DNA from: a virus
Virus record (IMG/VR): IMGVR_UViG_3300044644_001125
Location: 83,623 to 147,622 of that record
Direction: 5' to 3' (one strand)
Length of the DNA stretch: 64,000 nt
Part shown: positions 1-64,000 of the stretch, in pieces
How the letters are laid out: each line of letters begins with the position of its first letter
How positions within the stretch are numbered: the stretch's first letter is position 1
The notes under the pieces: model-generated
What the model was told of the DNA's origin: nothing
Database searches by the model: none
What the model saw: only the letters and a program-made list of their open reading frames with translations
Position numbers and translations under genes: made by a program

Positions 1-164
1 CCATCGGTTCTTCTACACATGGGTTGCCTCTATGTTGGATAGATAGTTGTGCCGTAGACTTCTACGGGTTCGAGTAGAATAGTATCATACTCGACTGTCA
101 CTGTCAATAAGGCGACCAGTACTATTATTGCGATTGATTGTAGTATAATTATAGTTCGCATTGC

Positions 165-374
165 TTATCTCTTGAACAGGTAATAACCGACAGCTAACAT
201 GACTAGGTATCCCGCGCCACCACTGCCAATGATTCCAGCAGTGCCAAAGATAAGCAATCCAACCATAACAAACCAGAAAGCAACCTTAATGAATAAGGTT
301 AGCACTGTTGCGAATATAGATAGCATTATCAATGCAAAAATGATAGTGGCGGCTAGTTCGGGTGCGTTTTCCAT
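165..374 (-). CDS. small membrane protein (hydrophobic, 2 predicted TM)
   Basis: 69-aa ORF. Upstream class-B leader TTACCCGCTGTG...TATACGCACATACGAGAGCAACCA-ATG at 375-420. Confidence 0.5.
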   Translation of the reverse strand: MENAPELAATIIFALIMLSIFATVLTLFIKVAFWFVMVGLLIFGTAGIIGSGGAGYLVMLAVGYYLFKR

Positions 375-466
375 TGGTTGCTCTCGTATGTGCGTATAGG
401 TGTGTTATGTCACAGCGGGTAAAGAGGCTAAAAGATGATTGAGTTATCTTTTAGCCTTGTTGATAT

Positions 467-769
467 TTACCCTTGTAGTTCTTCTAGGGTAACTCTGGTT
501 ACTCGTTCAATGATGAGTTGGTCTGGTGTAACCGCAGTGAGTTCGAGATACCAAGCGTCAAAATCTTCATCCTGTGTAAACGTTTTAACTGTTACTTCAT
601 CGGTATCTGAATCAAACTCGAATTCATCAACTAGGTGTGGGTATCCCTCGTGTTCTACTTTGATTTGAAAACCTGTGTTAAGGTTATAATACGTTACGGT
701 TTCTTGCCATTCTGCTTGATTGGCTGTTAATACGTTTACTGCTGTTAATGCGTCTAGGTATGCTTTCAT
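467..769 (-). CDS. hypothetical acidic protein
   Basis: 100-aa ORF. Class-A promoter/UTR cassette at 770-840 (ctccggtagtgctttgttaaggtgg, IR, ttgtcaa). Confidence 0.6.
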   Translation of the reverse strand: MKAYLDALTAVNVLTANQAEWQETVTYYNLNTGFQIKVEHEGYPHLVDEFEFDSDTDEVTVKTFTQDEDFDAWYLELTAVTPDQLIIERVTRVTLEELQG

Positions 770-839
770 CTTGTTTACTCCGGTAGTGCTTTGTTAAGGT
801 GGTGATAGTTTATTTGAAAACTATCACCGTGTCAAGTTG

Positions 840-1766
840 TTAGTGTAATATTTTTGAACCTTTGGTTCTGTTACATCTCCAACATAATGTTTGTAAGTTA
901 CTTTCTACAGTAAAACCGCCTTTCGATAATGGTATAATATGGTCGATTTCTAATAGTAGATTCTTTTCATCATTAGTTGATAGATTACACATTTGGCAAG
1001 TATGGCTATCTCTGTTCTTTATCTTAGTTCTAAGTGCCGATGTCATCAATGCGCGTTGTCCAGCGATACTCTTTTTGAATTTGATGTTATCATTCAAGTA
1101 AGCAATAAATCTGTTTAAGTTTGATATATCGAATTGAATGTCATTTTTCATAAAACTGTTACCACCAGCCGACACGTATTGAAACGAATAAACTGGAAAA
1201 TACAACTCGCTCAAGTCAACATAATTCAAACCCAACTTCTGTTTCAACAATTCTGAATCAAAACGCATAATCAATGGTGGTATGCAATTTGATATACTTG
1301 CAATAATCTCATCTCTTTCAGTGGTTAGTAATCTTTTACCCTCTTGAACCGACCCGTAATCATTTAACATACTTTCAAAGTTCGATAATGCGTCTTCATC
1401 AATTCCAATATTGAAATACTTACACAGGTACTTGAATGGTTGATTGTTTGAGTTTTTCAGCACAGAAGACGAACAGCGATGAACAAATGTATTACTTTTT
1501 CTGATATTTGCCCAGTTTGGTCTTTTGAAATTATAATTGCTACTATCACGCAACGTACTTACACCCATATTGTTAGCTGGTATATGAACGTGAGATTGTT
1601 TTAACTTCTCTATGTACTCGTTTAATTCGTTGCAATTGTTAACATGATAATATACGGTATCGCGTATATTCAAGAAAATCTGACTTTTAAAATATCTATT
1701 TCTATATACTACATATACAATCCACATCACACATAACAATCCAATCACAGCAATTGCCAATTTCAT
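840..1766 (-). CDS. HNH endonuclease with N-terminal transmembrane anchor
   Basis: C-terminal EIDHIIPLSKGG...NLQTLCWRCNRTKG HNH motif. N-terminal hydrophobic helix. Class-A cassette at 1767-1846. Confidence 0.7.
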   Translation of the reverse strand: MKLAIAVIGLLCVMWIVYVVYRNRYFKSQIFLNIRDTVYYHVNNCNELNEYIEKLKQSHVHIPANNMGVSTLRDSSNYNFKRPNWANIRKSNTFVHRCSSSVLKNSNNQPFKYLCKYFNIGIDEDALSNFESMLNDYGSVQEGKRLLTTERDEIIASISNCIPPLIMRFDSELLKQKLGLNYVDLSELYFPVYSFQYVSAGGNSFMKNDIQFDISNLNRFIAYLNDNIKFKKSIAGQRALMTSALRTKIKNRDSHTCQMCNLSTNDEKNLLLEIDHIIPLSKGGFTVESNLQTLCWRCNRTKGSKILH

Positions 1767-1839
1767 CTTGTTTACTCCGTAGTGCTTTGTTAAGGTGGGT
1801 ACATTATAGTTGCAATGTACCCAGTTGTCAAGTTATCTT

Positions 1840-2166
1840 TTAGATGAGTTCACCATCTTCGTCAAATTCTGAATCAAAGTCAACGACTTTGTATTCGTCA
1901 TCTGCTGGTATTTCAGTAACAACATAGTTCAAACGGTCACAGTAATGCCAACCACTTAAGATTGGGTTGTTGCCATAGCACATAATTGTCCAAACACGTT
2001 TAGGGTCTGTTACTTTCATCTGGTTGATATATTCTTCTTCCTCACCGTATGTTTCGTATGAGATGCCACCAAAGCTCGCAAATTCTACATCTTCATCTTC
2101 TGGTAAGAAGTGGTTGATTTGTGGTTTGAATTGTTCTTCGAATTGTTCCCAAGATATTGTTTTCAT
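1840..2166 (-). CDS. hypothetical protein
   Basis: 108-aa ORF. Stop codon embedded in CTAAAAGATAA motif. Class-A cassette upstream at 2167-2247. Confidence 0.6.
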   Translation of the reverse strand: MKTISWEQFEEQFKPQINHFLPEDEDVEFASFGGISYETYGEEEEYINQMKVTDPKRVWTIMCYGNNPILSGWHYCDRLNYVVTEIPADDEYKVVDFDSEFDEDGELI

Positions 2167-2247
2167 GTTTTGTTACTCCGTAGTGCTTTGTTAAGGTGGG
2201 TACAGTATAGTTGTTCTGTACCCAGTTGTCAACGATTATCTTTTAGG
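2167..2247 (-). promoter_or_regulatory. class-A early promoter/5'UTR cassette (representative copy)
   Basis: Gene orientation: CTAAAAGATAAT-cg-TTGACA-17nt(IR GGGTACAG..CTGTACCC)-TATACT-CCACCTTAACAAAGCACTACGGAGTAACAAAAC-ATG. Perfect sigma70 spacing. GGAG SD 9 nt before ATG. Confidence 0.7.
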
Positions 2248-2562
2248 TTATAGTTCTAGTATGAGTTCGTTATTATCGTACTTAGACTTCCAAACCAGTT
2301 TTGCGGTGTACATATTAACGTCTAGTTCTGGTTCAAGCCATGTTAGTTCACTGTTTGACATATCGAATACATCGTCAACTTCTTCCGATGCAAGGAAAGT
2401 TCCAGTGGGAATGATCGACCAATAAGTAACTTGGTTGATGTCATTACTTGATATAATCTCACGACCTTTCTCGATTTTTTCATTAAGAAAGTCTAAGTTG
2501 CCATAGTAAAACAACGGTGTGTCTGAGTATTCTTCGGTGGTTGAAAGTTCGTATAGTTTCAT
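2248..2562 (-). CDS. hypothetical protein
   Basis: 104-aa ORF. Variant leader AGAGGCACTACAATG and CTAAAAGATAAC-TTGACA upstream. Confidence 0.55.
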   Translation of the reverse strand: MKLYELSTTEEYSDTPLFYYGNLDFLNEKIEKGREIISSNDINQVTYWSIIPTGTFLASEEVDDVFDMSNSELTWLEPELDVNMYTAKLVWKSKYDNNELILEL

Positions 2563-2619
2563 TGTAGTGCCTCGTTGTTGTTTAAAGTGGGTGTATTCTA
2601 AAAGATAACTGCTTTACTG

Positions 2620-2967
2620 TCAAGTGTTATATACTAATGGAATTGGTCTAATACCTAGTTGTTTTCTCATTAGAATCGCAATATCTTCTGTTTTTCTTAC
2701 AAGCACTTTACCCTTTTTATTAAGAAGATTCGTTGATGCAACAATTCTGTTGTTGACTACATAAAACGTGTTTATTTTATGCTCGGTGCGTGCATGAATA
2801 TTGAATGCTATTATCTCGTACCCAGCATCTATTTTGTAAGCGTACACACTAGGTGGGCATACCAGTTCTTTTGTCAAAAGTCCAGTAGCAACTCTTTTAT
2901 CTAGTATTGCTATAATTCTGCTTGATTCTTTCTTTAACCATCTTTGTTTAATTTTACCTTTTTTCAT
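2620..2967 (-). CDS. hypothetical basic protein
   Basis: 115-aa ORF with class-A cassette upstream. Confidence 0.55.
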   Translation of the reverse strand: MKKGKIKQRWLKKESSRIIAILDKRVATGLLTKELVCPPSVYAYKIDAGYEIIAFNIHARTEHKINTFYVVNNRIVASTNLLNKKGKVLVRKTEDIAILMRKQLGIRPIPLVYNT

Positions 2968-3057
2968 CTTGTTTACTCCGTAGTGCTTTGTTAAGGTGGG
3001 TATATTCTAAAAGATAACTGCCTCAAAGTCAACAGTTATCTTTTAGGTTAATCTAGG

Positions 3058-3357
3058 TTAAATGTGATAGAATTCTTTAGCCTCTTGGATAATTGCATCG
3101 ATGTCCACTTGGCTATGTTGGGTTTCTACTACTTTAGAAGTGGTACGTTTATGTTTAACATAGCGTAAGGTTTTGAAGAAGTCTTGGTACATTGCGTGTG
3201 ATACAAAGTTACCTTCTACTCTGCCTACCGATGCGCAGGTGTGTAACGCTCCATCTGACGCTTTACTTGTTCTGATACTAAGTTGAAGTTTACCGTTAAG
3301 CATGGTTACTGTTTCTGCTCTCCATGCGTTGCCATATTTATTGATTAGTGTTTGCAT
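3058..3357 (-). CDS. hypothetical protein
   Basis: 99-aa ORF with cassette variant (IR GCGAGTAGT..ACTACTCGC) upstream. Confidence 0.55.
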   Translation of the reverse strand: MQTLINKYGNAWRAETVTMLNGKLQLSIRTSKASDGALHTCASVGRVEGNFVSHAMYQDFFKTLRYVKHKRTTSKVVETQHSQVDIDAIIQEAKEFYHI

Positions 3358-3426
3358 TGCTGTTTTCCTGTAGTGCTTTGTTAAGGTGCGAGTAGTATAT
3401 AACTACTCGCTTTATATGTCAACAGT

Positions 3427-3624
3427 TTATCTCAAATGTTCTTCTAGTAATTTCAACTGTTTTTTAGATAGGTTAAGTTCAGCTAATACGTTTCTAAAAG
3501 ATGATGTAAGATAACCTGTAACAAAGGCATAGTTCACCTCTCCTTTGTTAAAATCTGCCGATGCTTGTTCTGCTGTTGTTTTCATATGGTCGATTACTGT
3601 TTCTAATAGGATTGGGTTTGTCAT
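3427..3624 (-). CDS. hypothetical protein
   Basis: 65-aa ORF with class-A cassette upstream. Confidence 0.5.
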   Translation of the reverse strand: MTNPILLETVIDHMKTTAEQASADFNKGEVNYAFVTGYLTSSFRNVLAELNLSKKQLKLLEEHLR

Positions 3625-3699
3625 CGTCTTTACTCCGGTAGTGCTTGTTAAGGTGGGTACAGTATAGTTGTTCTGTACCCATTTGTCAACAGTTATCTT

Positions 3700-4284
3700 T
3701 TAGTCTTCGAGTTCTTCTTCGCGTTCCCATTCTGCCATGTTTTCATATATAGCAAATGCCTCGTTAATGGCTTGTGGTATATGCTTTTTAACCCATGCAC
3801 TATCACCATCAATGCTATATTCATCAACGTCTGTGTATTCTTCATTGCCTTCGTAATAACCACAGAATGCGCAACCACCCTCATAGAAGTAAGCCTCGAT
3901 TTCAAATCCCAATGCGGCTAATGCGTTATAACCTTCTACTGGTGGACTCCATGCACTATCGAAATCTAATGTTAATGTATCGCCTTCTAGTGTGCTTTCT
4001 GTATCAGTTCCGCCAATATCCCACTTCGTACCCCATTTGGCATTGGCAAACTCGTACCAATCAACGTATCCGTATTTTTCTTTATTTGCTTTTTGCTTTG
4101 CCTCTAATTCGAGTTGTTGCTCTGTACCCTCACCATAGAATCCACTGGTTGTGTTTCTTAGTTCTTCTGGGATTGGTATAAACTCGTTAAGTAGTTTGCC
4201 ATTGTCAAACGCCTCTTGAGCGCGGACAAGCATTGCAGGGTCTTTGTGTTTTAAAGTTGCTTTGTTATTGCACCAGTTTGGCAT
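3700..4284 (-). CDS. MPNWC-start family protein (DUF1281-like); paralog of 46206-46769
   Basis: Starts MPNWCNNKATLKH. Shares IPIPxEL and Trp-rich core with 46206-46769. Cassette upstream. Confidence 0.6.
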   Translation of the reverse strand: MPNWCNNKATLKHKDPAMLVRAQEAFDNGKLLNEFIPIPEELRNTTSGFYGEGTEQQLELEAKQKANKEKYGYVDWYEFANAKWGTKWDIGGTDTESTLEGDTLTLDFDSAWSPPVEGYNALAALGFEIEAYFYEGGCAFCGYYEGNEEYTDVDEYSIDGDSAWVKKHIPQAINEAFAIYENMAEWEREEELED

Positions 4285-4369
4285 GGTCGTATCCTCGTTG
4301 TAGTGTTTAATGTAGTGCCTTGTTTCAAGGTGGTGATAGTATATTCTTTTATCACCACCTTGTCAATCT

Positions 4370-4780
4370 TTATTTTGCTAATAATCCAATAACTACTGGT
4401 GTTAATTCTTTTACATCATAGCCGTTGCAATACCACCATTGTTTGCCTTGTAGCAGGTAGAAGTATTCGCCACCCTTACGGAATCTAAGCCATTCTTCTA
4501 CATTGGCATGGTTACGACTTTCAATACCAGTTTCGCCTCTATCACGTCCATAGAACGTGGTGCTTTTGACTTTAGTAGCACGGTCAAAGTTGTGTTTATG
4601 ACCTACAAAATCTTTCAGTGAACTAACGTCACCGTTGGCTAGTAGTTGGACTGTTTTTCTTTTGTTGTAGTGTTCTGCTAAGGTTTGTCCTACGCCTTCT
4701 AGGTAGCCGTCCCAGTGGCAGTAAATTGATTGAATTGTTCCGTTTGGTAATACCATTGCGATTGTGCTTCTTGTTGCCAT
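4370..4780 (-). CDS. hypothetical protein; paralog of 56498-56941
   Basis: Shared TTFYGRD(R/L)G(E/D)T and YCHWDG/YVHQNG motifs. Cassette upstream. Confidence 0.6.
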   Translation of the reverse strand: MATRSTIAMVLPNGTIQSIYCHWDGYLEGVGQTLAEHYNKRKTVQLLANGDVSSLKDFVGHKHNFDRATKVKSTTFYGRDRGETGIESRNHANVEEWLRFRKGGEYFYLLQGKQWWYCNGYDVKELTPVVIGLLAK

Positions 4781-4851
4781 TGTCTTTACTCCGTAGTGCT
4801 TTGTTAAGGTGGGTATATTCTAAAAGATAATACCCACCGTGTCAATACTTT

Positions 4852-5787
4852 TTATTCAATAATGCTATCAACCCATCGCGCAAAAGCATTTATTGGGTGT
4901 TCAAAGTCGGGTGGGATATACCAGAATGATCCTTGTGGTTCCCATCGTGCTCCTAATACCTTCACCATATCTTTTTCACTATATGGAACTTTAAGTTTTA
5001 TCGTCATGCCATTAGTGTATATTAGTTGGTGCTTTGCTAATATACTATCATCACAATTTCCGGTAATATCTGAATTATTAACGGTCTCAAAGAATTTACT
5101 ATGTTTAAACTGCAATTTAATCATGGTTAATCGTAGATCATTCAGTTCTAATTGTTGTTTATCTATATCTGCCTGTAGCTTTTCCAATCGTGTTTTACGC
5201 CGGTGCATCTCTAGTTGACGCATGTTAATGGATTTAAAATACAATTGAATCAAAAATTCTTTCATATCAACCGATGATTTAAAACCAACTCTATAATGTT
5301 GACCAGCATATTCTAACTCATTGAATTCGCCTACGTCTTTACATTCTACTACTCGATAGCTAACAATTTCAGAATACGCCCATCTTGGCAATGATGATTT
5401 GTCGGTGGTGTTAGCAATCCACAATATGTTTCGATAAGCAGTTGTCCGTGATTCCACGTCCTCATCAGATATAGACGACTGTTGCAATTCAACCACCAAG
5501 TAACCATCAGGAAGTCTTGGGTCTCTGATACAAATATCAGCAATGTTATTTGGCCACAATGGGTCTCTAACTTCCACTTCTGATACATCTAGCATATTTT
5601 GCCATTTATAGTGCCATTCGCCTTTTCCCTTGGCATATGCACACGAATTCGCAGAATGCGCCCAATGCCATGTCTTAATCATTCCGGTTTTAGCGATTAC
5701 TACTTCATTACAGCATTGGCAAAGTGCTTTTCTAATTTCCTTATCTGGTCTTACACGGTACCCTTCTTCAGTCACTGCTATATACAT
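4852..5787 (-). CDS. Cys-rich zinc-ribbon N-domain (CoiA-like CxxC..WHWAH..EWHYKWQ) with C-terminal KxLGAxW..WYIP module
   Basis: 311-aa ORF. Motifs read by eye. C-terminal 45 aa similar to N-terminus of 21254-21745. Non-cassette promoter, AGGA SD. Confidence 0.55.
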   Translation of the reverse strand: MYIAVTEEGYRVRPDKEIRKALCQCCNEVVIAKTGMIKTWHWAHSANSCAYAKGKGEWHYKWQNMLDVSEVEVRDPLWPNNIADICIRDPRLPDGYLVVELQQSSISDEDVESRTTAYRNILWIANTTDKSSLPRWAYSEIVSYRVVECKDVGEFNELEYAGQHYRVGFKSSVDMKEFLIQLYFKSINMRQLEMHRRKTRLEKLQADIDKQQLELNDLRLTMIKLQFKHSKFFETVNNSDITGNCDDSILAKHQLIYTNGMTIKLKVPYSEKDMVKVLGARWEPQGSFWYIPPDFEHPINAFARWVDSIIE

Positions 5788-5861
5788 GATTATTCCTCGT
5801 AACTAAAATCAATTATTATACGACATTATCTTTTAGTTTTTACCCATTGTCAATACCCTAG

Positions 5862-5891
5862 ACAAAAAAATGCCCAGCTACAAGAACTGGG
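5862..5891 (-). terminator. rho-independent terminator downstream of tRNA unit
   Basis: Minus strand CCCAG-9nt-CTGGG followed by CAUUUUUUUGUC. Confidence 0.6.
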
Positions 5892-5911
5892 CGAGGTGAG
5901 TGTACATCAGG

Positions 5912-6025
5912 TGCTAATATCAGGCACTACTCCGATACTAGCCTCCTTTGGGTGGTAGATCCGCAAGGCACTACTCCTGCAAATCTATCTGGGTTGCCAA
6001 TACAAGGCACTACTCCTGCATTGAC
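5912..6025. repeat. three direct copies of a GGCACTACTCC(T/G) core
   Basis: caggcactactccgata, caaggcactactcctgca x2, lying between terminator and tRNA. The core resembles the conserved leader GCACTACGGAG. Confidence 0.4.
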
Positions 6026-6233
6026 GGGTACTACCTTAACACAACGAATTGTCTGTTTCATGTCTATTCTCCTAAGAGTAAAACTGTTTGATTACTTTCT
6101 TTGACTGGGTTCTATTCAACGCAATGCCAGTGGATAGAAAGTATCTTATATAATCTTCAACGAATTGTTCACGTTTTGCTTGTCTAATTTGTAATTTGCT
6201 TTTTGCTTTCATTGTCTTTACCTTTATGTTTGT

Positions 6234-6309
6234 TGGTGCCATTACAGGGATTCGAACCCCGATCTTACGCATTATGAGTACGCGGCATTAACCGTTATGC
6301 TATAATGGC
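6234..6309 (-). tRNA. tRNA-Met (anticodon CAU; could be elongator Met or Ile2 if lysidinylated), CCA encoded
   Basis: Manual cloverleaf: acceptor GCCATTA/TAATGGC; D stem GCAT/ATGC; anticodon loop CTCATAA; T arm CGGGG-TTCGAAT-CCCTG; discriminator A; CCA end. Confidence 0.8.
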
Positions 6310-6386
6310 ATTTGTATATTCTAAAAGATAATTGAATCATTGTCAAGCATTATCTTTTAGGGTTGCCGTCCTTGGCAGTGAGTGTT

Positions 6387-6632
6387 TTATTGGTTTGTTA
6401 ATTGTTCATCTAATGCACGTTTTGCAATTACTGCCCATAAGTAAGGGTGGCTAAATTCAGTATCATTCAATGCTTGTTCAACACGTTCATTGTCATCAGC
6501 ATTCAAAGGTATTTCCAATTCAGTTACAGTTTCATCAATGAATGCTAGATACTCTGTGCCTCTAACATGACTGATAAGGTCAAATATTCTTTCTACTGCA
6601 TTTTCTGTTAATGTTATTGTATAGGTTTTCAT
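6387..6632 (-). CDS. hypothetical protein
   Basis: 81-aa ORF. AGAGGCACTACAT-ATG leader variant and CTAAAAGATAAT upstream. Confidence 0.55.
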   Translation of the reverse strand: MKTYTITLTENAVERIFDLISHVRGTEYLAFIDETVTELEIPLNADDNERVEQALNDTEFSHPYLWAVIAKRALDEQLTNQ

Positions 6633-6703
6633 ATGTAGTGCCTCTTTGTTTTATTAATGTGGTGATAGTCTAAAAGATAATCACCACATTGTCAAGTTAT
6701 ATA

Positions 6704-7087
6704 TTAAGCCGCTAATGCGTATGCTTTGTTCCACTGTCCGATATTGATGTCAACATAAAAGCCTCTATCGTGATAATCTGACATAATGTCCGAATTATCA
6801 TAGTTGCCTTCATTCATGATTTCAAGTGCTTTAGTCAAGAACTCGTGTGCAACACCTTTGTTAAACTGGTCGTCTAACCAATAAGGATTGACTTGTATAT
6901 AATCTTTGCTGTAGTTACTGTCTACTTCTTTTAACGCGCCATAGAAGTCGATTTTACCACCTTGTATATTAAGAACGATGGTGTAGCAATGTTTACGCGC
7001 CACAGTTGCTTTGATACCGTATTCTTTTGCTAATGCTCTTAATCTTACTGCTTTCAACTCTTTTTGTTCTTTACTAATGTATGGCAT
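6704..7087 (-). CDS. hypothetical protein
   Basis: 127-aa ORF with class-A cassette. Confidence 0.55.
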   Translation of the reverse strand: MPYISKEQKELKAVRLRALAKEYGIKATVARKHCYTIVLNIQGGKIDFYGALKEVDSNYSKDYIQVNPYWLDDQFNKGVAHEFLTKALEIMNEGNYDNSDIMSDYHDRGFYVDINIGQWNKAYALAA

Positions 7088-7162
7088 GATTTTTACTCCG
7101 TAGTGCTTTGTTAAGGTGGGTACATTCTAGTTTAAAATGCACCCAAAGTCAAGCATTATCTT

Positions 7163-7483
7163 TTAGATATATTCACGTCCTGTTTCTTCAATCAACGCAG
7201 GTGTGAACCAATCACGGTATCTGGTGGCATTCTCACGACCAGCACCCCAGCCAAAATCTTCTACCCAGTATAACTGTTCACCATCAAACTCATCTATCTT
7301 ACCTAAGATAACAAACTGTTTACCAAATACGTCATCATCACTAAAGCCTTGATTGGCTACTGCATCATCTTGAATGAAGTCTAAGAAGTGTGCCAAACCC
7401 ATTGCGTGGTCTGAACCATTGTTCAGTAACCATTCTTTTTGTTCTCTAAGTAACGCCCAGTCTATGTTTTTAAGTGTAATCAT
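7163..7483 (-). CDS. hypothetical protein
   Basis: 106-aa ORF with class-A cassette. Confidence 0.55.
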   Translation of the reverse strand: MITLKNIDWALLREQKEWLLNNGSDHAMGLAHFLDFIQDDAVANQGFSDDDVFGKQFVILGKIDEFDGEQLYWVEDFGWGAGRENATRYRDWFTPALIEETGREYI

Positions 7484-7550
7484 TTTCTATTCTCCGTAGT
7501 GCTTTGTTAAAGTGGCTCTAGTATCTCATATAAGAACCACCTTGTCAACT

Positions 7551-7726
7551 TTAATATTCTTCGTGTGTGATAATTCTTTCTACATCGTCTGGGACTGTTT
7601 CAATCGTATAATCTAAGATTTCTTCATCACCAGTCAATCTTTCGTTGATTTCTTCGGGTAACCAGTAGTCTAGTTTGTGGTCATCGTTTACTGTCAATAA
7701 GAATGTTACTTTTACTGTTTTCATTT
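7551..7726 (-). CDS. hypothetical small protein (start moved to internal ATG)
   Basis: AGAGGCACTACAAATG leader directly precedes ATG at 7724-7726. The longer ORF to 7808 would overlap the neighbouring gene. Confidence 0.4.
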
Positions 7727-7737
7727 GTAGTGCCTCT

Positions 7738-7941
7738 TTAGATTGTTTGATATATTTCTCGCTGTACTGTTTCTTCGTATGCGTCTGCGCAGTCCTCTTG
7801 ATTTGCATCGCATTCGCTACACGCTAATTGTGATTTCGGTCTGACGTAATTGTCATTGCATTCACATTCCCAATAAGAATGGTTTAGCGTAATCAAACCG
7901 TAGTTTTCAATCACATCACCTTGTGCGTTTGTGTCTAACAT
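7738..7941 (-). CDS. Cys-rich small protein (zinc-ribbon-like CxC..CxxC)
   Basis: 67-aa ORF with WECECNDN...CSEC. Class-A cassette upstream. Confidence 0.55.
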   Translation of the reverse strand: MLDTNAQGDVIENYGLITLNHSYWECECNDNYVRPKSQLACSECDANQEDCADAYEETVQREIYQTI

Positions 7942-8016
7942 GGTTATTGCTCCGTAGTGCTTTGTTGAGGTGGGTACATTCTAAAAGATGATGTACCCAA
8001 AGTCAAGCATTATCTT

Positions 8017-8241
8017 TTAGTCAAACGCTTTGACTATTGAATCAATAAGATTGTCCATATATTCCACCACTTCACTGATAGTATCATCTTCAAATTTTTC
8101 CCATATCGTAGCATAATCAATACAGTCAAAACTATCTGCTAATTCATTTGATAACATTTCATACGTTTTAACGGCATCATTATCATATTCAGATAAGAAT
8201 GTGTTAATTGCGATTTCAATTGCTTTTTCTTTTGTAGTCAT
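8017..8241 (-). CDS. hypothetical acidic protein
   Basis: 74-aa ORF with cassette. Confidence 0.55.
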   Translation of the reverse strand: MTTKEKAIEIAINTFLSEYDNDAVKTYEMLSNELADSFDCIDYATIWEKFEDDTISEVVEYMDNLIDSIVKAFD

Positions 8242-8316
8242 GTCTATTACTCCGTAGTGCTTTGTTAAGGTGCGAGTAGTTTAATCTATCTCACACCAGT
8301 TGTCAACTATTATCTT

Positions 8317-8517
8317 TTAGTTTGCGGTTAACAAATCTAAAAATTCTTGGTATGGAATCATTACTTCAAATCCCATGTTGTTATCATAAACTACCCATGT
8401 TGAATTTTTAGATGACAGGCTTATGAACTTAATGAGTGCCGTGTTTAGTATTACTAATGTTTCATGCGTTGCAGTTGAACCGCGTAGTTTTTCTGTTTTA
8501 GTTGCTTTAATGAACAT
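8317..8517 (-). CDS. hypothetical protein
   Basis: 66-aa ORF with cassette. Confidence 0.5.
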   Translation of the reverse strand: MFIKATKTEKLRGSTATHETLVILNTALIKFISLSSKNSTWVVYDNNMGFEVMIPYQEFLDLLTAN

Positions 8518-8587
8518 GGTCTTTACTCCGTAGTGCTTTGTTAAGGTGCGAGTAGTATATTACTACTCGCTTTAGTTGTCAACTGTT

Positions 8588-9088
8588 TTATATAATCATT
8601 GTTTTTGGTATTCTGTAAACAATACCACTTGCAACACCTAATAGCGGTTTAACGCTTACCACTTTCACTACTGCGACATATGAATTCCTCAACTGGATAA
8701 TGTCACCAATCATCAAGTTAGCGGCACGTTTGCGTGTTTTACTAGCATTTTCGTGAAACTTAACTACATTATCGCGCCATTCTTGGCAAGTAACTGTTGC
8801 CTCTTTTAAAAACTTTAGTGGGCAGTTATATTGATAAGGGTGCATACTTTCACACATATCTTTGTAACCATAGCCTTTATCGTTTTTAAAGTATTCAAGT
8901 CTGAATAGCAGAATAACCTTTTGACCTAACACATTGTTAGGATTATAATCAACGTCTTTTTGTGATACTGTGTACAAACCCCATAGGTTATTGCCAACCA
9001 ACGACCATTGAGTTATTGCATCATTGTCTAATTTAATTTGTCTAACTAATGCTTGTTTGCCAGTGTTGCTATAAGATAACCAACCCAT
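8588..9088 (-). CDS. hypothetical protein
   Basis: 166-aa ORF with class-A cassette at 9089-9160. Confidence 0.6.
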   Translation of the reverse strand: MGWLSYSNTGKQALVRQIKLDNDAITQWSLVGNNLWGLYTVSQKDVDYNPNNVLGQKVILLFRLEYFKNDKGYGYKDMCESMHPYQYNCPLKFLKEATVTCQEWRDNVVKFHENASKTRKRAANLMIGDIIQLRNSYVAVVKVVSVKPLLGVASGIVYRIPKTMII

Positions 9089-9285
9089 TGTCTTTACTCC
9101 GTAGTGCTTTGTTAAGGTGGGTACAGTATAGTTGTTCTGTACCCAGTTGTCAACTCTTTTTTTTCAACTATCAGTAAGTAAGTCTACCATTATTAAGATT
9201 TAACGTATTAACGAAAAATGTACTGGCTCAAGCCTTGTATTGGGTGCTTGAGGACACCCGCAGACCCACTTACTGATAGCTCTTA

Positions 9286-9308
9286 GGCTCGTGCCTATCG
9301 GCACTCGC
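9286..9308. repeat. GC-hairpin element (GGCTCG-tgcc-tatc-ggca-CTCGC)
   Basis: Member of covarying hairpin family in AT-rich intergenic region. Confidence 0.6.
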
Positions 9309-9357
9309 TAAGTTGGGTACATTATCTTTTAGAATGTACCCATTGTCAAGTATTATT

Positions 9358-9669
9358 TTAAACTACCTTACCTACGAAAACGTAATTATGTCTACTCATA
9401 TCAGCTAGATTACCAATCGAGTTAATCCAAAAAGGATCTGTATTTTGTGAATCAAGTATAACCTTATTGGCAACTTCTTCTAGGTGGTGTACCTTGTTTA
9501 CTTGAGTTTTACCTAGTAAGATACTATTGTCTAAATTATCTTTTAGTGCTTTAGCCACTTGCGCTAAGTCACTTTCGTGTCTGGTAAAACTACCAGCAAT
9601 GGATATTGGGTTTATGTTCATATTAGCACCTATCACTTTGATGTGGCAAACAATGCCGTAAATGCCCAC
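9358..9669 (-). CDS. hypothetical protein (true start possibly 9621)
   Basis: ORF without cassette. Internal Met at MNINPISIAG. Confidence 0.45.
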   Translation of the reverse strand: MGIYGIVCHIKVIGANMNINPISIAGSFTRHESDLAQVAKALKDNLDNSILLGKTQVNKVHHLEEVANKVILDSQNTDPFWINSIGNLADMSRHNYVFVGKVV

Positions 9670-9826
9670 AGCATACTCTTAATGCCGCGCCATTGAGCGG
9701 CGCGTATTGCTGTAATAGATACTGTGGTGACCTGTGTTCTTCGTATGGTGGTGGCATCATTACTGTTGGTGACATTTGGCAACCATACAAAGAAACTAAA
9801 AGTATATAGGCTATTTTACGCATGAC
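9623..9826 (-). CDS. putative small lipoprotein
   Basis: MRKIAYILLVSLYGC lipobox-like signal. Start at internal ATG of six-frame ORF. Confidence 0.4.
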   Translation of the reverse strand, partial: VMRKIAYILLVSLYGCQMSPTVMMPPPYEEHRSPQYLLQQYAPLNGAALRVCCGHLRHCLPHQSDRC

Positions 9827-9989
9827 TGAGTACCTAACAAAACAAAACCGAAACAGATTAACCCAAAGCCAACTGCTATTGCAATAATTGCCGTTAACCA
9901 CTGGCTAGTCATTAAACCTAAGTCACCAATCGAACCTAGTGCCATACCTGTTGCGATTGAAGTCATCGCTTTACTTAAATTTGTCATAG
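9811..9989 (-). CDS. small membrane protein
   Basis: Start MTNLSK preceded by class-B leader TTACCCGCTGTG..GAGGCACTCT-ATG. Two hydrophobic segments. Confidence 0.45.
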
Positions 9990-10036
9990 AGTGCCTCGTG
10001 TGCGTAGGTGTACCCGCCTTCACAGCGGGTAATCTG

Positions 10037-10540
10037 TTAGTGTCTTGTTGCTGGCTTGATACCAAAGATGGTATACATCCGTTCATCAAACTTATCTAAG
10101 ATAACGTCTGGTAGGATTTCCATAAGTTCATCTATGATTTCTGCCTTGAGTTGTTCAACATCAATCATTTCAACTTCGGTTTGTTTAGTTGTAAACTCGT
10201 TCTCTTGGCTTAATTGCAAGAGTACCGTTTCAAGGTTATGCAATGTTTTATCCTGTCGAGTGGCAACTTCCCAAAAACCAATTCGATTATAGATAAAGAT
10301 ATAATCAGCATTAGTTTCATCTAAAAGATGATTGAGTGTCTTGTGTATCTCACTTTCATCTAGGTCACCAGTATCATCCGTTATTTCTGCTCTATCTCCT
10401 ATCAACATCAATTTAGAGATGTTACTTTGGTCGATGTTAGCTAAAAGATAACGTCCAACATCTTTTAGAGTTCCTTCGTGGATATAGACGGATTCAACGA
10501 CACCACCTTCTCTTACCCATGCAACTGTACTACTAGGCAT
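10037..10540 (-). CDS. hypothetical protein
   Basis: 167-aa ORF overlapping upstream gene by 8 nt (coupled). Confidence 0.6.
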   Translation of the reverse strand: MPSSTVAWVREGGVVESVYIHEGTLKDVGRYLLANIDQSNISKLMLIGDRAEITDDTGDLDESEIHKTLNHLLDETNADYIFIYNRIGFWEVATRQDKTLHNLETVLLQLSQENEFTTKQTEVEMIDVEQLKAEIIDELMEILPDVILDKFDERMYTIFGIKPATRH

Positions 10541-10832
10541 TTTCTACCTCTCTTGCGATTATATCTGCTATTGTTTCGTCAGTGGCTTTATAGATAAGCC
10601 AGTTACCAATCTGTACCTTATGCTTTGCGTTCATGTACTTTAAACCAAAGTTACCCTCAAAGATTCGTTGTTTAGCGGCTGGGATGATGATAACATCCTC
10701 GCCAATGTACAAGTGGGTTCTGTCGGTATTATCAGTCAACAACGCCTTAAAGGTTGTTTCACTGGTATGGTTATCAACGTACTGTTGGAACAAATCCGCC
10801 ATTGGACTTGTTACTACTTCTTCAAACTTCAT
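10533..10832 (-). CDS. hypothetical protein
   Basis: 99-aa ORF. Imperfect IR CACCGCTAACG..CGTTAACGGTG upstream. Confidence 0.55.
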   Translation of the reverse strand: MKFEEVVTSPMADLFQQYVDNHTSETTFKALLTDNTDRTHLYIGEDVIIIPAAKQRIFEGNFGLKYMNAKHKVQIGNWLIYKATDETIADIIAREVENA

Positions 10833-10893
10833 GTTATCGTTCCTTGTTAGCTCACCGCTAACGCGGTTCGCACGTTAACGGTGAAGTTGTTAG

Positions 10894-11142
10894 TTAAGCT
10901 GGGTTAAGTATCTGTAATCCGTAGATTAAATCTTCGTCTGTAATCTCATCGTATGAGAGTATGTATTGTTCGCCATCATCAACTGTATGTACATGAATCA
11001 TCTTATCCTCTGGTGATAAGCCATCAATCACATAATCAACGTCATCTTTTACAATTAAGAATGCTTGTTCGATTAAGGTATTAAGTTGTTCTCTTGTTCT
11101 CATTGGTAGTGCCTCTTTGTTAGTGTAGTGGTATGGTATCAA
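10894..11142 (-). CDS. hypothetical acidic protein
   Basis: 82-aa ORF with AGAGGCACTACCAATG leader. Confidence 0.55.
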   Translation of the reverse strand: MIPYHYTNKEALPMRTREQLNTLIEQAFLIVKDDVDYVIDGLSPEDKMIHVHTVDDGEQYILSYDEITDEDLIYGLQILNPA

Positions 11143-11162
11143 TTATCTTTTAGGTTGTCAAC

Positions 11163-11411
11163 TTATTTCTTACTGTCCATTAAGTCTTGCATACCGTCTA
11201 AGTGGTAGATTCGATTCTTATGGAATACAAACCCACCTATGTTTGTAAAGTAAATTTTGCAGTAGTTAGTTGCAATGTCTTTTTGGAAGTGGGTGAATAC
11301 TGCAATACCCGCAATCAACGCGCCAATCGCAATACCACTAACAAATGCTCTTAATCCCCTAAAGTTATCTGATACTTCTACTAATCTTGGTTTCTGTTCG
11401 TAAGTTGCCAT
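11163..11411 (-). CDS. small membrane protein
   Basis: 82-aa ORF with one TM helix. AGAGGCACTACAGATG leader. Confidence 0.55.
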   Translation of the reverse strand: MATYEQKPRLVEVSDNFRGLRAFVSGIAIGALIAGIAVFTHFQKDIATNYCKIYFTNIGGFVFHKNRIYHLDGMQDLMDSKK

Positions 11412-11443
11412 CTGTAGTGCCTCTTTGTTAAGTTGTGGCTATT

Positions 11444-11632
11444 CTAAAAGATAATCGAACTGCTGTCAACAACTTTCTGTAACAAGGTTCTCATGTCTTG
11501 GCATTCGCTGTCATCTTCTTCTGAAAACTCATAACCAAACGCAATAATATATTCTAAGGCAGTTTTAATCAAGTCTACTTCATTTGCGTCAAAGTTCATG
11601 TTACTGTACTCTATAGTTATGTTTAAGGTCAA
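11444..11632 (-). CDS. hypothetical acidic protein
   Basis: 62-aa ORF. CTAAAAGATAATCG..TTGACAGCAG upstream. Confidence 0.45.
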   Translation of the reverse strand: MTLNITIEYSNMNFDANEVDLIKTALEYIIAFGYEFSEEDDSECQDMRTLLQKVVDSSSIIF

Positions 11633-11867
11633 TGTCTGGTGTCAATGGCATTGGTTTAGCTTTCGTATCAGTTCTTGGTAAGTGGATTTGTTTATGGTTA
11701 ACGATAACATACTCTACCGTAAACTTATCTGGGCAAATCTGATACAAGGTTTCACCACTGCAATGTACATGGTCATAGAATCCTGTTTCATCTGGGAAGT
11801 CTGGTACATCAATAACCGCGTGTGCATTGGTGGTAAAAATGGCTAGTGCTAGTAGTAATTTCTTCAT
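11601..11867 (-). CDS. secreted small protein
   Basis: Signal peptide MKKLLLALAIFTTNAHA. Confidence 0.55.
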   Translation of the reverse strand: MKKLLLALAIFTTNAHAVIDVPDFPDETGFYDHVHCSGETLYQICPDKFTVEYVIVNHKQIHLPRTDTKAKPMPLTPDIDLKHNYRVQ

Positions 11868-12052
11868 TGTCTTTTCTCGATTGTTGCTATTGTTCCAACT
11901 AAGTTTTGTGCAAATGTTGCTTTGAATTCTTGGTTATTCAGTGAAGTTGTTTTAACCCATTCATCGATAAAGTAACTTACTGGTGTTAACTTTCTTACTT
12001 GGGACTTAGCCACTCCTGTATGGGTTGCTAAGGTTTGTTCTATTGTGGTCAT
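11864..12052 (-). CDS. hypothetical protein
   Basis: 62-aa ORF, 4-nt overlap with downstream gene. Confidence 0.5.
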   Translation of the reverse strand: MTTIEQTLATHTGVAKSQVRKLTPVSYFIDEWVKTTSLNNQEFKATFAQNLVGTIATIEKRQ

Positions 12053-12116
12053 GTCGCTATCCTCTGTTAAGTTGCAGGTATCTTACCCTAAAATACCTGC
12101 ATTTGTCAACAACTCG

Positions 12117-12575
12117 TTAGTAAAATTCCGGCATGAATTCTTCTTCAAAGTCATCGATAAAATCGAGTTCATTAAAGTCATTATCTGCAAACTGTTCCAT
12201 GTCTACATCACTTGGTGTATAATTGCCTTTCTTTGCCGCTACATAGCTTGTAACTCTATCAACCAGTCTTTCCATTGGCTTGTCTAAGTTCTTCCCAGTG
12301 ACGGTGCCTGTGTTGCATTCTAACTTGATGTCAAATAACACATCCGCCAAGCCTACTGAATATTTAATGTCGCAATCGAATAAGAAGTTTACCGCGCCAC
12401 TGGTGTTAGATTTTAAACCGTTTTGATAGTAATCATAGTATACGCGTCCAATGGCTCTCATCATCTCACCTTCAACACTTCCAGCATTACCTGCTTTTGG
12501 TACGATTTCTTTTAATGCGTTATATTCGTTTTGCATTTTGCCTAGATTGTTCCAGTATATGTTTTTCATTTTCAT
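12117..12575 (-). CDS. hypothetical protein
   Basis: 152-aa ORF with class-A cassette. Confidence 0.6.
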   Translation of the reverse strand: MKMKNIYWNNLGKMQNEYNALKEIVPKAGNAGSVEGEMMRAIGRVYYDYYQNGLKSNTSGAVNFLFDCDIKYSVGLADVLFDIKLECNTGTVTGKNLDKPMERLVDRVTSYVAAKKGNYTPSDVDMEQFADNDFNELDFIDDFEEEFMPEFY

Positions 12576-12642
12576 TTACTCCGTAGTGCTTGTTAAGGTG
12601 GTGATAGTTTAATTGGAAACTATCACCGTGTCAAGTTATCTT

Positions 12643-12806
12643 TTAGTCTTCAGATTCTCTGCGGTCTAATTCAATGGCTAGTAACTCTTGCATAACTTCA
12701 GTAAAGGCATCTCTTGATTCTAATTCTGAATACAACTCAAACTTGAGTTCCAGTTCATCGTATGTCATTTCACTGATTTGGTTTTTGATTTCATTTATGT
12801 TCATTG
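12643..12806 (-). CDS. hypothetical acidic small protein
   Basis: Start at internal ATG 12804-12806 preceded by AGAGGCACTACCAATG leader. Confidence 0.45.
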
Positions 12807-12832
12807 GTAGTGCCTCTGGGTTGGTTAGGTTA

Positions 12833-12857
12833 GGCTCGCGCGTTGCGCTCGCGAGCC
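12833..12857. repeat. GC-hairpin element (GGCTCG-cgc-gtt-gcg-CTCGCGAGCC), left copy of a 45-bp direct repeat
   Basis: ttaggttaggctcgcgcgttgcgctcgcgagccatgtatgtt repeated at 13141-13182. Confidence 0.6.
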
Positions 12858-12868
12858 ATGTATGTTGT

Positions 12869-13066
12869 TTAGATGATACAATCGTTATCTGCATCAATTT
12901 CCAATGTTACGCATTCGGTGGAAATATCGTCACCATTATCAATCCATGCCAATCCAACACGATTTTTATCTATTGTGAATTGTTCATCTGCGTATGCAAC
13001 CGATACCACTACCGGTAAGTCTGCATCGAATGTGGATAATACTGCAATTAGTTCTTTGATTGTCAT
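12869..13066 (-). CDS. hypothetical protein (cassette flanked by direct repeats)
   Basis: 65-aa ORF with class-A cassette. Bracketed by hairpin-containing direct repeats at 12826-12868 and 13141-13182. Confidence 0.55.
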   Translation of the reverse strand: MTIKELIAVLSTFDADLPVVVSVAYADEQFTIDKNRVGLAWIDNGDDISTECVTLEIDADNDCII

Positions 13067-13146
13067 TATCTTTACTCCGTAGTGCTTGTTAAGGTGGTGA
13101 TAGTTTAATTGGAAACTATCACCTTGTCAAGTTATCTTTTAGGTTA

Positions 13147-13171
13147 GGCTCGCGCGTTGCGCTCGCAAGCC
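13147..13171. repeat. GC-hairpin element, right copy of direct repeat
   Basis: Identical to 12833-12857 except one base. Confidence 0.6.
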
Positions 13172-13277
13172 TTGTATGTTTAGGTTGACACCTACTTGAT
13201 TAGAGTAGTTAGAAGGTGCAGTTTCCTTCCATGCCAAGTATCACTTGCACTGCACCCTTATGTCATTATCTTTTAGG

Positions 13278-13517
13278 TTATTGGTCTTCGTATGCTCTGG
13301 CTAGTAACTCTGCCGTTTTAAAGATATGGTGAACTCTATCATCTTTTAGTGCGATTTCAAGAGCCTCCTCGTCATCAATCGAGAAGTCATTGTCAAAGTG
13401 TTCTACCATGTACTCCTCGAAACTATCTGCCTCAGATTCTAGCAAGTAGTCTAAGATACTAGACAAACGGTTTAAGTTGGTTTCTGTTAAGGTGATTGTT
13501 CTGTATTGTTCGCTCAT
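13278..13517 (-). CDS. hypothetical acidic protein
   Basis: 79-aa ORF with cassette. Confidence 0.55.
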   Translation of the reverse strand: MSEQYRTITLTETNLNRLSSILDYLLESEADSFEEYMVEHFDNDFSIDDEEALEIALKDDRVHHIFKTAELLARAYEDQ

Positions 13518-13586
13518 TGTCTATTACTCCGTAGTGCTTTGTTAAGGTGCGAGTAGTATATTACTACTCGCTAAGTTTGTCAACTT

Positions 13587-13838
13587 CTATTCATGGTACA
13601 TTTTACCGTTAAATTCTACTGCTTGTGGTTCATCGTCAGAATCTGCCCAATCAGTCCAGTAAATCGCGTCATCCGCGTAAGCATCTTCGTAAGTGGCATA
13701 TCCAGCCGCAATACTCCATTCAACTGCATCTTTGATATTCTTAAAGTATTGGTCTGCCTCGCTGGTAACCCATCCTGCGTTCATACCTTCACCAGTGATT
13801 GAACAAACTCGCATCCAAGTTTTAAATTCTGTAGTCAT
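13587..13838 (-). CDS. hypothetical protein
   Basis: 83-aa ORF with cassette. Confidence 0.55.
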   Translation of the reverse strand: MTTEFKTWMRVCSITGEGMNAGWVTSEADQYFKNIKDAVEWSIAAGYATYEDAYADDAIYWTDWADSDDEPQAVEFNGKMYHE

Positions 13839-13922
13839 TGTCTTTACTCCGTAGTGCTTTGTTAAGGTGCGAGTAGTATATTACTACTCGCTTTAAATGT
13901 CAACTATTTTTTTCTTCGTACT

Positions 13923-13945
13923 GGCTCGTGCCTATCGGCACTCGC
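13923..13945. repeat. GC-hairpin element
   Basis: ggctcgtgcctatcggcactcgc placed between stop of 13952-14245 and the A-run/TTGACA of the next promoter. Confidence 0.6.
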
Positions 13946-13951
13946 AGAAAT

Positions 13952-14245
13952 TTAATCGATGGTTCTAACTGCTCTGACGTATCCGTCACCGTAACTCTTA
14001 CCGTAGTAACTCTGAATCCCGATTGACATATGATTACTCCATGCGTTGACATCATTATACTCAGTAGATGACCAGTAGTAATCTTCCTCAAACTCATTTT
14101 CCGATTCATAAATCTGCGTTAGTTCGTCTGTGGTTGGTAAACGCCATCCTGTTTTCTCGTTGATATTAAGCGAAAAGCAGTATTGGCTGGCATCATACCA
14201 GTTGGCTTGAATCTCTGTTTCTTTTGGTGCGATTTCAATGTTCAT
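13952..14245 (-). CDS. DUF1566/Lcl C-terminal domain-like small protein
   Basis: MNIEIAPKETEIQANW..YCFSLNINEKTGWRLPTTDEL..YYWSSTEY..AW..YVRAVRTID. Confidence 0.65.
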   Translation of the reverse strand: MNIEIAPKETEIQANWYDASQYCFSLNINEKTGWRLPTTDELTQIYESENEFEEDYYWSSTEYNDVNAWSNHMSIGIQSYYGKSYGDGYVRAVRTID

Positions 14246-14319
14246 ATCTTTTACTCCGTAGTGCTTGTTAAGGTGGGTACATTCTAGTTGAAATATACCC
14301 AGTTGTCAACTATTTGTTT

Positions 14320-14580
14320 TTAGATTATTCTGGTTTGTTTTATTACTGCACATTCGATTCTATCTGCTGAAATTTCTTCACCAAACTCGCCATCCGTGCC
14401 TTTGAATAGTACAGTGCTACCAGCTACTTCAACTAAAGCAACCTCGACCACTTCGCCACAATCTTTAACATATATTTGATAGTCTTTGGCAACCTCGTAA
14501 TCGATTGAATCCGCATAATCCGAGTATTCTACCAAGTATGGCATGATTTCAGCTAAGGTGGTTTCTGTCATTGTGTACAT
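14320..14580 (-). CDS. hypothetical protein; paralog of 15294-15557
   Basis: Both start MYTMTETT and end IECAV(I/M)KQ(T/N)R(I/L)I. Identical upstream cassettes. Confidence 0.55.
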   Translation of the reverse strand: MYTMTETTLAEIMPYLVEYSDYADSIDYEVAKDYQIYVKDCGEVVEVALVEVAGSTVLFKGTDGEFGEEISADRIECAVIKQTRII

Positions 14581-14652
14581 GGATATTCTCCGTAGTGCTT
14601 TGTTAAGGTGGGTATATTCTAGTTGAAATATACCCAGTTGTCAAGTTATCTT

Positions 14653-14889
14653 TTAGGTTAAATCGTGTTCTAATTTAGGGTATGTTGCGCGTAAGGTTTC
14701 AATCTTTGCTATTAAGGCAGTTATATCTGCTACTATCTCGTCCCTAGCAGTGACTTCACTCTCTGTCAGTGACTTTAAGTAATCAGTGTCATAGATGTCA
14801 AACATAGCTTTAATGTCACGTCTGTATGACTGTACCATGCTATAAAGGTCTGACCGTTTTTGAATGCCGTTCCAGTATAAACTACTCAT
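14653..14889 (-). CDS. hypothetical protein
   Basis: 78-aa ORF with cassette. Confidence 0.55.
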   Translation of the reverse strand: MSSLYWNGIQKRSDLYSMVQSYRRDIKAMFDIYDTDYLKSLTESEVTARDEIVADITALIAKIETLRATYPKLEHDLT

Positions 14890-14960
14890 TGGCTTTACTC
14901 CGTAGTGCTTTGATAAGGTGGTGATAGTTTAATTGAAAACTATCACATTGTCAATCTTTT

Positions 14961-15218
14961 TTACCCGTGAGTTAGTTCTGCCTCAGCATCTTCTAGTGCA
15001 TCAGCGACTTCTTCTTTAAAGTTGATATTATGACAATCACAGTAACGAATAATATCTACTAACAAATCTGCTACGGTTGTTTCATAACCATAATCTTCTA
15101 ATTTTAATATTGCCGCAATCTTTTCAACACCAGTGTAAAAAGAAAACTTTTTAAATACTTCTTCTCCTTCTGGCATTTCCTGTAGTTCTGCTAACACAAG
15201 TTTAATCGAATTGTTCAT
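14961..15218 (-). CDS. hypothetical acidic protein
   Basis: 85-aa ORF with cassette. Confidence 0.55.
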   Translation of the reverse strand: MNNSIKLVLAELQEMPEGEEVFKKFSFYTGVEKIAAILKLEDYGYETTVADLLVDIIRYCDCHNINFKEEVADALEDAEAELTHG

Positions 15219-15293
15219 GTTGTTTACTCCGTAGTGCTTTGTTAAGGTGGGTATATTCTAGTTGAAATATACCCAGTTGTCAACTATTTGTTT

Positions 15294-15557
15294 TTAGATT
15301 AGTCTGTTTTGTTTCATTACAGCGCATTCAATACTATTGACTTTGGCAGTACCGCATTTACCACCACCAATGTTTCTGAATGTCACGCTATCACCTAAGA
15401 CTTCTACTGTTCCTACTTCTACCACATCACCAAACTCTTTTACATAGAGTTGAATATGACGTGCTGGTTCGTATTGGAAGAATCCATTGTCCTCCTCGTC
15501 AAACAATTCCAAGTAAGGTAATAAATCAGCAAAGGTGGTTTCTGTCATTGTGTACAT
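15294..15557 (-). CDS. hypothetical protein; paralog of 14320-14580
   Basis: See 14320-14580. Confidence 0.55.
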   Translation of the reverse strand: MYTMTETTFADLLPYLELFDEEDNGFFQYEPARHIQLYVKEFGDVVEVGTVEVLGDSVTFRNIGGGKCGTAKVNSIECAVMKQNRLI

Positions 15558-15624
15558 GGATATTCTCCGTAGTGCTTTGTTAAGGTGGGTACATTCTAAA
15601 AGAAAATACCCACCATGTCAATCT

Positions 15625-16338
15625 TTATTTTGTGCGAATAACGAATCCGCTAGTATCTTTTTTCGCGCGTCCTTTGGCTTTCAATCCAATAACCAAGTCT
15701 AGGTTAGTATTATTGAATCTTAAGTCATCCAAGTCACCATCAACTACAGGAACACCATTCCAAGTGGCGGGTACTTCATCGAATACCACTGCAATAGAGT
15801 AACCTTGTTCCAATGCTTTCATTACGTCTGCATCGTTTGATTCTGCTCTACTGAATGTTAAATGGTAGTTACCTAGGTGCTTAACCTTACGATTAAGAAT
15901 CTTACTGTAGTCGTAGAATTGTACTGTAGGGAAGTGTTCAAACACGTTCTTACCACCAACGTAAATGTTTTCCCATAGAATGTCACTTGTACCATTTAAA
16001 CGGAATACAGGTGTCATACCTTTACGCTCTGCTTGTTTAATGGCTTTTGTTATATCAGTGATTAAGGTTTCCATGAAAACCTCTCTGTTTGTTTTAAAGA
16101 ACACGGTTCTACGTTTACGAGCCTCTTGTACCGCGTTAGTGGTTTCACCTGCTTTAAACATACCACCATGTCCAGCAGTATTCAAACAAGCCGCTCTGCA
16201 TCCAGCAGTAGCCTTTGGGCAAGTGTTCATTACACCAGATAAGTCACTTGGTGCTAGGTGAAGAATGTAGGATTTATAACCTTGTGATTCACCTTTAATG
16301 ATTTTAAGGTTTGAAGTAGTGAGAAGTGAAAATGCCAT
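15625..16338 (-). CDS. hypothetical protein with Cys-cluster (CPKATAGCRAAC)
   Basis: 237-aa ORF with class-A cassette. No motif confidently assigned. Confidence 0.6.
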   Translation of the reverse strand: MAFSLLTTSNLKIIKGESQGYKSYILHLAPSDLSGVMNTCPKATAGCRAACLNTAGHGGMFKAGETTNAVQEARKRRTVFFKTNREVFMETLITDITKAIKQAERKGMTPVFRLNGTSDILWENIYVGGKNVFEHFPTVQFYDYSKILNRKVKHLGNYHLTFSRAESNDADVMKALEQGYSIAVVFDEVPATWNGVPVVDGDLDDLRFNNTNLDLVIGLKAKGRAKKDTSGFVIRTK

Positions 16339-16409
16339 TGTAGTAACTCCGTAGTGCTTTGTTAAGGTGGGTACATTGTATTCTCAATGTACCCATTTGT
16401 CAAATCTTT

Positions 16410-16604
16410 TTATCCGATTGCTTGTAACAAGTACGCGTATGTGATTTCTTTCTTCGTTCCTTTTGGTAAACCTAGCAACTGGCAAGCCATTGTATTAGCC
16501 GATTTTCCACGACCTTTCAATCCTTTGATTTCTAATCCAAGTGCTGATTTCAAGGTTAATAACTGGAATCTGTTGATTTGTTCTGGTGTAGTTAATACGC
16601 TCAT
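16410..16604 (-). CDS. hypothetical basic small protein
   Basis: 64-aa ORF. Upstream: hairpin-A8-TTGACA...TATACC-leader. Confidence 0.5.
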   Translation of the reverse strand: MSVLTTPEQINRFQLLTLKSALGLEIKGLKGRGKSANTMACQLLGLPKGTKKEITYAYLLQAIG

Positions 16605-16689
16605 CTTTGTAACTCCGTAGTGCTTTGTTAAGGTGGGTATAGTTTAGTGGATCTTTACCCTGTTGTCAACTCTTTTTTTTCTTCTTATT

Positions 16690-16712
16690 GGCTCGTGCCT
16701 ATCGGCACTCGC
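16690..16712. repeat. GC-hairpin element
   Basis: ggctcgtgcctatcggcactcgc adjacent to A-run and -35. Confidence 0.6.
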
Positions 16713-16997
16713 AAACAAGTGGGTACATCCTACTCGAAAATACCCACCTTGTCAAATCTTCTTTTAGTGTGATGCAATTATCGAATCATTGGACAATGAA
16801 AACCAATAACCACGTCGCTTATAGTCTGCAATGATTGCAAAGGCCTCCTCCTCTGGCATAGCTTGCAGCTCGTCCAAGTCTAGTTTAATCGAATCATTAC
16901 GTGGTTTTGTGCCTAGTATAAATGTCGGTTCGTTCATTTTGTTTGCTCCTGTATGTTTATGTTTCGGCGTATAGCCTACCAGTAGTTAGCCGAGTTG

Positions 16998-17189
16998 TCA
17001 ACAACCCACTAACTCATCATACAGTTCTTGGTAAACACTGCCTTGGTATGCACCATCATCAAAGTCCATGACAGCACATCTCTCAATAAAATCCAGATTG
17101 GATTCACCCTCATATTGCTCGTACAGCACAGAATACTTCTCATAAGCCTCTGGGATTTGTTTAACTTTCTCAATATATGAATCTATCAT
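16998..17189 (-). CDS. hypothetical acidic protein
   Basis: 63-aa ORF; TTGACA upstream. Confidence 0.45.
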   Translation of the reverse strand: MIDSYIEKVKQIPEAYEKYSVLYEQYEGESNLDFIERCAVMDFDDGAYQGSVYQELYDELVGC

Positions 17190-17245
17190 CGTAGTATCCT
17201 CTTGGGTTTAAGTTGGCATTAGTCTACCAAGTTACTGGTTACTTG

Positions 17246-17446
17246 TCAACTCTGTATACCAAACTCCCTATCAATCCACTCCTGCTCATCTGGATACACA
17301 TAAGTGAAGATGACTTCCCCATCTTTTAGGGATCTCAAATCCTCCATGAAGTCATGGGGATACAGGATGTCTGCGCCTTCAGGCAGAACTGATGAGTCGA
17401 TGATGGTTACGCCAGTTGCTGTTGTTGCTTGTAAGTAGTTTGCCAT
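17246..17446 (-). CDS. hypothetical acidic protein
   Basis: 66-aa ORF. CTAAAAGATAAT-gc-TTGACA upstream. Confidence 0.45.
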   Translation of the reverse strand: MANYLQATTATGVTIIDSSVLPEGADILYPHDFMEDLRSLKDGEVIFTYVYPDEQEWIDREFGIQS

Positions 17447-17525
17447 GCGGTTTCTCTGGGTTGTGGTTATTTGTGGGTACAGTCTAAAAGATAATTAACC
17501 CAATGTCAAGCATTATCTTTTAGGC

Positions 17526-17558
17526 ATAAAAAAGCCATCGTTTTTCGATGGCGTTTTT
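17526..17558. terminator. bidirectional rho-independent terminator
   Basis: AAAAAA-GCCATCG-ttttt-CGATGGC-GTTTTT. Confidence 0.65.
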
Positions 17559-17562
17559 GATT

Positions 17563-17868
17563 TTATTTAGCACCAGCCCTTACTAAAAGATCATTGACTA
17601 TCTCTTCACAGCGTGGTGAATGGCATTCAACCCTTTTGATCCGCTCTACCATCGCAGGATCTGGTATGTATGCAGCGGGTACGAAGTACCATACCTGCAT
17701 TAATATAACCCCTACCTGCATTCCAAGGATCGCACATATCCCAAGTGTATTCCACGGACTTTCCCTCCATAGCTCAATGAACTTAAGTTTACCTACATGG
17801 ATTAACGTAACAATCCATACAAACCCACCTATCCATAGTGCGGTTATTACGAATGACTCTAATGACAT
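17563..17868 (-). CDS. membrane protein (multi-TM)
   Basis: 101-aa hydrophobic ORF. Class-B leader at 17869-17915. Confidence 0.55.
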   Translation of the reverse strand: MSLESFVITALWIGGFVWIVTLIHVGKLKFIELWRESPWNTLGICAILGMQVGVILMQVWYFVPAAYIPDPAMVERIKRVECHSPRCEEIVNDLLVRAGAK

Positions 17869-17915
17869 TTTCTTCTCCTATACGTGTATATGCATGATGC
17901 TCACAGCGGGTAACC
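17869..17915 (-). promoter_or_regulatory. class-B leader/promoter element (representative)
   Basis: Gene orientation TTACCCGCTGTGAGCATCATGCATATACACGTATAGGAGAAGAA-ATG. Same architecture at 375-420, 9990-10030, 18120-18180, 18421-18440, 18838-18850, 21746-21840, 21976-22020. Confidence 0.5.
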
Positions 17916-18119
17916 TGACTCTACCATACGTGCACACTCAATAGCTTCCAGTGCACTAGCACGGATAGTCTTGAAATCTATCTGATCAGCATCCCAAGTG
18001 GCCTGCCAAACAAACTGCCACCAGAACTTCCAATGCTTCCGGTATACATGAATCTCTACTGCATTCTTACCTGCATAGAAAATCCGGGCCTGGTAGATAC
18101 CATCATCAACTTTTAACAT
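17901..18119 (-). CDS. hypothetical protein
   Basis: 72-aa ORF with class-B leader ACCCGCTGAAGG..CATATAGGAGAGCACAC-ATG. Confidence 0.5.
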   Translation of the reverse strand: MLKVDDGIYQARIFYAGKNAVEIHVYRKHWKFWWQFVWQATWDADQIDFKTIRASALEAIECARMVESGYPL

Positions 18120-18439
18120 GTGTGCTCTCCTATATGTGTGAATGCAGGTATATTATCATATATCCTTCAGCGGGTAAAGTAGAATTTAAAGGTAAGTGAA
18201 TCAATAACTTACAAGCGTTCGTTTCATTTTTTGTGTATTGTAGATTATTGACCCTGTAGGGTAACCAGGGTAAGATACTGTTTAAAGGTACTGTTTGTAA
18301 GTCATTGATTTATATCATTATTATTTTAAGGGTCTAAAAGATAATAGCTTTATAATTCAATGACTTACAAGAAAGTAGTTGAAAATTGAATGAAAACACG
18401 TGTATATTAGCACGAGCTACTAACACGCACAGCGGGTAA

Positions 18440-18772
18440 CTAGGATTTGATCAACCATACAAACGATTGATTGGCAGCACAACCAAGCACGAGTCCAGGG
18501 TTATTCACTATCATTTCGATTCTACCATCAGCGGTATTCTCCTGAGTTACATGTGGATAGTTCATCTCTTTAATCATAGAGTTGGTATAGAGATCACATT
18601 GATAACGACTCATCCCACGCTTCCAAGCTACTATGATATGTGAATTCTGTTTCATTGCATCATAGTCAACTAAGAACCCGGCGTTCAACATGTTCTGTTT
18701 GATATCATCCAAGGTATATGCATTGGCGTTTAACGATGCTAGTAATGCGATTACTGCTAATAACTTTTTCAT
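18440..18772 (-). CDS. secreted small protein
   Basis: Signal peptide MKKLLAVIALLASLNANA. Stop followed immediately by TTACCCGCTGTG. Confidence 0.55.
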   Translation of the reverse strand: MKKLLAVIALLASLNANAYTLDDIKQNMLNAGFLVDYDAMKQNSHIIVAWKRGMSRYQCDLYTNSMIKEMNYPHVTQENTADGRIEMIVNNPGLVLGCAANQSFVWLIKS

Positions 18773-18859
18773 TTTGATTTACTCGGTTAGTTAGAAAGTT
18801 ACTATTATACATGTATATGTACAGATGTCAAGTACCTGCACAGCGGGTAGATAGGTATA

Positions 18860-18882
18860 GCGAGGCACGCTAGTGCCGAGCC
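18860..18882. repeat. GC-hairpin element (GCGAG-gcac-gcta-gtgc-CGAGCC)
   Basis: Covarying stem variant. Confidence 0.6.
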
Positions 18883-20663
18883 TAGTCTTCGTCATCCTCG
18901 TCGTCATATTCATACAAGTACTCTTCATCCCCATACTGAACACTATCGTATCTATGATCAGAACCATCGAAGTAATCTGTACCCCAAGAGTCACGATGGC
19001 GTTTAGCATAACGTTCGCGTTCCTCCTTAATGGCTCGCATCTCTGGTTCAATTAATGAATCATCAATATCCGATTCAATGATCCGAGTAGTATTACCACG
19101 TGACAATTCATATTCCTGTTCACGTATGACTAATCTATGAATGGCAACCTTACGGTCATTATCCTCAACTCTAGGACCAACCATCGCAGTATACCCAGTA
19201 AGTTTCTCACCCACTAACTTCCAATATGGCATACCAAACGCTGTTTTGATACGCAACTCGATCTCCTGCAGATCATCAAATGCAATCTTATTTCGCACAA
19301 TGAACGCGTCATGCACACCGATTAGTATCTCATGTCCCATAGTTTCCGCAATCGATGTAGCACTAGTCATGATCGCAGTCTCAGCATGCTGGTACAAGTA
19401 AGCCATCTCTTTGGCCTTATTACGACACCCTTTGTCTGTTTTAGTACAGGTTAACGGAGCCAATATACTTTTATTCTTCTCTAGGATAAACTCAGCTAAC
19501 TCCATATGCTCATGGATAAATCCACTAATCAAATCATGATTCAAAAATGCATCACGAATTTCATTATCTTTTAGGATAACACCTAACGAATTAACCAATG
19601 GATTGTCTGGATCTTTTGGGTTGGGTATGACAATCCCGAATACCTTCGCACCAAAAGATATGGCATTCATCATAGCCTTGATCTTTTTACGACACCACTC
19701 AGGATCATACCGGTGAACATTACCCGCTTTGTCTTTGTAAGTACGGCATAAGAACACGTGCTTCAAACAGTCCTGTATAAAGTCTTCCTTATCTGTCAGG
19801 TAATGATTAGTATACTGGAACCTTTCTGGTTTTACTTCTCGGTTATACGCAGCTGCATAACTATACTTCCAGGCAATGGATGAAGAACTGATATCATACT
19901 GCCATGAATCACCCAATACATTCTTACGCATTTCCCTTGGGATGTTATGCATCGATAACCCAACATAATACAATCGGCCAAATACACTCTGCTTCTTCCG
20001 CTGGAACCAATACCCATCACCTTTATGTGCTAGGGCCAAGATCATCTTAGCCTTACGTATATAACTCTTGCGTTGGTCCTCATCCAACTTAGTACTGTCA
20101 TAGATAAGCCAATTCAAGTAATTAGTTAACGTTGTAGTATTAACTTCAATTGGGTGAAACATCGCTAAACAATCATCAGCTGACATTAATCCCTGACTTG
20201 CATATAAAACCTCTGGATATTCCCTGTAGAATAAATCATCATACATTTCATTATCAAGGAAATCATCAGTCTGGATGTTAAGTTGTTTTTCTTCGTATTC
20301 TTCTAGGCTCATGTCAAATAGATCTGTGTAAGTACAACGGTTGTCAATTAGGGAGATAGTAGATTTTACCTTCTGTAAACTATTACCCATGTTTAGAACT
20401 TTTATGATTGGCTTATTATCTTTTAGCCAGGAATGAACTCGTACCTTCTTACCTTTCGAATCGGTAATTCTCCCACCGGTATCATGTAATACCTTCATTG
20501 GGATCTGATACTGACTATACGCAGTACATGCGTAATCGTTTGTAATTGATATATGTATCAAGTTAGACAAGACCTTAGAATACTTCTCAAGTGCTTTATC
20601 TACTGATTTTTTAGAAAACTCCGCATACATTGCTTCGTACACAGACTCGTGGATTTCGATCAT
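18882..20663 (-). CDS. large hypothetical protein with poly-acidic C-terminal tail
   Basis: 593-aa ORF, the largest in the window. Ends YEYDDEDDED. Contains GVHDAF and RNKAK..Y segments of uncertain meaning. AGGAAGAATAAG-ATG SD. Confidence 0.7.
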   Translation of the reverse strand: MIEIHESVYEAMYAEFSKKSVDKALEKYSKVLSNLIHISITNDYACTAYSQYQIPMKVLHDTGGRITDSKGKKVRVHSWLKDNKPIIKVLNMGNSLQKVKSTISLIDNRCTYTDLFDMSLEEYEEKQLNIQTDDFLDNEMYDDLFYREYPEVLYASQGLMSADDCLAMFHPIEVNTTTLTNYLNWLIYDSTKLDEDQRKSYIRKAKMILALAHKGDGYWFQRKKQSVFGRLYYVGLSMHNIPREMRKNVLGDSWQYDISSSSIAWKYSYAAAYNREVKPERFQYTNHYLTDKEDFIQDCLKHVFLCRTYKDKAGNVHRYDPEWCRKKIKAMMNAISFGAKVFGIVIPNPKDPDNPLVNSLGVILKDNEIRDAFLNHDLISGFIHEHMELAEFILEKNKSILAPLTCTKTDKGCRNKAKEMAYLYQHAETAIMTSATSIAETMGHEILIGVHDAFIVRNKIAFDDLQEIELRIKTAFGMPYWKLVGEKLTGYTAMVGPRVEDNDRKVAIHRLVIREQEYELSRGNTTRIIESDIDDSLIEPEMRAIKEERERYAKRHRDSWGTDYFDGSDHRYDSVQYGDEEYLYEYDDEDDED

Positions 20664-21134
20664 CTTATTCTTCCTATGGTTTGTGTTACCAGTTCTCTGA
20701 TCAAACCACCCCTAATTCGGTTGGCCAACCTAGCTAGGGGTTTAAGAAAAATGATTATGATCAATCGAACTTTTAACTCATGTATTTAGTACAGGACCTC
20801 CATTATCTTTTAGTCGAATTAATACTATCACAGCCATAACCAATCAGTCAACTAATATATCTAAAAGATAACTTCATTAATAGTTCAATTATCTTTTAGT
20901 GATATAGACCATCAATAGTTCAATTATCTTTTAGTGATATCTCCAATTGCTCGATGGATTTCTTGTGCAATTACTAGAGGGATTCTGAGGAGAATCCAGG
21001 AGAAGAAGCAAAGACCAAGGAAGCCACCAAAGGCATAAGGAGAAGATCAACAAATCTCTTCTCCCTTAGGGAGACACTTTTTCGGTCTGCAGGCCGCATT
21101 CTATATATACCTGATTATGACAGTTATGTTACAA

Positions 21135-21156
21135 GCTCGTGCCTACCGGCACTCGC
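21135..21156. repeat. GC-hairpin element
   Basis: gctcgtgcctaccggcactcgc. Confidence 0.55.
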
Positions 21157-21202
21157 AATCGAAAAAATTCACACACTAGTCAACCCAGGGAACTTTTCAG
21201 GC

Positions 21203-21229
21203 AATAAAAAGGCAGAACTAAGTCTGCCT
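21203..21229 (-). terminator. rho-independent terminator after 21254-21745
   Basis: Minus strand GGCAGA-cttagt-TCTGCC followed by TTTTTATT. Confidence 0.5.
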
Positions 21230-21253
21230 GTGTATGAGTCAAATACATCATTG

Positions 21254-21745
21254 TTATAGGTATGAATCCACCTTAACTACTTTAATACAATTACCTTCAT
21301 CTTCGGTAACGGTAAAATCAGAAACAAATGCATCTGGTCTTAGCAAATACGCTTCGGAGATTGGTTCTTTGTACCAAACAGCCAACCCATTAAATATAGA
21401 ATACGATCTATGAATTGCTTTACATGACCAGCATCTATTACCATACTTATTTTCCCATCCATGATCTTCCGTACCTTTTAAAACTTCACCATACAATTCT
21501 ATCTCATAGGTTGGAATAACTCGTTTAATAAGATTAACATTGTTTATGGCAGTCCAACGATTAAACAACTGTGGATTAGTATGAAACTTTGGTATATACC
21601 ACGATTTCTGCTCGGGTGACCAACAGGCACCAAGTTTCTTCGCTATGGGTTTATGTGTAAATGGTACATCAATTATTATACCACCCGAAAAATGTAACGA
21701 TTGCTTTTTCCTTTTTTCCTCACGGAATTTTTCAAGAATATTCAT
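21254..21745 (-). CDS. hypothetical protein with N-terminal KxLGAxW..WYIP module
   Basis: 163 aa. N-terminal IAKKLGACWSPEQKSWYIPKF resembles C-terminus of 4852-5787. Confidence 0.6.
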   Translation of the reverse strand: MNILEKFREEKRKKQSLHFSGGIIIDVPFTHKPIAKKLGACWSPEQKSWYIPKFHTNPQLFNRWTAINNVNLIKRVIPTYEIELYGEVLKGTEDHGWENKYGNRCWSCKAIHRSYSIFNGLAVWYKEPISEAYLLRPDAFVSDFTVTEDEGNCIKVVKVDSYL

Positions 21746-22125
21746 AATTCACACCTAAAAGATAATTGCCAACTATTAACTCTATACACACATATACACA
21801 CGTATATACACCAACATGCACAGCGGGTATACTACAAGCTATTACCAAACTTATCCACTGGCTTACCTATTCGATCACACTCAACCAGAGGTACCGTCAC
21901 TGTTATACGGATTGACAACACCATTACTATCAACAAAAACACTATACACAAAATTACATTATCTCTACTCATAAAACTCTCCTATACGTATGGGTACATA
22001 ACGCTACAGCGGGTATATTACCCTAAAAGATAATGGGCATACAGCATCTCCCAATACTGTACACCCAACTGTTGTAAAACTATTCTTTATTATATCCAAC
22101 TATATACCTATAGTCAAGATATATT

Positions 22126-22148
22126 GCGAGCACCGCTAGGTGCGAGCC
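22126..22148. repeat. GC-hairpin element (GCGAG-cacc-gcta-ggtg-CGAGCC)
   Basis: Covarying stem variant. Confidence 0.6.
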
Positions 22149-22751
22149 TTAGTCAAAAACAAACAACTGCTTAACGGTTTTAGCTCTAGTTAAGGCTGGG
22201 TAATCACCATACCAGTTCTTATAACAAATTCTGAAACTAGTCGCATTGGCATATCCACACTTACTAGCAATGTCATCTACTGAAGCATATCGACCACTAT
22301 CCAACAACGACTTAGCCAATGTCATACGCACATCTCTACTTACCATAGAAAACGTGTTATCAAAGAAGGCACTAAACAAAGCATCTACCTTATGCACAGG
22401 TAACCCAGCTGCCAAGTATACCCCTTCCTTATCCACACCAGCCTCAATCTTAGCTACTAACTTCTGAATCAATGCCAAGTCACTCATCTGATAACCAGCA
22501 GCTGCCACTCTCTCAGTTAAATCAGCAGCAGTTGGCTTGTATCGCATGTTAGTATATAGGGTCTGCAACGCAGTATTCACTAATAATGAATTACCAGACA
22601 TCAACCCACTACGCAATTCCGCTACCGGTAAAGTTTTACCTAGGGCTAAACCCAACTCCACATGAAACGCACTTGCCTCTTCTTCAGTCAACCCTTCTGC
22701 CGCTGCCCAACTAAATGTTTTAACTGCTTCGATTTTAATCATTGTATACAC
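22149..22751 (-). CDS. AraC/XylS-type HTH domain protein
   Basis: C-terminal VDDIASKCGYANATSFRICYKNWYGDYPALTR. N-terminal region shares LGxxxxKLPVAELR with 23279-23983. Confidence 0.6.
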   Translation of the reverse strand: MYTMIKIEAVKTFSWAAAEGLTEEEASAFHVELGLALGKTLPVAELRSGLMSGNSLLVNTALQTLYTNMRYKPTAADLTERVAAAGYQMSDLALIQKLVAKIEAGVDKEGVYLAAGLPVHKVDALFSAFFDNTFSMVSRDVRMTLAKSLLDSGRYASVDDIASKCGYANATSFRICYKNWYGDYPALTRAKTVKQLFVFD

Positions 22752-23168
22752 CTATCTGTAATTGTTAATCTGTTGAGAAATGTTATTCTGTAAGTTAGAT
22801 AACTGATAATTAAACATACTGTTCATTGCACCAAGTACCGCAACACCAATTCCTTCCTGTACTACCTTCTGGATAGTCGCATTAACCTCTTCCGTATGAC
22901 TACCAATGTACTCCCGAACAGCCGCTTGAACATTAGCCTCCATTACCTCCTTTACTAACTCATGCAACAACGGTGGTATCGTCGCTGGCTCACCAGCATT
23001 ATAATAGGATGCATGTTTTGGATTCGAACGAGGTTTAAAGAATACCTCCTCCAAGGATCTATCCACCATCTTAGTCAAATCCTCATCAGAGATCAAATCA
23101 CCTATCGAATCCCTAATACGTTCCTTCATCCGCTGCTCAAACGTCTTACTTTCTACTATGTCTGTCAT
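22752..23168 (-). CDS. hypothetical protein
   Basis: 138-aa ORF between the two AraC-like genes; abuts 22149-22751. Confidence 0.55.
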   Translation of the reverse strand: MTDIVESKTFEQRMKERIRDSIGDLISDEDLTKMVDRSLEEVFFKPRSNPKHASYYNAGEPATIPPLLHELVKEVMEANVQAAVREYIGSHTEEVNATIQKVVQEGIGVAVLGAMNSMFNYQLSNLQNNISQQINNYR

Positions 23169-23226
23169 TCTATCACCTTCAAAGGTTTATGTCAAGTATT
23201 TTTTACTTGGTTGTTACTCGTGGGTT

Positions 23227-23275
23227 GCGAGTGCCGATAGGCACGAGCCATTGACTCGCACCTATCGGTGCTCGT
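23227..23275. repeat. two tandem GC-hairpin elements in opposite orientation
   Basis: gcgagtgccgataggcacgagcc + actcgcacctatcggtgctcgt. Confidence 0.6.
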
Positions 23276-23278
23276 AAC

Positions 23279-23983
23279 TTATGCGTGTACTAACTCTGCC
23301 AACGCTTTCTTACCCTTCTCACGCTGCGCATTCTGTCTGTACTCCAATGGCGAAACACCCATCAACTGCCCAAAAGCACTGCGGAACCCGGCTTTAGAAA
23401 ATGCCAATGATTTTGCCACATCCGAGATCTTAGCAATTGACCCATCTTCTAACATCTTAGCACCACGCATCAAGGTAATCTCACGATGCGTAGATGCAAA
23501 CGTACCCTCAAAGAATACTTCGAATAACTTCTCAAACTGGAATGGTCTCAATCCCAAGTCTCGTTGCATCTTATCCTGCTTTAAGTTAACATAGGTAGAT
23601 AACATAGTCACTACGTTCTTTGCTACTGATAACTCTTCACCAGTAAATCCTGCAGCAGCAATACGACCTGCCAAGTCAGATTCTTCTGGGGTATACTTCG
23701 TACCAGTATAAAGTTCACCTAGGGCCTGTTTAGCCAACTTGATGTCACTGCTAGATGGTGCAGCCTTAGCTACCACCTTCTTTACGTCAGGTTGTACCAC
23801 TGGGTCTACTACCTCAGCACTAGCCTTTAACTCAGCCACCGGTAACTTCGTATGGGTTTGTCCCAGTGCAATTGTAAAGTCTTTAAGGAACTGCTCCGCT
23901 TCTTCCCTACTAGCATTTACTCCTGCCTTCCAATTGTATGTTTCTACGGTAATAGTGTGCTTTGATACTTGAACTAAACTCAT
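23279..23983 (-). CDS. AraC/XylS-type HTH domain protein (paralog of 22149-22751)
   Basis: C-terminal ISDVAKSLAFSKAGFRSAFGQLMGVSPLEYRQ. Confidence 0.6.
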   Translation of the reverse strand: MSLVQVSKHTITVETYNWKAGVNASREEAEQFLKDFTIALGQTHTKLPVAELKASAEVVDPVVQPDVKKVVAKAAPSSSDIKLAKQALGELYTGTKYTPEESDLAGRIAAAGFTGEELSVAKNVVTMLSTYVNLKQDKMQRDLGLRPFQFEKLFEVFFEGTFASTHREITLMRGAKMLEDGSIAKISDVAKSLAFSKAGFRSAFGQLMGVSPLEYRQNAQREKGKKALAELVHA

Positions 23984-24269
23984 GGTTTATCCTTGTTGTG
24001 GTTGTGAAAGATTGTATGTTACTCTGTTTTCTACTTGCTGTCAACTTCTTTTTGCGATTTTCTCCCTGGGAAAACTTTGAAATCTTCCTAAAAGATAACT
24101 TTTCTACAATACCCAACATAACCAAATCCTCTACAGGCCTTGAATTTACTGGGTTCCTTATTTCTTCCATCTTCAAAACATTTTCAACTTTTTACAGGGA
24201 GAAAAACAGTACCTAAAAGATGATTTTCGTTCTAGTAATAATGCGGCCTGTAGCCCAGGGAACTCGGCT

Positions 24270-24569
24270 TCAACTTTCTCTAGGGGAGAAAGTCATCTTT
24301 TTTACTAATACCAACATCCTCTTTATGTTAGGTCTAGTAACAGATAAGGCAATCTGCACTGCATCGTCCTCTATCCACAAGTTAACATACGGATTATCGT
24401 AGTACATATCATTAACATCCGCTATAGTCAAAGGTCTCCAGTGTTCAGCTTGGGCGAATGCGTATAGCTTCGCTTCCGTGTATGTCAACGGTATTGGTGC
24501 TATATGGGTTGTTTCTTGAGTTTCTTGGGTCGCGAGCACCGATAGGTGCGAGCCATTGTCAGTTGACAT
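24270..24569 (-). CDS. hypothetical protein
   Basis: 99-aa ORF. Start overlaps stop of 24559-24846. Confidence 0.45.
   Translation of the reverse strand: MSTDNGSHLSVLATQETQETTHIAPIPLTYTEAKLYAFAQAEHWRPLTIADVNDMYYDNPYVNLWIEDDAVQIALSVTRPNIKRMLVLVKKMTFSPRES
24273..24302 (+). terminator. possible plus-strand terminator in intergenic region
   Basis: CTTTCTC-tagg-GAGAAAG followed after 5 nt by TTTTTT. Spacing makes it weak. Confidence 0.35.
24533..24555. repeat. GC-hairpin element (inside coding overlap region)
   Basis: gcgagcaccgataggtgcgagcc. Confidence 0.55.
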
Positions 24570-24846
24570 CTCGCACCGCCCGTATACTTGCTACCCTAGT
24601 CTTAACTATTCTACTAGTACTATTGTCACTGAAACTATGTGCTAACGCAAAGTTCTCCGCTTCATCCGAACTCCAGTAGTTAGATAGCGTAAAGTCGTTA
24701 TCTTGCTTGTATATGTCGATAAGTTCCGCTAACGTCGGCAATCTCCAGTTATCGTGCTCATTTACTCGCATACTCTTTATTATAAGGGTGGCCTCGTACC
24801 AATCTCCAAACATTTCAGCCTCCCTAGGTGATACTTCTATACTCAT
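24559..24846 (-). CDS. divergent DUF1566-like small protein
   Basis: MSIEVSPREAE..NWRLPTLAEL..YWSS..IRAVRDVN. Confidence 0.5.
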   Translation of the reverse strand: MSIEVSPREAEMFGDWYEATLIIKSMRVNEHDNWRLPTLAELIDIYKQDNDFTLSNYWSSDEAENFALAHSFSDNSTSRIVKTRVASIRAVRDVN

Positions 24847-25173
24847 TGTGAATTCTCCTAGTGGTTTGTCTCAATATAGCCCATTTTGAGGGTGCTGTCA
24901 AGTGATCTTTTAGCGTAAGATAGCGTACTTTAGAAAAAAGTTTTCGACTTTTAAAAACACTTCATCGATGTCGATCGAGTATAAACAATATGGGATAAAG
25001 GGAAAAAACACACACGAAAATACTCCAGATTTATAAACGTAAGTCATTGATTTATAAGGGTTAAATACGTGTATTTTTGGTTATTTTCATGCTAAATACT
25101 GGTTTTAGGCTCCTTCGCATTCGCTCAGTCGCAAGTCAAATATCGACTAAAAATCAGTAATATTCGAACAAAT

Positions 25174-25195
25174 GCTCGTGCCTAGCGGCACTCGC
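25174..25195. repeat. GC-hairpin element
   Basis: gctcgtgcctagcggcactcgc in AT-rich 360-bp noncoding region. Confidence 0.55.
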
Positions 25196-25246
25196 AACTG
25201 TATTATGTAAGGTATTATATAGGGTATTATGTAAGTCAATTATCTT

Positions 25247-25534
25247 TTAGAGGTCTCTGACTGCTCTTACATAGCCGTCATTGTTCTTACTGTATTGATA
25301 CTGGCAGCCATTACCGAAGTTCAGACCTGCTACTCGGAAGTCATCCCATACATCAGATGACCAGTAGTAGGCAGGAGCGAAATCGTTTTTTGATCTTCCT
25401 ATTATAATGAGTTCTTCCTCGGTAGGTAAACGCCATCCAGTTTTGTTGTTTGTATTGAGTGCGAAGCAGTAGAGTTTTGCATCTTCCCACGTGAGTTTTG
25501 CTACAGTTTCTTTAGGTGCTATTTCGAATTTCAT
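25247..25534 (-). CDS. DUF1566/Lcl C-terminal domain-like small protein
   Basis: MKFEIAPKET..LYCFALNTNNKTGWRLPTEEEL..YYWSS..YVRAVRDL. First of a tandem triplet; 4-nt overlap with the next gene. Confidence 0.65.
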   Translation of the reverse strand: MKFEIAPKETVAKLTWEDAKLYCFALNTNNKTGWRLPTEEELIIIGRSKNDFAPAYYWSSDVWDDFRVAGLNFGNGCQYQYSKNNDGYVRAVRDL

Positions 25535-25848
25535 GTTAAGTCTCTTACTGCACGCACGTAGCTGATGTAATTCTTGCCGTAGTTACTGAGCTGAACACCA
25601 TTCGATAAATTCTGACACCAGGCGTAGTTAGCATTGTACTCAGAAGACGACCAGTAGAAGGAATCAACAAAGTCCCAGTAGTAGGTACAGCCAAAGTCAT
25701 TTTTGTATTCATAGATATGATTTAATTCATCTTTAGTGGGTAATCGCCATCCAGTCTTACCATCGATATTAAGAGAAAAGCAGTAGAGCTTGGCATCAAA
25801 CCAATTGAGAAATGCCTCTGTTTCTTTTGGACTTATTTCGAATTTCAT
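25531..25848 (-). CDS. DUF1566-like small protein
   Basis: Same motif set. ATGA-type overlaps on both sides. Confidence 0.65.
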   Translation of the reverse strand: MKFEISPKETEAFLNWFDAKLYCFSLNIDGKTGWRLPTKDELNHIYEYKNDFGCTYYWDFVDSFYWSSSEYNANYAWCQNLSNGVQLSNYGKNYISYVRAVRDLT

Positions 25849-26138
25849 TGTAAATCCCTGATTGCTCTTACGTAGTTGTAGTCATAATCTTTAGCCCCAT
25901 CAAATTGACCACCAGTACCAAACGACTGAAACCATGCTTTTGAGCCATCGACCTCGGTAGAGGACCAATATCCCCATTTTTCAAAATCATGTTTTGTATC
26001 GAATATTTTATCTAGTTCTTCAAATGTTGGTAATCTCCAACCGGTTTTACCATTTATACGAAGAGCAAAGCAATACAACTTGGCATCATCCCAATTGGCT
26101 TGGATCTCTGTTTCCTTGGGTGCTATTTCGATGTTCAT
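25845..26138 (-). CDS. DUF1566-like small protein
   Basis: MNIEIAPKETEIQANW..GWRLPTFEEL..YVRAIRDLQ. Confidence 0.65.
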   Translation of the reverse strand: MNIEIAPKETEIQANWDDAKLYCFALRINGKTGWRLPTFEELDKIFDTKHDFEKWGYWSSTEVDGSKAWFQSFGTGGQFDGAKDYDYNYVRAIRDLQ

Positions 26139-26201
26139 GATGGTTTCCTAAAAGATAATGGAACCATGCGCGTAGGTTAGTACGCGCGATTGTCTGGTTG
26201 A

Positions 26202-26432
26202 CTATCTGAATAGTCGTTTAATGTCTGGTATAATATCTTTAAATGAAAGTACTAACAGTCCAATTACAATACATGGTAGTATTGTTGGCCATGCGATTAC
26301 TGCTATAAGTTTTGTTATAACTCGTAATAGTCGGTTTGTAATCCAATCAAATAATCCATCGTAATCCATGTTTATGATCCAAAACATTCCCATAAACAGC
26401 CAAAAAATTCCTATTAGTACAAGATCTATCAT
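26202..26432 (-). CDS. small membrane protein
   Basis: 76-aa hydrophobic ORF with 2-3 TM helices. Confidence 0.5.
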   Translation of the reverse strand: MIDLVLIGIFWLFMGMFWIINMDYDGLFDWITNRLLRVITKLIAVIAWPTILPCIVIGLLVLSFKDIIPDIKRLFR

Positions 26433-26713
26433 AGTAATCTCCTAGTCAAATAAGTACTGCCAAAATCAATCCGATTGTCCAGAATGCTTGCGAAGTTGTT
26501 TGAGTTCTGGGTTTCTGTATAGAATCCATTTAAGCCGCAACTTGTTAAAACATACTTTTATCCAATCAACGGCTTCCATGAGGTAATATATTGGAATCAT
26601 CCAAAGACAATGGTATCCAAACTTGTTATGCATGTTGTTCTCCTGTTTAGGTTTAAGATGTGGTTAGTATACTGGATTAATTATGAATGTCAAGCAAATT
26701 ATGGGTTGGTGTT

Positions 26714-27199
26714 TCAATCTATATATTCAGTTACTCCACGACTTACTGTTAACTGATTGATAATTTGATCATCAGTTTTAGCTTCACACAATTTTTCATT
26801 TACTTTACCCCAGTGAAAAGTAGAATTATACTGCCTATTAAAAATGGGGTTTAGTTGACTAATTAACGATATTTCTAATATCTCAGCATTAGTGATGTTT
26901 TTGGTAATGCATACATCAACATTATCCATCAAAGGAGTAACCTTTTGTAAATCAGTTAAATTGTATTTTAACAAGTTGCTAACGTTAGATAACGTTAAAT
27001 GCGTTGACAGTCTAGTTCGTAAATTAGCAGCCTTGCCAATGTAGAGTAACTCTGATTGTTTAGTATATATCAAGTATACTCCGCAATTATCAGGTCGGTT
27101 AATTTCAACTGGTACATCAATGTTATATTTGAACCAGTTCTTTATATTAACTCTATCATATTCAATGCTAATATTGGTAGTTTCTTTCATCTGTTTCAC
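26714..27199 (-). CDS. GIY-YIG nuclease domain protein (small homing-endonuclease-like)
   Basis: CGVYLIYTKQSELLYIGKAANLRTRLSTH matches GIY-x10-YIG...R...H. Confidence 0.6.
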   Translation of the reverse strand: MKQMKETTNISIEYDRVNIKNWFKYNIDVPVEINRPDNCGVYLIYTKQSELLYIGKAANLRTRLSTHLTLSNVSNLLKYNLTDLQKVTPLMDNVDVCITKNITNAEILEISLISQLNPIFNRQYNSTFHWGKVNEKLCEAKTDDQIINQLTVSRGVTEYID

Positions 27200-27217
27200 T
27201 CAGGAAGTTGACTCTAT

Positions 27218-27240
27218 GGCTCGCCACTAGCGTGGCTCGC
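27218..27240. repeat. GC-hairpin element (GGCTCG-ccac-tag-cgtgg-CTCGC)
   Basis: Covarying stem variant just upstream of GIY-YIG gene. Confidence 0.6.
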
Positions 27241-27269
27241 AAGATTGTATAATTACATGTAAGAAGGTT

Positions 27270-27686
27270 TTAGTCAAGGCTATTGATGAAATCGGTATAT
27301 TTGGTTTTGTATTTTGGGTTAAGTTGAATCGCTGGTTCGCCTAGTTCGAAACGCCCTTTAATAACTTCTGAAGCATACCAGTAAGAGTATGATGCACCAG
27401 TTGCAATCGCTGGTTCGCCTAGTTCGAAACGTCCATTAATAAAATCAGCATATTCATAAGATGTTTCTGCGTCGGTTGCAATGGCAGGTTCGCCTAGTTC
27501 AAAACGTCCATTGAGTATACTACACGCATAACAGTAAGCACTTCTCGGATCTGATGCAATAATCTCTACAAGTTCTGGAATGCGAGTATGCGTTTCCTCG
27601 TCGGTGTAAGCCTGGCGAATAGTGTCTAAAATATCGAGTGCTGCAAGCGGTGTTGGTTTAGAAGGTAAGGTGAGTTGAAAAGTCAT
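27270..27686 (-). CDS. tandem-repeat protein (3 x ~30 aa INGRFELGEPAIAT..)
   Basis: Protein-level repeats mirrored by DNA repeats gctggttcgcctagttcgaaacg at 27330-27530. Confidence 0.55.
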   Translation of the reverse strand: MTFQLTLPSKPTPLAALDILDTIRQAYTDEETHTRIPELVEIIASDPRSAYCYACSILNGRFELGEPAIATDAETSYEYADFINGRFELGEPAIATGASYSYWYASEVIKGRFELGEPAIQLNPKYKTKYTDFINSLD

Positions 27687-27734
27687 GATTGTTCTCCGAG
27701 GTTGTTTAAGTTGTGGTTAGTATACTGAATTAAT

Positions 27735-27986
27735 TTAGGATGTCAAGTGTTTTTCATTATCTTTTAGATCTCTTACTGGTATGCAGGTTGCTGTATTATG
27801 ATCAAAGTAATTGCAATTTTGAAAAAGTACATTGTACCGGTCTGGTAGTTCAAAGACGTATTCTTTATCTGTCGGTAATCGCCATCCAATTTTACCATCA
27901 ATATTAAGTGAGAAGCAATAGACCAATGCTTCCGAGTAGGTTATTTCTTCTTTGTGATATTCTTCTGGTGCTATTTCGATGGCCAT
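27735..27986 (-). CDS. DUF1566-like small protein (short variant)
   Basis: MAIEIAPEEY..LVYCFSLNIDGKIGWRLPTDKEY..CIPVRDL. Confidence 0.55.
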   Translation of the reverse strand: MAIEIAPEEYHKEEITYSEALVYCFSLNIDGKIGWRLPTDKEYVFELPDRYNVLFQNCNYFDHNTATCIPVRDLKDNEKHLTS

Positions 27987-28082
27987 GCGATTCTCTAAAA
28001 GATAATTGAGTTACCGTGTATTATACCGAAACAATCAATTATGTCAATAACAAAAAAGGGTATCTTTCGATACCCTTGTAGA

Positions 28083-28802
28083 TTAGCAGTTCCACTTTCT
28101 CAGTGCCAGTGCTTTTCTGGTTGGCTTGCCATGTTCATCCTTCATTGGTCCTTTCATACCACTCATTCTAGCACAGAAACTTTTACGTCGTTTGGCTGCT
28201 TTGCTACCTGGTTTGAGTTTACTTGGTTTAGTAGTGACTGCTGTTTGAAGTTTACTTCCAGGGTGTTCTCTGCGATAGCTAGCTACACCTTTCTTGTTCA
28301 AACCACCTCGTTTGTTCTTGCCTTCTTTACGTTGCCAAGCAGCTGTTTCAAAGAGTTCACGATCACTGACTGATTCAAAGTCTTCCCAAATGACGTCACT
28401 ATCAACGTTATGTTGTATGGCTAAACTTTCTACCATGTCTTCGATCATGTCGAACATCTCGTCAACAGTTGGGTTGACTCCTTGGTCTTCTTGACTTTGT
28501 AGGTAATCCCAAACAGAAACCAGCATGCTTTCTGCTTTTGCGATTTTCTCTTGAGCCCATTCTGGTAGGTTTTCATTGTCGTCAATTGTATCGAGAAGCC
28601 CATCAACTGCTCTTCGAAGCGTATGAAGATTGCTGTGAGCCATCCCAGCTTCGTCATCATATTCTGCATTGAAGTTTTCGTTTGGTACACAGTTATTGAC
28701 TCGGATACCACCTTTCATCTTAGTACCTTCTTTGTGTTTGCCCTTCCAACAACTTGGGTCTAGGCGTTGTTTTGATTCTGTAATTAGTTCACTGATGCGC
28801 AT
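28083..28802 (-). CDS. hypothetical protein, MRISELI N-terminus, Lys/Arg-rich Cys-containing C-terminus
   Basis: 239 aa. C-terminal KRRKSFCARMSGMKGP...ALALRKWNC resembles 61224-61484. Confidence 0.55.
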   Translation of the reverse strand: MRISELITESKQRLDPSCWKGKHKEGTKMKGGIRVNNCVPNENFNAEYDDEAGMAHSNLHTLRRAVDGLLDTIDDNENLPEWAQEKIAKAESMLVSVWDYLQSQEDQGVNPTVDEMFDMIEDMVESLAIQHNVDSDVIWEDFESVSDRELFETAAWQRKEGKNKRGGLNKKGVASYRREHPGSKLQTAVTTKPSKLKPGSKAAKRRKSFCARMSGMKGPMKDEHGKPTRKALALRKWNC

Positions 28803-28871
28803 TTTGGTAATCCTCTTAGTTTTGTGTATTTATTTGGTGCTGGTAAGTTAAATACATGTTTAAGGTGTATT

Positions 28872-29588
28872 ATGAGAATCGAAGAAATACTAAGTGAAGT
28901 AAAACTAAAGCCACGCATATCAAATAAGTCTACAAGTGGCGTTTTGAAATCACCGAACTTACAGTTTATCGCAACTGGTACCCAAGCTATTGCGTATTAT
29001 CACAAAACGCATCCGAATACTGTTGTTAAAGTTGCTGCGGTATCTGGTGAAGGAGACCCCATTTGGCAGTTCTTGCGTATTTGCATCAATAATCAAAAGA
29101 ATCCGTATTTTCCAAAAATCTTTAACTACAAGATATTCAATTTAAAATCGATAACCGATGAAGAAGAAGCGTACTTGGAAAACAATCCAGAGTTTGAATA
29201 CTTACCTATTCATGATAATAGAAAGATGCAAATACTAATGGTAACTGAACGGCTTGATGAAATCACTGCACCTGAGTTTGAACAAGCATTGAGTAAACTA
29301 GGATTAGACAAATTGATCAACTATACTAAAAGAAAATGGCAACCTGGTTACAGCTATCCATTAACAACAGAACTAATATGGAAAATGTTAATGGATAAAG
29401 AAGTTGGTAGACGGTATTTACGGTCTGAATCAACTGACAAGCACTTTTCGGATGCCATTAGGCTATTGAGTCCATTGATAGCAACCGGTAGAATGTATGC
29501 TGATGTTCATCTTGGGAATATGATGTTGAGAAAAGATGGGCATTTGGTATTTAATGATCCACTAGCTATTACCCTTTCAGATGAATAG
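28872..29588 (+). CDS. hypothetical protein (MRIEEIL N-terminus)
   Basis: Start at second ATG, with AAGGTG SD. The six-frame ORF begins 48 nt earlier. Confidence 0.55.
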   Translation: MRIEEILSEVKLKPRISNKSTSGVLKSPNLQFIATGTQAIAYYHKTHPNTVVKVAAVSGEGDPIWQFLRICINNQKNPYFPKIFNYKIFNLKSITDEEEAYLENNPEFEYLPIHDNRKMQILMVTERLDEITAPEFEQALSKLGLDKLINYTKRKWQPGYSYPLTTELIWKMLMDKEVGRRYLRSESTDKHFSDAIRLLSPLIATGRMYADVHLGNMMLRKDGHLVFNDPLAITLSDE

Positions 29589-29612
29589 CAAACTCACATT
29601 CTCGGCAGGGAA

Positions 29613-29858
29613 CTAATCGACATCTCGCACTGGATAGCAAAAGTACTTTACGGTATCCAGTTCCGAATCCATCAATGATGGTTTGTCTTCTTGCACCCAA
29701 CCAATAGACAGCACTGGTTTGCTATTGCTATCGCGGAAGTCTTTATACGATGGTATTCTCCAACCAATCTTACCATCGATGTTTAATGAAAAGCAATATA
29801 GTATTGATTCGTTCCACGTTATTTTTTTGTGGTATTCTTCTGGTGCTATTTCGATCAT
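29613..29858 (-). CDS. DUF1566-like small protein (short variant)
   Basis: MIEIAPEEYHKKITWNESILYCFSLNIDGKIGWRIPS..YPVRDVD. Confidence 0.55.
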   Translation of the reverse strand: MIEIAPEEYHKKITWNESILYCFSLNIDGKIGWRIPSYKDFRDSNSKPVLSIGWVQEDKPSLMDSELDTVKYFCYPVRDVD

Positions 29859-29912
29859 TGGTTTTCTCTAAAAGATAATAAACAAACAGTCTACATTATC
29901 TTTTAGTTTCGG

Positions 29913-30719
29913 TCAACTTAAACTTGATTGATAATCAGTAAGATGTTGGTAGATTGATTTCAAGTATCTGCGGTATACTTTCTCGTAGCCTGGTTCTTGT
30001 CTATTCTTAAAATCAGAATAGGTAGTTGCTTGCTTTGGAATTTCTTTTAGGAATACAGTAATAGCAGTGGCTTGTTCAGCTACAGGTAACTTGTGTATCT
30101 TATTGATTAGATCCGATGCAGCTTCTTGTGCGTATGCTGCTATTTCATCAGGTTGAGATTTGTAGATTTCGTGTGCTCTTACTTTCTCTTCTTCTGATTT
30201 GAATTCATCTTGAATCAAGGCTGTAAAGAATTTGATTTTGTCTTTTTCAATATAGCCACGTTTGTATTTGTATCGTTGTCCGTGACTTACTTGCGTAGCA
30301 TGAGTAACTTCATGCAGGAATACTGAAGTCAAGTAACCAATGATAGTATCTAGTTCAGTAGAAACGTCAATCTTTTCTGTCAACTGTTTATATAGCAGTG
30401 TGATAAGTTTTGAAAGTACTTTAGGTGAAATAGTTATCGTGTTGGTGTCTTCGAGGTACTGGCCGGTTCCATTGGGTAGGGATTTAAACTGAATAGTAAC
30501 CTCACTGTTTGTTATTTGTTTTGCGTAATCTGTTAGAATAGGTTTGATCGCATTAACAAACGCAGTATTGTACTTGACCATAAACTGCATATCCATTTTC
30601 GCTGGCGGTTGCGTTGGCGTTTTGAATATCGTTGCAACAGCGGTGTGTAATGCTCGGTTAATCGTTGGTGTGTAGTTTGATAACGATATACGTTCACTTA
30701 AGATTTCTGCGATTCTCAT
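29913..30719 (-). CDS. hypothetical protein with HExxH motif (possible metallopeptidase-like), MRIAEIL N-terminus
   Basis: VFLHEVTHATQVSHG. 4-nt overlap with upstream gene. Confidence 0.55.
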   Translation of the reverse strand: MRIAEILSERISLSNYTPTINRALHTAVATIFKTPTQPPAKMDMQFMVKYNTAFVNAIKPILTDYAKQITNSEVTIQFKSLPNGTGQYLEDTNTITISPKVLSKLITLLYKQLTEKIDVSTELDTIIGYLTSVFLHEVTHATQVSHGQRYKYKRGYIEKDKIKFFTALIQDEFKSEEEKVRAHEIYKSQPDEIAAYAQEAASDLINKIHKLPVAEQATAITVFLKEIPKQATTYSDFKNRQEPGYEKVYRRYLKSIYQHLTDYQSSLS

Positions 30720-31528
30720 ACTGATGCCTTTCTTGTAAGGATGAAGCTATCACCGTAGGTTTCGATATTCCAAGTATTAGAAAAGAACTTGTTAAGGATT
30801 TTAGAATAGACTGCGAATCTACGATTTTGTCTAACGTGTACGCCTTCTGGTGAGTAACTAGTGATCACTGACATGAATCGTTCTAGTTGTTTGAAGGCTT
30901 CGTTCATCTCTGGATATTTGCTGAGTTTCATGTCAGCAGCTTTGCGTATTTGCCAGTATAGTTTATCAAACTCACTTGAACTATATTTTTCAACTGGCTG
31001 GGTAAGATATTGTTTGATTGCCTCGATTGTTTCTAATACCAGGTTGTACTTATTCTTTCTAATCTCATCTTCTTCAGTTTTTAGTAACTCGTTTGTCACT
31101 GAACTTAAACCTTGCAATGATGCGAGTAATTCTCTTTTAGGTCTTTCTACTGGTATATTGAATTTGTGTTTGGTATCACTAGGAGTTGAATGCGCAGAGA
31201 AAGTGCACCGGTCGATTTTGGCTTTGTCGAGATAGGTTTTAACGATGTAGCCAACCCCAGATAGAATATCAAAATCATTATCAATATCTTTTCCTTCAGT
31301 CGATGCGGTATCATACATTGTACCATTAACATAGAAAACAACATCGGTTGTTTTCTCATCGCCATCGGTTGTTGTTTTGAATTGAATGTCTACTTGATTA
31401 CCTTTGTTTGTGGTAAAAGTACGTTGTGCTATTTTGTTCTTAGAACCTTGCATACCGGCTTTTGATACAGTTGAACTTTTAACTGTAGTTAAAGGTTTCT
31501 TTGGTTCTAGTAGTTCGTGAATTCGCAT
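30716..31528 (-). CDS. hypothetical protein (MRIHELL N-terminus)
   Basis: 270-aa ORF. Confidence 0.55.
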   Translation of the reverse strand: MRIHELLEPKKPLTTVKSSTVSKAGMQGSKNKIAQRTFTTNKGNQVDIQFKTTTDGDEKTTDVVFYVNGTMYDTASTEGKDIDNDFDILSGVGYIVKTYLDKAKIDRCTFSAHSTPSDTKHKFNIPVERPKRELLASLQGLSSVTNELLKTEEDEIRKNKYNLVLETIEAIKQYLTQPVEKYSSSEFDKLYWQIRKAADMKLSKYPEMNEAFKQLERFMSVITSYSPEGVHVRQNRRFAVYSKILNKFFSNTWNIETYGDSFILTRKASV

Positions 31529-31589
31529 TGGATAATGTCCTCTTTTGGTATTGAAGTATTTATGGAGGACATTATCTTTTAGGTTGTGG

Positions 31590-32378
31590 TTACTTCGACA
31601 TCGAGAACATAGTCATGTCGTGGGGGATAAGAATAGTTTGAACTTTTCCATCTCTTACTGCTTCAGCAATAGTTACCTGAGCAGTTGCTAACATATAGTC
31701 AATAGCACCTTTATTCGCATTTAACACTGCAATTCGTTCTGCTTCTTGTTTAGCAGTTTGTACTTCAATCTCTTTTTGTTTGTATGCGTTTTTAGCACGA
31801 ACTAGAGAGTTTGCAGAATCTACCACCGTATCAGCTGGAGTAATACTACGTACTAGAACTTGGCTAATAGTCAAAGCAGTATCTAATTTTTCATCCCTTA
31901 AGGTTTGAACAATAGTATCTTTGACTTCTTGTTCGATGGCTTGTCTTGCATCACTCATGTCCAACGCATCATACTTTCTTGCCGACTTGTAAACTGCATT
32001 ACGTGCGGCTGCTGTGATGTAATTGTACATTAGATACGTATCACCATGAGTGTCAGTGGTATTGAATGAACGATTCTTAGTTGAGTAAAGTTCAGCCACT
32101 GAATCTGGATTAACATTGTAGATGACTACAAGATCAAAGTCTTTCATGGTTGAGTTGTCTTTTGCTACTGGCGTTAAATCATCAATTGAAACACCAACAT
32201 CCTTGACTGGGATAGTAATCACATCACCAAGTAGAACTTGATTGAATGAGCCTGGTTGTAACTCATCAAGTTCAACTTGTTTGGATACATTGACACGAAC
32301 ACCTCGATGCCCAGATTCGATACGTGTACAACCAGTGGCTAAGATAGTTGCGAGTAATACTAATAGTAGTTTGTTCAT
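31590..32378 (-). CDS. SPFH/band-7-like lipoprotein
   Basis: Start at MNKLLLVLLATILATGC (lipobox). C-terminal region with coiled AERIAVLNANKGAIDY segment typical of SPFH proteins. Confidence 0.55.
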   Translation of the reverse strand: MNKLLLVLLATILATGCTRIESGHRGVRVNVSKQVELDELQPGSFNQVLLGDVITIPVKDVGVSIDDLTPVAKDNSTMKDFDLVVIYNVNPDSVAELYSTKNRSFNTTDTHGDTYLMYNYITAAARNAVYKSARKYDALDMSDARQAIEQEVKDTIVQTLRDEKLDTALTISQVLVRSITPADTVVDSANSLVRAKNAYKQKEIEVQTAKQEAERIAVLNANKGAIDYMLATAQVTIAEAVRDGKVQTILIPHDMTMFSMSK

Positions 32379-32561
32379 TTTGTTTTCCTTAGAATAAGAA
32401 TACAACTGTCATAAGAACAGTAATGGTTAAAATTGCGCATTGTGCTACCAATGCGAGTAGATATTTTGCAAGTTTGATCTGATCATCAGTCATTTGCCTT
32501 AATACTAAAGTACCCAAGAAAAATGCGATGAATACAATTAAGAATATTAACGTGGTTTTGA

Positions 32562-32870
32562 TCATGTTAGATCCTTAGAAGATAATATCAGTTGTTGAAT
32601 AGCTTTGCCAAACTCTTCTTTAGTTTGTGGTAGCGGAATACTTTCACCAGAACTGTTAGCCCAACGATCAAAATGTTCCAATGGACAAGAAACTTGGAAT
32701 CTGAGTTCTCCGTTTTCTGGTACCAAGAAACGCCATCTGCGATCATTGCCAATAAAGTAAGGTGGGTACTTTGAGAATATCTGTCTCCATAATTTTGATT
32801 TTCTCGTACCTTCTGGTTTTAAACCGTTTGAATTAAGCCAGCGTTTAAAGTCTCTGTGAAGTTTTTGCAT
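32562..32870 (-). CDS. hypothetical basic protein
   Basis: 102-aa ORF. Confidence 0.5.
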   Translation of the reverse strand: MQKLHRDFKRWLNSNGLKPEGTRKSKLWRQIFSKYPPYFIGNDRRWRFLVPENGELRFQVSCPLEHFDRWANSSGESIPLPQTKEEFGKAIQQLILSSKDLT

Positions 32871-32928
32871 GTTGTACTCCTGTGTTAAGTTAAGAGTATT
32901 ATACCTGTAGTTGACTGGATGTCAACTA

Positions 32929-33165
32929 CTATTCGTCGAGGTCGTCCATGTATTCCATGTCTTGCTGAATCATATCGTACATACTACTGTAGCAGGTTGG
33001 ACAAAATGCAACTGGAAGTATTCCAAAGTATCCTTGAATTCCGCCCTCGTCATCCGAAAATTCGCAAGAACAAACATTGCAAATATGGTCGGTACCTATA
33101 TGTGAAAATTGTTCAATCATGTGTAACTCCATTGTGTTCATTGTTAAGGAGTGGTTATTATACAT
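32929..33165 (-). CDS. Cys-rich zinc-ribbon small protein
   Basis: CNVCSCEF...CPTCYSS. Confidence 0.45.
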   Translation of the reverse strand: MYNNHSLTMNTMELHMIEQFSHIGTDHICNVCSCEFSDDEGGIQGYFGILPVAFCPTCYSSMYDMIQQDMEYMDDLDE

Positions 33166-33228
33166 AAGGGCGACTGGATGTCAAGAGTTTTTGGTGTGGA
33201 TATAACGAGAACAGGGGGCTCACCTACT

Positions 33229-33453
33229 TCAATCATCTTTTAGATCTCTTACTGGCGTTACGTACCACTTACCCTTACCAGAAGTTCTTCCAATGCACCA
33301 GCACATAGAATTGGTAATTCCCTTAGTATTCATGTATTCGTCGATGGTTGGTAATCTCCAACCGATTTTACCATCGATGATTAACGAAAAGCAATACATC
33401 AATGCTTCCTCATACGTCATTTCGAATTTTGTTCGTTCACCTATTTCAATCAT
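33229..33453 (-). CDS. DUF1566-like small protein
   Basis: MIEIGERTKF..MYCFSLIIDGKIGWRLPTIDEY..YVTPVRDLKDD. In a tandem quartet with 4-8 nt overlaps. Confidence 0.6.
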   Translation of the reverse strand: MIEIGERTKFEMTYEEALMYCFSLIIDGKIGWRLPTIDEYMNTKGITNSMCWCIGRTSGKGKWYVTPVRDLKDD

Positions 33454-33694
33454 CTTTTAGATCTCTTACTGGAGTAACATACCACACAATATTCGCTGTA
33501 GGTCTACCAACGTACCACGAGCCGTATATATACTTATTGCCGTAATATTCCTCTTGCGTTGGCAATCTCCAACCTATCTTACCATCAATATTAAGTGAGA
33601 AGCAATACATAACGGCTTCTTCATGCGACAGTTCGACTTCTGTTCTTATGGCTACTTCAATCATTTCAAATCTCTTACTGGAGTTACGTACCAT
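33446..33694 (-). CDS. DUF1566-like small protein
   Basis: Same motif set; coupled to neighbours. Confidence 0.6.
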   Translation of the reverse strand: MVRNSSKRFEMIEVAIRTEVELSHEEAVMYCFSLNIDGKIGWRLPTQEEYYGNKYIYGSWYVGRPTANIVWYVTPVRDLKDD

Positions 33695-33870
33695 TTAAGA
33701 CCCATATTTCTACTAAGATGCCAAGACTCGGTAATCTTCGAATTCTGCATGTATTCGTTACTTGTTGGCATTCTCCAACCAATCTTACCATCTACGTTTA
33801 ATGAAAAGCAATACATCCTTGCTTCGTCGTATGTCATTAGAAATTTAGTTCGTTCACCTATTTCAATCAT
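33661..33870 (-). CDS. DUF1566-like small protein
   Basis: Same motif set. Confidence 0.6.
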   Translation of the reverse strand: MIEIGERTKFLMTYDEARMYCFSLNVDGKIGWRMPTSNEYMQNSKITESWHLSRNMGLKWYVTPVRDLK

Positions 33871-34100
33871 CGCAAATCCCTCACTGGCGTAACTCGTCGT
33901 GGAAAAGTACTATCACTTGCCAACTTGTTTTCGTACCATCCGGCAATAGGTGGAATGATTTCCCATTCATCGTAGCTTGGTAATCTCCAACCAATCTTAC
34001 AATCATAAGATAAGGTAAAGCAATACAGTTTTGCTTCGGAATATGACATGGCGGATTCTGACAGTGGTGCTAGTTCAATCCCAAATTCTTCAATTATCAT
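33867..34100 (-). CDS. DUF1566-like small protein
   Basis: LYCFTLSYDCKIGWRLPSYDEW..RVTPVRDLR. Confidence 0.6.
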   Translation of the reverse strand: MIIEEFGIELAPLSESAMSYSEAKLYCFTLSYDCKIGWRLPSYDEWEIIPPIAGWYENKLASDSTFPRRVTPVRDLR

Positions 34101-34104
34101 AGCT

Positions 34105-34473
34105 TCACCACTTCAATGCAGTTTTTAATTCAAATTCTTTGTATGCGATATCAGCAATTGGAATTTCATATCGCATGGCTTTTGCTGCTATAACTGCTAA
34201 GTCTCCATTGCAAGAAATAAACTTAAACAACTTGTCTTCACACTCATAGAAGATATCAGCATCTTGTAGTTTCTCTAGGGTAGAAGTATGAATCAAGTAT
34301 TTCAAACAGTTGTTACCAAACTCATATTCTAGTTTGCCAATGATTTTGTTTGGTACAAGTTTATGAACTACGCCTTTGTTTGTTTCTAGTGTTAATAGTT
34401 TTACAGTATCGAATTCCACATGGGTTCTTTGTACTGTATACCAATCGTGATAATGCCATTTGTTTTCTGCCAT
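34105..34473 (-). CDS. hypothetical protein
   Basis: 122-aa ORF. Confidence 0.5.
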   Translation of the reverse strand: MAENKWHYHDWYTVQRTHVEFDTVKLLTLETNKGVVHKLVPNKIIGKLEYEFGNNCLKYLIHTSTLEKLQDADIFYECEDKLFKFISCNGDLAVIAAKAMRYEIPIADIAYKEFELKTALKW

Positions 34474-34520
34474 TTGATTTTCCTTTGGTTATTTTCTAAA
34501 AGATAATAGCTTACTTTGGT

Positions 34521-34748
34521 TTAATTGTCAATGCTTCGTACTGGGATAATTGTATGCGTTTCTGTAGTCCAATTGTCATTGATGTCTTCATCATACCAAT
34601 AACCGTCTTCATTTGTCATTATAACAAGCGACGTCAGGCATTCTTCACATGTGGGTAATCTCCAACCATCACCTAAACAAAAACAATACAAGACTGCTTC
34701 TGTGATGGTACCCTCTTTCCACAATACTCTAGGTGCTATTTCAATCAT
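34521..34748 (-). CDS. DUF1566-like small protein (degenerate)
   Basis: MIEIAPRVLWKEG..LYCFCLGDGWRLPTCEEC..IIPVRSIDN. Confidence 0.55.
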   Translation of the reverse strand: MIEIAPRVLWKEGTITEAVLYCFCLGDGWRLPTCEECLTSLVIMTNEDGYWYDEDINDNWTTETHTIIPVRSIDN

Positions 34749-34965
34749 CTTTTAGATCTCGTACTGGGGCAAGCAACCAGTTACCTTTACTGGGTCTGGG
34801 TCTACCAATATACCAACAACCCATTAATTGATCGTTACCATACCATTCATCTTTGGTTGGTAATCTCCATCCAGTCTTACCATCTATATTCAACAAAAAG
34901 CAATACATAATTGCTTCCTCGTAAGATAGTCTTAATTCACGGTCAATTGGTGCTATCTCAATCAT
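34741..34965 (-). CDS. DUF1566-like small protein
   Basis: Start moved to MIEIAPIDREL; the longer six-frame ORF lacks family features upstream. Confidence 0.55.
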   Translation of the reverse strand: MIEIAPIDRELRLSYEEAIMYCFLLNIDGKTGWRLPTKDEWYGNDQLMGCWYIGRPRPSKGNWLLAPVRDLKDD

Positions 34966-35203
34966 CGTCAGGTACCTCGCGAACAGGTTGTAAAAAGTAA
35001 ACGTCATCAGGATTGTACCACTGTTTACGGTCAACGTACAACCAATCACGGTCAACGTACCACCAATCACTGTACATTTCGTATAGTAAGCATTCATCCA
35101 AGGTTGGAAAACGCCAACCATCAGCTAGGCAAAACAGGTAGAATTTTGCATCTTCGTAAGTTACTCTTGTTGTGGTTGGCTTACCCATTTCTAATCTAAT
35201 CAT
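34958..35203 (-). CDS. DUF1566-like small protein
   Basis: Start moved to MIRLEMGKPTT. FYLFCLADGWRFPTLDEC..LQPVREVPDDD. Confidence 0.5.
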   Translation of the reverse strand: MIRLEMGKPTTTRVTYEDAKFYLFCLADGWRFPTLDECLLYEMYSDWWYVDRDWLYVDRKQWYNPDDVYFLQPVREVPDDD

Positions 35204-35399
35204 CTTTAATATCTCGCACTGGTCTAACAAAAAACGTACTAACTTGTGAGATTCTATCAACATACCAAGAACCTTGCAATTCATACTCAATGTATTCGGC
35301 TTCAGTTGGCAATCTCCAACCATCACCCAAGCAAAAACAATATAAGATTGCCTCGTCATACGTGATTCGTTTGTTATAGTACTTCCCAATCTCAATCAT
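35196..35399 (-). CDS. DUF1566-like small protein
   Basis: MIEIGKYYNKRITYDEAILYCFCLGDGWRLPTEAEY..VRPVRDIKDD. Confidence 0.55.
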   Translation of the reverse strand: MIEIGKYYNKRITYDEAILYCFCLGDGWRLPTEAEYIEYELQGSWYVDRISQVSTFFVRPVRDIKDD

Positions 35400-35634
35400 C
35401 GTCAACATCTCTCACTGGTACAAGTGGGCATAACCCAACACTATGAATCGAGTCTTCAGCAACCCAGGCATGTATTATGGTTGGCGATTCACCGTGGATA
35501 ACAGCCATGATGTTGTTAAGTTCACGTCTAGTCGGTAGTCGCCATCCAATATCTAATTTTAATAGATGCAATTCTGCATCGGATCGTGATATATTATGGG
35601 TTGGGCGTAATTCTATTGGCGATACTTCTATCAT
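35392..35634 (-). CDS. DUF1566-like small protein (divergent)
   Basis: MIEVSPIEL..LHLLKLDIGWRLPTRREL..LVPVRDVDDD. Confidence 0.5.
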   Translation of the reverse strand: MIEVSPIELRPTHNISRSDAELHLLKLDIGWRLPTRRELNNIMAVIHGESPTIIHAWVAEDSIHSVGLCPLVPVRDVDDD

Positions 35635-35684
35635 TGGTAGCCCTCGGTTGGTGGCTTACTAAACCTTAATAAGCCACCAGGTTA

Positions 35685-35915
35685 TTAAAGGTTAGGTAAT
35701 ACCCAGTTGTTAATGATGAGTAATATCCCACCAAGAATCAACAATGGTCCTAAAACCAATCTTGTAACATAACCACAGATTTCACTATCAACCACAGGTT
35801 CTTCTGATTGAACTTCTGGTTTGATACGATTTTTGTTTGATTCTTTTAAAGCCATGATTGTCTCCGTTTGTAATTTAGAAAGGGCTATTCTATCGAACAA
35901 TCTATCGGTTGTCAA
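35685..35915 (-). CDS. small membrane protein
   Basis: C-terminal hydrophobic helix. Confidence 0.45.
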   Translation of the reverse strand: MTTDRLFDRIALSKLQTETIMALKESNKNRIKPEVQSEEPVVDSEICGYVTRLVLGPLLILGGILLIINNWVLPNL

Positions 35916-35966
35916 CTACAAAACAGCACCTAAATATAACTAATCTTACCACAAAGGAAACCAAAC

Positions 35967-36191
35967 ATGAGAGCAGCAGAGTTTATGCGAACCCTGGCGG
36001 ATTTAATCGACCAGCTAGAAAACAAAACCGATGATACTAAATCATCTGAATCAGAAACACCAATGGATTCTGGTGATATAATGGTACCACCTCTACAGCA
36101 AAAGATCGAGTTGATGAAAAAGATGACAAACTCGGATGATGATAACTTTAATACAGCAGCGGCTGAAGAAGACGAACCATTCGAAGGATAA
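35967..36191 (+). CDS. hypothetical acidic protein
   Basis: AAAGGAAACCAAAC-ATG SD. Immediately precedes the tail fibre gene. Confidence 0.45.
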   Translation: MRAAEFMRTLADLIDQLENKTDDTKSSESETPMDSGDIMVPPLQQKIELMKKMTNSDDDNFNTAAAEEDEPFEG

Positions 36192-36193
36192 CA

Positions 36194-38158
36194 ATGGGTT
36201 TTACTCAAGACTTTCTTACTAGTAGAAGAAACAACGACGATGGTAGTACCAGAATCGGTGAACATGATCGCCTCTGGTATTCGAGCTCAGACAACACCAT
36301 CAGGATTGGTGACAATGTTACGCCTGGTGGTATTATTGTCTGTGGTGGCGGTACAGGTGATGGAATTTATGTATTACCAACTGCCAGTACTACCGTAAAA
36401 GGTGGTGTTAAAATTGACGGAACTTCTATCACAATCAATAACGAAGTTATTAGTGGATTTGATGGTAACTACAATTCGTTGTCTAACAAACCAGTTCTGT
36501 TTAGTGGTAACTATAATGATCTAACGAATAAACCAGTTTTATTCAGTGGGTCATATAACGACTTAACTAATAAGCCTACCATCCCAGCAGCACAGGTTCA
36601 ATCGGATTGGTTGGCAACAAGTGGCGTTGCCGAAATCCTAAACAAACCAGCTATACCAGATATCACCGGTATAACAGAAGTGTTTGCGGCAACCGGTGAA
36701 CCAATGGGCCATGCCGACAAAACCCATTCGTTGATTTCATTTGATGATGCAAGTAGAACTTTCACTATATCACCGGTGAATAGTTCATTTGATATCTGGG
36801 TAAAAGGAACTAAGTGGGTAATCACCAACTCAAGATCAGTAACTATACCAGATAATACTGGCCTGTATTACATTTATTTTGATGCCACTGGTACGTTGCA
36901 TTATAAAACAACGTTCTTTGATTGGCCAAATGATTGTATGACAGCTTATGTTTATTGGAATAAACTAACCGGTAAAGCGCCATACGTTGCAGATGAAAGA
37001 CATGGTATAACCTTAGATTGGCAAACCCATGAATACCTGCACAGAACACGTGGTGCAGCAATTGCAAGTGGTTTCACTGCCTCCAATTTTATAATAAACG
37101 GTGATGGTTCTCTCAATTCACATCTTCAATTAGATATAGAATCTGGTACGTTCTTTGATGAAGATTTACAAGTTGATGTTATTAGTACCAATACACCAGT
37201 AGCAAATTCTTGGCAACAAGACTTAGCTGGCCCTGCACGAATACCAATGTTCTATATTAACAGTGGCGGTGGTTGGGTAATGGATCCAGCTACTGACTTT
37301 CCAGTAAAACAAGGTTTGTTACCAAAGTATAACTTGTATAGCGGTGGTAACTGGACTACACCTGATATCGATAATAACAAGTTTGGTGTTAGTTTCATCT
37401 TAGCAACCAATAACATCAATTATCCTGTTATTGGAATTATTGGTCAATCATCGCATGCCAACCAAGGCGATGCAGAAGCAGTTAATTTCACTGATTTGTC
37501 ATTACCCGGATTCCCAGTTGTAGAATTAAGACAGCTATATAAACTGGTATTCCAATGCAAAACAAGTTATACCAATACGGTACATGCTAGACTTACATCG
37601 ATATTTGACTTAAGAAGTTTTAGTAGCACAACATCGGCAATGGCTACTTATACCGATCATGGATCTTTAAGTGGATTACTAGATGATGATCATCCGCAAT
37701 ATCTACTAAGAACCGATGTGAGTGCACTTAATGGTCCCGCATTTAGTGTGTATCGAGATGCAGTGCAAACCATACCAACTGATGTGTTAACCGCAATGAC
37801 TTGGACTGTCGAAGAGTACGATACCCATAACTGCGTAACATCAACTAGATTCACACCAACCGTTGCAGGTTACTATGCCCTTGTTGCTACTGTTAGAATT
37901 GATGGTGGTATCGGTACAGGTGAACGTATGATTTGTATTAAGAAAAATGGTACAGAATATCGACGAGGTATGAACTCTAAAGGTACTGCTAGTGTTGGAG
38001 ATAGTTGGTTTCAACTAGATATTTCATGCCAAGTACATGCTAATGGTACTGGTGATTACTTTGAAGTGTTTGTTCAACAGGGTGCTGGTGCTGATAGAAA
38101 TACGACAAGTGGACAACCATTCACTGCATTCCAAGGATGCATGTTGCGTGCTGCATAG
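36194..38158 (+). CDS. tail fibre / receptor-binding protein
   Basis: N-terminal repeats S(G/N)YNDLTNKP(V/T). Tail-fibre signature LLDDDHPQYLLRTD near C-terminal domain. AAGGATAACA-ATG SD. Confidence 0.7.
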   Translation: MGFTQDFLTSRRNNDDGSTRIGEHDRLWYSSSDNTIRIGDNVTPGGIIVCGGGTGDGIYVLPTASTTVKGGVKIDGTSITINNEVISGFDGNYNSLSNKPVLFSGNYNDLTNKPVLFSGSYNDLTNKPTIPAAQVQSDWLATSGVAEILNKPAIPDITGITEVFAATGEPMGHADKTHSLISFDDASRTFTISPVNSSFDIWVKGTKWVITNSRSVTIPDNTGLYYIYFDATGTLHYKTTFFDWPNDCMTAYVYWNKLTGKAPYVADERHGITLDWQTHEYLHRTRGAAIASGFTASNFIINGDGSLNSHLQLDIESGTFFDEDLQVDVISTNTPVANSWQQDLAGPARIPMFYINSGGGWVMDPATDFPVKQGLLPKYNLYSGGNWTTPDIDNNKFGVSFILATNNINYPVIGIIGQSSHANQGDAEAVNFTDLSLPGFPVVELRQLYKLVFQCKTSYTNTVHARLTSIFDLRSFSSTTSAMATYTDHGSLSGLLDDDHPQYLLRTDVSALNGPAFSVYRDAVQTIPTDVLTAMTWTVEEYDTHNCVTSTRFTPTVAGYYALVATVRIDGGIGTGERMICIKKNGTEYRRGMNSKGTASVGDSWFQLDISCQVHANGTGDYFEVFVQQGAGADRNTTSGQPFTAFQGCMLRAA

Positions 38159-38194
38159 GACTAAAAGATAATTGAAGTTAGTTTCGATTATCTT

Positions 38195-38527
38195 TTAGCA
38201 ATCCCGCACTGGTCTAACTAGGGTAGTATTCACGTATTTGTCATCCCAAGTGGTGTGCATGTCAACCAGCAGTGGCATCGCAAGCCACGCACATCCTGAG
38301 TAATCAACATGCTCCTCGCTGGACCAGTATCTAGGATACTTCCGATAATTCATTGTCTGGGTATGTTCCGAAGTGATTAACCCTCTTGACCCAAGCCAAT
38401 GCAATTCTCGCATCGTTGGTAATCTCCAACCAACCTTTCCATCGATGTTCAACGAAAAACAATACAAACGGGCTTCATCCCATGCGAGTGCTTTGATGTA
38501 TTCTAATGGTGCAAGTTCTATGTTCAT
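38195..38527 (-). CDS. DUF1566-like protein (long variant)
   Basis: Start moved to MNIELAPLEY. LYCFSLNIDGKVGWRLPTMREL..LVRPVRDC. Confidence 0.55.
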   Translation of the reverse strand: MNIELAPLEYIKALAWDEARLYCFSLNIDGKVGWRLPTMRELHWLGSRGLITSEHTQTMNYRKYPRYWSSEEHVDYSGCAWLAMPLLVDMHTTWDDKYVNTTLVRPVRDC

Positions 38528-38556
38528 TGGATAAATATTAATAAAAGGAAAAGACA

Positions 38557-38814
38557 ATGTCACTAAACGGTATTTCAACATTAGCAACTAGACAAGCTCG
38601 GCTTGAAGCTAAACTAAATTTGGCACAAGCAAAACGCCAAGGTAAAGTCGTAGCAGCTGATGGTACTATCACTGGTTCTATTGACCCAACCAAACCTTAC
38701 TTTCGTGCGTTGAATGTATATGATGTAAATCTTTTACCAACTAAGTATAGTGGCAACACTTTGGTTCAAAACAGTCATCCATTGTTGTTAAGTTTACATC
38801 ACCCATGGGTATAG
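38557..38814 (+). CDS. hypothetical protein (possible fibre-associated)
   Basis: AAAGGAAAAGACA-ATG SD. Located right after the tail fibre gene. Confidence 0.4.
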   Translation: MSLNGISTLATRQARLEAKLNLAQAKRQGKVVAADGTITGSIDPTKPYFRALNVYDVNLLPTKYSGNTLVQNSHPLLLSLHHPWV

Positions 38815-38832
38815 CCTCGCAATATCAATATA

Positions 38833-39360
38833 TTAGACATTCCTAACCGGAATAGTAACCCTGTTACTATCTAAATCCTCGAAGTCATATTCATCATCTT
38901 CGAATCCATAAGTGGTAACAGGCCCATCACTTGGCATTTCATAGGGACGAGAACCATACACGTGATTCTCCTCGTCGTAGAATGGTTCAGTAGATGTATA
39001 CACCCAGTTTTCTTGTTTCAATGCTGTTAGTAAATTGGGTTCTGCTTGTTTACGAATAATCTCGCATTCATAAACAGTTGGTAATCGCCATCCAATCTTA
39101 CCATCGATATTCAAAGAAAAGCAATACAACTTTGCATGCTCAAAAAGAAAGTCTTGACTCCAATAATCCCTCGGTGAAATCTCAAGTTTAGCATAATCCA
39201 ACTCGTCAGCTTTGTTATGTAACGCAATAGCAAATTCACGTGCAGTTGCTGTATCAACCTCACCAACTGATGCCCAACTAATGGTAGATGGATTTACTGT
39301 TTCAAAATCAACAGAAGATATGTACGGTTCAGAAACCGTTATCAATTTTTTAACGTTCAT
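38833..39360 (-). CDS. two-domain protein with C-terminal DUF1566-like domain
   Basis: C-terminal LYCFSLNIDGKIGWRLPTVYECE...IPVRNV. N-terminal 80 aa unrelated. Confidence 0.55.
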   Translation of the reverse strand: MNVKKLITVSEPYISSVDFETVNPSTISWASVGEVDTATAREFAIALHNKADELDYAKLEISPRDYWSQDFLFEHAKLYCFSLNIDGKIGWRLPTVYECEIIRKQAEPNLLTALKQENWVYTSTEPFYDEENHVYGSRPYEMPSDGPVTTYGFEDDEYDFEDLDSNRVTIPVRNV

Positions 39361-39710
39361 CGGATTGCTTCTAAGGTAACTGAGGTTTCAGTAACAGACC
39401 AAACATGGACTGGTTTCTTTTTTGATTTAGCATATTCAATTGATTCTGATGTACTGTCAGATACTGAATCGCAAATGGCAATCAACATATCGGCTGAATC
39501 AATGATAGCATGATTTCTTTCTGGTGAATAATGTTCTGCAAATACTTGCGGTGGTCTTCTTAGATTCTTGTAAGCATACATAACGGCATTACCATCAACA
39601 CCAGATGAATGTGAAGTACTGATCTCATCCAACTGACTATAATCTTTTAGGATACGTTCGATGGTAGGATAACTAACGATTGTGCGTGAACCAATTACTG
39701 CTGCTTTCAT
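39357..39710 (-). CDS. SLOG/DUF2493-like Rossmann-fold protein
   Basis: MKAAVIGSRTIVSY...SGVDGNAVMYA pattern typical of YspA/DprA-like SLOG domains. Confidence 0.45.
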   Translation of the reverse strand: MKAAVIGSRTIVSYPTIERILKDYSQLDEISTSHSSGVDGNAVMYAYKNLRRPPQVFAEHYSPERNHAIIDSADMLIAICDSVSDSTSESIEYAKSKKKPVHVWSVTETSVTLEAIR

Positions 39711-39752
39711 GTGAACACCTCTCTGTTAAAAGTTGGTAGTGTATACTGGTAT

Positions 39753-39998
39753 TTAAGGATTGTCAATAGTTCTTACTGCTCTGACTGACAAGTTCTGATC
39801 AACCAAGTAATCGTCATCAGATGACCAATACCAAGCCCAGTGCGAAGATTCGGAATTTTTAGAAAGTTCTTTAAGCTCGTCACTTGTTGGTAATCTCCAA
39901 CCTATCTTACCATCAACACTAAGAGAAAAGCAATACAATTTTGCAGCATCTAATGAATTAGTGAATGTTTCGGTTTCGATTGGTGACAACTCAATCAT
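39753..39998 (-). CDS. DUF1566-like small protein
   Basis: MIELSPIETE..LYCFSLSVDGKIGWRLPTSDEL..YWSS..VRAVRTIDNP. Confidence 0.6.
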   Translation of the reverse strand: MIELSPIETETFTNSLDAAKLYCFSLSVDGKIGWRLPTSDELKELSKNSESSHWAWYWSSDDDYLVDQNLSVRAVRTIDNP

Positions 39999-40282
39999 AG
40001 CGTTCTGACTGGTCTAGCCTGCGAAAGCATTGTGGGTAAGTGCTCTATTGTAGTGACTCCACCGTATTGGATATGGAAGATGCAACCATGATTGTTGTCT
40101 TTTGCATTGATCCAGCATGAGCCTGGAACTTCAATATCCATTCGTCCTAGTTCTTGCATTTCAGATATAGTAGGTAAACGCCATCCAGTTTTACCGTCGA
40201 TGTTTAATGAAAAACAATATACAATTGCTTCATCAATAGTTAAGGTCTTTTCGTATTCAGGTGGTGATAATTCAAAGTGCAT
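39995..40282 (-). CDS. DUF1566-like small protein
   Basis: MHFELSPPEY..VYCFSLNIDGKTGWRLPTISEM..ARPVRTL. Confidence 0.6.
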   Translation of the reverse strand: MHFELSPPEYEKTLTIDEAIVYCFSLNIDGKTGWRLPTISEMQELGRMDIEVPGSCWINAKDNNHGCIFHIQYGGVTTIEHLPTMLSQARPVRTL

Positions 40283-40329
40283 ATAGTGCCCAATGTAACA
40301 TTCAATTAAACTATAGGATATTAAATATC

Positions 40330-40416
40330 GCGAGGCACGTTAGTGCCGAGCCATTACTAATATCCGGGAGTGTGTTAATATTATGGTTATGATTGCGAGG
40401 CACGTTAGTGCCGAGC
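40330..40416. repeat. pair of GC-hairpin elements (GCGAG-gcac-gtta-gtgc-CGAGC) upstream of HNH gene
   Basis: Copies at 40330-40352 and 40395-40416. Confidence 0.6.
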
Positions 40417-40514
40417 TAATCTCTCTTTTTCTGTTATAAGGATAAATAAGTGTAGTCCACGGATTTGGCGATCCTGACTACTTTAGAACTATTAACTTTA
40501 GAGGAGTTCCAACT

Positions 40515-41822
40515 ATGACTATTTATGCCAAAATTTTAGCAACAAAAGAACACAACGAACGTCAACTAAGAATCTACGTAAAATACATCGCAAAATGTGC
40601 AGTATTAAACGAGAATCTTTCAGAAGATACCTACACAGAGCTTCATCATATCTGCCCTAGAGTATTCTTTCCTGAATACAAAAATCTAAAAGATCATCCT
40701 TGGAATGGGATACGATTAACACTAGGCCAACACTTCACAGCCCATTTGATTCTTTCAAACGCATATACGTTTAACGGTGCTATGTCTCAAGCATTTTACC
40801 TTATGTGCACACAGAATGGAAGTAAAGGTCAAGCAGTTGTTGATAGGTTCAAAAACTTGAAAACCTACTACGAAGATGCTCGTAACCTAGTCATCAACTC
40901 TCAACGCGGTTTAACTATGGTTAAAAACAAAGAAACCGGTGTGTTTGGTCTGATTCCGGTAGAAGAGTACACTGCAAATCCTGATTTATACGAAACTGCC
41001 ACTACTGGCATGGTAACAGTTCGCGATATTGAAACCGGTGAAATAATGAGTATGTCATGCGAAATTTACCACGCGAATAAGGACAAGTTTACTGCCATGA
41101 ATACTGGAATCGTGCACGTCACAGACAAATTGACTGGTGAGAAGAAACGCATACCATCAGAAGAATATCAAGCAAATAAAGAAAGCTACACAACTTCTGG
41201 GTCTGGAGTGACTACTGTTAGAGAATTAGCAACTGGTATTGTAATGAGTGTACCCGTCGATGAGTACTCAAACAATAAAGATCGATTCGAAAGCATTGTT
41301 ACTGGAACTACAACTGCAAGATTAATAAGCACCGGTGAGATGGTTGTTATCCCAGTAGAAACATACCATGCAAATCGTGATTTATACGAAACTGCTACTA
41401 CTGGTCTATTGACTGCAAAAAACAAATTAACAGGTGAATCTGTTAGATTGACCAGAGAGGAATATGAGGCAAATAAGGATTTGTATCACTTCCACACATC
41501 TGGAGTGTCAGTTATATCGACTATTACCGGTAAGAAATCGCGCATATCATGGGATGAATTTGAAAACAATCCTACCTTGTATTATAGAGTAAGCAATGTA
41601 CGGTCAATATACGAACTAGGGAGTTACTCAAAACCAATAGATTATGTAAAACTACCACACGAAGTCAGTAATAAGTCCAGTTGGGTTCATAACCCAACCA
41701 CTGGTGAATGTAAAAAGATATCAAAACACGAATACGTTGAATTAGATTGGTTAGCTGGTATCACACCAGAATATAAAAAACAATTAGAACGTGAACGTTA
41801 CCATGCTAACAAAGTAAAGTAA
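40515..41822 (+). CDS. HNH homing endonuclease with C-terminal ~28-aa tandem repeats
   Basis: MTIYAK..ELHHICPRVFF..WNGIRLTLGQHFTAH (HNH). At least 8 repeats of TG..T(V/A)R..(E/T)G. Conserved leader AAGGATAAATAAG..CGGAT..GGC shared with 48072-49133. Confidence 0.7.
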   Translation: MTIYAKILATKEHNERQLRIYVKYIAKCAVLNENLSEDTYTELHHICPRVFFPEYKNLKDHPWNGIRLTLGQHFTAHLILSNAYTFNGAMSQAFYLMCTQNGSKGQAVVDRFKNLKTYYEDARNLVINSQRGLTMVKNKETGVFGLIPVEEYTANPDLYETATTGMVTVRDIETGEIMSMSCEIYHANKDKFTAMNTGIVHVTDKLTGEKKRIPSEEYQANKESYTTSGSGVTTVRELATGIVMSVPVDEYSNNKDRFESIVTGTTTARLISTGEMVVIPVETYHANRDLYETATTGLLTAKNKLTGESVRLTREEYEANKDLYHFHTSGVSVISTITGKKSRISWDEFENNPTLYYRVSNVRSIYELGSYSKPIDYVKLPHEVSNKSSWVHNPTTGECKKISKHEYVELDWLAGITPEYKKQLERERYHANKVK

Positions 41823-41829
41823 TTATCTT

Positions 41830-42180
41830 TTAGTACCCTGTCGTGTTGGAATCATTGCGTGGTTCCTGCACTTCAGGTTTTTGATGGAACTTCTTTCTAT
41901 CAGGTTTTTCCGGTTGAAACTTTTGAAATTTACCAGAAGTTGATCTTACTGGTGGCGAAATTTTAAATTTTCCATCTCTTTGATCCGCTGCATTCTTTGC
42001 ACAAGATTTAGAAAATGAAGGATGACCATTATTTGAAATGCAGTTGGATGGGTCCGTTATTTTGTGTTTTTTGGACCAGTCAAATCCACTTTTCGACCCG
42101 GAACAGTCTTTCGTGCACGGTAATCCGTTGTATGATAACCCTGAATAGGTCAACTCTGTTATAATTTCATGTATTCTCAT
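41830..42180 (-). CDS. hypothetical Lys/Cys-rich protein (MRIHEII N-terminus)
   Basis: 116-aa ORF with Cys/Lys-rich core, loosely similar to 61224-61484. Confidence 0.5.
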   Translation of the reverse strand: MRIHEIITELTYSGLSYNGLPCTKDCSGSKSGFDWSKKHKITDPSNCISNNGHPSFSKSCAKNAADQRDGKFKISPPVRSTSGKFQKFQPEKPDRKKFHQKPEVQEPRNDSNTTGY

Positions 42181-42217
42181 GTTTGTATTTATTCACTAAA
42201 AGATAATCAACCCAACT

Positions 42218-42282
42218 AGCTCGAGCCTATCGGCTCTCGCAAATTCACATAACCCAACAAGCTCGGCACTAACGTGCCTCGC
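42218..42282. repeat. pair of GC-hairpin elements downstream of HNH cassette
   Basis: agctcgagcctatcggctctcgc and gctcggcactaacgtgcctcgc. Confidence 0.6.
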
Positions 42283-42354
42283 AATCAACAATTCAACCTA
42301 TATTATATCACATCTAACATAACCACCCAATAAATACCTATAGGTACTAAAACT

Positions 42355-43110
42355 ATGGAGGGTTTGTACGTGAAGAAATTACTAACCGTGGCTATCAATA
42401 GCTACAATGTTGCACCGCTACGCGGTTGCGTAAATGACAGCAATAATATACTAAATGTGTGCGCAGCTAATGGTTATCAAACAGTTCAACTTATTGAAGA
42501 CCAAGCAACCAAACACAATATTATGACTAAGTTACTAGAAATCAGCAAAGAACTAGTTGACGGAGATAAGTTTATGTTTCACTACTCTGGTCATGGTTCA
42601 CAAATTCCATGCAACGATGGCACTGAAACCGATGGTTTAATGGAAGTGCTTTGCCCATTTGATTTAATCAATCCGAATGGTAGTTGGAACAATACATTCA
42701 TCATGGATAACGAGTTACATGATATATTCTGTCAGTTTGCACCAGGTGTTGAAATCGAATGCTTACTTGATTGCTGTCATTCAGGTACTGCAACTAGAGA
42801 TTTAAAACCAAATGTTGCTTATCGTTATATTAGTGCAGGTGTTATCAACTCAGAACCTATGGTTATTAAGTTTAATGTCTCTTGTACACGTGAAGTTATC
42901 TGTTGGTCTGGGTGTAAAGACGAACAAACATCTGCTGATGCATTCTTAGATGGTACGTATCAAGGTGCATTTACAGCAGCACTGCTAAAAACTACAGGTA
43001 CTAGACGTGAACGATTTGCAATGCTTACTGCTATTTTAAAGCAAGTTGGCTTTCCGCAAGAGCCGCAGTTAACTTGCGCGGAATCTCTGTTGGATCAACC
43101 TTTGTTTTAA
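42355..43110 (+). CDS. caspase-like (peptidase C14) domain protein
   Basis: His site FHYSGHGS and Cys site LLDCCHSGTA in canonical order and spacing. Start may be GTG at 42370 after GGAGGG. Confidence 0.65.
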   Translation: MEGLYVKKLLTVAINSYNVAPLRGCVNDSNNILNVCAANGYQTVQLIEDQATKHNIMTKLLEISKELVDGDKFMFHYSGHGSQIPCNDGTETDGLMEVLCPFDLINPNGSWNNTFIMDNELHDIFCQFAPGVEIECLLDCCHSGTATRDLKPNVAYRYISAGVINSEPMVIKFNVSCTREVICWSGCKDEQTSADAFLDGTYQGAFTAALLKTTGTRRERFAMLTAILKQVGFPQEPQLTCAESLLDQPLF

Positions 43111-43249
43111 TTCTGTACTGGCTTGCTATTTCGGATACTGCGGCATGCCAATTGGCTTCAGTATCCAAACTACCATTTAACCACCGGTAATAAGCAGCTT
43201 CTTCGACCATCTTGCTGTATTGTGTGTAATTAACTAAACCGCTTCTCAT
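43031..43249 (-). CDS. hypothetical protein (uncertain; overlaps 3' end of caspase gene)
   Basis: 72-aa ORF. Start codon overlaps stop of GT gene by 4 nt. Has a convergent 80-nt overlap with 42355-43110. Confidence 0.35.
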   Translation of the reverse strand: MRSGLVNYTQYSKMVEEAAYYRWLNGSLDTEANWHAAVSEIASQYRIKTKVDPTEIPRKLTAALAESQLALK

Positions 43250-44247
43250 CTTACACCTACCAAGTTTGATTTAAAGATTTCCCAGCAATTCTCCCAAGTC
43301 CATTTGGCAGCACTAGACTTCACTGTCTCACGGTCCAAATGTAAGCATTTCGTGATAGCATACTCTAAGTTTTCATTCATCACGCCATTGACTCCTTGCA
43401 CAAGTATATCAATTGGACCAGGAACTGGATACGCAGCAACACCACACCCCATAGCCAGCGCTTCGATAATAACAATCCCGAATGTATCTACACGGCTTGT
43501 GAATACAAATACATCTGCTTGGTTATAATACTCTGCTAACTCAACACCATGTTTGTATCCAACGAAGTTTACTAGCGGATAACGTTCCTCAAGCTCTGCT
43601 CTATGTGGACCATCACCAATAACAGTAATTGCATAAGCAGGATTAACCGATAACTCACATAAGTCTTCAATGCCTTTTTCTTTAGAGACTCGACCAACTG
43701 AAAGTAACTTAATCTCGTTATCAGAAGTTCTTGGTTCAGTTGGAATGAACTTTTCTCGGTCAACGCCACGTGTCCAAGGAATAACAGGAACTTTGAAACC
43801 GTGTACTTGTAATTCTTTAACCATACTCGTAGTTGTAGTTAATACTAAATTAGAACGAGCATGGAACCAACGAACATAAGCATAGGTTAAGAACTCAGGA
43901 ATGTTATACAGCGTCTTAACAAACTCTGGAAAACGCGTATGATAGGATGTGTTGTATTTGTACCCATTAAAACAGCACCAGTTACGAACTGCCACCCCAA
44001 TAGGCCCTTCGGTACTGATGTGAATAAAATCTGGGTTAATTGATTTGATAAGTTTACCAACCCCAAATGGAATGCTTAACTTGACTTCTGGGTATCTAGG
44101 TGCAGAAAAGTAACAGAAGTCACTAGGTGTAATATACTTTACCTGATAACCATCTAGCAGTGCTTGCTTTTCAATATTAACAAAGGTAGTTACTACCCCG
44201 TTGATTTGACCATGAAGATTGTCTGATACTATTAAAATTGTTTGCAT
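43246..44247 (-). CDS. GT4-family (GT-B) glycosyltransferase
   Basis: 333 aa. C-terminal VGRVSKEKGIEDL..VIGDGP..LEE pattern of retaining GT4 enzymes. Confidence 0.7.
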   Translation of the reverse strand: MQTILIVSDNLHGQINGVVTTFVNIEKQALLDGYQVKYITPSDFCYFSAPRYPEVKLSIPFGVGKLIKSINPDFIHISTEGPIGVAVRNWCCFNGYKYNTSYHTRFPEFVKTLYNIPEFLTYAYVRWFHARSNLVLTTTTSMVKELQVHGFKVPVIPWTRGVDREKFIPTEPRTSDNEIKLLSVGRVSKEKGIEDLCELSVNPAYAITVIGDGPHRAELEERYPLVNFVGYKHGVELAEYYNQADVFVFTSRVDTFGIVIIEALAMGCGVAAYPVPGPIDILVQGVNGVMNENLEYAITKCLHLDRETVKSSAAKWTWENCWEIFKSNLVGVR

Positions 44248-44402
44248 TCTGCGACTACCTTGAACCCTGAGAATTTTAGTTTGTACTCTAACGTTTTAGC
44301 TGTTTGAATACATTCTTGTTCTGATTTTAAATTTAGTTTGATTTCCCCTGGAATGTCAGTTGGATCAAACAGGTTAATTGCGAGTAAGACTAAGGTCCAC
44401 AT
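44230..44402 (-). CDS. unlisted small ORF (57 aa) using cassette-type SD
   Basis: ACGGAGTTAAAGT-ATG mimics the conserved leader. Not in the six-frame track (<60 aa). Confidence 0.35.
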
Positions 44403-44542
44403 ACTTTAACTCCGTTGTTTGGTTAGTTTGTATTCTCTATCTTGTTTTATCATCTCTTTGATGATGATTGGTGATATTAAAATCACGATGATGGTTACAA
44501 CGGTATTAACTGCAATTGTGAAAAGACATTTGCCCACTTGTT
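44403..44542 (-). CDS. unlisted small hydrophobic peptide (GTG start)
   Basis: GGAGAAACAAGTG start context mimics GGAGTAAACAAGATG. Single TM. Confidence 0.3.
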
Positions 44543-44586
44543 TCTCCTAACTTAAATGTATTTAAGAAGAGTATAACATGTAAGTA

Positions 44587-45015
44587 TTACAGGAGTGTGT
44601 CAGTTGGTTCTAAAAGATAATCTAAATCATCTTTTAGGTCAGGGAATTGGTTCTTTAGCCTAGCAGCCAATGACTTCTGTAGTTTGTTATTCTTAGTATT
44701 ACCAGTACCAGATTCGTTATGTGAGAACAAACCAAACAAATATAGTTTTGATGGTGAACCAGCTATTCGGTATACTATGCTAATATCCTGTGACAAATGC
44801 GCATGTTTAAGTTTCATTTTTCCAAGAGGACCATCCGAGTTGTATGGATAATCAGACGATCCAAATTTCTGGGCTGGGTTTTGTGCTTTCATTCGAATGA
44901 AGTCATTTGCCTTATTTTCCAATGTTCGATACTTAATAAGTGATTCGTCATACGCAGGACACATTTCAACCTTAAGCATCAGCTTCACCACTGCAGATTT
45001 TTCTATTATGTGCAA
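44587..45015 (-). CDS. RelE/YafQ-fold-like protein (possible toxin)
   Basis: C-terminal KHAHLSQDISIVYRI..LYLFGLFSH resembles YafQ H..xD..LIYK...F.TGTH. Confidence 0.4.
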   Translation of the reverse strand: MHIIEKSAVVKLMLKVEMCPAYDESLIKYRTLENKANDFIRMKAQNPAQKFGSSDYPYNSDGPLGKMKLKHAHLSQDISIVYRIAGSPSKLYLFGLFSHNESGTGNTKNNKLQKSLAARLKNQFPDLKDDLDYLLEPTDTLL

Positions 45016-45160
45016 TAGCTTCTTCGACTGTCATTTCAGTCCATGGTCCATTAAGTGCAGCATCCAATATCTTAGCACGGTCTTCATCACTGAACAACTG
45101 ATCATCGTCAGGTCTTGCAAATTCATTTAATCTCATCGTTTTCTCCTCTTGTATTTTCAC
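44972..45160 (-). CDS. small protein with GPWTxMTxEE repeat unit
   Basis: One copy of a ~30-aa unit present three times across 44972-45455. Confidence 0.45.
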   Translation of the reverse strand: MKIQEEKTMRLNEFARPDDDQLFSDEDRAKILDAALNGPWTEMTVEEAIAHNRKICSGEADA

Positions 45161-45455
45161 AAAGTTTTCGGGTATGCTCTATCATCTCATCTGCCGTTCT
45201 AGTAACCCATTTGCCATTTTCAGCAGCATCTAAAACTGTAGCAATATCTTCTTCACTAAAATGATCGCCACACGCGCAGTATTCTACATCTTCTTCATTA
45301 TCTTTTAGTGCAGACTGGGCAATCTTATCATGCAACTCAAGTAACTCTTCTAAAGTCATTTTAGTCCAAGGACCATTCTCAGACGCGATTATTCTAGCAA
45401 TATCCGCTTCACTAATCAAGTCATATTCGTTTGTGAATTCTTCATCTTCGTCCAT
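45123..45455 (-). CDS. acidic protein with two GPWT/GKWV repeat units
   Basis: ENGPWTKMTLEELLELHDKI and ENGKWVTRTADEMIEHTRKL. Confidence 0.5.
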   Translation of the reverse strand: MDEDEEFTNEYDLISEADIARIIASENGPWTKMTLEELLELHDKIAQSALKDNEEDVEYCACGDHFSEEDIATVLDAAENGKWVTRTADEMIEHTRKLCENTRGENDEIK

Positions 45456-45456
45456 A

Positions 45457-45666
45457 TCAAAACCTATCCAAGTTGTCTTTAACCCATTTTAGAACACTTA
45501 TGCGTTCATTATCTTTTAGGTCACTGCAAAGTACGGATGCTTTAATCGCATCTCCACGTACAGTGATTATCATTCGCGGTTTTGAATCAATCGTATCTGA
45601 CCAAGAAATGGATTCTCCAATTTTCAAATAGCCGTTTAGTTTTGTATCATCTGGTGCCAGTATCAT
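45457..45666 (-). CDS. hypothetical protein
   Basis: 69-aa ORF. Confidence 0.45.
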   Translation of the reverse strand: MILAPDDTKLNGYLKIGESISWSDTIDSKPRMIITVRGDAIKASVLCSDLKDNERISVLKWVKDNLDRF

Positions 45667-46039
45667 ATAGTCTCTCTTTTATACTTAATATTGAAATCAT
45701 GTGTAAGTTCTTGAGTTCTTCTTTCTCTTCGCATTCAGGTAATACATCTAAATCAAAATACCTAAACGCGCTGTCATCTTGTAAAGCTGCATTTAAACAA
45801 ACCGCAGGTGTTAACTCATAAACATACAGCAGAGCTTCTAAGTTTTGTGCAACTGCTGCTTCACAAATAGCAGCAGTTTGTTGTTCTACAAATTGAAGTG
45901 CTAATCCGTTTTGAGTCACTGCAGCCAAACAAATTTCAAAAGTCTGCGTATCGACCCATTCCAAAGTCATGCCATCACGCCGTACCGACGCAAGACATTG
46001 TTCAACTGTTTGATTAGGAATAGCACGTAAATCGATCAT
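45647..46039 (-). CDS. DUF4116-like repeat protein
   Basis: Repeats LAAVTQNGLALQFV and AAVAQNLEALLYV. Confidence 0.45.
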   Translation of the reverse strand: MIDLRAIPNQTVEQCLASVRRDGMTLEWVDTQTFEICLAAVTQNGLALQFVEQQTAAICEAAVAQNLEALLYVYELTPAVCLNAALQDDSAFRYFDLDVLPECEEKEELKNLHMISILSIKERLYDTGTR

Positions 46040-46205
46040 ACCGGCAAGACTTGAATGGTTACACTTATCTTTTCATCTAACGCTTCGATAAACGAATCAT
46101 CATGGATTAATTCCTGCATAGTCAAGTCGATCATATTCTCGACCATCCCGACGTTAGCCCTTCCATCGCCACCACATTCAATGGTAAACATATACTGATA
46201 TTTTC

Positions 46206-46769
46206 TCACGCAAACTGCTCCTCTATACTCGCTGTTATCCCAAAAATAGAATCTAATTCTGGATCGATTAGGTTCTTAACTGTCTCTGACGAGTAATGAC
46301 TAATGTCAACAAAATCATCTAACCCATTGTCCCAAATACCACAATAACCCAATCTTCTTTCCCAATAATAAGCAACCACATCAAACCCAAGTTCAACCAA
46401 CCGTTCATACACATCAAATGGTGCTGTATCAACAGTATCGAACTCTAGTACGGCAGTCCCATCAACCACTTCCGATTTCAAGAATGTAGAATCGATATCA
46501 CGTGTACATCCCCATTCTGCAATACAAAACTCGTAAGCATCGGAATAGCCAAACTTAACTCTATTGGCTTCTCTAGTCAAGTCAATGTCTTCAGACTCAA
46601 CGTCCAAAAACAATTCACGCGGAATTGGCATCAACGCACGTAACAAACCAGAACCATTAAAACCAGCCACTGCTTTATCCAATAAAGCAGCATCTGAATG
46701 TTGTAACTTTACAATGTTAGTAACTTTGTTTAACATAACAACTCCTAGATTACTCGGATGATTGACCAT
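46206..46769 (-). CDS. paralog of 3700-4284 (DUF1281-like)
   Basis: Shared MPIPRELF and core. 187 aa. Confidence 0.6.
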   Translation of the reverse strand: MVNHPSNLGVVMLNKVTNIVKLQHSDAALLDKAVAGFNGSGLLRALMPIPRELFLDVESEDIDLTREANRVKFGYSDAYEFCIAEWGCTRDIDSTFLKSEVVDGTAVLEFDTVDTAPFDVYERLVELGFDVVAYYWERRLGYCGIWDNGLDDFVDISHYSSETVKNLIDPELDSIFGITASIEEQFA

Positions 46770-47238
46770 TTTCTATTTTCTGTGCATGATACTTTAAAAT
46801 ATCACCTAATGAGTTTAAGTACTCAGCTGTTTGCATCGGTGTTTCTGCAGTTTTTAATCTGAATAACCCAGTCTCAATAATACTAATAATACTTTCAAGT
46901 TTAGCAGGTGGACTTTCTGTTTTGTTCTGCCAAGCATAATCAACTTTCAGCAAGTCTATAGTTTCAAGAACCTTGTCAACTGCCTTTGCGTCATACCCAC
47001 CAATAATCCAAGAGTGCAAATGAAATGGCGTAGTAATCGTATCCCAGTCATAGATAGTCGCTACTATACCATCCTCGAACTGGATTGTCCACATGCAAGT
47101 GACTTTCGAATCTACTGGGTCTGGTGATGGTCCAATGTTTGGTTGTCCAAAGGTATTGACTAAGGTATCGTAGTCAGTGGCTATCTGGCCTTGTTGATGG
47201 GCACCAGTGGCATTGACTTGGTCTGTTGTGAACTTCAT
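46750..47238 (-). CDS. hypothetical protein
   Basis: 162-aa ORF. Confidence 0.55.
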   Translation of the reverse strand: MKFTTDQVNATGAHQQGQIATDYDTLVNTFGQPNIGPSPDPVDSKVTCMWTIQFEDGIVATIYDWDTITTPFHLHSWIIGGYDAKAVDKVLETIDLLKVDYAWQNKTESPPAKLESIISIIETGLFRLKTAETPMQTAEYLNSLGDILKYHAQKIENGQSSE

Positions 47239-47266
47239 ACTAATCCTCTTTTGTGGTTGTTTAAGG

Positions 47267-47491
47267 CTATTTAACTGGTTTGTAAAAGGCTAAGAAATAC
47301 AAGATGACTAAGATCGAATCGTTAAACAGAAAGAATTTCAAATCAGCTTCAAAAGTTTCAATTTCTTTTAGATATTCGTCAACTATTATTGCTGCAGATA
47401 GGGCAAACATTAAGGGTACTCCTACATCTGCTATTCGTTTGTGCATGGCTTTTCTCCTAGGTATACTAGTATATATCTCGCACTGGTACAA
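47267..47491 (-). CDS. small membrane protein
   Basis: 74 aa with two hydrophobic segments. Confidence 0.4.
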   Translation of the reverse strand: MYQCEIYTSIPRRKAMHKRIADVGVPLMFALSAAIIVDEYLKEIETFEADLKFFLFNDSILVILYFLAFYKPVK

Positions 47492-47759
47492 TACTATAAT
47501 GCAATTTTAATTTCTCGCCATCACCCAGTTCCAGGTATCCAGATCTTATGTCAACTATACCAGTATCACAGATGTACCAAAAGTCTAAGTATGCAAACGT
47601 CGAAACTCCATGGACTTTTCCACGTATCGAAAATAATTCCGCATAAGTAGGAAATCTCCAGCCTACTTGATCGTTTATAACAAGTGAGAAACAATACAAC
47701 TTTGCTTCATTTATGGTCAAATCTTTCCAGTATTCGATTGGTGCTATTTGTATAGTCAT
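47466..47759 (-). CDS. DUF1566-like small protein
   Basis: MTIQIAPIEY..LYCFSLVINDQVGWRFPTYAEL..IVPVRDIY. Confidence 0.55.
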   Translation of the reverse strand: MTIQIAPIEYWKDLTINEAKLYCFSLVINDQVGWRFPTYAELFSIRGKVHGVSTFAYLDFWYICDTGIVDIRSGYLELGDGEKLKLHYSIVPVRDIY

Positions 47760-47809
47760 TGTTTGTAATTATAACTTAAAGATAATTGATGTCAAGTTCA
47801 TGATTGATT

Positions 47810-47935
47810 GCGAGGCCTGATAGGGCCGAGCCTAATGTTAATGCGTTATTTGCTCTTCTTGATTAATGTAATTACTTGCGAGGCCTGATAGGGCCGAGCC
47901 TTGCTGTATTTTGCGAGGCCTGATAGGGCCGAGCC
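47810..47935. repeat. three tandem GC-hairpin elements (GCGAG-gcc-tgatag-ggc-CGAGCC)
   Basis: Copies at 47810-47832, 47878-47900 and 47913-47935, directly upstream of HNH gene. Confidence 0.65.
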
Positions 47936-48071
47936 TTTGTTTAGGTAGATTCTATTATCTTTTAGAAAGGTTGTCAAGAGGTTTTCTTAGTGGAAGGATA
48001 AATAAGGGTGTAACTCGCGGATGGCCGTCCCAGTTACTCTAATGCTTTCAATCTTACAGGAGAACATCAGC

Positions 48072-49133
48072 ATGACTATTTATACGTTTGAAAAAGTAAC
48101 AGAATTACTTACAGAATTAAACTTGGAAACAGTTTATCACGGGAAACGTGAACCTCATATCAAATCTAAGTATCCAGATATACACCGAGCAGTTTATGAT
48201 ACAACCTCGTTCTTGGTAAAACCAACGTTTACTGAACGTTTATTCTACTATGCAAACGGTGTAACATCAATTGAACAAATACCAGAATGTAAATGGTGTG
48301 GAAAACCTGTCAATTACAGTATACAGGCTCGTGCATTTAATGATTTTTGTTCAAGTAACACTGGATGTGGTTTTAAATATTTCTGTGAACAGAATGGTGT
48401 TGAGGGTTCAGCTCAGTTGCAATCAGTTAAAGATTCGTATAAAGCAACCTGTTTAAAAAAACACGGTGTTGATAATGCGAGTAAATCACCTGCAGTTCGT
48501 GCTAAGATATCAGCTGGTAAGAAAGCTGGAAAAGATAGAGCAATGGTAGATCTAGTTGAACATCTCGGATGTACTCCGTTGAATATGACAAAGGACGAGT
48601 ATTATCTAGCAGTAACTCGTATTACCGAACACGCATATTCCAGAAATATCGACACCCTAGACCCAGATAGACTAAGATCACCCGATTACCATATCGACCA
48701 CCAAGTCAGTATTTTTTATGGGTACCAAAACGAAATTCCTCCATTTATAATTGGTGATATAACCAATCTTAGAATGATGGATCGCACTAGTAATATATCT
48801 AAAGGATATCGTAATTCTATTACAATTCACGAACTAATTGCGAAATATAACAACCACTATGGCACCGACGAGCAAGCACCATTAACCGAAAATCTTGAAA
48901 TACCTAAAGCTCAAATCGGTGTTGATAATGGTTTGAAGATGACGTACTACGTTGAAGAAGCAGGTGTATGTCATGTATGCGGTGGTGAGGCTCATTATAT
49001 GCGAAAAGATGATGGATCCCACCAGTGTACACCACAGAAGAAGCATTGTCCAGAGATGCAAAAATACTACCTTGAACTAAAAAAACAGAGATACAAACAG
49101 AAAAGACTTTTGGAAAATCAAACGTCTCAGTAA
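48072..49133 (+). CDS. HNH homing endonuclease (MTIY family)
   Basis: DYHIDHQVSIFYG...NLRMMDRTSNISKG HNH core. Starts MTIYTF like 40515. AGGAGAACATCAGC-ATG SD. Conserved leader shared with 40440-40514. Confidence 0.7.
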   Translation: MTIYTFEKVTELLTELNLETVYHGKREPHIKSKYPDIHRAVYDTTSFLVKPTFTERLFYYANGVTSIEQIPECKWCGKPVNYSIQARAFNDFCSSNTGCGFKYFCEQNGVEGSAQLQSVKDSYKATCLKKHGVDNASKSPAVRAKISAGKKAGKDRAMVDLVEHLGCTPLNMTKDEYYLAVTRITEHAYSRNIDTLDPDRLRSPDYHIDHQVSIFYGYQNEIPPFIIGDITNLRMMDRTSNISKGYRNSITIHELIAKYNNHYGTDEQAPLTENLEIPKAQIGVDNGLKMTYYVEEAGVCHVCGGEAHYMRKDDGSHQCTPQKKHCPEMQKYYLELKKQRYKQKRLLENQTSQ

Positions 49134-49137
49134 TTTG

Positions 49138-49178
49138 AACAAAAGCCAGTAGACTCAACATCCACTGGCTTTTCTATT
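49138..49178. terminator. bidirectional rho-independent terminator
   Basis: AGCCAGT-12nt-ACTGGCT flanked by A-run and TTTCTATT. Confidence 0.6.
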
Positions 49179-49183
49179 ATCTT

Positions 49184-50386
49184 TTAGTCTGTATAGTGAA
49201 CGGTTTGTCCATACGAAGCGGTAGCGGATTCATTACCGAATACGATAAACAATGTATCCACTAGTTCACCGATGGCTGGCACCTCGTCGCTCACATACAG
49301 GTCAGTAAAATTAAGGAGTTTTTTAGGGCTTAGATTATTCTCTTTTAGGTATTCTAAAATACATCTATAATCTGTGCCACCACCACCAACTGGTTCATAA
49401 GTTAACAAATCACCAGCATTGTCATGCGTAATTAAAATTGGATTGTAAATGTCAACATCATAACAGAATAAATGAATTTTATAATCAGTATACTGACTCA
49501 TGATACCAGAGATCTCACCTAAGAATATAGAGATTTCGTTTTGTCCAATAGATCCACTCATGTCTAAAGCAATTGCAATGTCAATCGTTTGTTCTGGAAT
49601 CATACCAGGTAGAATAGCTCCAGATGCCCAACCTTTACGACTAGGTCTACTGAATGAATAGTTACTACGAACAATCGATTGAATGTTCATCTGTAATAGT
49701 TCACGCCAATTCATTTTAGGTTCAGTCATATCTTGAATCAGTCTTTTAATAGCAGCAGGTACATTACCAGCGGCGGCCGCATGTGCTTGGACCATCGCTT
49801 CTTTCAAAGAATCTCTGATCTCCTGCCATTCTGCTTTTGAAAACTTAGGTCTACCGCTACCTTCTTTACCATCTTCGTCGCCGTCGCCATCACCGCTATC
49901 ATCTTGAGAGAGGTGGTCGTCTAATGAATCCATGCCTGCGAGTATGTCATCGAGTGACACTACGGTCGCGTTTTCAATAAGTAATTCGTAGATCTCCTCC
50001 CAAGATTTTCCACGATAGACTGGATCCAAGCACAGAGGAACTTGATCAATAACCGTTCCAATCTTTTCATCTACGAGCAGTATGTTTATGGCGAAATCTT
50101 GGGCTATATTTGACAACCGAGCATCTCGTGAGCCACGCCGCAAAAAATGTTCAAAACAAATGTGAAGAATCTCATGACCGAATAAGAATTCAAGTTGTTT
50201 AACTGATAGTTTTTCAACGAATTCGGTGTTGTAATAGAAGTCTTTCCCATTAGTGGCCGCCGTTTGGCACCACGAACTGCTCTCCACAAGTTTCATCCGA
50301 GATGCCAAATTACCAAAAAAGCTAGCCCGTAGCATGAGACCGATGCGAGCAACCGTGAGTTTTTCTTCGATGGGAGTTAGTAACAT
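49184..50386 (-). CDS. vWA domain protein with N-terminal HExxH (DUF2201-like) domain; partner of MoxR ATPase
   Basis: FGHEILHICFEHF. C-terminal MIDAS IDIAIALDMSGSIG. Acidic linker. Confidence 0.7.
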   Translation of the reverse strand: MLLTPIEEKLTVARIGLMLRASFFGNLASRMKLVESSSWCQTAATNGKDFYYNTEFVEKLSVKQLEFLFGHEILHICFEHFLRRGSRDARLSNIAQDFAINILLVDEKIGTVIDQVPLCLDPVYRGKSWEEIYELLIENATVVSLDDILAGMDSLDDHLSQDDSGDGDGDEDGKEGSGRPKFSKAEWQEIRDSLKEAMVQAHAAAAGNVPAAIKRLIQDMTEPKMNWRELLQMNIQSIVRSNYSFSRPSRKGWASGAILPGMIPEQTIDIAIALDMSGSIGQNEISIFLGEISGIMSQYTDYKIHLFCYDVDIYNPILITHDNAGDLLTYEPVGGGGTDYRCILEYLKENNLSPKKLLNFTDLYVSDEVPAIGELVDTLFIVFGNESATASYGQTVHYTD

Positions 50387-50615
50387 AATGTATATTCCTG
50401 TTGTTTAGTTGTTAAGGTGAGTGTATTGTAGCTAAAAGATAATTGACTGTCAAGTTGTTTCTAAAAGATAACTAAAAGATAATTGATTCATAATGCACCA
50501 TATACTAAAAGATAATTGGTATATCTGGGACCTAAAAGATAATTGACTGTCAAGATGTTTCTAAAAAATAACTAAAAGATAAGGTACCCATAATACAAAT
50601 CCAAGAATACCAAAT
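50387..50615. promoter_or_regulatory. array of 9 CTAAAAGATAA(T/C) motifs with overlapping divergent TTGAC boxes
   Basis: Minus orientation: TTGACAGTCAATTATCTTTTAGC-TACAAT promoter for 49184-50386, with the motif inside the spacer. Palindromic TTGACTGTCAA x2. Confidence 0.5.
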
Positions 50616-50831
50616 CTACTTATCAAGTTTCATAACTACGGAACCGTTACAATTGTAGAATCCAACCTGATGTATATCACGAGAAGCACCAAGGTATTCA
50701 CAACCCGATTCTGTTGCTATTTGAGTTCTGGTATCTTTTCTAGTATAGTCCAAGTAACCACCGATTAGGGTGAAGGCTACAGAGCCTACTAAGACAACTA
50801 CAATGATAATAGCAAGTACGATATCTTTCAT
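50616..50831 (-). CDS. small membrane protein
   Basis: N-terminal TM helix; 71 aa. Confidence 0.5.
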   Translation of the reverse strand: MKDIVLAIIIVVVLVGSVAFTLIGGYLDYTRKDTRTQIATESGCEYLGASRDIHQVGFYNCNGSVVMKLDK

Positions 50832-50895
50832 GTTTGAAGCCTCTATATAATTGAAAAGACTAAAAGATAATCCCTCATCTTTTAGTCTATAAAGT

Positions 50896-51180
50896 TTAAG
50901 CTAAGATAGCCAGTACGTCATCTTCGATCATCTGGGTTAGGGTATCATCGTCGATTTTGATATCAGTACCAGCGGTTTTAAGGAATAGAACACGGTCACC
51001 GACTGCTACGTGCATTGGTCTTGTAGAGCCATCTGGCATTTCCTTACCTGGACCAGCTGCAATGACTTCACCGATACTTGGTTTTTCGGCAGCAGCACCA
51101 GGGAGTACAATACCGCCTGCGGTAACAGTTTCAGTTGGAATCTTTTTGATAAAGAGTCGGTCGTTTAAAGGTTGAATCAT
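50896..51180 (-). CDS. groES: GroES-family co-chaperonin
   Basis: MIQPLNDRLFIKK..AGGIVLPGAAAEKP..GEVIAAGPG..VGDRVLF. Alignable by eye to E. coli GroES over its full 94 aa. Confidence 0.8.
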   Translation of the reverse strand: MIQPLNDRLFIKKIPTETVTAGGIVLPGAAAEKPSIGEVIAAGPGKEMPDGSTRPMHVAVGDRVLFLKTAGTDIKIDDDTLTQMIEDDVLAILA

Positions 51181-51198
51181 AGGGAACCTCTTAGAATT

Positions 51199-51229
51199 GA
51201 AAAAAGGTAGCGGCTTTTACACCGCTACC
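51199..51229 (-). terminator. rho-independent terminator between MoxR and GroES genes
   Basis: Minus strand GGTAGCGG-8nt-CCGCTACC followed by TTTTTTCAATTC. Confidence 0.55.
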
Positions 51230-51237
51230 AGAAGAAC

Positions 51238-52323
51238 TTACTTATCTGACATCGCTTGGATGATCAATTTGCCATATTTTTCAGAGAACTGGTGGAATGA
51301 AGGCATTTTGGTTGCATCGAATGGTAAGTTATAAGATACCAAGCCGGTTCTTGCACCCATCACAACTAATTCAGTTGGGAAGTTAGCCATCATGTAGGTA
51401 AAGAAGTTGTTAGCCATGTCATTCCAACCGGCTGCTTTCTTGTCAGCACGATCTTTTAACTCGTAGCAAAGTGAAATAGTCAACGAGTACATAGCTGAGA
51501 TTTCTTTAACGTCTAGTTTAGTTACTTTACCATCTAAGATATCATCAGCAGTTGGCATTTTACCAGCGATTTTGCGATGAGCCATAAACTTGATACTTAG
51601 ACCATCACCGATAGCACCAGCAACTAAGGTATGTAAGGTTTCGCTATCGATAGTAGATTCATCATCTAGCAATTCAGATACGAAAGACCAAGAGCGTGGT
51701 GTAGCGAATGCTTTACTAGAGCTTGCTGGTTTAAAGTCATACAAGTCTTGTTTAGCAAAACCCAAGTAACCAATAACTTCAGGATGGATTTGGTTTTGGA
51801 TTGCCCATTCTTGCCAGTCATCGAAATCTGTGGTAGTTTCCAAATGGACGAAACGGTTTGCTAGAGGACTTGGCATACGGAATGTTACACCTCTATCGCC
51901 ATCGCGGTTACCAGCTGCCACAATATCTACACCTTCTGGTAAGACATAGTTACCTACTCTACGGTTTAAGATAAGTTGGTAAGCAGCGGCTTGAACTGCT
52001 GGTGGTGCTGAGTTTAATTCGTCTAAGAAGAGAATCGCAGTTGATTCTGGATCACTAGGTAATTCAGCAGGTTCTGCCCATAGCATGGTTTTAGCTTCTT
52101 GGTTGTAATAAGGAATACCTTTGATATCGGTAGGTTCCCAGAGTGCTAAACGGATGTCAATAACTTCACGGTGTTGTTCTTGACCGATTTGTTTGACCAG
52201 ATCCGACTTACCAATGCCTGGTGCGCCCCAGACAAAAATAGGACGGCGTTTTTTGATTGAGTGTTGAATTGCTTTTTTTGCTGCTTTAGGGCCAACTAAA
52301 CGTGTGCTGATATCTGTGCTCAT
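51238..52323 (-). CDS. MoxR-family AAA+ ATPase (CobS/CbbQ-like)
   Basis: Walker A VWGAPGIGKSDL. Walker B ILFLDELN. 361 aa. Adjacent to vWA partner. Confidence 0.75.
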   Translation of the reverse strand: MSTDISTRLVGPKAAKKAIQHSIKKRRPIFVWGAPGIGKSDLVKQIGQEQHREVIDIRLALWEPTDIKGIPYYNQEAKTMLWAEPAELPSDPESTAILFLDELNSAPPAVQAAAYQLILNRRVGNYVLPEGVDIVAAGNRDGDRGVTFRMPSPLANRFVHLETTTDFDDWQEWAIQNQIHPEVIGYLGFAKQDLYDFKPASSSKAFATPRSWSFVSELLDDESTIDSETLHTLVAGAIGDGLSIKFMAHRKIAGKMPTADDILDGKVTKLDVKEISAMYSLTISLCYELKDRADKKAAGWNDMANNFFTYMMANFPTELVVMGARTGLVSYNLPFDATKMPSFHQFSEKYGKLIIQAMSDK

Positions 52324-52406
52324 TGTAATCTCGCTTTTGAAGTTAATGTTAAGGGTTTTTGTAAATCAGGTTGTAGTTTAAATCTAAAAGATGATGTTGT
52401 CAATCT
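52324..52406 (-). promoter_or_regulatory. type-B-spacer promoter (TTGACA-ACATCATCTTTTAGATT-TAAACT)
   Basis: The 12-mer in reverse orientation occupies the -35/-10 spacer. The same promoter repeats at 52674-52760. Confidence 0.5.
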
Positions 52407-52673
52407 TTATTTTAGAGTTTTTGAAATCTTTTCTGCTGGAATGCTCCATTCTTTCATTGTTCCATTATCAAATGTATTCTTTACGTAAGCAAAGAAACGT
52501 TTTTGCAATGCAGGATCCAACGAGTCCAATTTTTGTCTGGCGCTTGGAATGTCAATTATTTCTGATTTAAGCAACGCGGACCAAGAAATAGAAAGATCTC
52601 GTAGTTCTGCATCGGTAAATTCAGATGCATTGTTTTCTGGTATGATTAAAGAATCGATAATGTCAGTAGTCAT
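52407..52673 (-). CDS. hypothetical protein
   Basis: 88-aa ORF with identical promoter to MoxR gene. Confidence 0.5.
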   Translation of the reverse strand: MTTDIIDSLIIPENNASEFTDAELRDLSISWSALLKSEIIDIPSARQKLDSLDPALQKRFFAYVKNTFDNGTMKEWSIPAEKISKTLK

Positions 52674-53023
52674 GATATTTACTCCAGTATTAATGTTAAG
52701 TGTAGTTTAAATCTAAAAGATGATGTTGTCAAGTATTTAATTTGGTTCGTTTCATCTTGGGTTACATTCTATTCCTAAAAGATAATGCTGTCAAGTGTTA
52801 TTTTCTAGGTTTCTCGTCTCGGTGACGATGTGGCTATTATAGACTAAAATTAGATGTTGTCAACAGTTATTTTCAAAAAGTTTTCTAAACTGTTATTCAA
52901 TTATCTTTTAGGTCAATACTGCCAACCACGAAACGAATCATACACTATAGGTATATAGGTGTCAACTGACTTTAAATAAAATCATACTAAATACAATATA
53001 TCATTACCACTTGAACTAATAAA
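52674..53023. promoter_or_regulatory. non-coding region with four CTAAAAGAT(G/A)ATG(T/C)TGTCAA repeats preceding tnpB
   Basis: Copies near 52713, 52774, 52838 and 52900 (the last inverted). Confidence 0.4.
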
Positions 53024-54360
53024 ATGACCAGCATCATCAAAACCAGTCAACATAGTACCAAGTTTGCCAATACAGGCAAGCAGGATATATTGTCTGAATT
53101 TTTAACCGAATATGATAGAATGATATGGTGGTTTGTTGATTACTTATGGGAAACTAAGATCGTGTGGGGATTAAATCAAGTACTAGACGTGAAGAATAAT
53201 CGTTTAGATGTACCTAATTTTATCAATACCGCAGATATAGAATACCATTCCGATTTATCAGCTAGGGCTATAAAATTAGCATCTAGCGAAGCTCTCGCGT
53301 TAGTCAAAGGGCAAACAGAAAAAAGAAGAAAGCAATTCCACGTTCTAGCTAAAAACATGAAAATGGGAACTGTCGGAGAGGTTAAACGACTTCAATCAAA
53401 AATAGATAGCAATCCTCTCACAAAACCAACTACTAATTCCAAAAACCCAAGTGCTAGACTCGATAGTATGTGTTGCAAGTACATACCAACAGAATCGTCA
53501 ATATTCGATGGATGGCTTAAACTCAAATCGATTGGTAAGGTATACGGTCATATCTTCATTCCAATTAAGTTAACCAAACATTCTAATAAGTTAGCCAAGA
53601 AAGGATATTCGATGATGACAACTTGGCGCATTTGTAATAATGTGGTTTCTTCGACTTGGCAAATTGAAAGAAAACCAAGCAGTGGAACTAAAGTTTTAGG
53701 CGCTGACCAAGGAATTAGTACGTGTCTATCACTAAGCGATAGTCAGACCACTGGGGTTTGTAAACATGGACATGATTTAAAATCAATTATAAATAAGCTA
53801 TCAAAAAAGAAAAAGGGTAGTAAGGCTTTTGCTAAGGCACAAGCCCATAGAACCAATTATATCAATTGGTCAATTAACCAATTAAACCTACAAGATGTCA
53901 AAGAACTCAGGCTTGAAAAGTTATTTCAGATGAGGAAGGGTCATAATATAGGTAAACTATTAAGTCATTGGACTTACACACAAATCAATGCACAGATAAA
54001 AAGCAGATGCGAGGAACTAGGCGTCCTAGTTACCGAGCAATCCGCTGTTTATAGAAGTCAGAGATGCAGTGATTGTGGTTGGACGCAGAAATCAAATAGG
54101 AAGGGAAAGGAGTTTATATGCAAGTCATGTGGCCATCACATCGATGCGGATATAAATGGCGCCCTTAATCACGAAGTGGACTTATATCCGCTCCCTATGG
54201 GATTTCGTCATTTGAATATGAATAGAAAAGGTTTCTTTTGGTATGAAACCCAGCTATTCGATTCAACTGGTCAGGAGATTACAGTCCCTGACGTGAAAAA
54301 TATATAACTGTCAACCTTTTTCATAAGTATTAACATTGTATAACTGTCAATCGTTTTACG
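52940..54360 (+). mobile_element. putative TnpB-only IS element (IS1341-like); ends not defined
   Basis: tnpB on opposite strand to flanking backbone genes. TATAACTGTCAA direct repeat at 54304-54352 downstream of stop. Confidence 0.35.
53024..54307 (+). CDS. tnpB: IS200/IS605-family TnpB (OrfB) RNA-guided nuclease homolog
   Basis: C-terminal zinc finger CSDCGW..CKSCGH. RuvC-III IDADINGALN. 427 aa. No adjacent tnpA. Confidence 0.8.
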   Translation: MTSIIKTSQHSTKFANTGKQDILSEFLTEYDRMIWWFVDYLWETKIVWGLNQVLDVKNNRLDVPNFINTADIEYHSDLSARAIKLASSEALALVKGQTEKRRKQFHVLAKNMKMGTVGEVKRLQSKIDSNPLTKPTTNSKNPSARLDSMCCKYIPTESSIFDGWLKLKSIGKVYGHIFIPIKLTKHSNKLAKKGYSMMTTWRICNNVVSSTWQIERKPSSGTKVLGADQGISTCLSLSDSQTTGVCKHGHDLKSIINKLSKKKKGSKAFAKAQAHRTNYINWSINQLNLQDVKELRLEKLFQMRKGHNIGKLLSHWTYTQINAQIKSRCEELGVLVTEQSAVYRSQRCSDCGWTQKSNRKGKEFICKSCGHHIDADINGALNHEVDLYPLPMGFRHLNMNRKGFFWYETQLFDSTGQEITVPDVKNI

Positions 54361-54953
54361 TGATTTAATTTCGTAGTATGATCCACATTGACTGATTTGA
54401 TACTAGCATCAATATGATAGTGACCGTCTATAAACTCACGATTCCAAAATTCAACTAAGGTTTCACCTAGGATGGCTGTGACTTTATACTTACGATAGTT
54501 CTCGTTATAAACACAAGACACAACGGTAATCGTATCTATAACTTTATCACCAACATGGCCTGGTAAGGTTAGATAGGGTGTCATATCAACTGTTTGTCGT
54601 ACCAAATCCATTTGCATTACCATTGGTAGACAAGCAACGACCGAAAACTCAAAAAGATGATGGCTTGTAAATGTATCCATTTGAGCAATCTTTAGTGCTA
54701 GGTGTTGGAATTCTGATATGGTACCTGCGATTTCTAGGAACAGGTATCCTTTGATATGATTACGGCAATCGATAGCGGCTTGGTAGTCTTCATCGGTTGC
54801 TGGAATCTTATTCGTATAAAGCCATTGTTTGATTAGGGCTTTATTTGAAAGACGTGGAGATTCTGAACTCCATTCGTCTGAATTTTGAAGATACTCTCCA
54901 TTGATTCGTTGGGCGGCGATAGCAGCTGCCCAAACTTGTTCGGCCTTGAACAT
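54330..54953 (-). CDS. hypothetical protein
   Basis: 207-aa ORF. Confidence 0.55.
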   Translation of the reverse strand: MFKAEQVWAAAIAAQRINGEYLQNSDEWSSESPRLSNKALIKQWLYTNKIPATDEDYQAAIDCRNHIKGYLFLEIAGTISEFQHLALKIAQMDTFTSHHLFEFSVVACLPMVMQMDLVRQTVDMTPYLTLPGHVGDKVIDTITVVSCVYNENYRKYKVTAILGETLVEFWNREFIDGHYHIDASIKSVNVDHTTKLNHVKRLTVIQC

Positions 54954-55031
54954 TCCATCTACCTCCTTTACTTGATGTATACTAGTATTTACCAGTTTTT
55001 TGGAGGTAGTGTGGTTGGATTGTGGTATTTT

Positions 55032-55877
55032 TTAATGTTTCATGATGGTAACATGAGCCATCTTTTGCCAAGTATCCGCAAATGACTTTTTAAGGTCTGC
55101 TGCTTTGAGAACTGTTCTAATGGATAATTCTCTTAGCTTGTCTGCATTACTCATAACAAAATGAACGATTTCGTCTTCGTGATGGGTTGGGAATTCATAG
55201 TCATCTAGTAGACCATCACTTACGATTTGTTTGATTCTAAGAATACGTTCATGTTGGGTATTCATCTTTAAGTCAATAAAGTGGCATCTTGATTCTAAAG
55301 CAGCCAAATGTTCTTGTAGCTTTTTGCTTTTGATAGAACCAAACTGGACATTAGTAATAAAGATAACACCTGCTTTAAACTCAAATCTTTCTGGGATGTG
55401 TTCACGTCTTAAGAGGTGACTATCGGTATTCCAGCTGACCCATCGTCTTTTAGAAGTATCTAAACAGGCTTTAACGATGTTAAGTGAAACTTCATCCATG
55501 AAGATACCATCAGCATCATCGAATACTAAAACATTACCTTCACCGCTGTATTCGTAGAGTTTACGGTATAAGCCCAATGCACTGATAGCACCTTTAATGA
55601 TTTCGTATTTTGGTTTTCTGTTGGCGATGGTATCGAACAAGTCTTGTTTAGAAAGGATATTCTCGACCCCAAAACTCTTGCCAACTCCTGGTGGGCCTGT
55701 GACAATTAAGGCCCTGATGTTGCCATCTTTTACTGCGGTGGTCATGTGGTCAAGAACTTCAAATCGTTCTCTGATTCTGGTGATGATTTGTTCGTCGGTT
55801 TCGGTTTCTGTAATTTTCATGTAATTGTCCTGTGATGTAGTAAATGTAAGTATATTTGATTTTGTAAGTAATGTCAA
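55032..55877 (-). CDS. AAA-family ATPase
   Basis: Walker A IVTGPPGVGKSF. Walker B VLVFDDADG. 281 aa. Confidence 0.65.
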   Translation of the reverse strand: MTLLTKSNILTFTTSQDNYMKITETETDEQIITRIRERFEVLDHMTTAVKDGNIRALIVTGPPGVGKSFGVENILSKQDLFDTIANRKPKYEIIKGAISALGLYRKLYEYSGEGNVLVFDDADGIFMDEVSLNIVKACLDTSKRRWVSWNTDSHLLRREHIPERFEFKAGVIFITNVQFGSIKSKKLQEHLAALESRCHFIDLKMNTQHERILRIKQIVSDGLLDDYEFPTHHEDEIVHFVMSNADKLRELSIRTVLKAADLKKSFADTWQKMAHVTIMKH

Positions 55878-56065
55878 TCTTTAGTATTTACGATTTCACA
55901 TTTTATTTTCCAGTTACCGAATACTAGGTCATGGTCGTTTGGCACGTCATAACCTTCCTGATTTGCTTTTTCTACCATCGCATCGACAAGATACTTGAAT
56001 ATTGGATCTGGCATCTTGGCAATATCCTCTCTTGTCAATGCGATTTTGACAGGTAACTTCTTCAT
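55874..56065 (-). CDS. hypothetical small protein
   Basis: 63 aa. 4-nt overlap with the AAA ATPase gene. Confidence 0.45.
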   Translation of the reverse strand: MKKLPVKIALTREDIAKMPDPIFKYLVDAMVEKANQEGYDVPNDHDLVFGNWKIKCEIVNTKD

Positions 56066-56382
56066 CTGCAGTCGCGTTTGTAGTAATTTGAGTTGCGATT
56101 TAAAATAATGTATTCATCACACTCACGTTGTCTCCAAGTTTCAACATAGTTAAACTCTTCTTGTCTACGCATTTCGCGTTCACGTTGTAGTTCATAGTTG
56201 AATCTTAGTTCATCCATCTCACGTTGATTCGCTAGTTCTCTATGCAATTCTAAATTGTATTGATAGATAGCATCTTTAGGTGTACCGTATGGTACTGTTT
56301 CTGAGTAGAAGTAAGTACGTTCACCTGCGATAGATGCGGTTGAAGCTACTAATAAGGTCAATGCTGCAATTTTTGATTTCAT
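56062..56382 (-). CDS. secreted charged/coiled small protein
   Basis: Signal peptide MKSKIAALTLLVASTASIAG. Arg/Glu-rich. Confidence 0.5.
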   Translation of the reverse strand: MKSKIAALTLLVASTASIAGERTYFYSETVPYGTPKDAIYQYNLELHRELANQREMDELRFNYELQREREMRRQEEFNYVETWRQRECDEYIILNRNSNYYKRDCR

Positions 56383-56497
56383 TTTTTTCTCCTGGTTAAA
56401 AGTACGATGGCAGAATACTAATATTCTGCCATTTTGTCAACCTTTAGTTGATATAATTGATACCATCAACGCTAGTATTACTGAAAGTGCCAGATAA

Positions 56498-56941
56498 CTA
56501 AGCATATTCTAATACGTCCGATACGGAAACCCAATCATCACTATCAGCAACATAGTACATCCAACCACGTTTTACGCGAACGTAGACATGTTTACTACCA
56601 CGGTGCTTTGTATAGAAATCTTTAAGTTTATCTGCGTTAAAGAATTGTTCGCTGGTCAACTCGGTATCACCTAAGTCACGACCATAGAACGTTGTTTCAT
56701 CAGGTACTGGTGTTTCAATCCCTTGAACTTTCGTTGTTGGAATTACGGTTTCTGCTGTATGGATTGAACCGATGGTAGCACCTAATTCATAGACATCACC
56801 GTATCTAACTAGTGTATTTGAACGTACACAGTCGTAGTATTTGTCTAAAATAGCACCTACGTTTTCGGGTTCACCGTTTTGGTGAACGTAAATCCCTACA
56901 AACATATCCCCCTGTTGCACACCAATTGCACAAGCTGTCAT
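56498..56941 (-). CDS. paralog of 4370-4780
   Basis: Shared TTFYGRDLGDTE motif. Confidence 0.55.
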   Translation of the reverse strand: MTACAIGVQQGDMFVGIYVHQNGEPENVGAILDKYYDCVRSNTLVRYGDVYELGATIGSIHTAETVIPTTKVQGIETPVPDETTFYGRDLGDTELTSEQFFNADKLKDFYTKHRGSKHVYVRVKRGWMYYVADSDDWVSVSDVLEYA

Positions 56942-56959
56942 CTTTTCTCCTACTGGAAG

Positions 56960-57265
56960 TTAATTACAAAAAACATTTGGTGATGCTGTTATGATGACTG
57001 CATCATAAGGTCCATCACCGATCTTATCACCGAGTCTCGCGGTGTGTCTGTTGGTACTGGTATTACCAGATGCCGTTATAATAATACTGGTATGTCCACA
57101 ATCTGTTTCAACTGTATCACCTAATCTAGCAACTTTTCGATTATTAGCAGATACGTTACCGGATGCAGTAATAATCTTGCCAGTTGTTTCAATTGGTGAA
57201 GCATGTGACGAATGTGAACAAGTACCTTGTGTTGTATCGCCTAGTCGTGCTACGCCTCTAGCCAT
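56960..57265 (-). CDS. PAAR-repeat spike-tip protein (T4 gp5.4-like)
   Basis: Three VARLGD / ITASGN(V/T)S repeats; 101 aa. Confidence 0.75.
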   Translation of the reverse strand: MARGVARLGDTTQGTCSHSSHASPIETTGKIITASGNVSANNRKVARLGDTVETDCGHTSIIITASGNTSTNRHTARLGDKIGDGPYDAVIITASPNVFCN

Positions 57266-57909
57266 TAGATTGAATCCAGTTCGCCTAAAACACTTGGGTC
57301 AAAACCAGTATCAGCCAATGCTGCACTTGAAGCACCTGCTGAACCCAATGCTTTATCTGCAGCTGCTTTGATACTTGCTTCTGCTGGGAATGGGTCTTCT
57401 GAAGTCATGGAATCAATCATATCAGAAACACCACCACCGATTACTGAGGCTGCGCCCATAACCAACGAACACCCTCCAGCTATTATAGCACGAACTGCTT
57501 TACCAAGTACAGAGGCCATATCATCAATCACACCAATGATATCTGAGATAACTGATTTCAATTTGTTAATTGCACCAGTAATCATCGATCCAATCTTGGA
57601 AATGACTTCATTTATTTTGGCAATAGCTGCACTGGCTAGTTCACCAATTTTAGCCATGAATTCTTGAACTTTACCAGCAACATTTGCAATCATGTCGGTG
57701 ATACCCTTCATCATAGAACCAATCTTAGCCATTGCGTCGGTAATACCTTTTTGAATATTGGCAAACATAGCAGACGTCTCGGCACTAACCATAGTGCCTA
57801 ATGTTCCGAATATATCACATCCACTACCGGCTTTTGCAGTGAGTGAATCCATATCAGCTGACAACGCTTTTGTTGCAACTGACATATCTGGTAAACCTGG
57901 AATACTCAT
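57265..57909 (-). CDS. Ala/Gly/Ile-rich repetitive protein (possible baseplate/ejection component)
   Basis: Repeats AKIGSMMKGITDMIANVAGK / ISKIGSMITGAINKLKSVIS. Shares stop/start junction with PAAR gene. Confidence 0.55.
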   Translation of the reverse strand: MSIPGLPDMSVATKALSADMDSLTAKAGSGCDIFGTLGTMVSAETSAMFANIQKGITDAMAKIGSMMKGITDMIANVAGKVQEFMAKIGELASAAIAKINEVISKIGSMITGAINKLKSVISDIIGVIDDMASVLGKAVRAIIAGGCSLVMGAASVIGGGVSDMIDSMTSEDPFPAEASIKAAADKALGSAGASSAALADTGFDPSVLGELDSI

Positions 57910-58364
57910 TTGGTCTCCCTCGTTAAAATTTGTTTAATTTTGAAAATGTCATCGGATGTTATACCCGTATGATCGTTTGTTCTGACAAACCGTGATTTTT
58001 GATATGGTAAGAACTCGTCAATATCATCGATTATCGCATAGTTGTAATCTTCTGCCTTAGAACATAACCACTTTTCTATCTCGTATCCACGTCGATATCT
58101 ATTCAATCCAGCATCCATAATACCATTTATTGGAGTTGTATCGATAATACGCGTTCTACAATGAAAACCGGTACGGTAAAGTAATTCCTTTATTTCAGCC
58201 AACGTGTGTATGACGCGCCATGATGAACTGATAACTACCTGGCAATCTAACTCGATGCACAAGTTTCTAACCATGATAACCTTTTCTGGACAAAGGTGAA
58301 TACCTTCAGCCAAGGATGCGGTATTGTTTAATACCCCGTCAAAATCCAGGAATATTAAGTTCAC
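57906..58364 (-). CDS. HAD-like hydrolase (5'-nucleotidase/phosphatase-like)
   Basis: N-terminal MNLIFLDFDGVLNN (DxDG motif I). Confidence 0.5.
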   Translation of the reverse strand: MNLIFLDFDGVLNNTASLAEGIHLCPEKVIMVRNLCIELDCQVVISSSWRVIHTLAEIKELLYRTGFHCRTRIIDTTPINGIMDAGLNRYRRGYEIEKWLCSKAEDYNYAIIDDIDEFLPYQKSRFVRTNDHTGITSDDIFKIKQILTRETK

Positions 58365-58612
58365 TTGGTTAAGCTATCAAGTAGCTTTTGCAATTGGGAA
58401 TTTACAGTTTTGGTTTCTAATACGAACTCACGGTATTCGTCAATTAACTTACGTTCACGGTTTAACGTTTCGAGGATTTGCACTCGTAATTCTGTATTAA
58501 TATCACATTGTTTCATGATAGATGAAATTGACAAAGCATAACCAACCAACATCGAAACCACCGAAATAACAGCATATAGTATCATAGTGCAATCCTCAAC
58601 CGATAGCATCAC
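58361..58612 (-). CDS. small membrane protein
   Basis: N-terminal TM helix; 83 aa. Confidence 0.45.
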   Translation of the reverse strand: MMLSVEDCTMILYAVISVVSMLVGYALSISSIMKQCDINTELRVQILETLNRERKLIDEYREFVLETKTVNSQLQKLLDSLTK

Positions 58613-58812
58613 GCTTCAGTTTCCACTTCTTCAGCAAAGAAGTCGGGCATTTCTAATGCCGCACGATGTAAGTCATAAGTACTTGGATAATGACGTAAAA
58701 TGCTTCTAGCACGTGCTACTACGTCTTTGTTCATGTTTGGTCGAGTGCTGATATCTTTCAAGAATTGCCCAGCCATTTGGACTGCGCGATATCTTTCATC
58801 TGGTGATGTCAT
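58609..58812 (-). CDS. hypothetical small protein
   Basis: 67 aa; 4-nt overlap. Confidence 0.45.
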   Translation of the reverse strand: MTSPDERYRAVQMAGQFLKDISTRPNMNKDVVARARSILRHYPSTYDLHRAALEMPDFFAEEVETEA

Positions 58813-58878
58813 ATGTTGATCCTCTGTTGTTTGTAAAATCTTAGTTTACCGGAATTGGTATGCCTTGTCAACAACTTT

Positions 58879-59037
58879 CTATGCTTTAGTTACAGCGCCT
58901 TGTACGCCAGATAAAGCCAATACAACTGCAATAATAGCTTGTGATTGGTCTGCTGTGTATAAGTTATATGCTGCACCTAGTGATACCAAAGAAACCCAAG
59001 TTGATGGTTCTTTTAATCTAGCTTTGATGTATTCCAT
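58879..59037 (-). CDS. small two-TM membrane peptide (holin-like topology)
   Basis: Start at MEYIKARL after TAGGAGATTTTAAA-ATG. A competing plus-strand ORF overlaps. Confidence 0.35.
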   Translation of the reverse strand: MEYIKARLKEPSTWVSLVSLGAAYNLYTADQSQAIIAVVLALSGVQGAVTKA

Positions 59038-59125
59038 TTTAAAATCTCCTAAAGTTGACAACCGTATTTATCAATTTTTAGGAAGTTGATATTTAGGTTT
59101 TAGGCGTGAAGTACGAGGTTTAAAG

Positions 59126-59152
59126 CCGAGGAGGGCTGATCGCCCTCCTCGG
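59126..59152. other. GC-rich 11-bp-stem hairpin (CCGAGGAGGGC-tgat-CGCCCTCCTCGG)
   Basis: Strong hairpin downstream of 59275-59514. No clean U-tract, so terminator status uncertain. Confidence 0.4.
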
Positions 59153-59274
59153 AACAATTCAAGTTGATTTGCATATCTAAAAGATAATCGTAATAATCTT
59201 CAAGTTCAGATTGAACATCCGGTATGTACTCATTTTTTAATTGATGAGAACCGCCTTTTCCCATAATGCTTGGA

Positions 59275-59514
59275 CTATGTCCAAGTGAGATTTTTGCCTT
59301 CACTTTTTACCACCTCGCTCCAATTATGGATATCGCGTAACGCGAAATCTCTGTAGTCTTGCTTTGCTACATCGTAAGCATGCAGCATCCATTGTTTCTG
59401 TGTATGAAACTTTGTTGTTCCAAAAAAGATACCTTTTGGTACAATGTTTCTATCAGCAGTTTCTCCGCGATAGTTTGTATAGTTGATTGTTACTGTTTTT
59501 TCAGCTAATGACAT
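59275..59514 (-). CDS. hypothetical protein
   Basis: 79-aa ORF. Confidence 0.5.
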   Translation of the reverse strand: MSLAEKTVTINYTNYRGETADRNIVPKGIFFGTTKFHTQKQWMLHAYDVAKQDYRDFALRDIHNWSEVVKSEGKNLTWT

Positions 59515-59613
59515 ACGTCCTCCTTATTGTTAAGATGCGTAGTATATAGGCAAAAACAGAAACTGTCAACCTTTAATATTTAAGTAAATATAGCTATTAA
59601 TCAGGAATAACCT

Positions 59614-60585
59614 ATGAGATTGTACGAATTAAAAGAATCCCAATACACCCGAGATGAGTTACTAGAACTTGACTGGGATGAGCTATGCGAAATGGCCTAT
59701 GGAGTCAAGACAGGTGATATTATCCAACTTGATCCACGAAAAATCAAAATCAAATATACTGATATGGAAAATCCACAGGACTTATTCAACAAGTATGGAA
59801 TGGCTTGGGTTCGTACTGTTAAATTTGATGAGCCAGTTCAGGTATCTCTAGGATTGGATGGGAATCATACTAAAGAAGATTGGTATTTAGAAGATGGGCA
59901 TCACCGAGTATTCGCTGCTCGTAAACTAAAAATGCCAACTATCACCGCTGAAGTGGAACGCATTAACTTAAAAGCGGTTGAGAAGTTACTTGGATTTCCC
60001 AATGCGAAAAAACGTCGTATCAAAGAAGATGAAGATTATCGCGGTGAGCATACCGCACCTTATAATAATGGATATGATAGACCGTTACATGATTTGACTG
60101 GTATCTATCCAGATGATATCTACACGAGTAATGCTGCTAGATTATATAGTTCAGGTGAATCTTACGACAATGCAAGTATTAGTATCATGCAAGGTGCGCG
60201 TGGTAGACCTAATCAAGCAATTAAAATCTACCGCGCCGTACCTCACGAGTTAACCAACGATGAATTAATCAAAAAGTATGAAAAAGAAAAAGCTCTGATG
60301 CTTAAAACTGGTAGACTTCCAACTGGTATCACTGGTTATACGAAAAGTCAGTACTACGAGTTTGTATCCAATGAGCTAGATCGATTAGCTAATGCACCTG
60401 CCACTGCTGCTACCAAAATAGGAATCAATCCAGGTGATTGGGTTTCTATTTCTAAGCAGTATGCTATTGATCACGGTAGAGCAAATCTTGGTAACAAGTT
60501 TAAAGTTATCACCAAGACTGTTAAAGCAAAAGACTTGTACACCGATGGTAACTCGATCCATGAATGGGGCTATTCCCCAATGTAA
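59614..60585 (+). CDS. ParB/sulfiredoxin-domain (ParB-like nuclease) protein
   Basis: WYLEDGHHRVFAARKL contains the DGHHR ParB N-domain motif. 323 aa. Confidence 0.65.
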   Translation: MRLYELKESQYTRDELLELDWDELCEMAYGVKTGDIIQLDPRKIKIKYTDMENPQDLFNKYGMAWVRTVKFDEPVQVSLGLDGNHTKEDWYLEDGHHRVFAARKLKMPTITAEVERINLKAVEKLLGFPNAKKRRIKEDEDYRGEHTAPYNNGYDRPLHDLTGIYPDDIYTSNAARLYSSGESYDNASISIMQGARGRPNQAIKIYRAVPHELTNDELIKKYEKEKALMLKTGRLPTGITGYTKSQYYEFVSNELDRLANAPATAATKIGINPGDWVSISKQYAIDHGRANLGNKFKVITKTVKAKDLYTDGNSIHEWGYSPM

Positions 60586-60812
60586 TATTCTACACGTTTG
60601 TAGATAGTAACATCCAATTCTGCATCCCATGTATAGATATGATGATTGTAGTTACTGTCTACTAACTCGATTTTATCGTCTTTTTCTATAATCTGAATTA
60701 GTTTCAGAGTGGATAGTCCAATCATAACAGTGATCTCAAACGCTTTAGGTACTGAGTAGATAGTATCGTAGGTTAAGATTTCTTTGAGTAAACTGAGTTT
60801 AATATTTTGCAT
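60570..60812 (-). CDS. hypothetical protein
   Basis: 80-aa ORF. Confidence 0.45.
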   Translation of the reverse strand: MQNIKLSLLKEILTYDTIYSVPKAFEITVMIGLSTLKLIQIIEKDDKIELVDSNYNHHIYTWDAELDVTIYKRVEYYIGE

Positions 60813-61153
60813 AATAGTTTCCTTGTTGTTGAGTATTTACCGATATCACGAACTGGTCTGACCGGATAGACCCGATCAGGTTTCCATCCTAGTTCAGCAT
60901 TAGAGTAATGCATTATTATCACATTCCCGTAAAACAAACCAGCTGCGCCAATTTCTTCGAAGGTAGGCAATCTCCAACCTGTTTTACCATCGATGTTCAA
61001 CGAAAAACAATACATGATTGCTTCATCATGAGTAACTTGGATTTGATATTCGAGTGGTGCTACTTCAAAATCCAGTAACAGGAAATCAAGATGATAGCCT
61101 GTAAACCACCATCGGTTATCAAAATCTTGTAATCGTTTTAAATACTTGTTCAT
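60773..61153 (-). CDS. DUF1566-like protein with N-terminal extension
   Basis: Start at MNKYLKRL. MYCFSLNIDGKTGWRLPTFEEI..VYPVRPVRDI. Confidence 0.55.
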   Translation of the reverse strand: MNKYLKRLQDFDNRWWFTGYHLDFLLLDFEVAPLEYQIQVTHDEAIMYCFSLNIDGKTGWRLPTFEEIGAAGLFYGNVIIMHYSNAELGWKPDRVYPVRPVRDIGKYSTTRKLLCKILNSVYSKKS

Positions 61154-61223
61154 GGTTAGTTCCATTATCTTTTAGGTTACTGGCTAAATACCTTTATATT
61201 AACATATTATAGGTGACAAATAC

Positions 61224-61484
61224 ATGAGAATTTCAGAAGTAATCGCAGATTTAGAACTCGATGAAAACGCAGCTGGGTACAAGAAACTAGGTACTAAGAA
61301 ACGTTGTACTAGCATCAACCCAACATCAATGTCTGCAGTCGAATTAAGTAAATGCAAAGCTCGTGGTCATATCGCACGTTCTAATCATAGAAAGATTCGT
61401 GGTCAAGATGGTAAAATGCGTTCTGTCTACGGACAAAAAGAAAAAAGTGAACTATTCGGTGGAGAGTTCCCTTACGACGATTAA
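61224..61484 (+). CDS. hypothetical Lys/Cys-rich protein (MRISEVI N-terminus)
   Basis: KKRCTSINPTSMSAVELSKCKARGHIARSNHRK resembles the C-terminus of 28083-28802. Confidence 0.5.
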   Translation: MRISEVIADLELDENAAGYKKLGTKKRCTSINPTSMSAVELSKCKARGHIARSNHRKIRGQDGKMRSVYGQKEKSELFGGEFPYDD

Positions 61485-61495
61485 GGATTAATCAA

Positions 61496-62239
61496 ATGAT
61501 TTCACAGTTAACAGTATACAAGCAAGCACTACTAATGGCTCAACTGAGCAATTTAGCATATAACGATAACCAACTGTTTAACGACTTTGGTTATGATAGT
61601 ATTTTTCTATCAACGAACGATTCAGAAGCCTATTTCCTTTGGAATGGTAGCGATGCTATCATTGTATGCCGTGGTACACAACCGACTCAATGGAATGACA
61701 TAAAGACAGATTTAGAATTTAAACTAGTTCCAAGTAGCAGCCATCATGGATTGGTTCATCATGGATTTAAACAATATGTAGACAACGTTTGGCCTGATTT
61801 ACTTATCTTATTGAAAAAGTTTGGAAGCAATAGACAACTTTGGTGTACGGGTCATAGTTTAGGTGCAGCGATGGCAACCTTGATTACGTCAAGATGCCAT
61901 CAATTAACTTATCTACAAAATCCAGTGCTATTCACATTCGGTAGCCCAAGAGTCGGTAATGCTGAATACGTTGAGTTTATGAATAGTTTGAATATCGAAC
62001 ATCATAGATGGGTTAATAACTCGGATATCGTTACTAGAAATCCAATAGGCAGTTATATTCATCATGGTGAATTAAATTACATGGACCACGATGGACATGT
62101 AGCAGTGATGAGTTGGTTGCGTAGAGTGATTGACAGATTAAAAGGATTTTGGGTTGGTATTAAGAAAGGCCAGATTAACTTCTATGAAAACCATTCTATT
62201 ACCAACTACGTCAGGAATTTACAGGAGATATCAAAATGA
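61496..62239 (+). CDS. lipase class 3 (alpha/beta hydrolase)
   Basis: CTGHSLGAAMATL nucleophile elbow. FGSPRVGN. 247 aa. Confidence 0.7.
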   Translation: MISQLTVYKQALLMAQLSNLAYNDNQLFNDFGYDSIFLSTNDSEAYFLWNGSDAIIVCRGTQPTQWNDIKTDLEFKLVPSSSHHGLVHHGFKQYVDNVWPDLLILLKKFGSNRQLWCTGHSLGAAMATLITSRCHQLTYLQNPVLFTFGSPRVGNAEYVEFMNSLNIEHHRWVNNSDIVTRNPIGSYIHHGELNYMDHDGHVAVMSWLRRVIDRLKGFWVGIKKGQINFYENHSITNYVRNLQEISK

Positions 62240-62433
62240 AGAAACTAGTAGTTGTTCTTGCGTTATTAATGTCAGGTTGTGCTGCCATTAAAACAACAGA
62301 GTTAATATTATCAGAAGTAGTTGCGGATTACTGCAAGGCCCCAGAAGCAGGTAGAGCAATCATCCAAGCACAGGTTCATTCAGTGCTTGATCCTAACACA
62401 ATCAAAATTGTGTGCGCTGCTGACCAACAGTAA
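62236..62433 (+). CDS. small lipoprotein
   Basis: MKKLVVVLALLMSGC lipobox. 4-nt overlap with the lipase gene. Confidence 0.5.
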   Translation: MKKLVVVLALLMSGCAAIKTTELILSEVVADYCKAPEAGRAIIQAQVHSVLDPNTIKIVCAADQQ

Positions 62434-62440
62434 TTTGCCG

Positions 62441-62995
62441 ATGACTAAAGTTAGTTCAGGCTCGTTACTTATTGCACCACCTACATTTCCAGAAGGATGT
62501 TTCACTGAAACAGTTCATTTGGTAACACACCATACAAAAGGTGGTACTTTTGCACTTTGCTTAAATCAACCAACAGACTTGACACTTCAAGATGTTTTAG
62601 TTGACTTGAATATCGCGGCTGATGTTAACTTTCCAATGTATTGGGGTGGTCCAGTAGATCCAACTTCGGTTTGGATGCTACATGATGCTGAATGGGAATG
62701 TGGTAGTACAATTCAATTTCACAAAGATTGGGCAATGACTTCTAATAAAGACATGCTTTACATGATGGCTGATGGGAATGTTCCCAAATATTTCAGACTC
62801 ATGTATGGTTTTTGTTCTTGGGGTAGAGGTCAACTAGAAGCAGAATTGGCTGGGAATGAACCTTGGTCACCTAATACTTCTTGGTTAATTGCAGATAATC
62901 CAGACCCCTACTGGGTAATGGAAGAACCAATAGAAGACTTATGGCATTCAGCTACTATGCTAAGTGCACATCAAGCAGTAAACAAATGGCTTTAA
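62441..62995 (+). CDS. YqgE/AlgH family (UPF0301) protein
   Basis: Start at ATG 62441 (MTKVSS). LLIAPP..F..TV.L..H...G..G...N.P...YWGGPV motif set. The six-frame ORF extends upstream into the previous gene. Confidence 0.6.
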   Translation: MTKVSSGSLLIAPPTFPEGCFTETVHLVTHHTKGGTFALCLNQPTDLTLQDVLVDLNIAADVNFPMYWGGPVDPTSVWMLHDAEWECGSTIQFHKDWAMTSNKDMLYMMADGNVPKYFRLMYGFCSWGRGQLEAELAGNEPWSPNTSWLIADNPDPYWVMEEPIEDLWHSATMLSAHQAVNKWL

Positions 62996-63009
62996 ACTAG
63001 AATGGGTAC

Positions 63010-63246
63010 CTAGGTACCCATTTCTCTTACTGGCCAACACAGCCTATTAAACGCATCGTGATCAGATTCGCAGTAAGCTAAACACCACATACTATCATTA
63101 GTTTGCTTATACAACTCACCTAACTCAACAATCGTTGGTAACCGCCAACCAGTCTTACCATCAATATTCAAAGAAAAACAATAGAGTTTAGCATCACTGT
63201 ACGACATTACCTGTTGATATTCAGTTGGCGTGGGTTCTAGTTTCAT
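63010..63246 (-). CDS. DUF1566-like small protein
   Basis: MKLEPTPTEY..LYCFSLNIDGKTGWRLPTIVEL..CWPVREMGT. Confidence 0.55.
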   Translation of the reverse strand: MKLEPTPTEYQQVMSYSDAKLYCFSLNIDGKTGWRLPTIVELGELYKQTNDSMWCLAYCESDHDAFNRLCWPVREMGT

Positions 63247-63494
63247 TTGATATGAGCAACGTCATCGATGATAGTCATAGTGCCCTTACAACAAATATTC
63301 CATTTTGTTTCTCCATACTCAACTGTAGTTGAATCAGTAACTGGTACTGTAATATTTAACGATTTAACCAAATTCTCAACGCCATCTTCAAACACACGCC
63401 ATACTAGTGGTGTTTCGTTATTGTGCTTGGTATTAAATCTAATGTGATATTCTTTCATTTTTGTTTCCTTTAAATAGGTATTTAATGCTCGCAC
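63243..63494 (-). CDS. hypothetical protein
   Basis: 83 aa; 4-nt overlap with downstream gene. Confidence 0.5.
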   Translation of the reverse strand: MRALNTYLKETKMKEYHIRFNTKHNNETPLVWRVFEDGVENLVKSLNITVPVTDSTTVEYGETKWNICCKGTMTIIDDVAHIK

Positions 63495-63555
63495 CTAGCG
63501 GTGCTCGCAATATCTAAGTTAAGATACAAGTCGCGAGCACCGCTAGGTGCGAGCC
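63487..63555. repeat. two GC-hairpin elements in inverted orientation
   Basis: gctcgcacctagcggtgctcgc and gcgagcaccgctaggtgcgagcc; same stem variant as 22126-22148. Confidence 0.6.
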
Positions 63556-63562
63556 AATGCAG

Positions 63563-63838
63563 TTATTTTTTCAACAAATCAAACAACCCGTACTTAGACT
63601 TGGGTATCCACTTAGTTGCATTCGGTCCGCATATCTTTTCACTATACCTAGCAGTAGAGCAGTAACCTATGCTAGCTGGTGTGGTTTGTCCTAACACTGG
63701 ATCGTATTCTGCATCAATAACATACAGTAAGCATTTGTAATTGTAACTTTTTGGATTACCAAACGTCATTACCTTATCAATCAAACTGATACTAGAGTAA
63801 ACACAATCTTTACACAACAATTCTGATTGTTCAGTCAT
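63563..63838 (-). CDS. Cys-containing hypothetical protein
   Basis: 91-aa ORF. Confidence 0.5.
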   Translation of the reverse strand: MTEQSELLCKDCVYSSISLIDKVMTFGNPKSYNYKCLLYVIDAEYDPVLGQTTPASIGYCSTARYSEKICGPNATKWIPKSKYGLFDLLKK

Positions 63839-64000
63839 TATATTTTTTCACCTCTTGAAAATCCACGGAATCTGATGAATCGTGGAAAACGTAAACTAAA
63901 AGTGCCATCTTGATTTTGTGAAACTGCATCAGCACGAACTTCTACTACTTGACCAAGCATATTATCTTTACAAGCCCAGTTAGAAGTACGTTCTTCATCG

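Follow-up and report, generated by a model that had tools for sequence, protein, structure and literature searches.

Lcl of Legionella pneumophila is a secreted, surface-bound trimeric adhesin with a collagen-like stalk and a basic GAG-binding face, and its C-terminal domain (Lcl-CTD, PDB 8q4e) belongs to the Lcl_C or DUF1566 family (PF07603). The C-type-lectin fold, and DUF1566 specifically, is known among the targets of diversity-generating retroelements (DGRs); in the DGR proteins TvpA of Treponema and Mtd of a Bordetella phage, which share the fold superfamily, a stable frame tolerates a hypervariable segment, in the case of Mtd in a phage context. In freshwater Bacteroidota (for example L051 Sediminibacterium, L036 Polaribacter and L032 Saprospiraceae), genes for small secreted or lipoprotein Lcl_C proteins, each with a single domain of about 100 aa, also lie head to tail in arrays; the closest cellular homologues of the genes described here come from Bacteroidota MAGs, and these arrays are their closest cellular relatives (40–48% identity). 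A virus-borne CTLD reduced to about 80 residues occurs in poxvirus A33/A35 (OPG161); the virus is a eukaryotic one, and its A33 is a membrane glycoprotein that forms a disulfide-bonded dimer. Expansion of a small domain to tens of copies has been described in jumbo phages, as with the about 35 zinc-ribbon copies of Bacillus phage G (Iyer et al., 2021; PMC7824862), and the family reported here is a phenomenon of the same kind in a different fold.

We analysed a 64-kb stretch of DNA (hereafter the window) from a large uncultivated freshwater phage whose genome, according to cluster metadata for three window proteins rather than contig sequence, is probably about 327 kb (327,256 bp). We built a family HMM from 18 members and ran it over every stop-to-stop segment of the window in all six frames; it retrieved 23 strong members (E about 1e-34 to 7e-12) and one marginal member (24270–24569, E 5e-4), the best non-member segment reaching E 0.13. 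All 24 are minus-strand segments and coincide with the places to which an earlier note on this DNA had assigned about 24 DUF1566/Lcl-like paralogs, and together they amount to 6.6 kb, or 10% of the window. Member sizes are 67–175 aa, a wider range than the 70–130 aa given in that note, and the interval that it had flagged (33229–35634) does hold two arrays but also an unrelated gene. Judged from their sequences, the paralogs are stand-alone, signal-less, C-type-lectin-like (Lcl_C/DUF1566) miniproteins. The features are as follows, L108–L111 being strain relatives of the phage.

33219..33236, minus strand: relic cassette start ATGATTGAAGTAGGTGAG (MIEVGE), not followed by a domain; overlaps the last array stop; repeat family D17
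33229..33453, minus strand: mini-form paralog g33229, 74 aa, last of the 4-gene array; ATG in the ATGATTGA overlap with the stop of upstream g33446
33446..33664, minus strand: mini-form paralog g33446, 72 aa; joined to the upstream gene by an ATGA overlap; missing from L108–L111
33661..33870, minus strand: mini-form paralog g33661, 69 aa; forms the closest in-window pair with g33229 (72% aa identity); missing from the strain relatives
33867..34100, minus strand: mini-form paralog g33867, 77 aa, first of the 4-gene array; 100% aa identity to the L108 ortholog
34105..34473, minus strand: unrelated 122-aa gene that separates the two arrays and shares their predicted operon; without a match in Pfam, PHROG or NCBIfam; conserved in the strain relatives
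34521..34748, minus strand: mini-form paralog g34521, 75 aa, LGDGW variant; whole unit missing from L108–L111
34741..34965, minus strand: mini-form paralog g34741, 74 aa; family HMM
34958..35203, minus strand: mini-form paralog g34958, 81 aa (MIRLEMGK...), most divergent of its array; HMM E 7e-12; start read directly
35196..35399, minus strand: mini-form paralog g35196, 67 aa; family HMM
35392..35634, minus strand: mini-form paralog g35392, 80 aa, first of the 5-gene array; ortholog frameshifted in L108 and L110
35685–35855 (entry 35685..35915), minus strand: gene for a 56-aa hydrophobic protein, predicted operon start for both arrays; predicted sigma70-like promoter TTGACA-17-TAGAAT at 35915–35887
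13952..14245, minus strand: long-form paralog g13952, 97 aa; Lcl_C 44.5 bits; conserved sigma70 promoter/5'UTR cassette upstream
24270..24569, minus strand: marginal degenerate member, 99 aa (WRPLT); HMM E 5e-4 only
24559..24846, minus strand: long-form paralog, 95 aa; promoter at 24901–24873
25247..26138, minus strand: three-gene long-form array (95, 105 and 97 aa; 25247, 25531 and 25845) with 4-nt overlaps
27735..27986, minus strand: intermediate-length paralog, 83 aa; perfect TTGACA-16-TATAAT promoter upstream
29613..29858, minus strand: intermediate-length paralog, 81 aa; family HMM
38195..38527, minus strand: long-form paralog, 110 aa; family HMM
38833..39360, minus strand: paralog g38833, 175 aa; extended N-terminally by 57 aa and carrying an acidic insert of 74 aa; family HMM
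39753..40282, minus strand: two-gene array (95 and 81 aa; 39753 and 39995); family HMM
47466..47759, minus strand: long-form paralog, 97 aa; family HMM
60773..61165, minus strand: paralog with N- and C-terminal extensions, 130 aa; family HMM
63010..63246, minus strand: intermediate-length paralog, 78 aa; family HMM

Scanned individually, the long forms 13952 and 25531 (49.5 bits) passed the PF07603 gathering threshold of 34.9 bits, and 20 of the 24 members matched Lcl_C in Pfam at E<=0.1 (best E 2.5e-15), in agreement with the DUF1566/Lcl_C homology proposed earlier; a PDB profile search matched Lcl-CTD at E 7.5e-10. In the flagged arrays, the mini forms reach 15–18 bits against Lcl_C, which on their own leaves them below the threshold; it is the window HMM that links them to the family (E 1e-18 to 1e-29; 7e-12 for g34958). 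Membership of the Fibrobacter major paralogous (FISUMP) family, which had also been suggested, was not borne out: the best score against TIGR02145 was 16.9 bits (cutoff 41.65), from one member over the last 45 profile positions only, and PF09603 matched one of the 24 members at E 0.014. PHROG matches were to phrog_4245 and phrog_16004, both families of unknown function. The designed beta-propellers that headed the PDB profile matches of the 24-member alignment and the giant multi-repeat proteins that topped an exhaustive HMM search were set aside as spurious, both being caused by the DGxxGW motif.

The shared motifs described in the earlier note were recovered in the 24-member alignment, in which a W and an R are invariant and E3, A17, Y20, F22, L24, G31, P35, T36, E39, W52, V68 and R69 are at least 90% conserved. 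The glutamate six residues past the invariant R, itself at least 90% conserved, completes an R...E salt-bridge pattern, and the matching positions in Lcl are the intradomain salt-bridge/core residues W315, R338 and E344 (PMC11162425). The phage proteins thus keep the conserved W, the R...E salt bridge of WRLPTxxE and the terminal VRxVR strand of Lcl-CTD. As had been proposed, this conserved frame encloses a variable middle: median pairwise identity falls from 53% in the N-terminal module to 17% between WRLPT and (P/A)VR, a stretch 26 to 74 aa long.

Two structural grades are present, full domains of 95–110 aa and mini domains of 67–83 aa. In the AF2 models, which are confident for both the long form (pLDDT 91.5) and the mini form (90.4), mini domains retain both helices together with the first and last strands, the WRLPTxxE salt-bridge motif and a single Trp, and a short hypervariable loop appears to replace the second beta-sheet. 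Judged from these models, the flagged arrays are of a truncated 'mini' grade without the canonical ligand-binding half, which the earlier note had missed. Both query structures, which are AF2 predictions, match the fold of the solved Lcl-CTD. The mini-form model matches CTLDs only, including the truncated poxvirus A33/A35, with which there is no sequence relationship (10–13% identity). The Ca2+-dependent C-type lectin motifs EPN/QPD and WND occur as a pair in no member (g38833 has a single chance EPN), and the conserved disulfide pairs of C-type lectins are absent, there being one widely conserved Cys (YCF) and several members with none or one; in both respects the phage proteins resemble Lcl-CTD, which has neither conserved disulfides nor Ca2+/carbohydrate motifs. 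Lectin activity can therefore not be assumed from the shared fold. The family alignment contains no conserved set of pocket residues beyond the core motifs. The idea that the variable loop would serve as the binding site is drawn by analogy, and the mini form, in which the CTLD half that normally binds ligand is missing, speaks against it.

None of the 24 members has a hydrophobic segment, signal peptide or TM helix. The phage proteins begin at the first strand of the domain, whereas most of the closest bacterial homologues inspected, like most copies in the Bacteroidota arrays, have a signal-peptide- or lipoprotein-like N-terminus (20–60 residues in the arrays). Their pI is mostly 4–5.4, so that they are mostly acidic, and most members lie among small accessory genes. 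Most members or arrays have TTGACA-N16/17-TAnAAT 35–60 nt upstream; these predicted promoters rest on consensus matches, as the window-wide count of promoter-like sites was not above that of shuffles. Three members have only a ATTATCTTTTAG motif near the start codon and no sigma70-type promoter. Taken together, the lack of signal peptides and TM helices, the acidic character, the sigma70-type promoters and the accessory-gene setting make early action inside the infected cell most likely. We infer that the proteins most likely form a diversified set of binders that serves host takeover or counter-defence in the cytoplasm, in which the variable loop of each module would recognise a different host target, whether a defence or takeover target or a small ligand. 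Such a panel, of the kind suggested in the earlier note, would also fit the cassette turnover and the raised pN/pS seen between strains. With modest confidence, we regard a birth-and-death family of Lcl_C miniproteins acting as an intracellular binder panel as the best explanation of the whole.

It seems fairly unlikely that the proteins act instead outside the cytoplasm, as lectin-type adhesin modules on the virion or exchangeable receptor-binding tips of tail fibres, or as receptor masks released at lysis onto cells and debris. Such a role would suit the characterised relatives, all of them extracellular adhesins (Lcl, the Bd2740 fibre tip, the BACOVA_04982 fimbrial protein, invasin and intimin), and the partial NCBIfam matches, which are to the adhesins Lcl, FimD and Lsa25. 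It would also suit phrog_4245, where the domain is C-terminal in a 583-position profile of fibre-like look, the presence in the window of a PAAR gene and of further genes that may be structural, and the members with only a non-sigma70 motif upstream. Set against this, the proteins start at the first domain strand and have neither a signal peptide or anchor nor a domain for trimerisation or docking, the genes are dispersed among small accessory genes behind sigma70-type promoters rather than grouped in a structural module, and the usual ligand-binding sheet is missing from the mini forms. A secreted-lectin reading was rejected on the lack of a leader peptide.

The gene junctions were read base by base, and agree with the translationally coupled tandem arrays that the earlier note had described. 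There are five 8-nt stop/start overlaps, four with ATGATTGA and one with ATGATTAG (at 35203/35196), as well as two 4-nt ATGA overlaps and one 10-nt gap; the Bacteroidota arrays, in contrast, have ordinary intergenic spacers. The sequence said to encode a shared LKDD and stop does so as CTAAAAGATGAT at 33232, 33449 and 34744, but CTAAAAGATRAT proved not to be family-specific, with 62 occurrences in the window, chiefly in intergenic DNA, against 0.03 expected. Each unit is self-contained: its conserved C-terminal codons (PVR-D/E ... KDD-stop) hold an SD-like GAGG/GAGA and overlap the ATG-ATT-GAA of the next gene. Since the conserved unit ends carry both an SD-like site and the next ATG, a duplicated unit would at once be translationally coupled to its neighbours, and the same cassette ends may supply homology for unequal recombination. 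The family is best read as a birth-and-death multigene family, with whole units gained, lost, fused or frameshifted from strain to strain, a turnover that is partly shown and partly inferred.

Median aa identity among the paralogs is 37%, and between paralogs dS is at least 0.68, which is saturated, with dN/dS of 0.15–0.31. Simple recent duplication was therefore rejected, in keeping with the divergence noted earlier. Most paralogs have closer relatives in other contigs than in the window (for example 82% versus 54% and 79% versus 40%). The strain relatives L108–L111 are syntenic at about 90–93% nucleotide identity. They lack g34521, the junction being chimeric inside PVR, and both g33661 and g33446; a 73-aa gene of L109 joins the body of g34741 to the PVRSIDN tail of g34521, and L108 and L110 carry the frameshifted g35392 ortholog. 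Between g35196 and its L109 ortholog there are 7 aa changes (8 non-synonymous by Nei-Gojobori) and 1 synonymous change. For the array orthologs (nd 20, sd 8), pN/pS is about 0.65 compared with an omega of 0.10–0.12 in neighbouring genes, a contrast that is based on 28 substitutions, owes part of its size to the recombinant tail of g34741 and by itself cannot be told from neutrality. Several paralogs hardly vary between strains (100% identity for g33867 and g39995), which fits ordinary purifying selection.

Some of these observations would be expected of a self-propagating cassette whose coupled stop/start makes duplication cheap, most copies being redundant or decaying and without individual functions: the unit-length indels, the relic start MIEVGE, the frameshifted copy, the marginal degenerate member and the near-neutral pN/pS of the 5-gene array all point that way. 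We nevertheless consider this unlikely, given the paralog dN/dS values at saturated dS, the individual paralogs with their own orthologs at 79–90% identity in other phages, the hundreds of related clusters kept across large phage contigs and the confident modelled fold. A more far-reaching version of the binder-panel reading, which we rate as rather unlikely, is a heritable, germ-line 'antibody-like' repertoire of large freshwater phages that is shuffled by recombination. The paralogs, acting in the cytoplasm, would each have their own host immune protein or signal to neutralise, the cassettes gained and lost between strains would follow the defences present in local hosts, and in the mini form a binding scaffold of about 70 residues would represent a new minimum.

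None of the six phage members compared with PADLOC-DB defence models gave a match. Some other bacterial homologues carry the domain beyond a single TM helix, after a TIR or Ser/Thr-kinase domain, and these fused relatives match the PADLOC ThsB-like and PD-T4-6-like models via their other domains. A decoy for bacterial TIR–Lcl_C proteins was rejected because in those proteins the predicted place of the domain is on the outer side of the membrane. Another proposal likens the paralogs to the small proteins with which phages soak up defence signals: they would sequester small molecules (immune signalling nucleotides, nucleotide-sugars or lipid-linked glycans) rather than bind proteins. The small, acidic, single-domain, abundant-type proteins, their lectin-type fold, the fusions to a ThsB-like TIR domain and the possibility of DUF1566 trimers with an internal cavity raised in the Lcl paper (PMC11162425) are compatible with such a sponge, which we judge quite improbable: in the fusions the domain is extracytoplasmic, no conserved pocket residue set exists past the core motifs, and 24 deeply divergent paralogs exceed the need for a few conserved ligands.

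In contrast to Mtd and TvpA, diversity here is germ-line paralogy (old duplicates and length variation) and not RT-driven adenine mutagenesis, and the variable stretch, located ahead of the last strand, differs in length among members. The DGR link made in the earlier note, under which the paralogs would be DGR variable proteins or relics with a template repeat and RT elsewhere in the genome, draws on the fold and on the window being 64 kb of probably 327 kb, and is highly improbable: none of 20 window ORFs submitted to Pfam (94–654 aa) matched an RT family, no RVT domain lies near the arrays in L002, L003 or L108, no template-like near-identical repeat occurs in the window (top family repeat 79% identity over 148 nt), mismatches between the closest paralogs have an A-fraction of 0.22–0.40 in both directions where a DGR would bring it near 1 in a single direction, and DGRs do not make the large length changes seen.

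Compared with Lcl, with its secreted trimeric architecture and basic face, this phage has about 24 divergent copies, half of them truncated to 67–83 aa. Similar arrays and fusions of 2–3 domains occur on other metagenomic contigs, of 256, 272, 306 and 372 kb. Among 50,697 GenBank phage records no such expansion was found (tblastn of two long forms gave 4–5 weak single-copy matches), nor did the flagged region match GenBank phages by megablast. Nearly all of the best 120 database matches have no Pfam annotation for the mini form. The literature found on DUF1566, PF07603, Lcl_C or lectins together with jumbo phages comprised DGR surveys, the Lcl structure paper and a jumbo-phage survey, with no characterised inhibitor or sponge homologue. 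Bacteroidota promoters differ from TTGACA/TATAAT and GGAG leaders, and the presence of such promoters and leaders in the window argues against a Bacteroidota host. That jumbo-phage survey, which covered 224 cultured jumbo phages, explicitly reported none with 'FGS domains', its name for the C-type-lectin-fold domain diversified by error-prone RTs (PMC7824862). The lack of a GenBank counterpart, the result of that survey and the mostly unannotated mini form together suggest an unrecognised, apparently widespread gene family of large environmental phages.

A module known from bacterial surface adhesins is thus found here without export signals, miniaturised, occupying about 10% of a 64-kb stretch and arranged in self-coupling cassettes that turn over between strains. 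Even if the binder-panel reading were false, the family would still cleanly illustrate that gene-family expansion can be driven by overlapping stop/start junctions. If it is true, the family would offer a way into the question of how huge phages deal with varied host defences, and a very small, naturally diversified binding scaffold.

The family of about 24 small paralogs proposed in the earlier note proved to be a real feature of this DNA. The ORF listing for 33000-36000 contained nine small minus-strand ORFs with the expected motifs and one unrelated 122-aa ORF, and a regular-expression search located 22 WRLPT-like sites in the window, exclusively on the minus strand. When a family HMM built from 18 members was run over all the window's six-frame segments, 23 of them were recovered at E values of 6e-34 to 7e-12, together with a marginal segment at 24270-24569 (E 5e-4); beyond these 24 members, the next-best segment had an E value of 0.13. 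The coordinates agree with those proposed, and the family accounts for 6.6 kb, or 10%, of the window. In the alignment of the 24 members, W and R are invariant, and conservation reaches 90% or more at E3, A17, Y20, F22, L24, G31, P35, T36, E39, W52, V68 and R69.

Long forms scored 44.5 and 49.5 bits against Pfam Lcl_C (PF07603; cutoff 34.9 bits) and 20 of the 24 members matched this model at E≤0.1, in agreement with the suggested DUF1566 assignment; the mini forms, those of the arrays at 33229-34100 and 34521-35634, reached only 15-18 bits. In NCBIfam, three adhesins (Lcl, FimD and Lsa25) were matched in part, at their C-terminal ends. The additional label of Fibrobacter major paralogous domain (FISUMP) had to be dropped, since TIGR02145 yielded just 16.9 bits against a cutoff of 41.65 bits. 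[quoted passage not shown] Neither the motif pair EPN/QPD plus WND nor conserved disulfide pairs occur in any member, and the same is reported for the Lcl domain itself (PMC11162425). Confident AlphaFold2 models, with pLDDT of 91.5 for the long form 25531-25848 and 90.4 for the mini form 33229-33453, bear out a conserved fold and predict two structural grades. In these models, the mini form retains strand 1, both helices, the Trp-containing loop and the last strand, and is without the second sheet, which in the long form has three to four strands.

Members carry no export signal: a hydrophobic segment is absent from every one, and the pI lies between 4.0 and 6.0 in 22 of 24. The closest cellular homologues belong mostly to freshwater Bacteroidota MAGs, and most of those inspected have a signal-peptide- or lipoprotein-like N-terminus; in others, the order is a TIR (ThsB-like) or Ser/Thr-kinase (PD-T4-6-like) domain, one TM helix and then Lcl_C. 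Unless the proteins are packaged or set free at lysis, this difference in leader and TM segments suggests that what is an extracytoplasmic module in bacteria has become cytoplasmic in the phage. We tentatively propose early cytoplasmic expression of a diversified binder panel that would act against host targets, a reading of function that we place somewhat short of likely. Its foremost rival is that the proteins are extracellular or virion-bound adhesin modules, as the adhesin matches would allow and the missing export signals disfavour. A second is that they serve as small-molecule sponges.

The TIR fusions were seen in Flavobacteriaceae genomes or MAGs (L080, L082, L088, L089, L092, L094, L097 and L103; four of the eight loci scanned) as proteins of ~480-540 aa, laid out as ThsB-like TIR, single TM helix and C-terminal Lcl_C. 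Locus L090 encodes a PD-T4-6-like Ser/Thr kinase-TM-Lcl_C protein. In such fusions, Lcl_C may be the extracytoplasmic sensor of defence-type effectors.

Between 33150 and 35950, the minus strand reads in the order promoter, 56-aa gene, hairpin, five family genes, 122-aa gene and four family genes.

35915-35887, minus strand: σ70-like promoter TTGACA-17-TAGAAT (sequence pattern)
Between this promoter and the hairpin, minus strand: gene for a 56-aa hydrophobic protein (read in the sequence)
34521-35634, minus strand: five family genes of 80, 67, 81, 74 and 75 aa, in minus-strand order
Between the two arrays, minus strand: 122-aa gene, unknown family
33229-34100, minus strand: four family genes of 77, 69, 72 and 74 aa, in minus-strand order

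As claimed previously, these arrays are translationally coupled through short overlaps. At five junctions, one of which is ATGATTAG, GAT GAT TGA overlaps ATG ATT GAx by 8 nt, and at two others the overlap is a 4-nt ATGA. The conserved C-terminal PVR(D/E) codons contain a Shine-Dalgarno-like GAGG or GAGA 10-14 nt ahead of the next ATG, and therefore each unit supplies a ribosome-binding signal for the following unit. Beyond the last array stop, at 33236-33219, an extra ATGATTGAAGTAGGTGAG (MIEVGE) with no domain behind it is the relic of a lost unit.

Strain-level relatives (L108-L111), which share ~90-93% identity with the window and are syntenic with it over 27756-44872, differ from it by whole units. 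They lack g34521 (paralogs are named by their lower coordinate), and the neighbouring gene there ends in its PVRSIDN tail, so that the breakpoint must lie within the conserved PVR codons. Also missing are g33661 and g33446, and two independent assemblies show a frameshift in the g35392 ortholog. We infer that units come and go by unequal recombination at their conserved ends. Comparison of the window with L109 yields 20 non-synonymous and 8 synonymous differences in the array genes (pN/pS 0.65, from small counts to which the recombinant tail contributes), and the neighbouring genes have omega values of 0.10-0.12.

One of these relatives, L108, differs elsewhere too. A 1.5-kb segment (40376-41879) absent from the otherwise collinear L108 is probably a mobile insertion; its plus-strand ORF 40515-41822 (435 aa) has no Pfam match. 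Just beyond the g27735 ortholog, L108 (JGI 3300046011, contig Ga0485186_0000587) carries at 15245-19738 a type I-F-variant CRISPR-Cas system with Cas6f/Csy4, Cas7fv, Cas5fv and Cas3; its repeats (GTAGACTGCCGCATACGCAGCTTTGAAG, 60-nt period) form two arrays, one of 10 copies and one of 9. The corresponding position in the window is taken up by a 138-aa ORF and a GIY-YIG gene, and the window lacks this repeat. A 138-aa ORF at 27270-27686 contains three tandem 66-nt repeats at 27294-27512 (75-78 nt period); the encoded protein is thus internally repetitive, and it has no convincing match in Pfam.

Pairwise identity among the paralogs is 19-72% (median 37%), with a median of 53% in the N-terminal module and 17% in a middle stretch of 26-74 aa. 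Even the closest pairs have dS of at least 0.68 and dN/dS of 0.15-0.31; they are therefore old, selected duplicates, and the middle is diversified as the earlier note supposed. Most paralogs have a nearer relative on other contigs than in the window (82% versus 54% for g25247, 79% versus 40% for g34958 and 86% versus 62% for g34741), indicating individually maintained lineages. Two- and three-domain fusions are present on other contigs (for example, protein P0015 and contig L011). A third rival sees the genes as largely redundant by-products of a self-coupling cassette; the junction design and the turnover of whole units lend themselves to it, and the age and selection of the duplicates speak against it. 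Least likely are targets of a diversity-generating retroelement, at which the earlier note had hinted: in the 64-kb window, repeats that include family members do not exceed 79% identity, paralog mismatches show no adenine bias and none of the 20 ORFs submitted matched a reverse-transcriptase family in Pfam, nor is a reverse transcriptase annotated near the arrays in three other contigs.

Turning to expression signals, a TTGACA-N16/17-TAnAAT site lies 35-60 nt upstream of most members or arrays, these being pattern matches and not evidence of timing, and g27735 has a perfect-consensus promoter. g13952 stands behind a conserved promoter/leader cassette, found ahead of almost all small genes in the first 17.5 kb. 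On the minus strand of 1-17700, there are ~19-24 copies of this ~75-nt intergenic cassette (for example, 8515-8589, 13836-13910 and 14250-14321), comprising TTGACA-N17-TAtAcT/TAGAAT, a hairpin spanning the -10 box and a leader that hardly varies, CCTTAACAAAGCACTACGGAGTAAAgacc-ATG; together, the copies resemble a set of strong early promoters of host type with a common 5'UTR. The 12-mer CTAAAAGATRAT occurs 62 times in the window on both strands (0.03 expected; 47 intergenic by script count), often in inverted pairs on either side of a -35 or -10 box. Examples are 6321-6332(+)/6349-6360(-), 29868(+)/29895(-) and 38161(+)/38187(-), with four tandem copies at 50432-50543. Its ATTATCTTTTAG form lies 8-10 nt before the start codons of g25845, g27735, g29613 and 21745 and 12 nt before tRNA-Met, and three CTAAAAGATRAT copies fall where array genes meet at LKDD-stop junctions. 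The 12-mer probably acts as a promoter or operator specific to the phage. A conserved hairpin motif, GCTCGTGCCTATCGGCACTCGCA, has six intergenic copies (9270, 13907, 16674, 21118, 25157 and 42202), with related hairpins upstream of 40282, 47759 and 63458; it recurs on four other family-bearing contigs (L002, L006, L019 and L020) and, on the gene strand, no T-run comes after it.

A 327,256-bp JGI contig is the recorded source of three of the window's proteins, and further family members, at least P0046, P0084 and P0092, appear to be located beyond the window. Several samples from JGI, ENA and Logan contain identical fragments, one with the B570J prefix, which we take to denote Lake Mendota. The window also contains the following.

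42355-43110: caspase-like peptidase
49184-52323 and 56960-57265: GroES (Cpn10) homologue, PAAR protein, and MoxR-type AAA ATPase next to a DUF2201 metallopeptidase/VWA protein
53024-54307, plus strand: TnpB-like gene with Cas12f1-like TNB domain
61496-62239: class-3 lipase
In the window: tRNA-Met
In the window: GT4 glycosyltransferase; HNH and GIY-YIG genes

The DUF2201/VWA protein with MoxR, GroES and PAAR are accessory genes typical of very large phages, and the best relatives of the DUF2201 protein are in jumbo phages such as PA5oct. A copy of the TnpB-like gene with 81% nucleotide identity lies on the IMG/VR contig L020, which is otherwise unrelated to the window; this suggests that a transposon passes from phage to phage.

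Comparable arrays were found on other very large contigs (256.5, 271.7, 306 and 372 kb), whose fetched stretches have almost no other gene in common with the window. The mini-form profile retrieved 957 clusters at 90% identity, nearly all of 59-104 aa, and among the top 120 just 2 are annotated with a Pfam family. An exhaustive HMM scan with a cutoff of E≤1e-3 returned 2,603 representatives, of which 353 reached E≤1e-10; its very long multi-repeat matches were set aside as motif-level noise. No expansion of the family was found among 50,697 GenBank phage records, and a 2021 survey of jumbo phages reported no FGS (C-type-lectin-fold) domains in them (PMC7824862). Overall, we hold the descriptive and evolutionary part of our reading with high confidence. 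The adhesin domain itself is known; what is new is its architecture, its location and its number of copies.

Follow-up and report, generated by a model that had tools for sequence, protein, structure and literature searches.

The 64-kb stretch of viral DNA analysed here, which we call the window, encodes a genuine peptidase of the C14 caspase/metacaspase family. The element is a phage, as the earlier note had taken it to be, and more exactly a jumbo phage. The family is a known one, and the protein (the caspase in the following) is a further, phage-encoded member of it. It is predicted to be a catalytically competent, soluble, single-domain endopeptidase in which p20 is followed by p10, with no prodomain or sensor domain. 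The gene is apparently expressed late in infection from a T4-type TAAATA promoter. The features of the locus are collected in Table 1.

Table 1. Features of the caspase locus (positions in the window).
Feature	Position	Strand	Remarks
HNH/homing-endonuclease-like gene	40515-41822	+	phrog_655 at 5e-19
Cys-rich 116-aa gene	41830-42180	-	divergent from the caspase gene, conserved beside it
Two hairpin copies	42218-42242, 42260-42284	+	between the divergent Cys-rich and caspase genes
TAAATACCTAT box, candidate T4-type late promoter	42331-42341	+	ends 33 nt upstream of GTG 42370
Caspase gene	42355-43110	+	metacaspase-type (Peptidase_C14) cysteine protease; longest ORF 251 aa
Shine-Dalgarno GGAGG and candidate start GTG	42357-42361, 42370-42372	+	from the sequence and the starts of homologues
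Codon of catalytic His80	42592-42594	+	within FHYSGHGS
Codon of catalytic Cys141	42775-42777	+	within LLDCCHSGTA
72-aa DUF2934-like gene	43031-43249	-	convergent with the caspase gene
Insertion absent from L001, the closest relative	43234-44617		about 38 nt in L001 instead
GT4 gene, 333 aa	43246-44247	-	converges on the caspase gene; Agt/GTcp-type
56-aa ORF, hydrophobic N-terminus	44232-44402	-	travels with GT4
TTGACA-N16-TATAAT	47795-47790, 47773-47768	-	after three hairpins; heads the operon
Three hairpins	47808-47832, 47876-47900, 47911-47935	-	head of the minus-strand operon (feature 47768-47935)

Sequence and predicted fold of the phage caspase

The earlier note had described an ORF with the His site FHYSGHGS and the Cys site LLDCCHSGTA, had proposed a profile search and a structure prediction, and had named a dyad out of register with C14 as the result that would speak against its reading. 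The ORF and both sites were found where it had placed them. Translation probably begins at GTG 42370, which would give a protein of 246 aa. This start is favoured because of the GGAGG in front of it, because the homologues begin with MKK, and because in L092, a relative, the ATG is replaced by TAT but the GGAGG is kept. The caspase scored 73.7 bits with Pfam Peptidase_C14 (PF00656), whose cut-off is 21.4 (E=2e-20), far beyond chance, and residues 9-241 aligned with profile positions 4-225 of 233. Its phmmer matches were Yca1, Candida glabrata MCA1, GSU0716, AtMC4, TbMCA2 and AtMC9.

In the profile and pairwise alignments, His80 and Cys141 fell in register with His220 and Cys276 of Yca1, respectively, and Cys141 stood opposite the Ala of the Yca1 C276A mutant chain 4f6p. 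Around these residues, FHYSGHG aligned with HYSGHG, DCCHSGT with DSCHSGT (DSAHSGT in the C276A mutant) and LLDCCHSG with LFDSCHSG, and GCVND aligned with the GCIND of Yca1. H80, C141, C25, D28, S78 and D139 were all invariant when 25 homologues were aligned. The residues Cys92, Asp95, Ser156 and Asp211, which we take to form the acidic S1 pocket of TbMCA2, have their counterparts in Cys25, Asp28, Ser78 and Asp139, suggesting that the caspase has an acidic S1 pocket of the Arg/Lys type. Cleavage is predicted to occur after Arg or Lys. As regards the Asp cluster with which type I/II metacaspases bind Ca2+, E91, D93, E97 and D103 were also invariant, and the Asp-Asp pair in the Yca1 segment DGMDDVIYPVD was replaced by (M/T)E in the aligned phage clade.

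The AF2 model of the caspase had a pLDDT of 81 and a pTM of 0.81, with disorder only in residues 143-177. Foldseek returned a probability of 1.0 for AtMC9, GSU0716, AtMC4 and Yca1, and TM scores of 0.63-0.74 for these proteins and MALT1. The model therefore suggests a metacaspase-like alpha/beta fold consisting of p20 and p10. The disordered residues form the linker between the two parts, and in this linker Arg148 is invariant and Arg157 near-invariant. The N-terminal prodomain of type I metacaspases is absent: beta-1 begins at residue 7, and the homologues start with MKK just before it. The clade consists of single-domain proteins of about 245 residues on jumbo-phage contigs.

Among solved structures, the best sequence matches were type I metacaspases (E=5e-25), namely Yca1/Mca1 (4f6o), Candida glabrata MCA1 (7qp0) and Trypanosoma brucei MCA2 (4afp). 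They share with the phage caspase the dyad motifs HYSGHG and D-x-CHSG, the acidic S1 pocket, the p20-then-p10 order and the fold, but the phage protein is about 100 residues shorter, has no prodomain, and its p20-p10 insertion is shrunk to the 35-residue disordered linker. GSU0716 of Geobacter sulfurreducens (3bij) was also among the top matches (E=1e-18; Foldseek E=2e-15, TM 0.69). It is likewise a compact prokaryotic single chain of p20 and p10 with no prodomain, although it is only about 25% identical to the phage caspase. Cyanobacterial orthocaspases such as MaOC1 are stand-alone prokaryotic metacaspase-like proteins. Bacterial homologues often carry extra domains (e.g., PG_binding_1), whereas the phage clade never does. 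Virus-encoded C14 proteases also occur in giant eukaryotic viruses (Fadolivirus, Clandestinovirus, Yasminevirus, medusavirus and others), and these metacaspases were the only significant matches of the caspase in the library of viral structures BFVD (E down to 5e-16, TM 0.75), where no bacteriophage protein was matched. However, their hosts are eukaryotic, they are 330-420 aa long, and they are only 16-30% identical to the phage caspase.

Candidate late-promoter box, neighbouring genes and relatives

T4 late promoters have the form TATAAATA. The TAAATA upstream of the caspase gene was unchanged in the window, L001 and L092, and recurs at a distance of 30-50 nt before the start of the caspase gene at 10 of 10 close-clade loci (about six independent lineages); the background frequency was 15-17% of other genes. 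TAAATA also lies upstream of the scaffold and Gp23 genes, and in L008 and L011 a terminator precedes the box. Neither a sigma-70-like promoter nor an intrinsic terminator for the caspase was found at the locus, and no early 12-mer motif was seen in the orientation of the caspase. The assignment of the box as a late promoter is one by a 6-nt motif and its likeness to the T4 late promoters. The place of the caspase gene in five lineages, behind the scaffold and capsid genes and co-oriented with them, also speaks for late expression.

The divergent Cys-rich gene has a 12-mer promoter-type motif 16 nt upstream of its ATG. It was 71-73% identical in L001 and L092 and matched no family in profile searches. 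The HNH-like gene beyond it is present in L001 (72%) and missing from L092; it is an optional insertion. Between the Cys-rich gene and the caspase gene lie two copies of a hairpin element with the pattern AGCTCG-N4-loop-N4'-CTCGCAA, both conserved in L001 and L092. The earlier note had these hairpins delimit an island. Their presence upstream of the caspase was confirmed, whereas a delimiting role was not, with 19 copies over the window against 0.46 expected. The stems covary, and an Rfam search returned only the tRNA, with no known RNA family matching the element. We read the hairpins as an intergenic motif of regulatory type that recurs throughout the window.

The caspase gene is under strong purifying selection, with dN/dS of 0.06-0.08. 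The caspase was 96% identical in L001 and 88% in L092, and flanking genes were 71-73% identical. The divergence of the caspase between lineages (52-67%) parallels that of the scaffold (56%) and the capsid protein (69-75%). A homologue was present in only 1 of 50,697 phage records, LR745208.1, where it lies near genes for a VWA protein and a 2H phosphoesterase, an uninformative setting; a nucleotide search of the same records with positions 40000-46000 gave zero matches. Homologues are nevertheless encoded on at least 131 contigs from viral metagenomes. A single-protein scan of IMG/VR did not find the relatives, which came from an alignment-based scan. The capsid relatives of the caspase-bearing phages are Xanthomonas phage XacN1, Xoo-sp13, Stenotrophomonas CM1 and Ralstonia RsoM2USA; the carriers of the clade are jumbo phages whose capsid genes resemble those of T4. 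In the literature searched on caspases, metacaspases and orthocaspases of phages and jumbo phages, we found passing annotations only and no functional study.

Viral caspases outside this clade stand in other surroundings. A more distant clade sits among apparent genes for ClpX, Hsp20 and ClpS, and another viral caspase follows PlcP-Agt and bears a membrane anchor; because of these settings, viral caspases may have several roles. A portal-protease-scaffold-capsid module was considered for the distant clade (L016, L022, L033 and others) and rejected, as the neighbours, judged by eye from their N-terminal sequences and without a profile search, look like ClpX, Hsp20/IbpA, ClpS and DNA ligase.

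The 72-aa gene and the GT4 cassette

The earlier note had placed a GT4 glycosyltransferase directly beside the caspase gene. The GT4 gene does converge on it, but the 72-aa gene lies between them. This small ORF, whose reality the note had doubted, is a real and conserved gene, 93% identical in L001 and 75% in L092, where the orthologue matched DUF2934 with 21.6 bits. With its own last 26 codons and stop it overlaps the 3' end of the caspase gene by 80 nt (43031-43110). The part outside the overlap has pN/pS of 0.054/0.225 and 0.16/0.61, the overlap had 0 substitutions between the window and L001, and the overlap is dually constrained.

GT4 matched Glycos_transf_1 at 1e-21 and Glyco_transf_4 at 1e-12 in Pfam. 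A match to the 'conflict-system' GT4 model PF20706 was discarded, as it reached only 16 bits and the cut-off is 26. The closest known family is Agt/GTcp of the PlcP-Agt lipid-remodelling pathway (PMC4796936, PMC8231724). GT4 resembles Agt of Agrobacterium and GTcp of Pelagibacter HTCC7211 in length (333 vs 334 aa), in its GT-B domains of GT4 type and in the motifs GRVxxEK and F-x-S-x-x-DTFG, which read GRVSKEKG and FTSRVDTFG in GT4. The equivalents of GTcp His104/Asp256 and of all donor-site residues on the mutagenesis list for GTcp (PMC8231724) were invariant in the 22 sequences aligned here, namely H103, D254, G17, G81, G84, R186, K191, T255, F256, G257 and E262. GT4 is also 40-46% identical to genes that follow PlcP in Pelagibacteraceae, Methylophilaceae and SAR202. 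These sequence features point to a diacylglycerol glycosyltransferase of the Agt/GTcp type, that is, a glycolipid synthase encoded by a lipid-remodelling auxiliary gene. Unlike most of its relatives, the phage-encoded GT4 has no PlcP homologue in the window. Of 80 bacterial relatives, 46 are paired with PlcP, and of 80 viral relatives, 75 are, so this copy is read as a PlcP-less derivative.

GT4 shares its insertion with the 56-aa ORF and with a hydrophobic ORF of 43 aa (44406-44537), and the right border of the insertion falls within a copy of the 12-mer ATTATCTTTTAG (44610-44621). Among 80 viral Agt loci, 49 have the 56-aa ORF directly upstream of the glycosyltransferase gene, as do L092 and a Bacteroidia MAG. 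L001 keeps the caspase and the 72-aa gene and lacks the whole cassette. The minus-strand operon that includes GT4 and the 72-aa gene runs from 47759 to 43031, and the promoter at its head appears to be an early one of the sigma-70 type. GT4 and the caspase thus seem to fall into separate transcription classes.

These data bear on the glycosylation of DNA or a protein that the earlier note had suggested for GT4, and on a reading of its island as one functional module bounded by hairpins, in which glycosylation would be linked to proteolysis. The layout of GT4, 72-aa gene and caspase is kept in L092, and L041, an unrelated viral contig, carries a tandem of PlcP, an Agt at 42% identity and a caspase at 32%. 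This single recurrence of the neighbourhood in an unrelated phage leaves a small probability for a loose link. However, the caspase of L001, at 96% identity, does without the cassette, no caspase was found within 6 kb of Agt in any of 80 viral or 80 bacterial loci, and when 89 viral caspase loci were compared, GT4 was present in no more than 2 lineages. GT4 bears the donor, acceptor and catalytic residues of GTcp, its relatives stand behind PlcP in PlcP-Agt operons, the two genes lie on different strands, the GT4 operon behind an early-type promoter and the caspase behind a late-type box, and the hairpins occur genome-wide. The module model is largely refuted by these comparative data, and we regard it as extremely improbable. 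GT4 is functionally independent of the caspase and was acquired separately as a cassette. The PlcP-Agt lipid-remodelling cassette was found on more than 580 viral contigs, and the literature searched on viral plcP/agt yielded passing annotations but no description of a viral cassette. Its occurrence suggests that large aquatic phages rewire the membrane lipids of their hosts, probably sparing phosphorus.

Possible roles of the caspase

As a whole, we tentatively favour, with somewhat less than even belief, a late accessory protease of the metacaspase type that acts on proteins of the infected cell, with GT4 independent of it. Cleavage of infected-cell proteins late in infection is its most likely role, which we put forward with low confidence. 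The caspase would be transcribed alone from the late promoter, simultaneously with the head genes, and made as a zymogen-like single chain. It would then be activated by a cut at Arg148, at Arg157 or at both, within the disordered linker that closely follows the catalytic Cys. Its late cuts could serve the dismantling or turnover of host proteins; alternatively, the caspase may disable host suicide defences that are triggered by late virion proteins. GT4, in its early sigma-70-type operon on the opposite strand, would glycosylate diacylglycerol; glucosyl- or glucuronosyl-diacylglycerol is the product expected of its family. Against this explanation, counter-defence genes are mostly early rather than late, the settings of other viral caspases allow for several roles, and the Asp-Asp pair of Yca1 is Met/Thr-Glu in the caspase.

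The position of the gene in its relatives counts against it, too. In five lineages, a coiled-coil scaffold-like gene (about 305 aa), the Gp23 major capsid gene and the caspase gene are directly consecutive on one strand inside structural modules, and the genes downstream all differ. This adjacency suits a role in the virion at least equally well. The caspase could be a virion-associated protease, either processing scaffold, internal-head or other structural proteins after Arg or Lys beside the canonical prohead protease during head or virion morphogenesis, or packaged for the next host. It shares the TAAATA box with the head genes, and it is followed by homologues of virion structural proteins in L007 and by tail-fibre-like genes in L008. 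On the other hand, the gene lies away from the capsid genes in the window, in L001, L092 and L002/L004, and in the P0028 and P0005 contigs. What stands next to the capsid gene on its downstream side varies, and in XacN1 and Xoo-sp13 unrelated genes take this place. With beta-1 starting at residue 7, the caspase has no N-terminal extension for capsid targeting. Cleavage of the gp21 type at an L-x-E motif is the specificity of the T4 prohead protease. The capsid N-terminus carries an ML-x-E motif whether or not the phage encodes the caspase, and no basic site is specific to the caspase bearers. Since cultured relatives that build the same capsid type lack the gene, and since the L-x-E motif of the capsid propeptide is kept either way, the caspase is read as accessory and not as core morphogenetic. 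On the same two grounds, a caspase substituting for the prohead protease was rejected as the main reading. We consider the virion-associated protease unlikely. Somewhat less likely still is the recruitment of a caspase-fold (clan-CD) protease to the late head-gene module, where it would act on the virion by processing the scaffold or internal head proteins after Arg or Lys, or would be packaged and injected for the cleavage of host proteins in the next cell. If true, this would add a fold that is not known for proteases of tailed-phage morphogenesis or for ejected proteins.

The favoured late action on cell proteins also has to be weighed against a phage-carried effector of cell suicide or exclusion, which kills the host against competing phages, and against an inactive decoy that soaks up host factors. 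The decoy, the suicide activator and the processing protease that the earlier note had named are speculative readings. Bacterial C14/CHAT proteases are effectors in defence systems (gasdermin-activating, type III CRISPR-associated CHAT and EACC1-associated proteases), and they have the caspase fold and the His/Cys dyad in common with the phage protein. The caspase resembled the 'caspase' model of PADLOC (E=1e-13, residues 10-170) and weakly matched an EACC1-associated caspase model, but both matches span the p20 half only and lie far under the curated cut-offs (28 bits vs 140 for the NCBIfam EACC1-type model NF047832). Membership in a defence system, which the earlier note had raised together with CHAT, was dropped, as partial sub-threshold profile matches are all that speak for it and Pfam gave no CHAT match. 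In contrast to the defence proteases, the caspase is apparently late, and no sensor, NTPase, gasdermin or CRISPR partner gene was found in about ten contexts. The invariance of all catalytic and pocket residues and the low dN/dS argue against a decoy, and long retention in lytic-type jumbo phage genomes speaks against a moron-type gene. We regard a suicide effector or decoy as very unlikely.

Proteases of the caspase family are known chiefly for carrying out cell death and, in bacteria, for acting as effectors of suicide systems directed against phages. In the present case it is the phage side that carries a caspase, one that is intact, strongly conserved, without a sensor domain and apparently switched on late with the head genes. 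The substrates of the caspase would tell whether large phages use it for dismantling the host, for blunting an abortive infection that is triggered late, or for processing the virion.

Identity and predicted active site of the caspase gene

The earlier note described a C14 caspase-like ORF with its His and Cys motifs in place, and this description held, as the ORF scored 73.7 bits against Peptidase_C14 of Pfam (cut-off 21.4). Among solved structures the top match was yeast Yca1 (E=5e-25), and the other best matches were Candida glabrata MCA1, Geobacter GSU0716, Arabidopsis MC4/MC9 and T. brucei MCA2. Alignment of the catalytic residues to the C14 dyad was checked and confirmed: HYSGHG lies opposite HYSGHG of Yca1 and DCCHSGT opposite DSCHSGT, and the substituted Ala of the Yca1 C276A mutant chain falls opposite Cys141. 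His80 and Cys141 are invariant among 25 aligned homologues (38-96% identical), and so are Cys25, Asp28, Ser78 and Asp139. We take these four to be equivalent to TbMCA2 Cys92, Asp95, Ser156 and Asp211, the acidic S1 pocket responsible for the Arg/Lys specificity of metacaspases.

The AlphaFold2 model (pLDDT 81, pTM 0.81) was confident except at residues 143-177, and with it Foldseek returned AtMC9, GSU0716, AtMC4, Yca1 and MALT1, all with probability 1.0. The disordered stretch starts two residues past the catalytic Cys. Within it Arg148 is invariant and Arg157 near-invariant, and on the model of intersubunit linkers in caspases and metacaspases both are candidate autoprocessing sites. The protein lacks a prodomain, a signal peptide, membrane segments and accessory domains; CHAT of Pfam gave no match, and defence-specific caspase models matched only partially and below threshold. 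A role as decoy or suicide effector, which the earlier note had offered, has little support. We predict with high confidence that the protein is an active Arg/Lys-directed metacaspase-type protease. Its sequence is closest to type I metacaspases, whereas its architecture is closest to stand-alone bacterial proteins such as GSU0716, and we place it as a new member, compact and phage-borne, of the C14 metacaspase/orthocaspase group.

Since the homologues open with MKK at what is Val6 in the long ORF, GGAGG (42357-42361) stands 8 nt ahead of GTG at 42370, and L092 (the second closest relative locus) retains GGAGG and GTG although its upstream ATG is TAT, the start is probably GTG 42370, giving 246 aa.

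A large protein database held 5,809 homologues, including a tight clade of single-domain proteins of about 245 aa, 43-96% identical, encoded by phage-like contigs that reach 249 kb in length. At least 131 IMG/VR viral contigs carry relatives, and the deposited/cultured phage collection gave one homologue (33% identity, in a 485-kb uncultured phage). The viral structure library returned giant eukaryotic viruses only, which are known to encode metacaspases. The caspase is 96% identical to that of L001, the closest relative locus, and 88% to that of L092 (dN/dS 0.06-0.08); flanking genes are 71-73% identical in these loci. A more distant viral clade (33-37% identical, 308-333 aa; L016, L017, L019-L023, L025, L028-L030, L033, L037, L051 and L052) has conserved neighbours that, read by eye from N-terminal sequences, are ClpX-like, Hsp20/IbpA-like, ClpS-like and ATP-dependent-ligase-like. 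If this reading holds, it would be a phage proteostasis neighbourhood.

Genomic settings and timing of the caspase gene

The window is a jumbo-phage segment rich in small genes that also carries HNH endonucleases, a tail-fibre-like protein and a MoxR-type ATPase sharing 52% identity with the one of Pseudomonas phage PA5oct. No nucleotide-level relative was found among 50,697 phage records; a metagenomic scaffold of 271,688 bp carries a close relative. In both the window group and the L002/L004 group, the caspase gene stands alone on the opposite strand amid small ORFs. In five other lineages (P0014/L007, P0019/L008, P0023, P0029 and L011) a scaffold-like gene (~305 aa, coiled-coil), a Gp23-type major capsid gene (phrog_138, E=6e-94) and then directly the caspase gene follow on the same strand, and the genes 3' of the caspase are unrelated in each. 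Between lineages the caspase is 52-67%, the scaffold 56% and the capsid protein 69-75% identical; a divergence comparable to that of the scaffold and somewhat above that of the capsid is compatible with long vertical co-inheritance.

The recurrence of the scaffold-capsid-caspase order across lineages favours a virion-linked role, the main rival to action on host-cell proteins. However, the capsid propeptide retains its gp21-type ML-x-E motif with or without a caspase, the caspase has no targeting extension, its position varies between lineages, and cultured relatives lack the gene. The capsid proteins of the five lineages share 52-58% identity with their counterparts in Xanthomonas phages XacN1 and Xoo-sp13, Stenotrophomonas CM1/RAS14 and Ralstonia RsoM2USA, and in the two records inspected (XacN1 and Xoo-sp13) the capsid gene is followed by other genes.

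The block ACC(A)CCCAATAAATACCTATAGGTACTAAAACTATGGAGG upstream of the caspase is common to the window, L001 and L092. A TAAATA box was found 30-50 nt before the caspase start in all 10 readable close-clade loci, against 15-17% of other genes in the same loci, and chance is an unlikely source of it in about six independent lineages. In L007, L008 and L011 the box is equally distant before the scaffold and capsid genes, and in two of the three (L008 and L011) the box is set off from the capsid gene by a stem-loop with a T-run. T4 late promoters have the sequence TATAAATA. Since the box resembles them and these phages have T4-type capsid genes, we infer that the caspase is transcribed late. The caspase has neither a sigma-70-like promoter nor, in its own orientation, the early-promoter 12-mer. 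With moderate confidence, it is an accessory rather than core gene, expressed late from its own promoter.

Several other features were observed around caspase genes. An HNH/homing-endonuclease-like gene contains 74-nt repeats (80% identical, ~396-nt spacing) and has a 45%-identical paralogue in L001; because it is present in the window and L001 but absent from L092, it behaves as a mobile insertion beside the caspase locus. Upstream of the caspase on the P0005 contig (JGI 3300059473, 8,748 bp), a few genes away, lie genes for a Cas6f/Csy4-like protein and a response-regulator receiver, and a convergent M10-like metallopeptidase overlaps the caspase end. The P0014 contig (76,336 bp) has a second C14 paralogue 4 kb downstream, and RnlB-antitoxin-like and NADAR genes. 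The MoxR-type and DUF2201/VWA-like genes are ~0.9 kb apart in the window and ~2 kb apart in L092, with five small ORFs between.

Features of the window and related loci
Feature	Position	Strand	Remark
Caspase ORF	42355-43110	+	251 aa; FMFHYSGHGSQ and CLLDCCHSGTATRD
72-aa ORF	43031-43249	-	overlaps caspase 3' end by 80 nt
GT4 glycosyltransferase ORF	43246-44247	-	333 aa
PlcP/56-aa ORF/Agt cassette	43246-44402		window copy without PlcP; also in loci L175-L254, L041, L098
Segment missing from L001, present in L092	43234-44617
PlcP, Agt, caspase in tandem	L041 4408-7305
GT4 operon promoter	47795-47768	-	perfect TTGACA-N16-TATAAT
Hairpin starts (25 nt each)	9286, 13923, 16690, 18858, 21134, 22124, 23225, 24530, 25173, 27218, 40328, 40393, 42218, 42260, 47808, 47876, 47911, 63486, 63531
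12-mer examples	6321-6360, 17484-17523, 29868-29906, 38161-38198, 50432-50581
12-mer near caspase	41822-41833, 42196-42207, 44610-44621
HNH/homing-endonuclease-like gene	40515-41822; L001 4079-5494, 10259-11668
DUF2201/VWA-like gene	49184-50386
MoxR-type AAA ATPase	51238-52323
Lcl_C-type small-protein family	38833-39360, 39753-39998, 39995-40282, 47466-47759		more, e.g. minus-strand starts 26147, 27995, 29867
tRNA-Met	6234-6309

The neighbouring glycosyltransferase, small ORF and repeats

GT4 matched Glycos_transf_1 and Glyco_transf_4 of Pfam, and its best NCBIfam matches, all sub-threshold, were glycolipid synthases (monoglucosyl-diacylglycerol synthase, IagA/BgsA and processive diacylglycerol glucosyltransferase). 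Family members in reference genomes, among them genes of Pelagibacteraceae, Methylophilaceae and SAR202, share 40-46% identity with it, and in 46 of these 80 reference loci a PlcP-type metallophosphoesterase ends just upstream. This arrangement is that of the PlcP-Agt operon, which remodels lipids under phosphorus stress and whose Agt/GTcp enzyme synthesises glucosyl- and glucuronosyl-diacylglycerol (PMC4796936, PMC8231724). The GTcp signature motifs, the His104/Asp256 pair and all donor-site residues shown by mutagenesis have invariant equivalents in the GT4 alignment. The family is commoner still in viruses (more than 581 IMG/VR contigs, 53-63% identity), whose copies are nearer one another (53-63%) than to the bacterial genes (40-46%). 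Among the best 80 viral Agt loci, 75 have PlcP and 49 a 56-aa ORF. Large viral contigs very commonly carry this cassette; no description of it as a viral auxiliary gene set was found in the searched literature. The 56-aa ORF also directly precedes GT4 in the window, where PlcP is absent, having been lost from this copy.

The earlier note had paired GT4 with the caspase for glycosylation of DNA or protein. Since GT4 bears the PlcP-Agt family signature, the cassette is missing from L001, none of the 160 Agt loci examined has a caspase nearby, and GT4 belongs to the minus-strand operon headed by hairpins and a promoter, we instead read it as a lipid-metabolism gene of independent acquisition. Elsewhere, GT4 and caspase were found side by side only on L041, an unrelated 110-kb viral contig whose 344-aa caspase has a C-terminal transmembrane helix, and a coupled GT4-caspase module has little support.

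The 72-aa ORF, previously considered of uncertain reality, is a real gene whose tail is under dual constraint together with that of the caspase. It is 93% conserved in L001 and 75% in L092, its 46 non-overlapping codons gave pN/pS of 0.054/0.225 and 0.16/0.61, and the 78-nt overlap has no substitution between the window and L001, against a synonymous divergence of ~0.3 elsewhere. The L092 orthologue scored 21.6 bits against DUF2934 (cut-off 22). On the P0029 contig, a DUF2934 gene lies two genes 3' of the caspase.

Hairpins said to flank an island proved to be widespread. The element GGCTCG-N4-(T)A(N)C-N4'-CTCGCAA has 19 copies in the window (0.46 expected), all intergenic and commonly just upstream of promoters. 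The stems come in six complementary versions, a strong covariation; the flanks are conserved and there is no T-run. In the stems, 96.8% of cells are paired, and 28 cells carry compensatory double changes where shuffles gave 10.4, a level that none of 500 shuffles reached. The element was not found in Rfam. By their distribution the hairpins mark transcription-unit boundaries genome-wide, not island borders, and the element might serve as an insulator or processing site, or be associated with promoters.

The exact 12-mer ATTATCTTTTAG has 50 copies in 64 kb, 40 of them non-coding (chance expectation <0.01). Many form the spacer and -10 start of a sigma-70-type promoter (TTGACA-N5-ATTATCTTT-TAGAAT), often with an inverted, operator-like second copy just upstream of the -35, and several lie 9-10 nt from an ATG, which would imply leaderless mRNAs. 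Many members of a small-protein multigene family (motifs IEIAPxEY... and CFSLNIDGKxGWRLPT; relatives of Pfam Lcl_C type) are preceded by it.

Possible role of the phage caspase

With low confidence, we propose that the caspase would target proteins of the infected cell; equally tentatively, the outcome would be bulk dismantling or turnover of these proteins, or else the disabling of suicide defences that late virion proteins trigger. 'Metacaspase-1' has been given as an auxiliary gene in viral metagenome bins (bioRxiv 10.64898/2026.01.21.700432), and no functional work on phage caspases was found in the searched literature. As an enzyme class this is ordinary; what is unusual, and testable, is that jumbo phages carry a conserved, apparently late caspase linked to head genes.

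Follow-up and report, generated by a model that had tools for sequence, protein, structure and literature searches.

What is the GC-rich hairpin that recurs between the genes of this phage, and does it act in the DNA or in the transcripts? The window, by which we mean the whole 64-kb stretch of DNA that was analysed, holds 23 copies of a 23-nt hairpin, all intergenic, with the consensus TT-GCGAG-N4-GNTA-N4'-CGAGC-C. Three identical plus-strand copies, GCGAGGCCTGATAGGGCCGAGCC, lie at 47810-47832, 47878-47900 and 47913-47935. About 24 copies had been predicted; the family is real, and a covariance model run without filters counts 23 members (20 canonical at 38-46 bits, two with a short stem and one diverged). 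A script that required complementary arms returned 22. Exact matches to GCGAG-N8-20-CGAGCC number 15, against 0.05 expected from shuffled sequence, and CGAG-N8-20-CGAG occurs 27 times against 4.7 expected. The repeated unit is the hairpin alone: conservation ends at positions -2 and +23, and the flanks of identical alleles are unrelated. The phage is AT-rich, at 37-40% GC, and against this background the copies are GC-rich and, as originally proposed, intergenic and often placed between a stop codon and the next A-run or -35 element.

RNAfold and DNA folding give the same structure, ((..(((((....)))))..)). The hairpin is predicted to fold in both orientations, and the GCGAG strand is favoured as RNA (-12.6 versus -10.2 kcal/mol) and as DNA (-6.1 versus -5.5 kcal/mol). 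The outer CGAG tetranucleotides had been taken for mere direct repeats. In the modelled fold they are instead part of the stem, and pair with each other as a CGAG block containing two sheared G:A pairs. Structures have been solved for both the CGAG block (C:G, sheared G:A, A:G, G:C) and the GNNA loop, each of which is stable as DNA (PMC10085684). The purine-rich strand would thereby form one continuous stack, from a G:C pair through the CGAG block and four Watson-Crick pairs to the GNTA loop; the four inner pairs would be free to vary, the loop would be of the stable GNNA DNA-tetraloop type, and the complementary strand would fold less well. The tandem G:A motif is stable in RNA too.

The inner arms vary and stay complementary, as had been claimed. 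In a set of CGAG-N12-CGAG occurrences from the window and related loci of the phage clade, picked without regard to pairing, all 64 have inner arms paired at four of four positions. Among 47 distinct contexts, 99.7% of cells are paired, compared with 78.4% in shuffles, and double-change cells number 66, compared with 15.3; none of 500 shuffles attained the observed values. The 5' foot, (T)TGCGAG, and the 3' foot, CGAGCC, are present in 47/47 contexts. Feet (TT-GCGAG ... CGAGC-C) and loop are thus conserved, and the inner stem is constrained only to pair. The stem types listed in the original prediction are correct except for gcc/ggc, which is GCCT/GGGC with a T.G wobble. Compensatory change had been read as selection on the hairpin. 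These comparisons indicate that pairing is indeed under selection, acting on a copying population; the stem diversity itself appears to consist mostly of discrete alleles, found again at sites that are unrelated and exchanged as whole units at orthologous ones, and mostly not of stepwise substitution and compensation in place. Neighbouring copies have alleles in common.

Copies lie 0-17 nt past stop codons or 8-19 nt past -10 elements. About 14% of the window's gaps hold a hairpin, and in seven of the 17 hairpin-bearing gaps a strong sigma-70-like promoter starts 9-32 nt downstream. The following eight copies are on the minus strand. The TGCC/GGCA hairpin with a GATA loop at 9286-9308 starts 12 nt past the -10 of promoter 9349-9321; further TGCC-GATA copies lie at 13923-13945, 6 nt past a stop codon and followed by an A-run and promoter 13903-13875, and at 16690-16712, flanked by promoters 16755-16727 and 16669-16641. 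TGCC-GGTA (21134-21156) sits in a 590-nt non-coding stretch, ~50 nt downstream of the canonical terminator 21229-21210, and TGCC-GCTA (25173-25195) is 16 nt past a -10 element, at the head of a non-coding stretch of ~330 nt. The diverged copy at 10849-10871 (GCGA-A-CCGC-GTTA-GCGG-T-GAGC), 1 nt past a stop codon, has A:T in place of the G:C pair above the G:A pairs. The two short hairpins (GCGAG-CGC-AAC-GCG-CGAGCC) are at 12833-12852, 16 nt past a stop codon, and at 13147-13166, within a 125-bp segment that is missing in the close relative L004. Three plus-strand copies are antisense: GCAC-GCTA at 18860-18882, which overlaps the stop codon of a 593-aa ORF and is followed by promoter 18831-18804; CACC-GCTA at 22126-22148, which lies directly against the stop codon of an AraC-like HTH gene and is followed by promoter 22117-22089; and CACC-GATA at 24532-24554, 4 nt past a stop codon.

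All of the predicted clusters (40330-40417, 42218-42282 and 47810-47935) and inverted pairs (23227-23275 and 63486-63555) are present. The first inverted pair joins TGCC-GATA (23227-23249, plus strand) to ACGAG-CACC-GATA-GGTG-CGAGT (23253-23275, minus strand), which lies 3 nt past a stop codon and has A:T instead of G:C as its outermost pair. The second joins two CACC-GCTA copies, one on the minus strand 27 nt upstream of an ATG (63486-63508) and one on the plus strand 7 nt past a stop codon (63533-63555), and is kept in the related phage L258. Two plus-strand GCAC-GTTA copies form the cluster at 40330-40352 and 40395-40417. The next cluster is on the minus strand, with AGCC-GATA at 42218-42240, conserved in L258, and GCAC-GTTA at 42260-42282, carried by a 42-nt insertion (the hairpin plus 19 nt) relative to L258. 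In the third cluster (GCCT-GATA-GGGC, the wobble allele), the site of the first copy holds a CACC-GGTA copy in L258, the second lies within a 1304-bp segment missing in L258 and L259, and the minus-strand promoter 47977-47949 fires into the third, antisense.

Orientation is unrelated to transcription: at 38 co-directional sites in the window and its relatives, 21 hairpins are sense and 17 antisense. The window alone gives about 11:5 sense to antisense, a bias that vanishes in the wider sample, and the Nocardioides copies described below give 7:3 at few sites. This random orientation speaks against the suggested RNA processing site. The view that these are not simple terminators is borne out, as no copy in the window is followed by a T-tract in either orientation. 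Separate canonical U-tract terminators exist in the window, some beside a hairpin copy, and the only terminator-scan entry that touches a copy (47889-47903) has a stem different from the element's own fold. In some places a copy falls in the interval from a canonical terminator to the following promoter (21134 in the window, 13149 in L258 and 1164 in the related phage L010).

Comparison with syntenic regions of related phages, which had been recommended as a check, revealed both presence/absence sites and a cassette bounded by hairpins. The one clean case of presence versus absence is a copy at 18425 of L258 that is missing from the window, in surroundings that are only 86% identical. Where close relatives share 92-98% DNA identity, they carry different alleles at the same site. 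Broken copies stop either in the loop or at the 3' foot, and one copy is a sense/antisense chimera. In L010, a 4.37-kb cassette is bounded by two direct copies, with its junction inside the hairpin. These observations directly support, by comparison, the proposals of a miniature mobile element and of a cassette-delimiting recombination site. A general excess of rearrangement at hairpins is not seen: a rough census placed ~5-6 of 30 indel or breakpoint events within 20 nt of a copy, about the intergenic expectation, and most cassette junctions in the window fall in conserved promoter cassettes rather than in hairpins. No target-site duplication was seen at the hairpins. A Pfam search of 30 large and 91 small ORFs, essentially all those in the window, found no transposase, HUH enzyme, recombinase or integrase apart from an unrelated TnpB, and no ORF in these 64 kb, out of about 270 kb or more for the whole genome, matched PF01797 (Y1 HUH transposase). 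We rejected a link to the TnpB gene (53024-54307), as the insertion that carries it (52967-54345, delimited against L258) has no such hairpin at its ends. The window's own promoter cassettes (CTAAAAGATAA-TTGACA...) are conserved.

The clusters at 40330-40417, 42218-42282 and 47810-47935 had been described as flanking two HNH homing-endonuclease genes. The adjacency stands. The plus-strand ORF at 40515-41822, downstream of the GCAC-GTTA pair, matches PHROG homing-endonuclease/HNH families; the second gene, given as 48021-49133, starts at 48072 and carries an HNH-like motif (HIDHxVS..N..NLRM..N..K) with no Pfam match. A third, the minus-strand GIY-YIG endonuclease-like gene at 26714-27199 (PF01541, E 7e-9), lies directly downstream of the minus-strand CCAC-GCTA hairpin at 27218-27240, which follows the -10 of promoter 27277-27249 by 8 nt and precedes the gene by 27 nt. 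The fourth, the HNH gene at 840-1766, is without a hairpin. Hence a hairpin occupies the gap just upstream of three of the four endonuclease-like genes in the window, for which we estimate P ~0.01 given the share of gaps that carry one. When L010 is included the adjacency holds for four of five, as its SegE-like gene starts 24 nt from a hairpin and opens the cassette bounded by two copies. L258 and L259 lack ORF 40515-41822 and have a single CACC-GCTA hairpin at the empty site; both empty sites in these phages carry one hairpin each, of an allele differing from the window's. Homologues of the HNH-like ORF (48072-49133, plus strand), drawn from the protein database and 50-89% identical, occur at the same locus in relatives, always with two or three hairpins ahead of them. 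These upstream hairpins are kept in position, which, on sequence comparison, looks functional rather than selfish. The IMG/VR route gave no relatives of this ORF or of the 593-aa ORF.

The hairpin family is limited to one clade of PA5oct-like jumbo phages; placement of the phage near PA5oct comes from the AAA ATPase alone (52% identity). More distant relatives have no copies in 840 kb and no analogous hairpin families, only ordinary terminators. Among GenBank phages there was no match by blastn with the four commonest hairpin variants or by megablast of 45-50 kb. REP-like mosaic repeats in Actinomycetota (Nocardioides) and Alphaproteobacteria contain the same hairpin core. At the gathering threshold Rfam returned only a tRNA in the window; it gave no match to 47780-47960 at E up to 10, and none to the elements in the bacterial loci. 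A string search of the literature did not find the bacterial or the phage hairpin sequences.

We give an even chance to the reading that the hairpins are REP-like miniature elements, mobile or recombinogenic at the DNA level, with a putative partner activity. Here we infer that DNA is the active form, and that the conserved feet and loop are determinants for a dedicated, structure-specific activity that would act in trans and could be encoded by phage or host. Cutting or recombination of the formed hairpin or cruciform would take place in its loop or at its 3' foot, and would account for the insertion and loss of copies, their conversion to other alleles, their local duplication, and their use as junctions in the exchange of gene cassettes, especially those of free-standing homing endonucleases. 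Any effects on transcripts, as a barrier or stabiliser at unit boundaries, would be secondary. The placement of copies past stop codons and -10 elements would look like that of an RNA boundary element, and weighs against this reading. Further points against it are the Pfam search, which gave no transposase or recombinase in the window, the lack of any target-site duplication, the 86% identity around the one clean presence/absence case, the census of indels and breakpoints, the stability of the tandem G:A motif in RNA, and the positional conservation of the hairpins ahead of the HNH-like ORF. As an RNA boundary element, the main rival, the hairpin would block 3' exonucleases, protect 5' ends or attenuate read-through between packed early units, a possibility that we consider somewhat unlikely. 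The stem-loop half of T4-type PeSLs and the REP stabilisers of Escherichia coli are thought to act in this manner, and both the strong promoters downstream of hairpins in seven gaps and the ability to fold in either orientation would suit it. PeSL stem-loops without U-tracts lowered reporter expression (PMC2839356), and phiKZ has a conserved terminator hairpin as well as terminators inside 5' UTRs (PMC10914365). Yet orientation is 21:17 while the strand-specific G:A pairs and the GNTA loop are invariant, and a stem of Watson-Crick pairs alone would gain stability in either orientation. Nor is the loop among the extra-stable RNA tetraloops, GNRA and UNCG. Copies that lie past a canonical terminator and before the next promoter are where little RNA arises, the window already carries ordinary U-tract terminators, and more distant relatives do without the family. 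Ordinary intrinsic terminators or chance palindromes, which GC-rich intergenic hairpins might bring to mind, have next to no probability: they are refuted by the sequence, with 15 exact matches where chance gives 0.05, and with canonical terminators separate from copies that lack a T-tract and show the 21:17 orientation.

The endonuclease genes suggest another account, in which HNH or GIY-YIG homing endonucleases recognise or cut the hairpin, or break repair resolves at this island of homology, so that cassettes home beside hairpins and bring extra copies. The three of four genes preceded by a hairpin, the SegE-like gene that opens the L010 cassette, and the single hairpin of another allele at each empty site, which is the expected trace of co-conversion, all speak for it. 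We nevertheless find it improbable: at least three unrelated endonuclease families would need the same site, about 13 of the 17 hairpin gaps are not close to any endonuclease, the HNH gene at 840-1766 lacks a hairpin, and the bacterial families are left unexplained. In addition, intact CACC copies lie right beside the HNH-like ORF in phages that carry it, so this allele is not destroyed by the ORF. Invariant feet and loop with a free stem, in several copies per genome, are the usual signature of a hairpin recognised by a protein. The hairpin may hence specifically bind, or act as a decoy for, a nucleoid, gyrase or IHF-type protein, as bacterial REP/BIME elements do, an antitermination factor, or a host defence nuclease titrated by a mimic of a CRISPR repeat; the stem-loop TGCC-GATA-GGCA superficially resembles the type I-F repeat hairpin, CUGCC-GUAUA-GGCAG. 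Bacterial REPs are described as binding gyrase and IHF (PMC3479197, PMC3733652). We hold this account to be highly improbable, as no candidate protein was found, the spacing and flanks are unlike those of a CRISPR repeat, and turnover, broken copies and allele swaps are not explained by binding alone. A bolder conjecture, tentative and unlikely in our judgement, is that the CGAG-block hairpin is the substrate of an undescribed hairpin-specific DNA transposition or recombination system. The hairpin would then define a third class of tag, next to those of the GTAG and CGTC REPs, act in the jumbo-phage clade, Actinomycetota and Alphaproteobacteria, and serve as an attC-style junction that cuts and pastes cassettes, those of homing endonucleases included, between phage genomes.

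Small palindromic repeats, among them REPs, mitochondrial GC clusters and PeSLs, are known drivers of genome plasticity. If the DNA-level reading is true, the hairpins would give a testable handle on gene swapping in the hyperplastic early regions of giant phages and a clue to where free-standing homing endonucleases land, and would point to a putative structure-specific enzyme. On that reading, finding the same 23-nt core in repeat families of unrelated bacteria would suggest a partner activity common to them or else strong convergence on a DNA mini-hairpin of unusual stability. The motif is also a clean marker for the phage clade and, by its predicted fold, a compact, very stable hairpin module. 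The literature and databases searched appear to describe no REP-like element that resides in a lytic jumbo phage and undergoes turnover there, and none whose stem is closed by a CGAG block.

Several known systems were set aside on anatomy. IS200/IS605 ends or PATEs do not fit, as the TnpB insertion ends without such a hairpin. Integron attC sites share only the idea of a hairpin-bounded cassette, with no GTTRRRY core and no integrase in the window. A kink-turn has no counterpart in the phage, where the 2x2 loop made by the G:A pairs is symmetric and bulge-free; in the Nocardioides version the outer stem could be offset. We dropped N4-type hairpin promoters, primase sites and nut/boxB sites, for which anatomy or orientation was unfit. 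The phiKZ terminator hairpin is likewise a sequence-conserved motif with many intergenic repeats in a jumbo phage, but it is followed by a TTAT/U-rich tract, oriented with transcription and located at transcript 3' ends (PMC10914365); judged on sequence, our hairpin has none of these three traits. CGAG-block DNA hairpins of the AUTS2 promoter (PMC10085684) show the same tetranucleotide pairing and a loop of the GNNA family with sheared G:A as its closing pair, and tandem G:A duplexes of the (GGCGAGCC)2 type follow the same scheme of C:G, sheared G:A, A:G and G:C. However, the former is a human repeat and the latter are model oligonucleotides, so the match explains the fold and not the biology.

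Mitochondrial GC clusters (PMC4478555, PMC2800124) are intergenic GC-rich hairpins in an AT-rich, endonuclease-rich genome, with rapid turnover, mergers, nested copies, recombination junctions and no known transposase. They are organellar, ~30-60 nt long and of other sequence families with no reported CGAG block, and serve as an analogy only. PeSLs of T4-type phages (Arbiol 2010, Comeau 2014) are closer in setting: they are stem-loops without U-tracts near strong sigma-70-like promoters in the hyperplastic early regions of large lytic phages, where small ORFs are gained, lost and swapped and crossovers have been mapped in the loop. A PeSL, however, is a composite of ~100 bp conserved throughout (stem-loop, AT-rich tract, sigma-70 promoter and Shine-Dalgarno), its stem-loop often overlapping the promoter, whereas the hairpin lacks this composite and is a separate 23-nt unit with unrelated flanks and non-Watson-Crick feet, found in ~14% of gaps and in either orientation. 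The PeSL definition fits instead the window's separate promoter cassettes. REP/REPIN elements of bacteria are mobilised by RAYT Y1 transposases. REP tags are 5' GT[AG]G or CGTC (PMC3733652, PMC6006769). The phage hairpin differs from these in having CGAG feet on both sides with sheared G:A pairing and no such tag, in its phage carrier, in its length of only 23 nt, and in that the 64 kb examined yielded no RAYT. The likeness is nonetheless extensive. REPs/REPINs are short, imperfect palindromes of 20-40 nt that are rich in GC and have a conserved foot, extragenic and in many copies; they occur as singles, inverted doublets and clusters, in several sequence subfamilies per genome, and are implicated in effects at both the DNA and the mRNA level. 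An extragenic, multi-copy short palindrome, with 23 copies in 64 kb and two inverted pairs, is likewise what the phage carries.

The family of GC-rich hairpins put forward in the original prediction is real: an exact-pattern search, a script demanding inner-arm complementarity and a covariance-model search agree. The pattern GCGAG-N8-20-CGAGCC matched 15 times in the window versus 0.05 expected, the script found 22 copies, and the unfiltered family covariance model gave 23 where about 24 had been claimed: 20 canonical copies scoring 38-46 bits, two with short stems, and one diverged match at 10849-10871. Every cluster listed in the prediction was found, and the three elements at 47810-47935 are mutually identical (GCGAGGCCTGATAGGGCCGAGCC). 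Each listed stem type is present as well, but 'gcc/ggc' is really GCCT/GGGC with a T.G wobble.

Across 47 distinct contexts the consensus is TT-GCGAG-NN(C)C-GNTA-G(G)N'N'-CGAGC-C-(A/T), in which C6, G7, A8, G9, the loop G, T and A, and C22-G25 are invariant. The outer CGAG cores had been described as direct, not inverted, repeats. Folding as RNA and as DNA, which both predict ((..(((((....)))))..)), and the CGAG-block scheme place them within the stem; the predicted stack runs G:C, C:G, a 2x2 G-A/A-G loop, G:C, four variable pairs and the tetraloop. Facing CGAG tetranucleotides form a 'CGAG block' (C:G, sheared G:A, sheared A:G, G:C), a solved, thermally stable DNA motif, and GNNA loops are a family of stable DNA tetraloops with a closing sheared G:A pair (PMC10085684). 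Because the element joins such a block to a GNNA-family loop, its purine-rich strand should be able to stack almost continuously. The complement strand (CTCG...CTCG, TANC loop) folds more weakly as RNA (-10.2 vs -12.6 kcal/mol) and as DNA (-5.5 vs -6.1).

The claimed stem covariation held in a larger sample of CGAG-N12-CGAG occurrences picked irrespective of pairing. All 64 occurrences in the window and hairpin-bearing loci are fully paired (4/4). Paired cells made up 99.7% versus 78.4% in shuffles, double-change cells numbered 66 versus 15.3, and none of 500 shuffles reached the observed values; with shifted 3' partners, pairing was at most 39.5%. Near-invariant pairs show rare compensated changes to A:T, at G1:C22 in the 23253 copy and at G5:C18 in the 10849 copy. 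Chance GCGAGNNNNGNTANNNNCGAGCC matches in about 85 unrelated viral contigs are almost never complementary.

As predicted, all copies in the window fall between ORFs. Taken in the local gene direction, some lie 0-17 nt past a stop codon and some 8-19 nt past a -10 element. Others are placed between two promoters, or upstream of an A-run and -35, with the promoter beginning 9-32 nt downstream in seven gaps; copies at window 21134 and, in related contigs, at L258 13149 and L010 1164 stand downstream of a canonical terminator and ahead of the next promoter. Among co-directional contexts of 62 unique clade sites, 21 copies are sense and 17 antisense to transcription by simple ORF calls, which are crude in related loci; the hairpin sequence is therefore strictly strand-asymmetric yet indifferent to transcription direction. 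A hairpin heads each of two long non-coding stretches, 20664-21253 (590 nt) and 24847-25246 (400 nt). The former holds several decayed remnants of the CTAAAAGATAATTGA cassette; the latter begins immediately downstream of a promoter and may represent a small RNA.

In IMG/VR and the other assemblies searched, the family was limited to closely grouped contigs drawn from the JGI, ENA and Logan assemblies, one of them 272 kb long, with 13 stem types to date. Pattern search and covariance model found zero hairpins in 57 loci (840 kb) of relatives, defined by a glycosyltransferase 38-64% identical to that of the window, and no substitute hairpin family was found there. A scan of one genome per bacterial species revealed this 23-nt core as part of larger REP-like repeats: GGTGGTTGAGGT-GCGAGGGCCGCTAGGCCCGAGCC-TCGAAACCACC, often tandem, in Nocardioides and other Actinomycetota, and CCCTCTCCCC..GGGGAGAGGGTG-GCGAGCGCCGNTAGGCGCGAGCC-GGGTGAGGGG in Xanthobacteraceae, Hyphomicrobiales and Pseudolabrys. 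The hairpin at their centre is GCGAG-NNCC-GNTA-GGNN-CGAGCC (loci L171-L251, e.g. L235 2081-2328, L246, L251, L206, L222, L229), and they lie mostly between convergent genes, often in tandem with a 54-75 bp period. These families were recovered by the motif search itself, and their likeness to the phage family may reflect shared mechanism, transfer or convergence. They matched no Rfam family and none was found in the searched literature; the superfamilies distinguished in REP surveys carry GTAG or CGTC tags, not CGAG. We note that single copies also stand beside RNA genes in L230, a contig of 2.6 kb with an archaeon MAG label, and in L193 (Saccharibacteria): one is found 180 nt beyond a 5S rRNA gene, with a canonical terminator after it, and the other directly adjoins the 5' end of an opposite-strand tRNA gene.

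The window's DNA matched no GenBank phage. Its AAA ATPase is 52% identical to the homologue in the Pseudomonas jumbo phage PA5oct, which employs the RNA polymerase of its host and whose long terminal repeat is packed with small early genes (PMC7318152). The window, with about 139 mostly small ORFs (116 on the minus strand), looks like a terminal-repeat early region of this type. Almost all gaps in the first 18 kb contain strong TTGACA-N17-TAnAnT promoters, and ordinary U-tract terminators are also present in the window. Almost all minus-strand gaps in 1-18000 are a repeated 70-90 bp cassette (e.g. 13130-13066, 13903-13840, 9349-9321) ordered as stop codon, CTAAAAGATAA, TTGACA-N17-TAnAcT and ...ACCTTAACAAGCACTACGGAGTAAA-ATG. 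Many cassette promoters have their own variable inverted repeat spanning spacer, -10 and +1 (e.g. GCGAGTAGTA-tat-TACTACTCGC and GGTGATAGTTT..AAACTATCACC). These cassettes, not the hairpin, are the genome's real counterpart of the promoter-early stem-loop (PeSL) of T4-type phages. The leader shared by conserved 5' UTRs, ACCTTAACAAGCAC (e.g. 13095-13075), includes CTTAACAA, one base off the boxA antitermination consensus CTTTAACAA and a possible NusB/NusE site on early transcripts. The small ORFs include a nine-member paralogous family with an Lcl_C domain (e.g. 39995-40282, 38833-39360); other products are a GroES-like Cpn10, a caspase-domain protein (42355-43110), a PAAR protein, and a MoxR-like ATPase paired with a DUF2201/VWA protein.

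One to three sense hairpins lie just upstream of each of three endonuclease-like genes: a GIY-YIG gene (26714-27199), plus-strand ORF 40515-41822 with a PHROG homing endonuclease/HNH match, and plus-strand ORF 48072-49133 with the motif HIDHxVS..N..NLRM..N..K. The HNH gene at 840-1766 has none. About 14% of gaps carry a hairpin, and on that basis we estimate that three of four such genes would be unlikely by chance (P ~0.01). Hairpins had been said to flank two HNH genes; copies do lie upstream of both plus-strand ORFs, but 48072-49133 has only the HNH-like motif and no Pfam match. Its homologues (40-89% identity) are always at the same locus, and wherever a relative's upstream gap was read (50-89% identity), two or three hairpins precede them; in most of these relatives the proximal hairpin keeps GCCT...GGGC with its T.G wobble. 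Both plus-strand ORFs also have GGATAAATAAG upstream (40440-40514, 47985-48071), which resembles the T4 late promoter (TATAAATA), is kept in L267, L270, L271 and L273, and is followed by a conserved, potentially folding leader (GTAGTCCACGG...GACTAC / GTAACTCGCGG...GTTAC). Elsewhere, a 1379-bp tnpB-only element (52967-54345; TnpB-like ORF 53024-54307) is a clean insertion relative to L258, L259 and L261. The insertion lies within a promoter and has TTGAC-containing sequence on either side, suggesting this -35 element as its target, and five tandem promoter-like cassettes adjoin it (52672-52965).

Contigs L258 and L259, 85-99% identical to window 36-64 kb, are missing both plus-strand endonuclease-like ORFs and carry one different-allele hairpin per empty site: CACC-GCTA (5' inner arm and loop) versus two GCAC-GTTA copies plus ORF 40515-41822, and CACC-GGTA versus three GCCT-GATA copies plus ORF 48072-49133. 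In the few cases of presence and absence, the window has 42 nt more than L258 at 42260 (a hairpin and 19 further nt), and cleanly lacks the hairpin at L258 18425 (GTA[hairpin]CTTA vs GTA-AAC-TTA). Alleles differ at the same site despite 92-98% DNA identity (L027/L042 vs L047; L057 vs L059); the same allele at different sites has nothing common outside the hairpin, and neighbouring copies frequently share alleles. A 4.37-kb, roughly ten-gene L010 segment, opened by a SegE-like GIY-YIG gene 24 nt from the hairpin, is missing in L030; two direct CACC hairpins bound it, with the junction inside the hairpin. Broken copies include 5' halves ending in the loop (L048, L267), 3'-foot cuts (L267, L273) and an orphan 3' half (L261, L267), and a perfect-palindrome chimera at L010 3715 joins a sense to an antisense half. 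Upstream of the HNH-like ORF in relatives, hairpins are nested and merged (L267 2721-2900, L261 9193-9434, L048 ~694-716), and a T-rich spacer together with a CACC copy interrupts one GCCT copy at the 3' foot.

The suggestion of a mobile element or recombination site gains comparative support from presence/absence, allele swaps, broken copies and the L010 segment. However, a rough census gave no hairpin excess at indels or breakpoints (about 5-6 of 30 within 20 nt, near the intergenic expectation), and when the window is compared with its closest relative, the conserved CTAAAAGATAA-TTGACA promoter cassettes contain most of the cassette junctions. Indels relative to L001/L004 are bounded by the cassette's 15-bp TAACCTAAAAGATAA repeat. 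The ribosome-binding site and ATG are also the exact points at which whole small genes are gained or lost; a 70-aa ORF is in L001 only (467-689 vs window 12569/12570), and L258 and L259 are missing a glycosyltransferase block, 43246-44247 (L258 vs window 43250-45456).

We favour, at about an even chance, a reading in which the active form is DNA and the copies make up a population that copies itself and recombines in the manner of REPs or mitochondrial GC clusters. Four observations argue for this reading: invariant, strand-specific non-Watson-Crick features combined with random orientation to transcription; the barely transcribed spacers that copies occupy; stable motifs of DNA type, where an RNA stabiliser would be expected to have GNRA or UNCG loops; and the turnover among relatives. 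The conserved feet and loop would be recognised by a structure-specific activity, and breakage within the loop or at the foot would lead to insertion, loss, conversion and cassette exchange. We go no higher because a partner enzyme was looked for and not found in the 64 kb of the genome that the window covers, and the evidence is all non-experimental. The main rival, an RNA boundary element of the PeSL or REP-stabiliser type, fits the stop-codon and post-promoter positions well. We consider this rival rather unlikely. A landing pad for homing endonucleases, which may coexist with either a DNA-level or an RNA role, seems more doubtful still.

We rejected the hairpin as a terminator, as an IS605 end, attC site or K-turn, and as a member of an Rfam family. 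It resembles the stem-loop part of a PeSL, not the ~100-bp composite. It works like a REP, but is without the defining GTAG/CGTC tag and, unlike REPs with their mobilising RAYT transposases, has no known RAYT. The hairpin is a phage-borne, 23-nt, CGAG-block REP-like element with bacterial counterparts, and the REP-like kind itself is already known.
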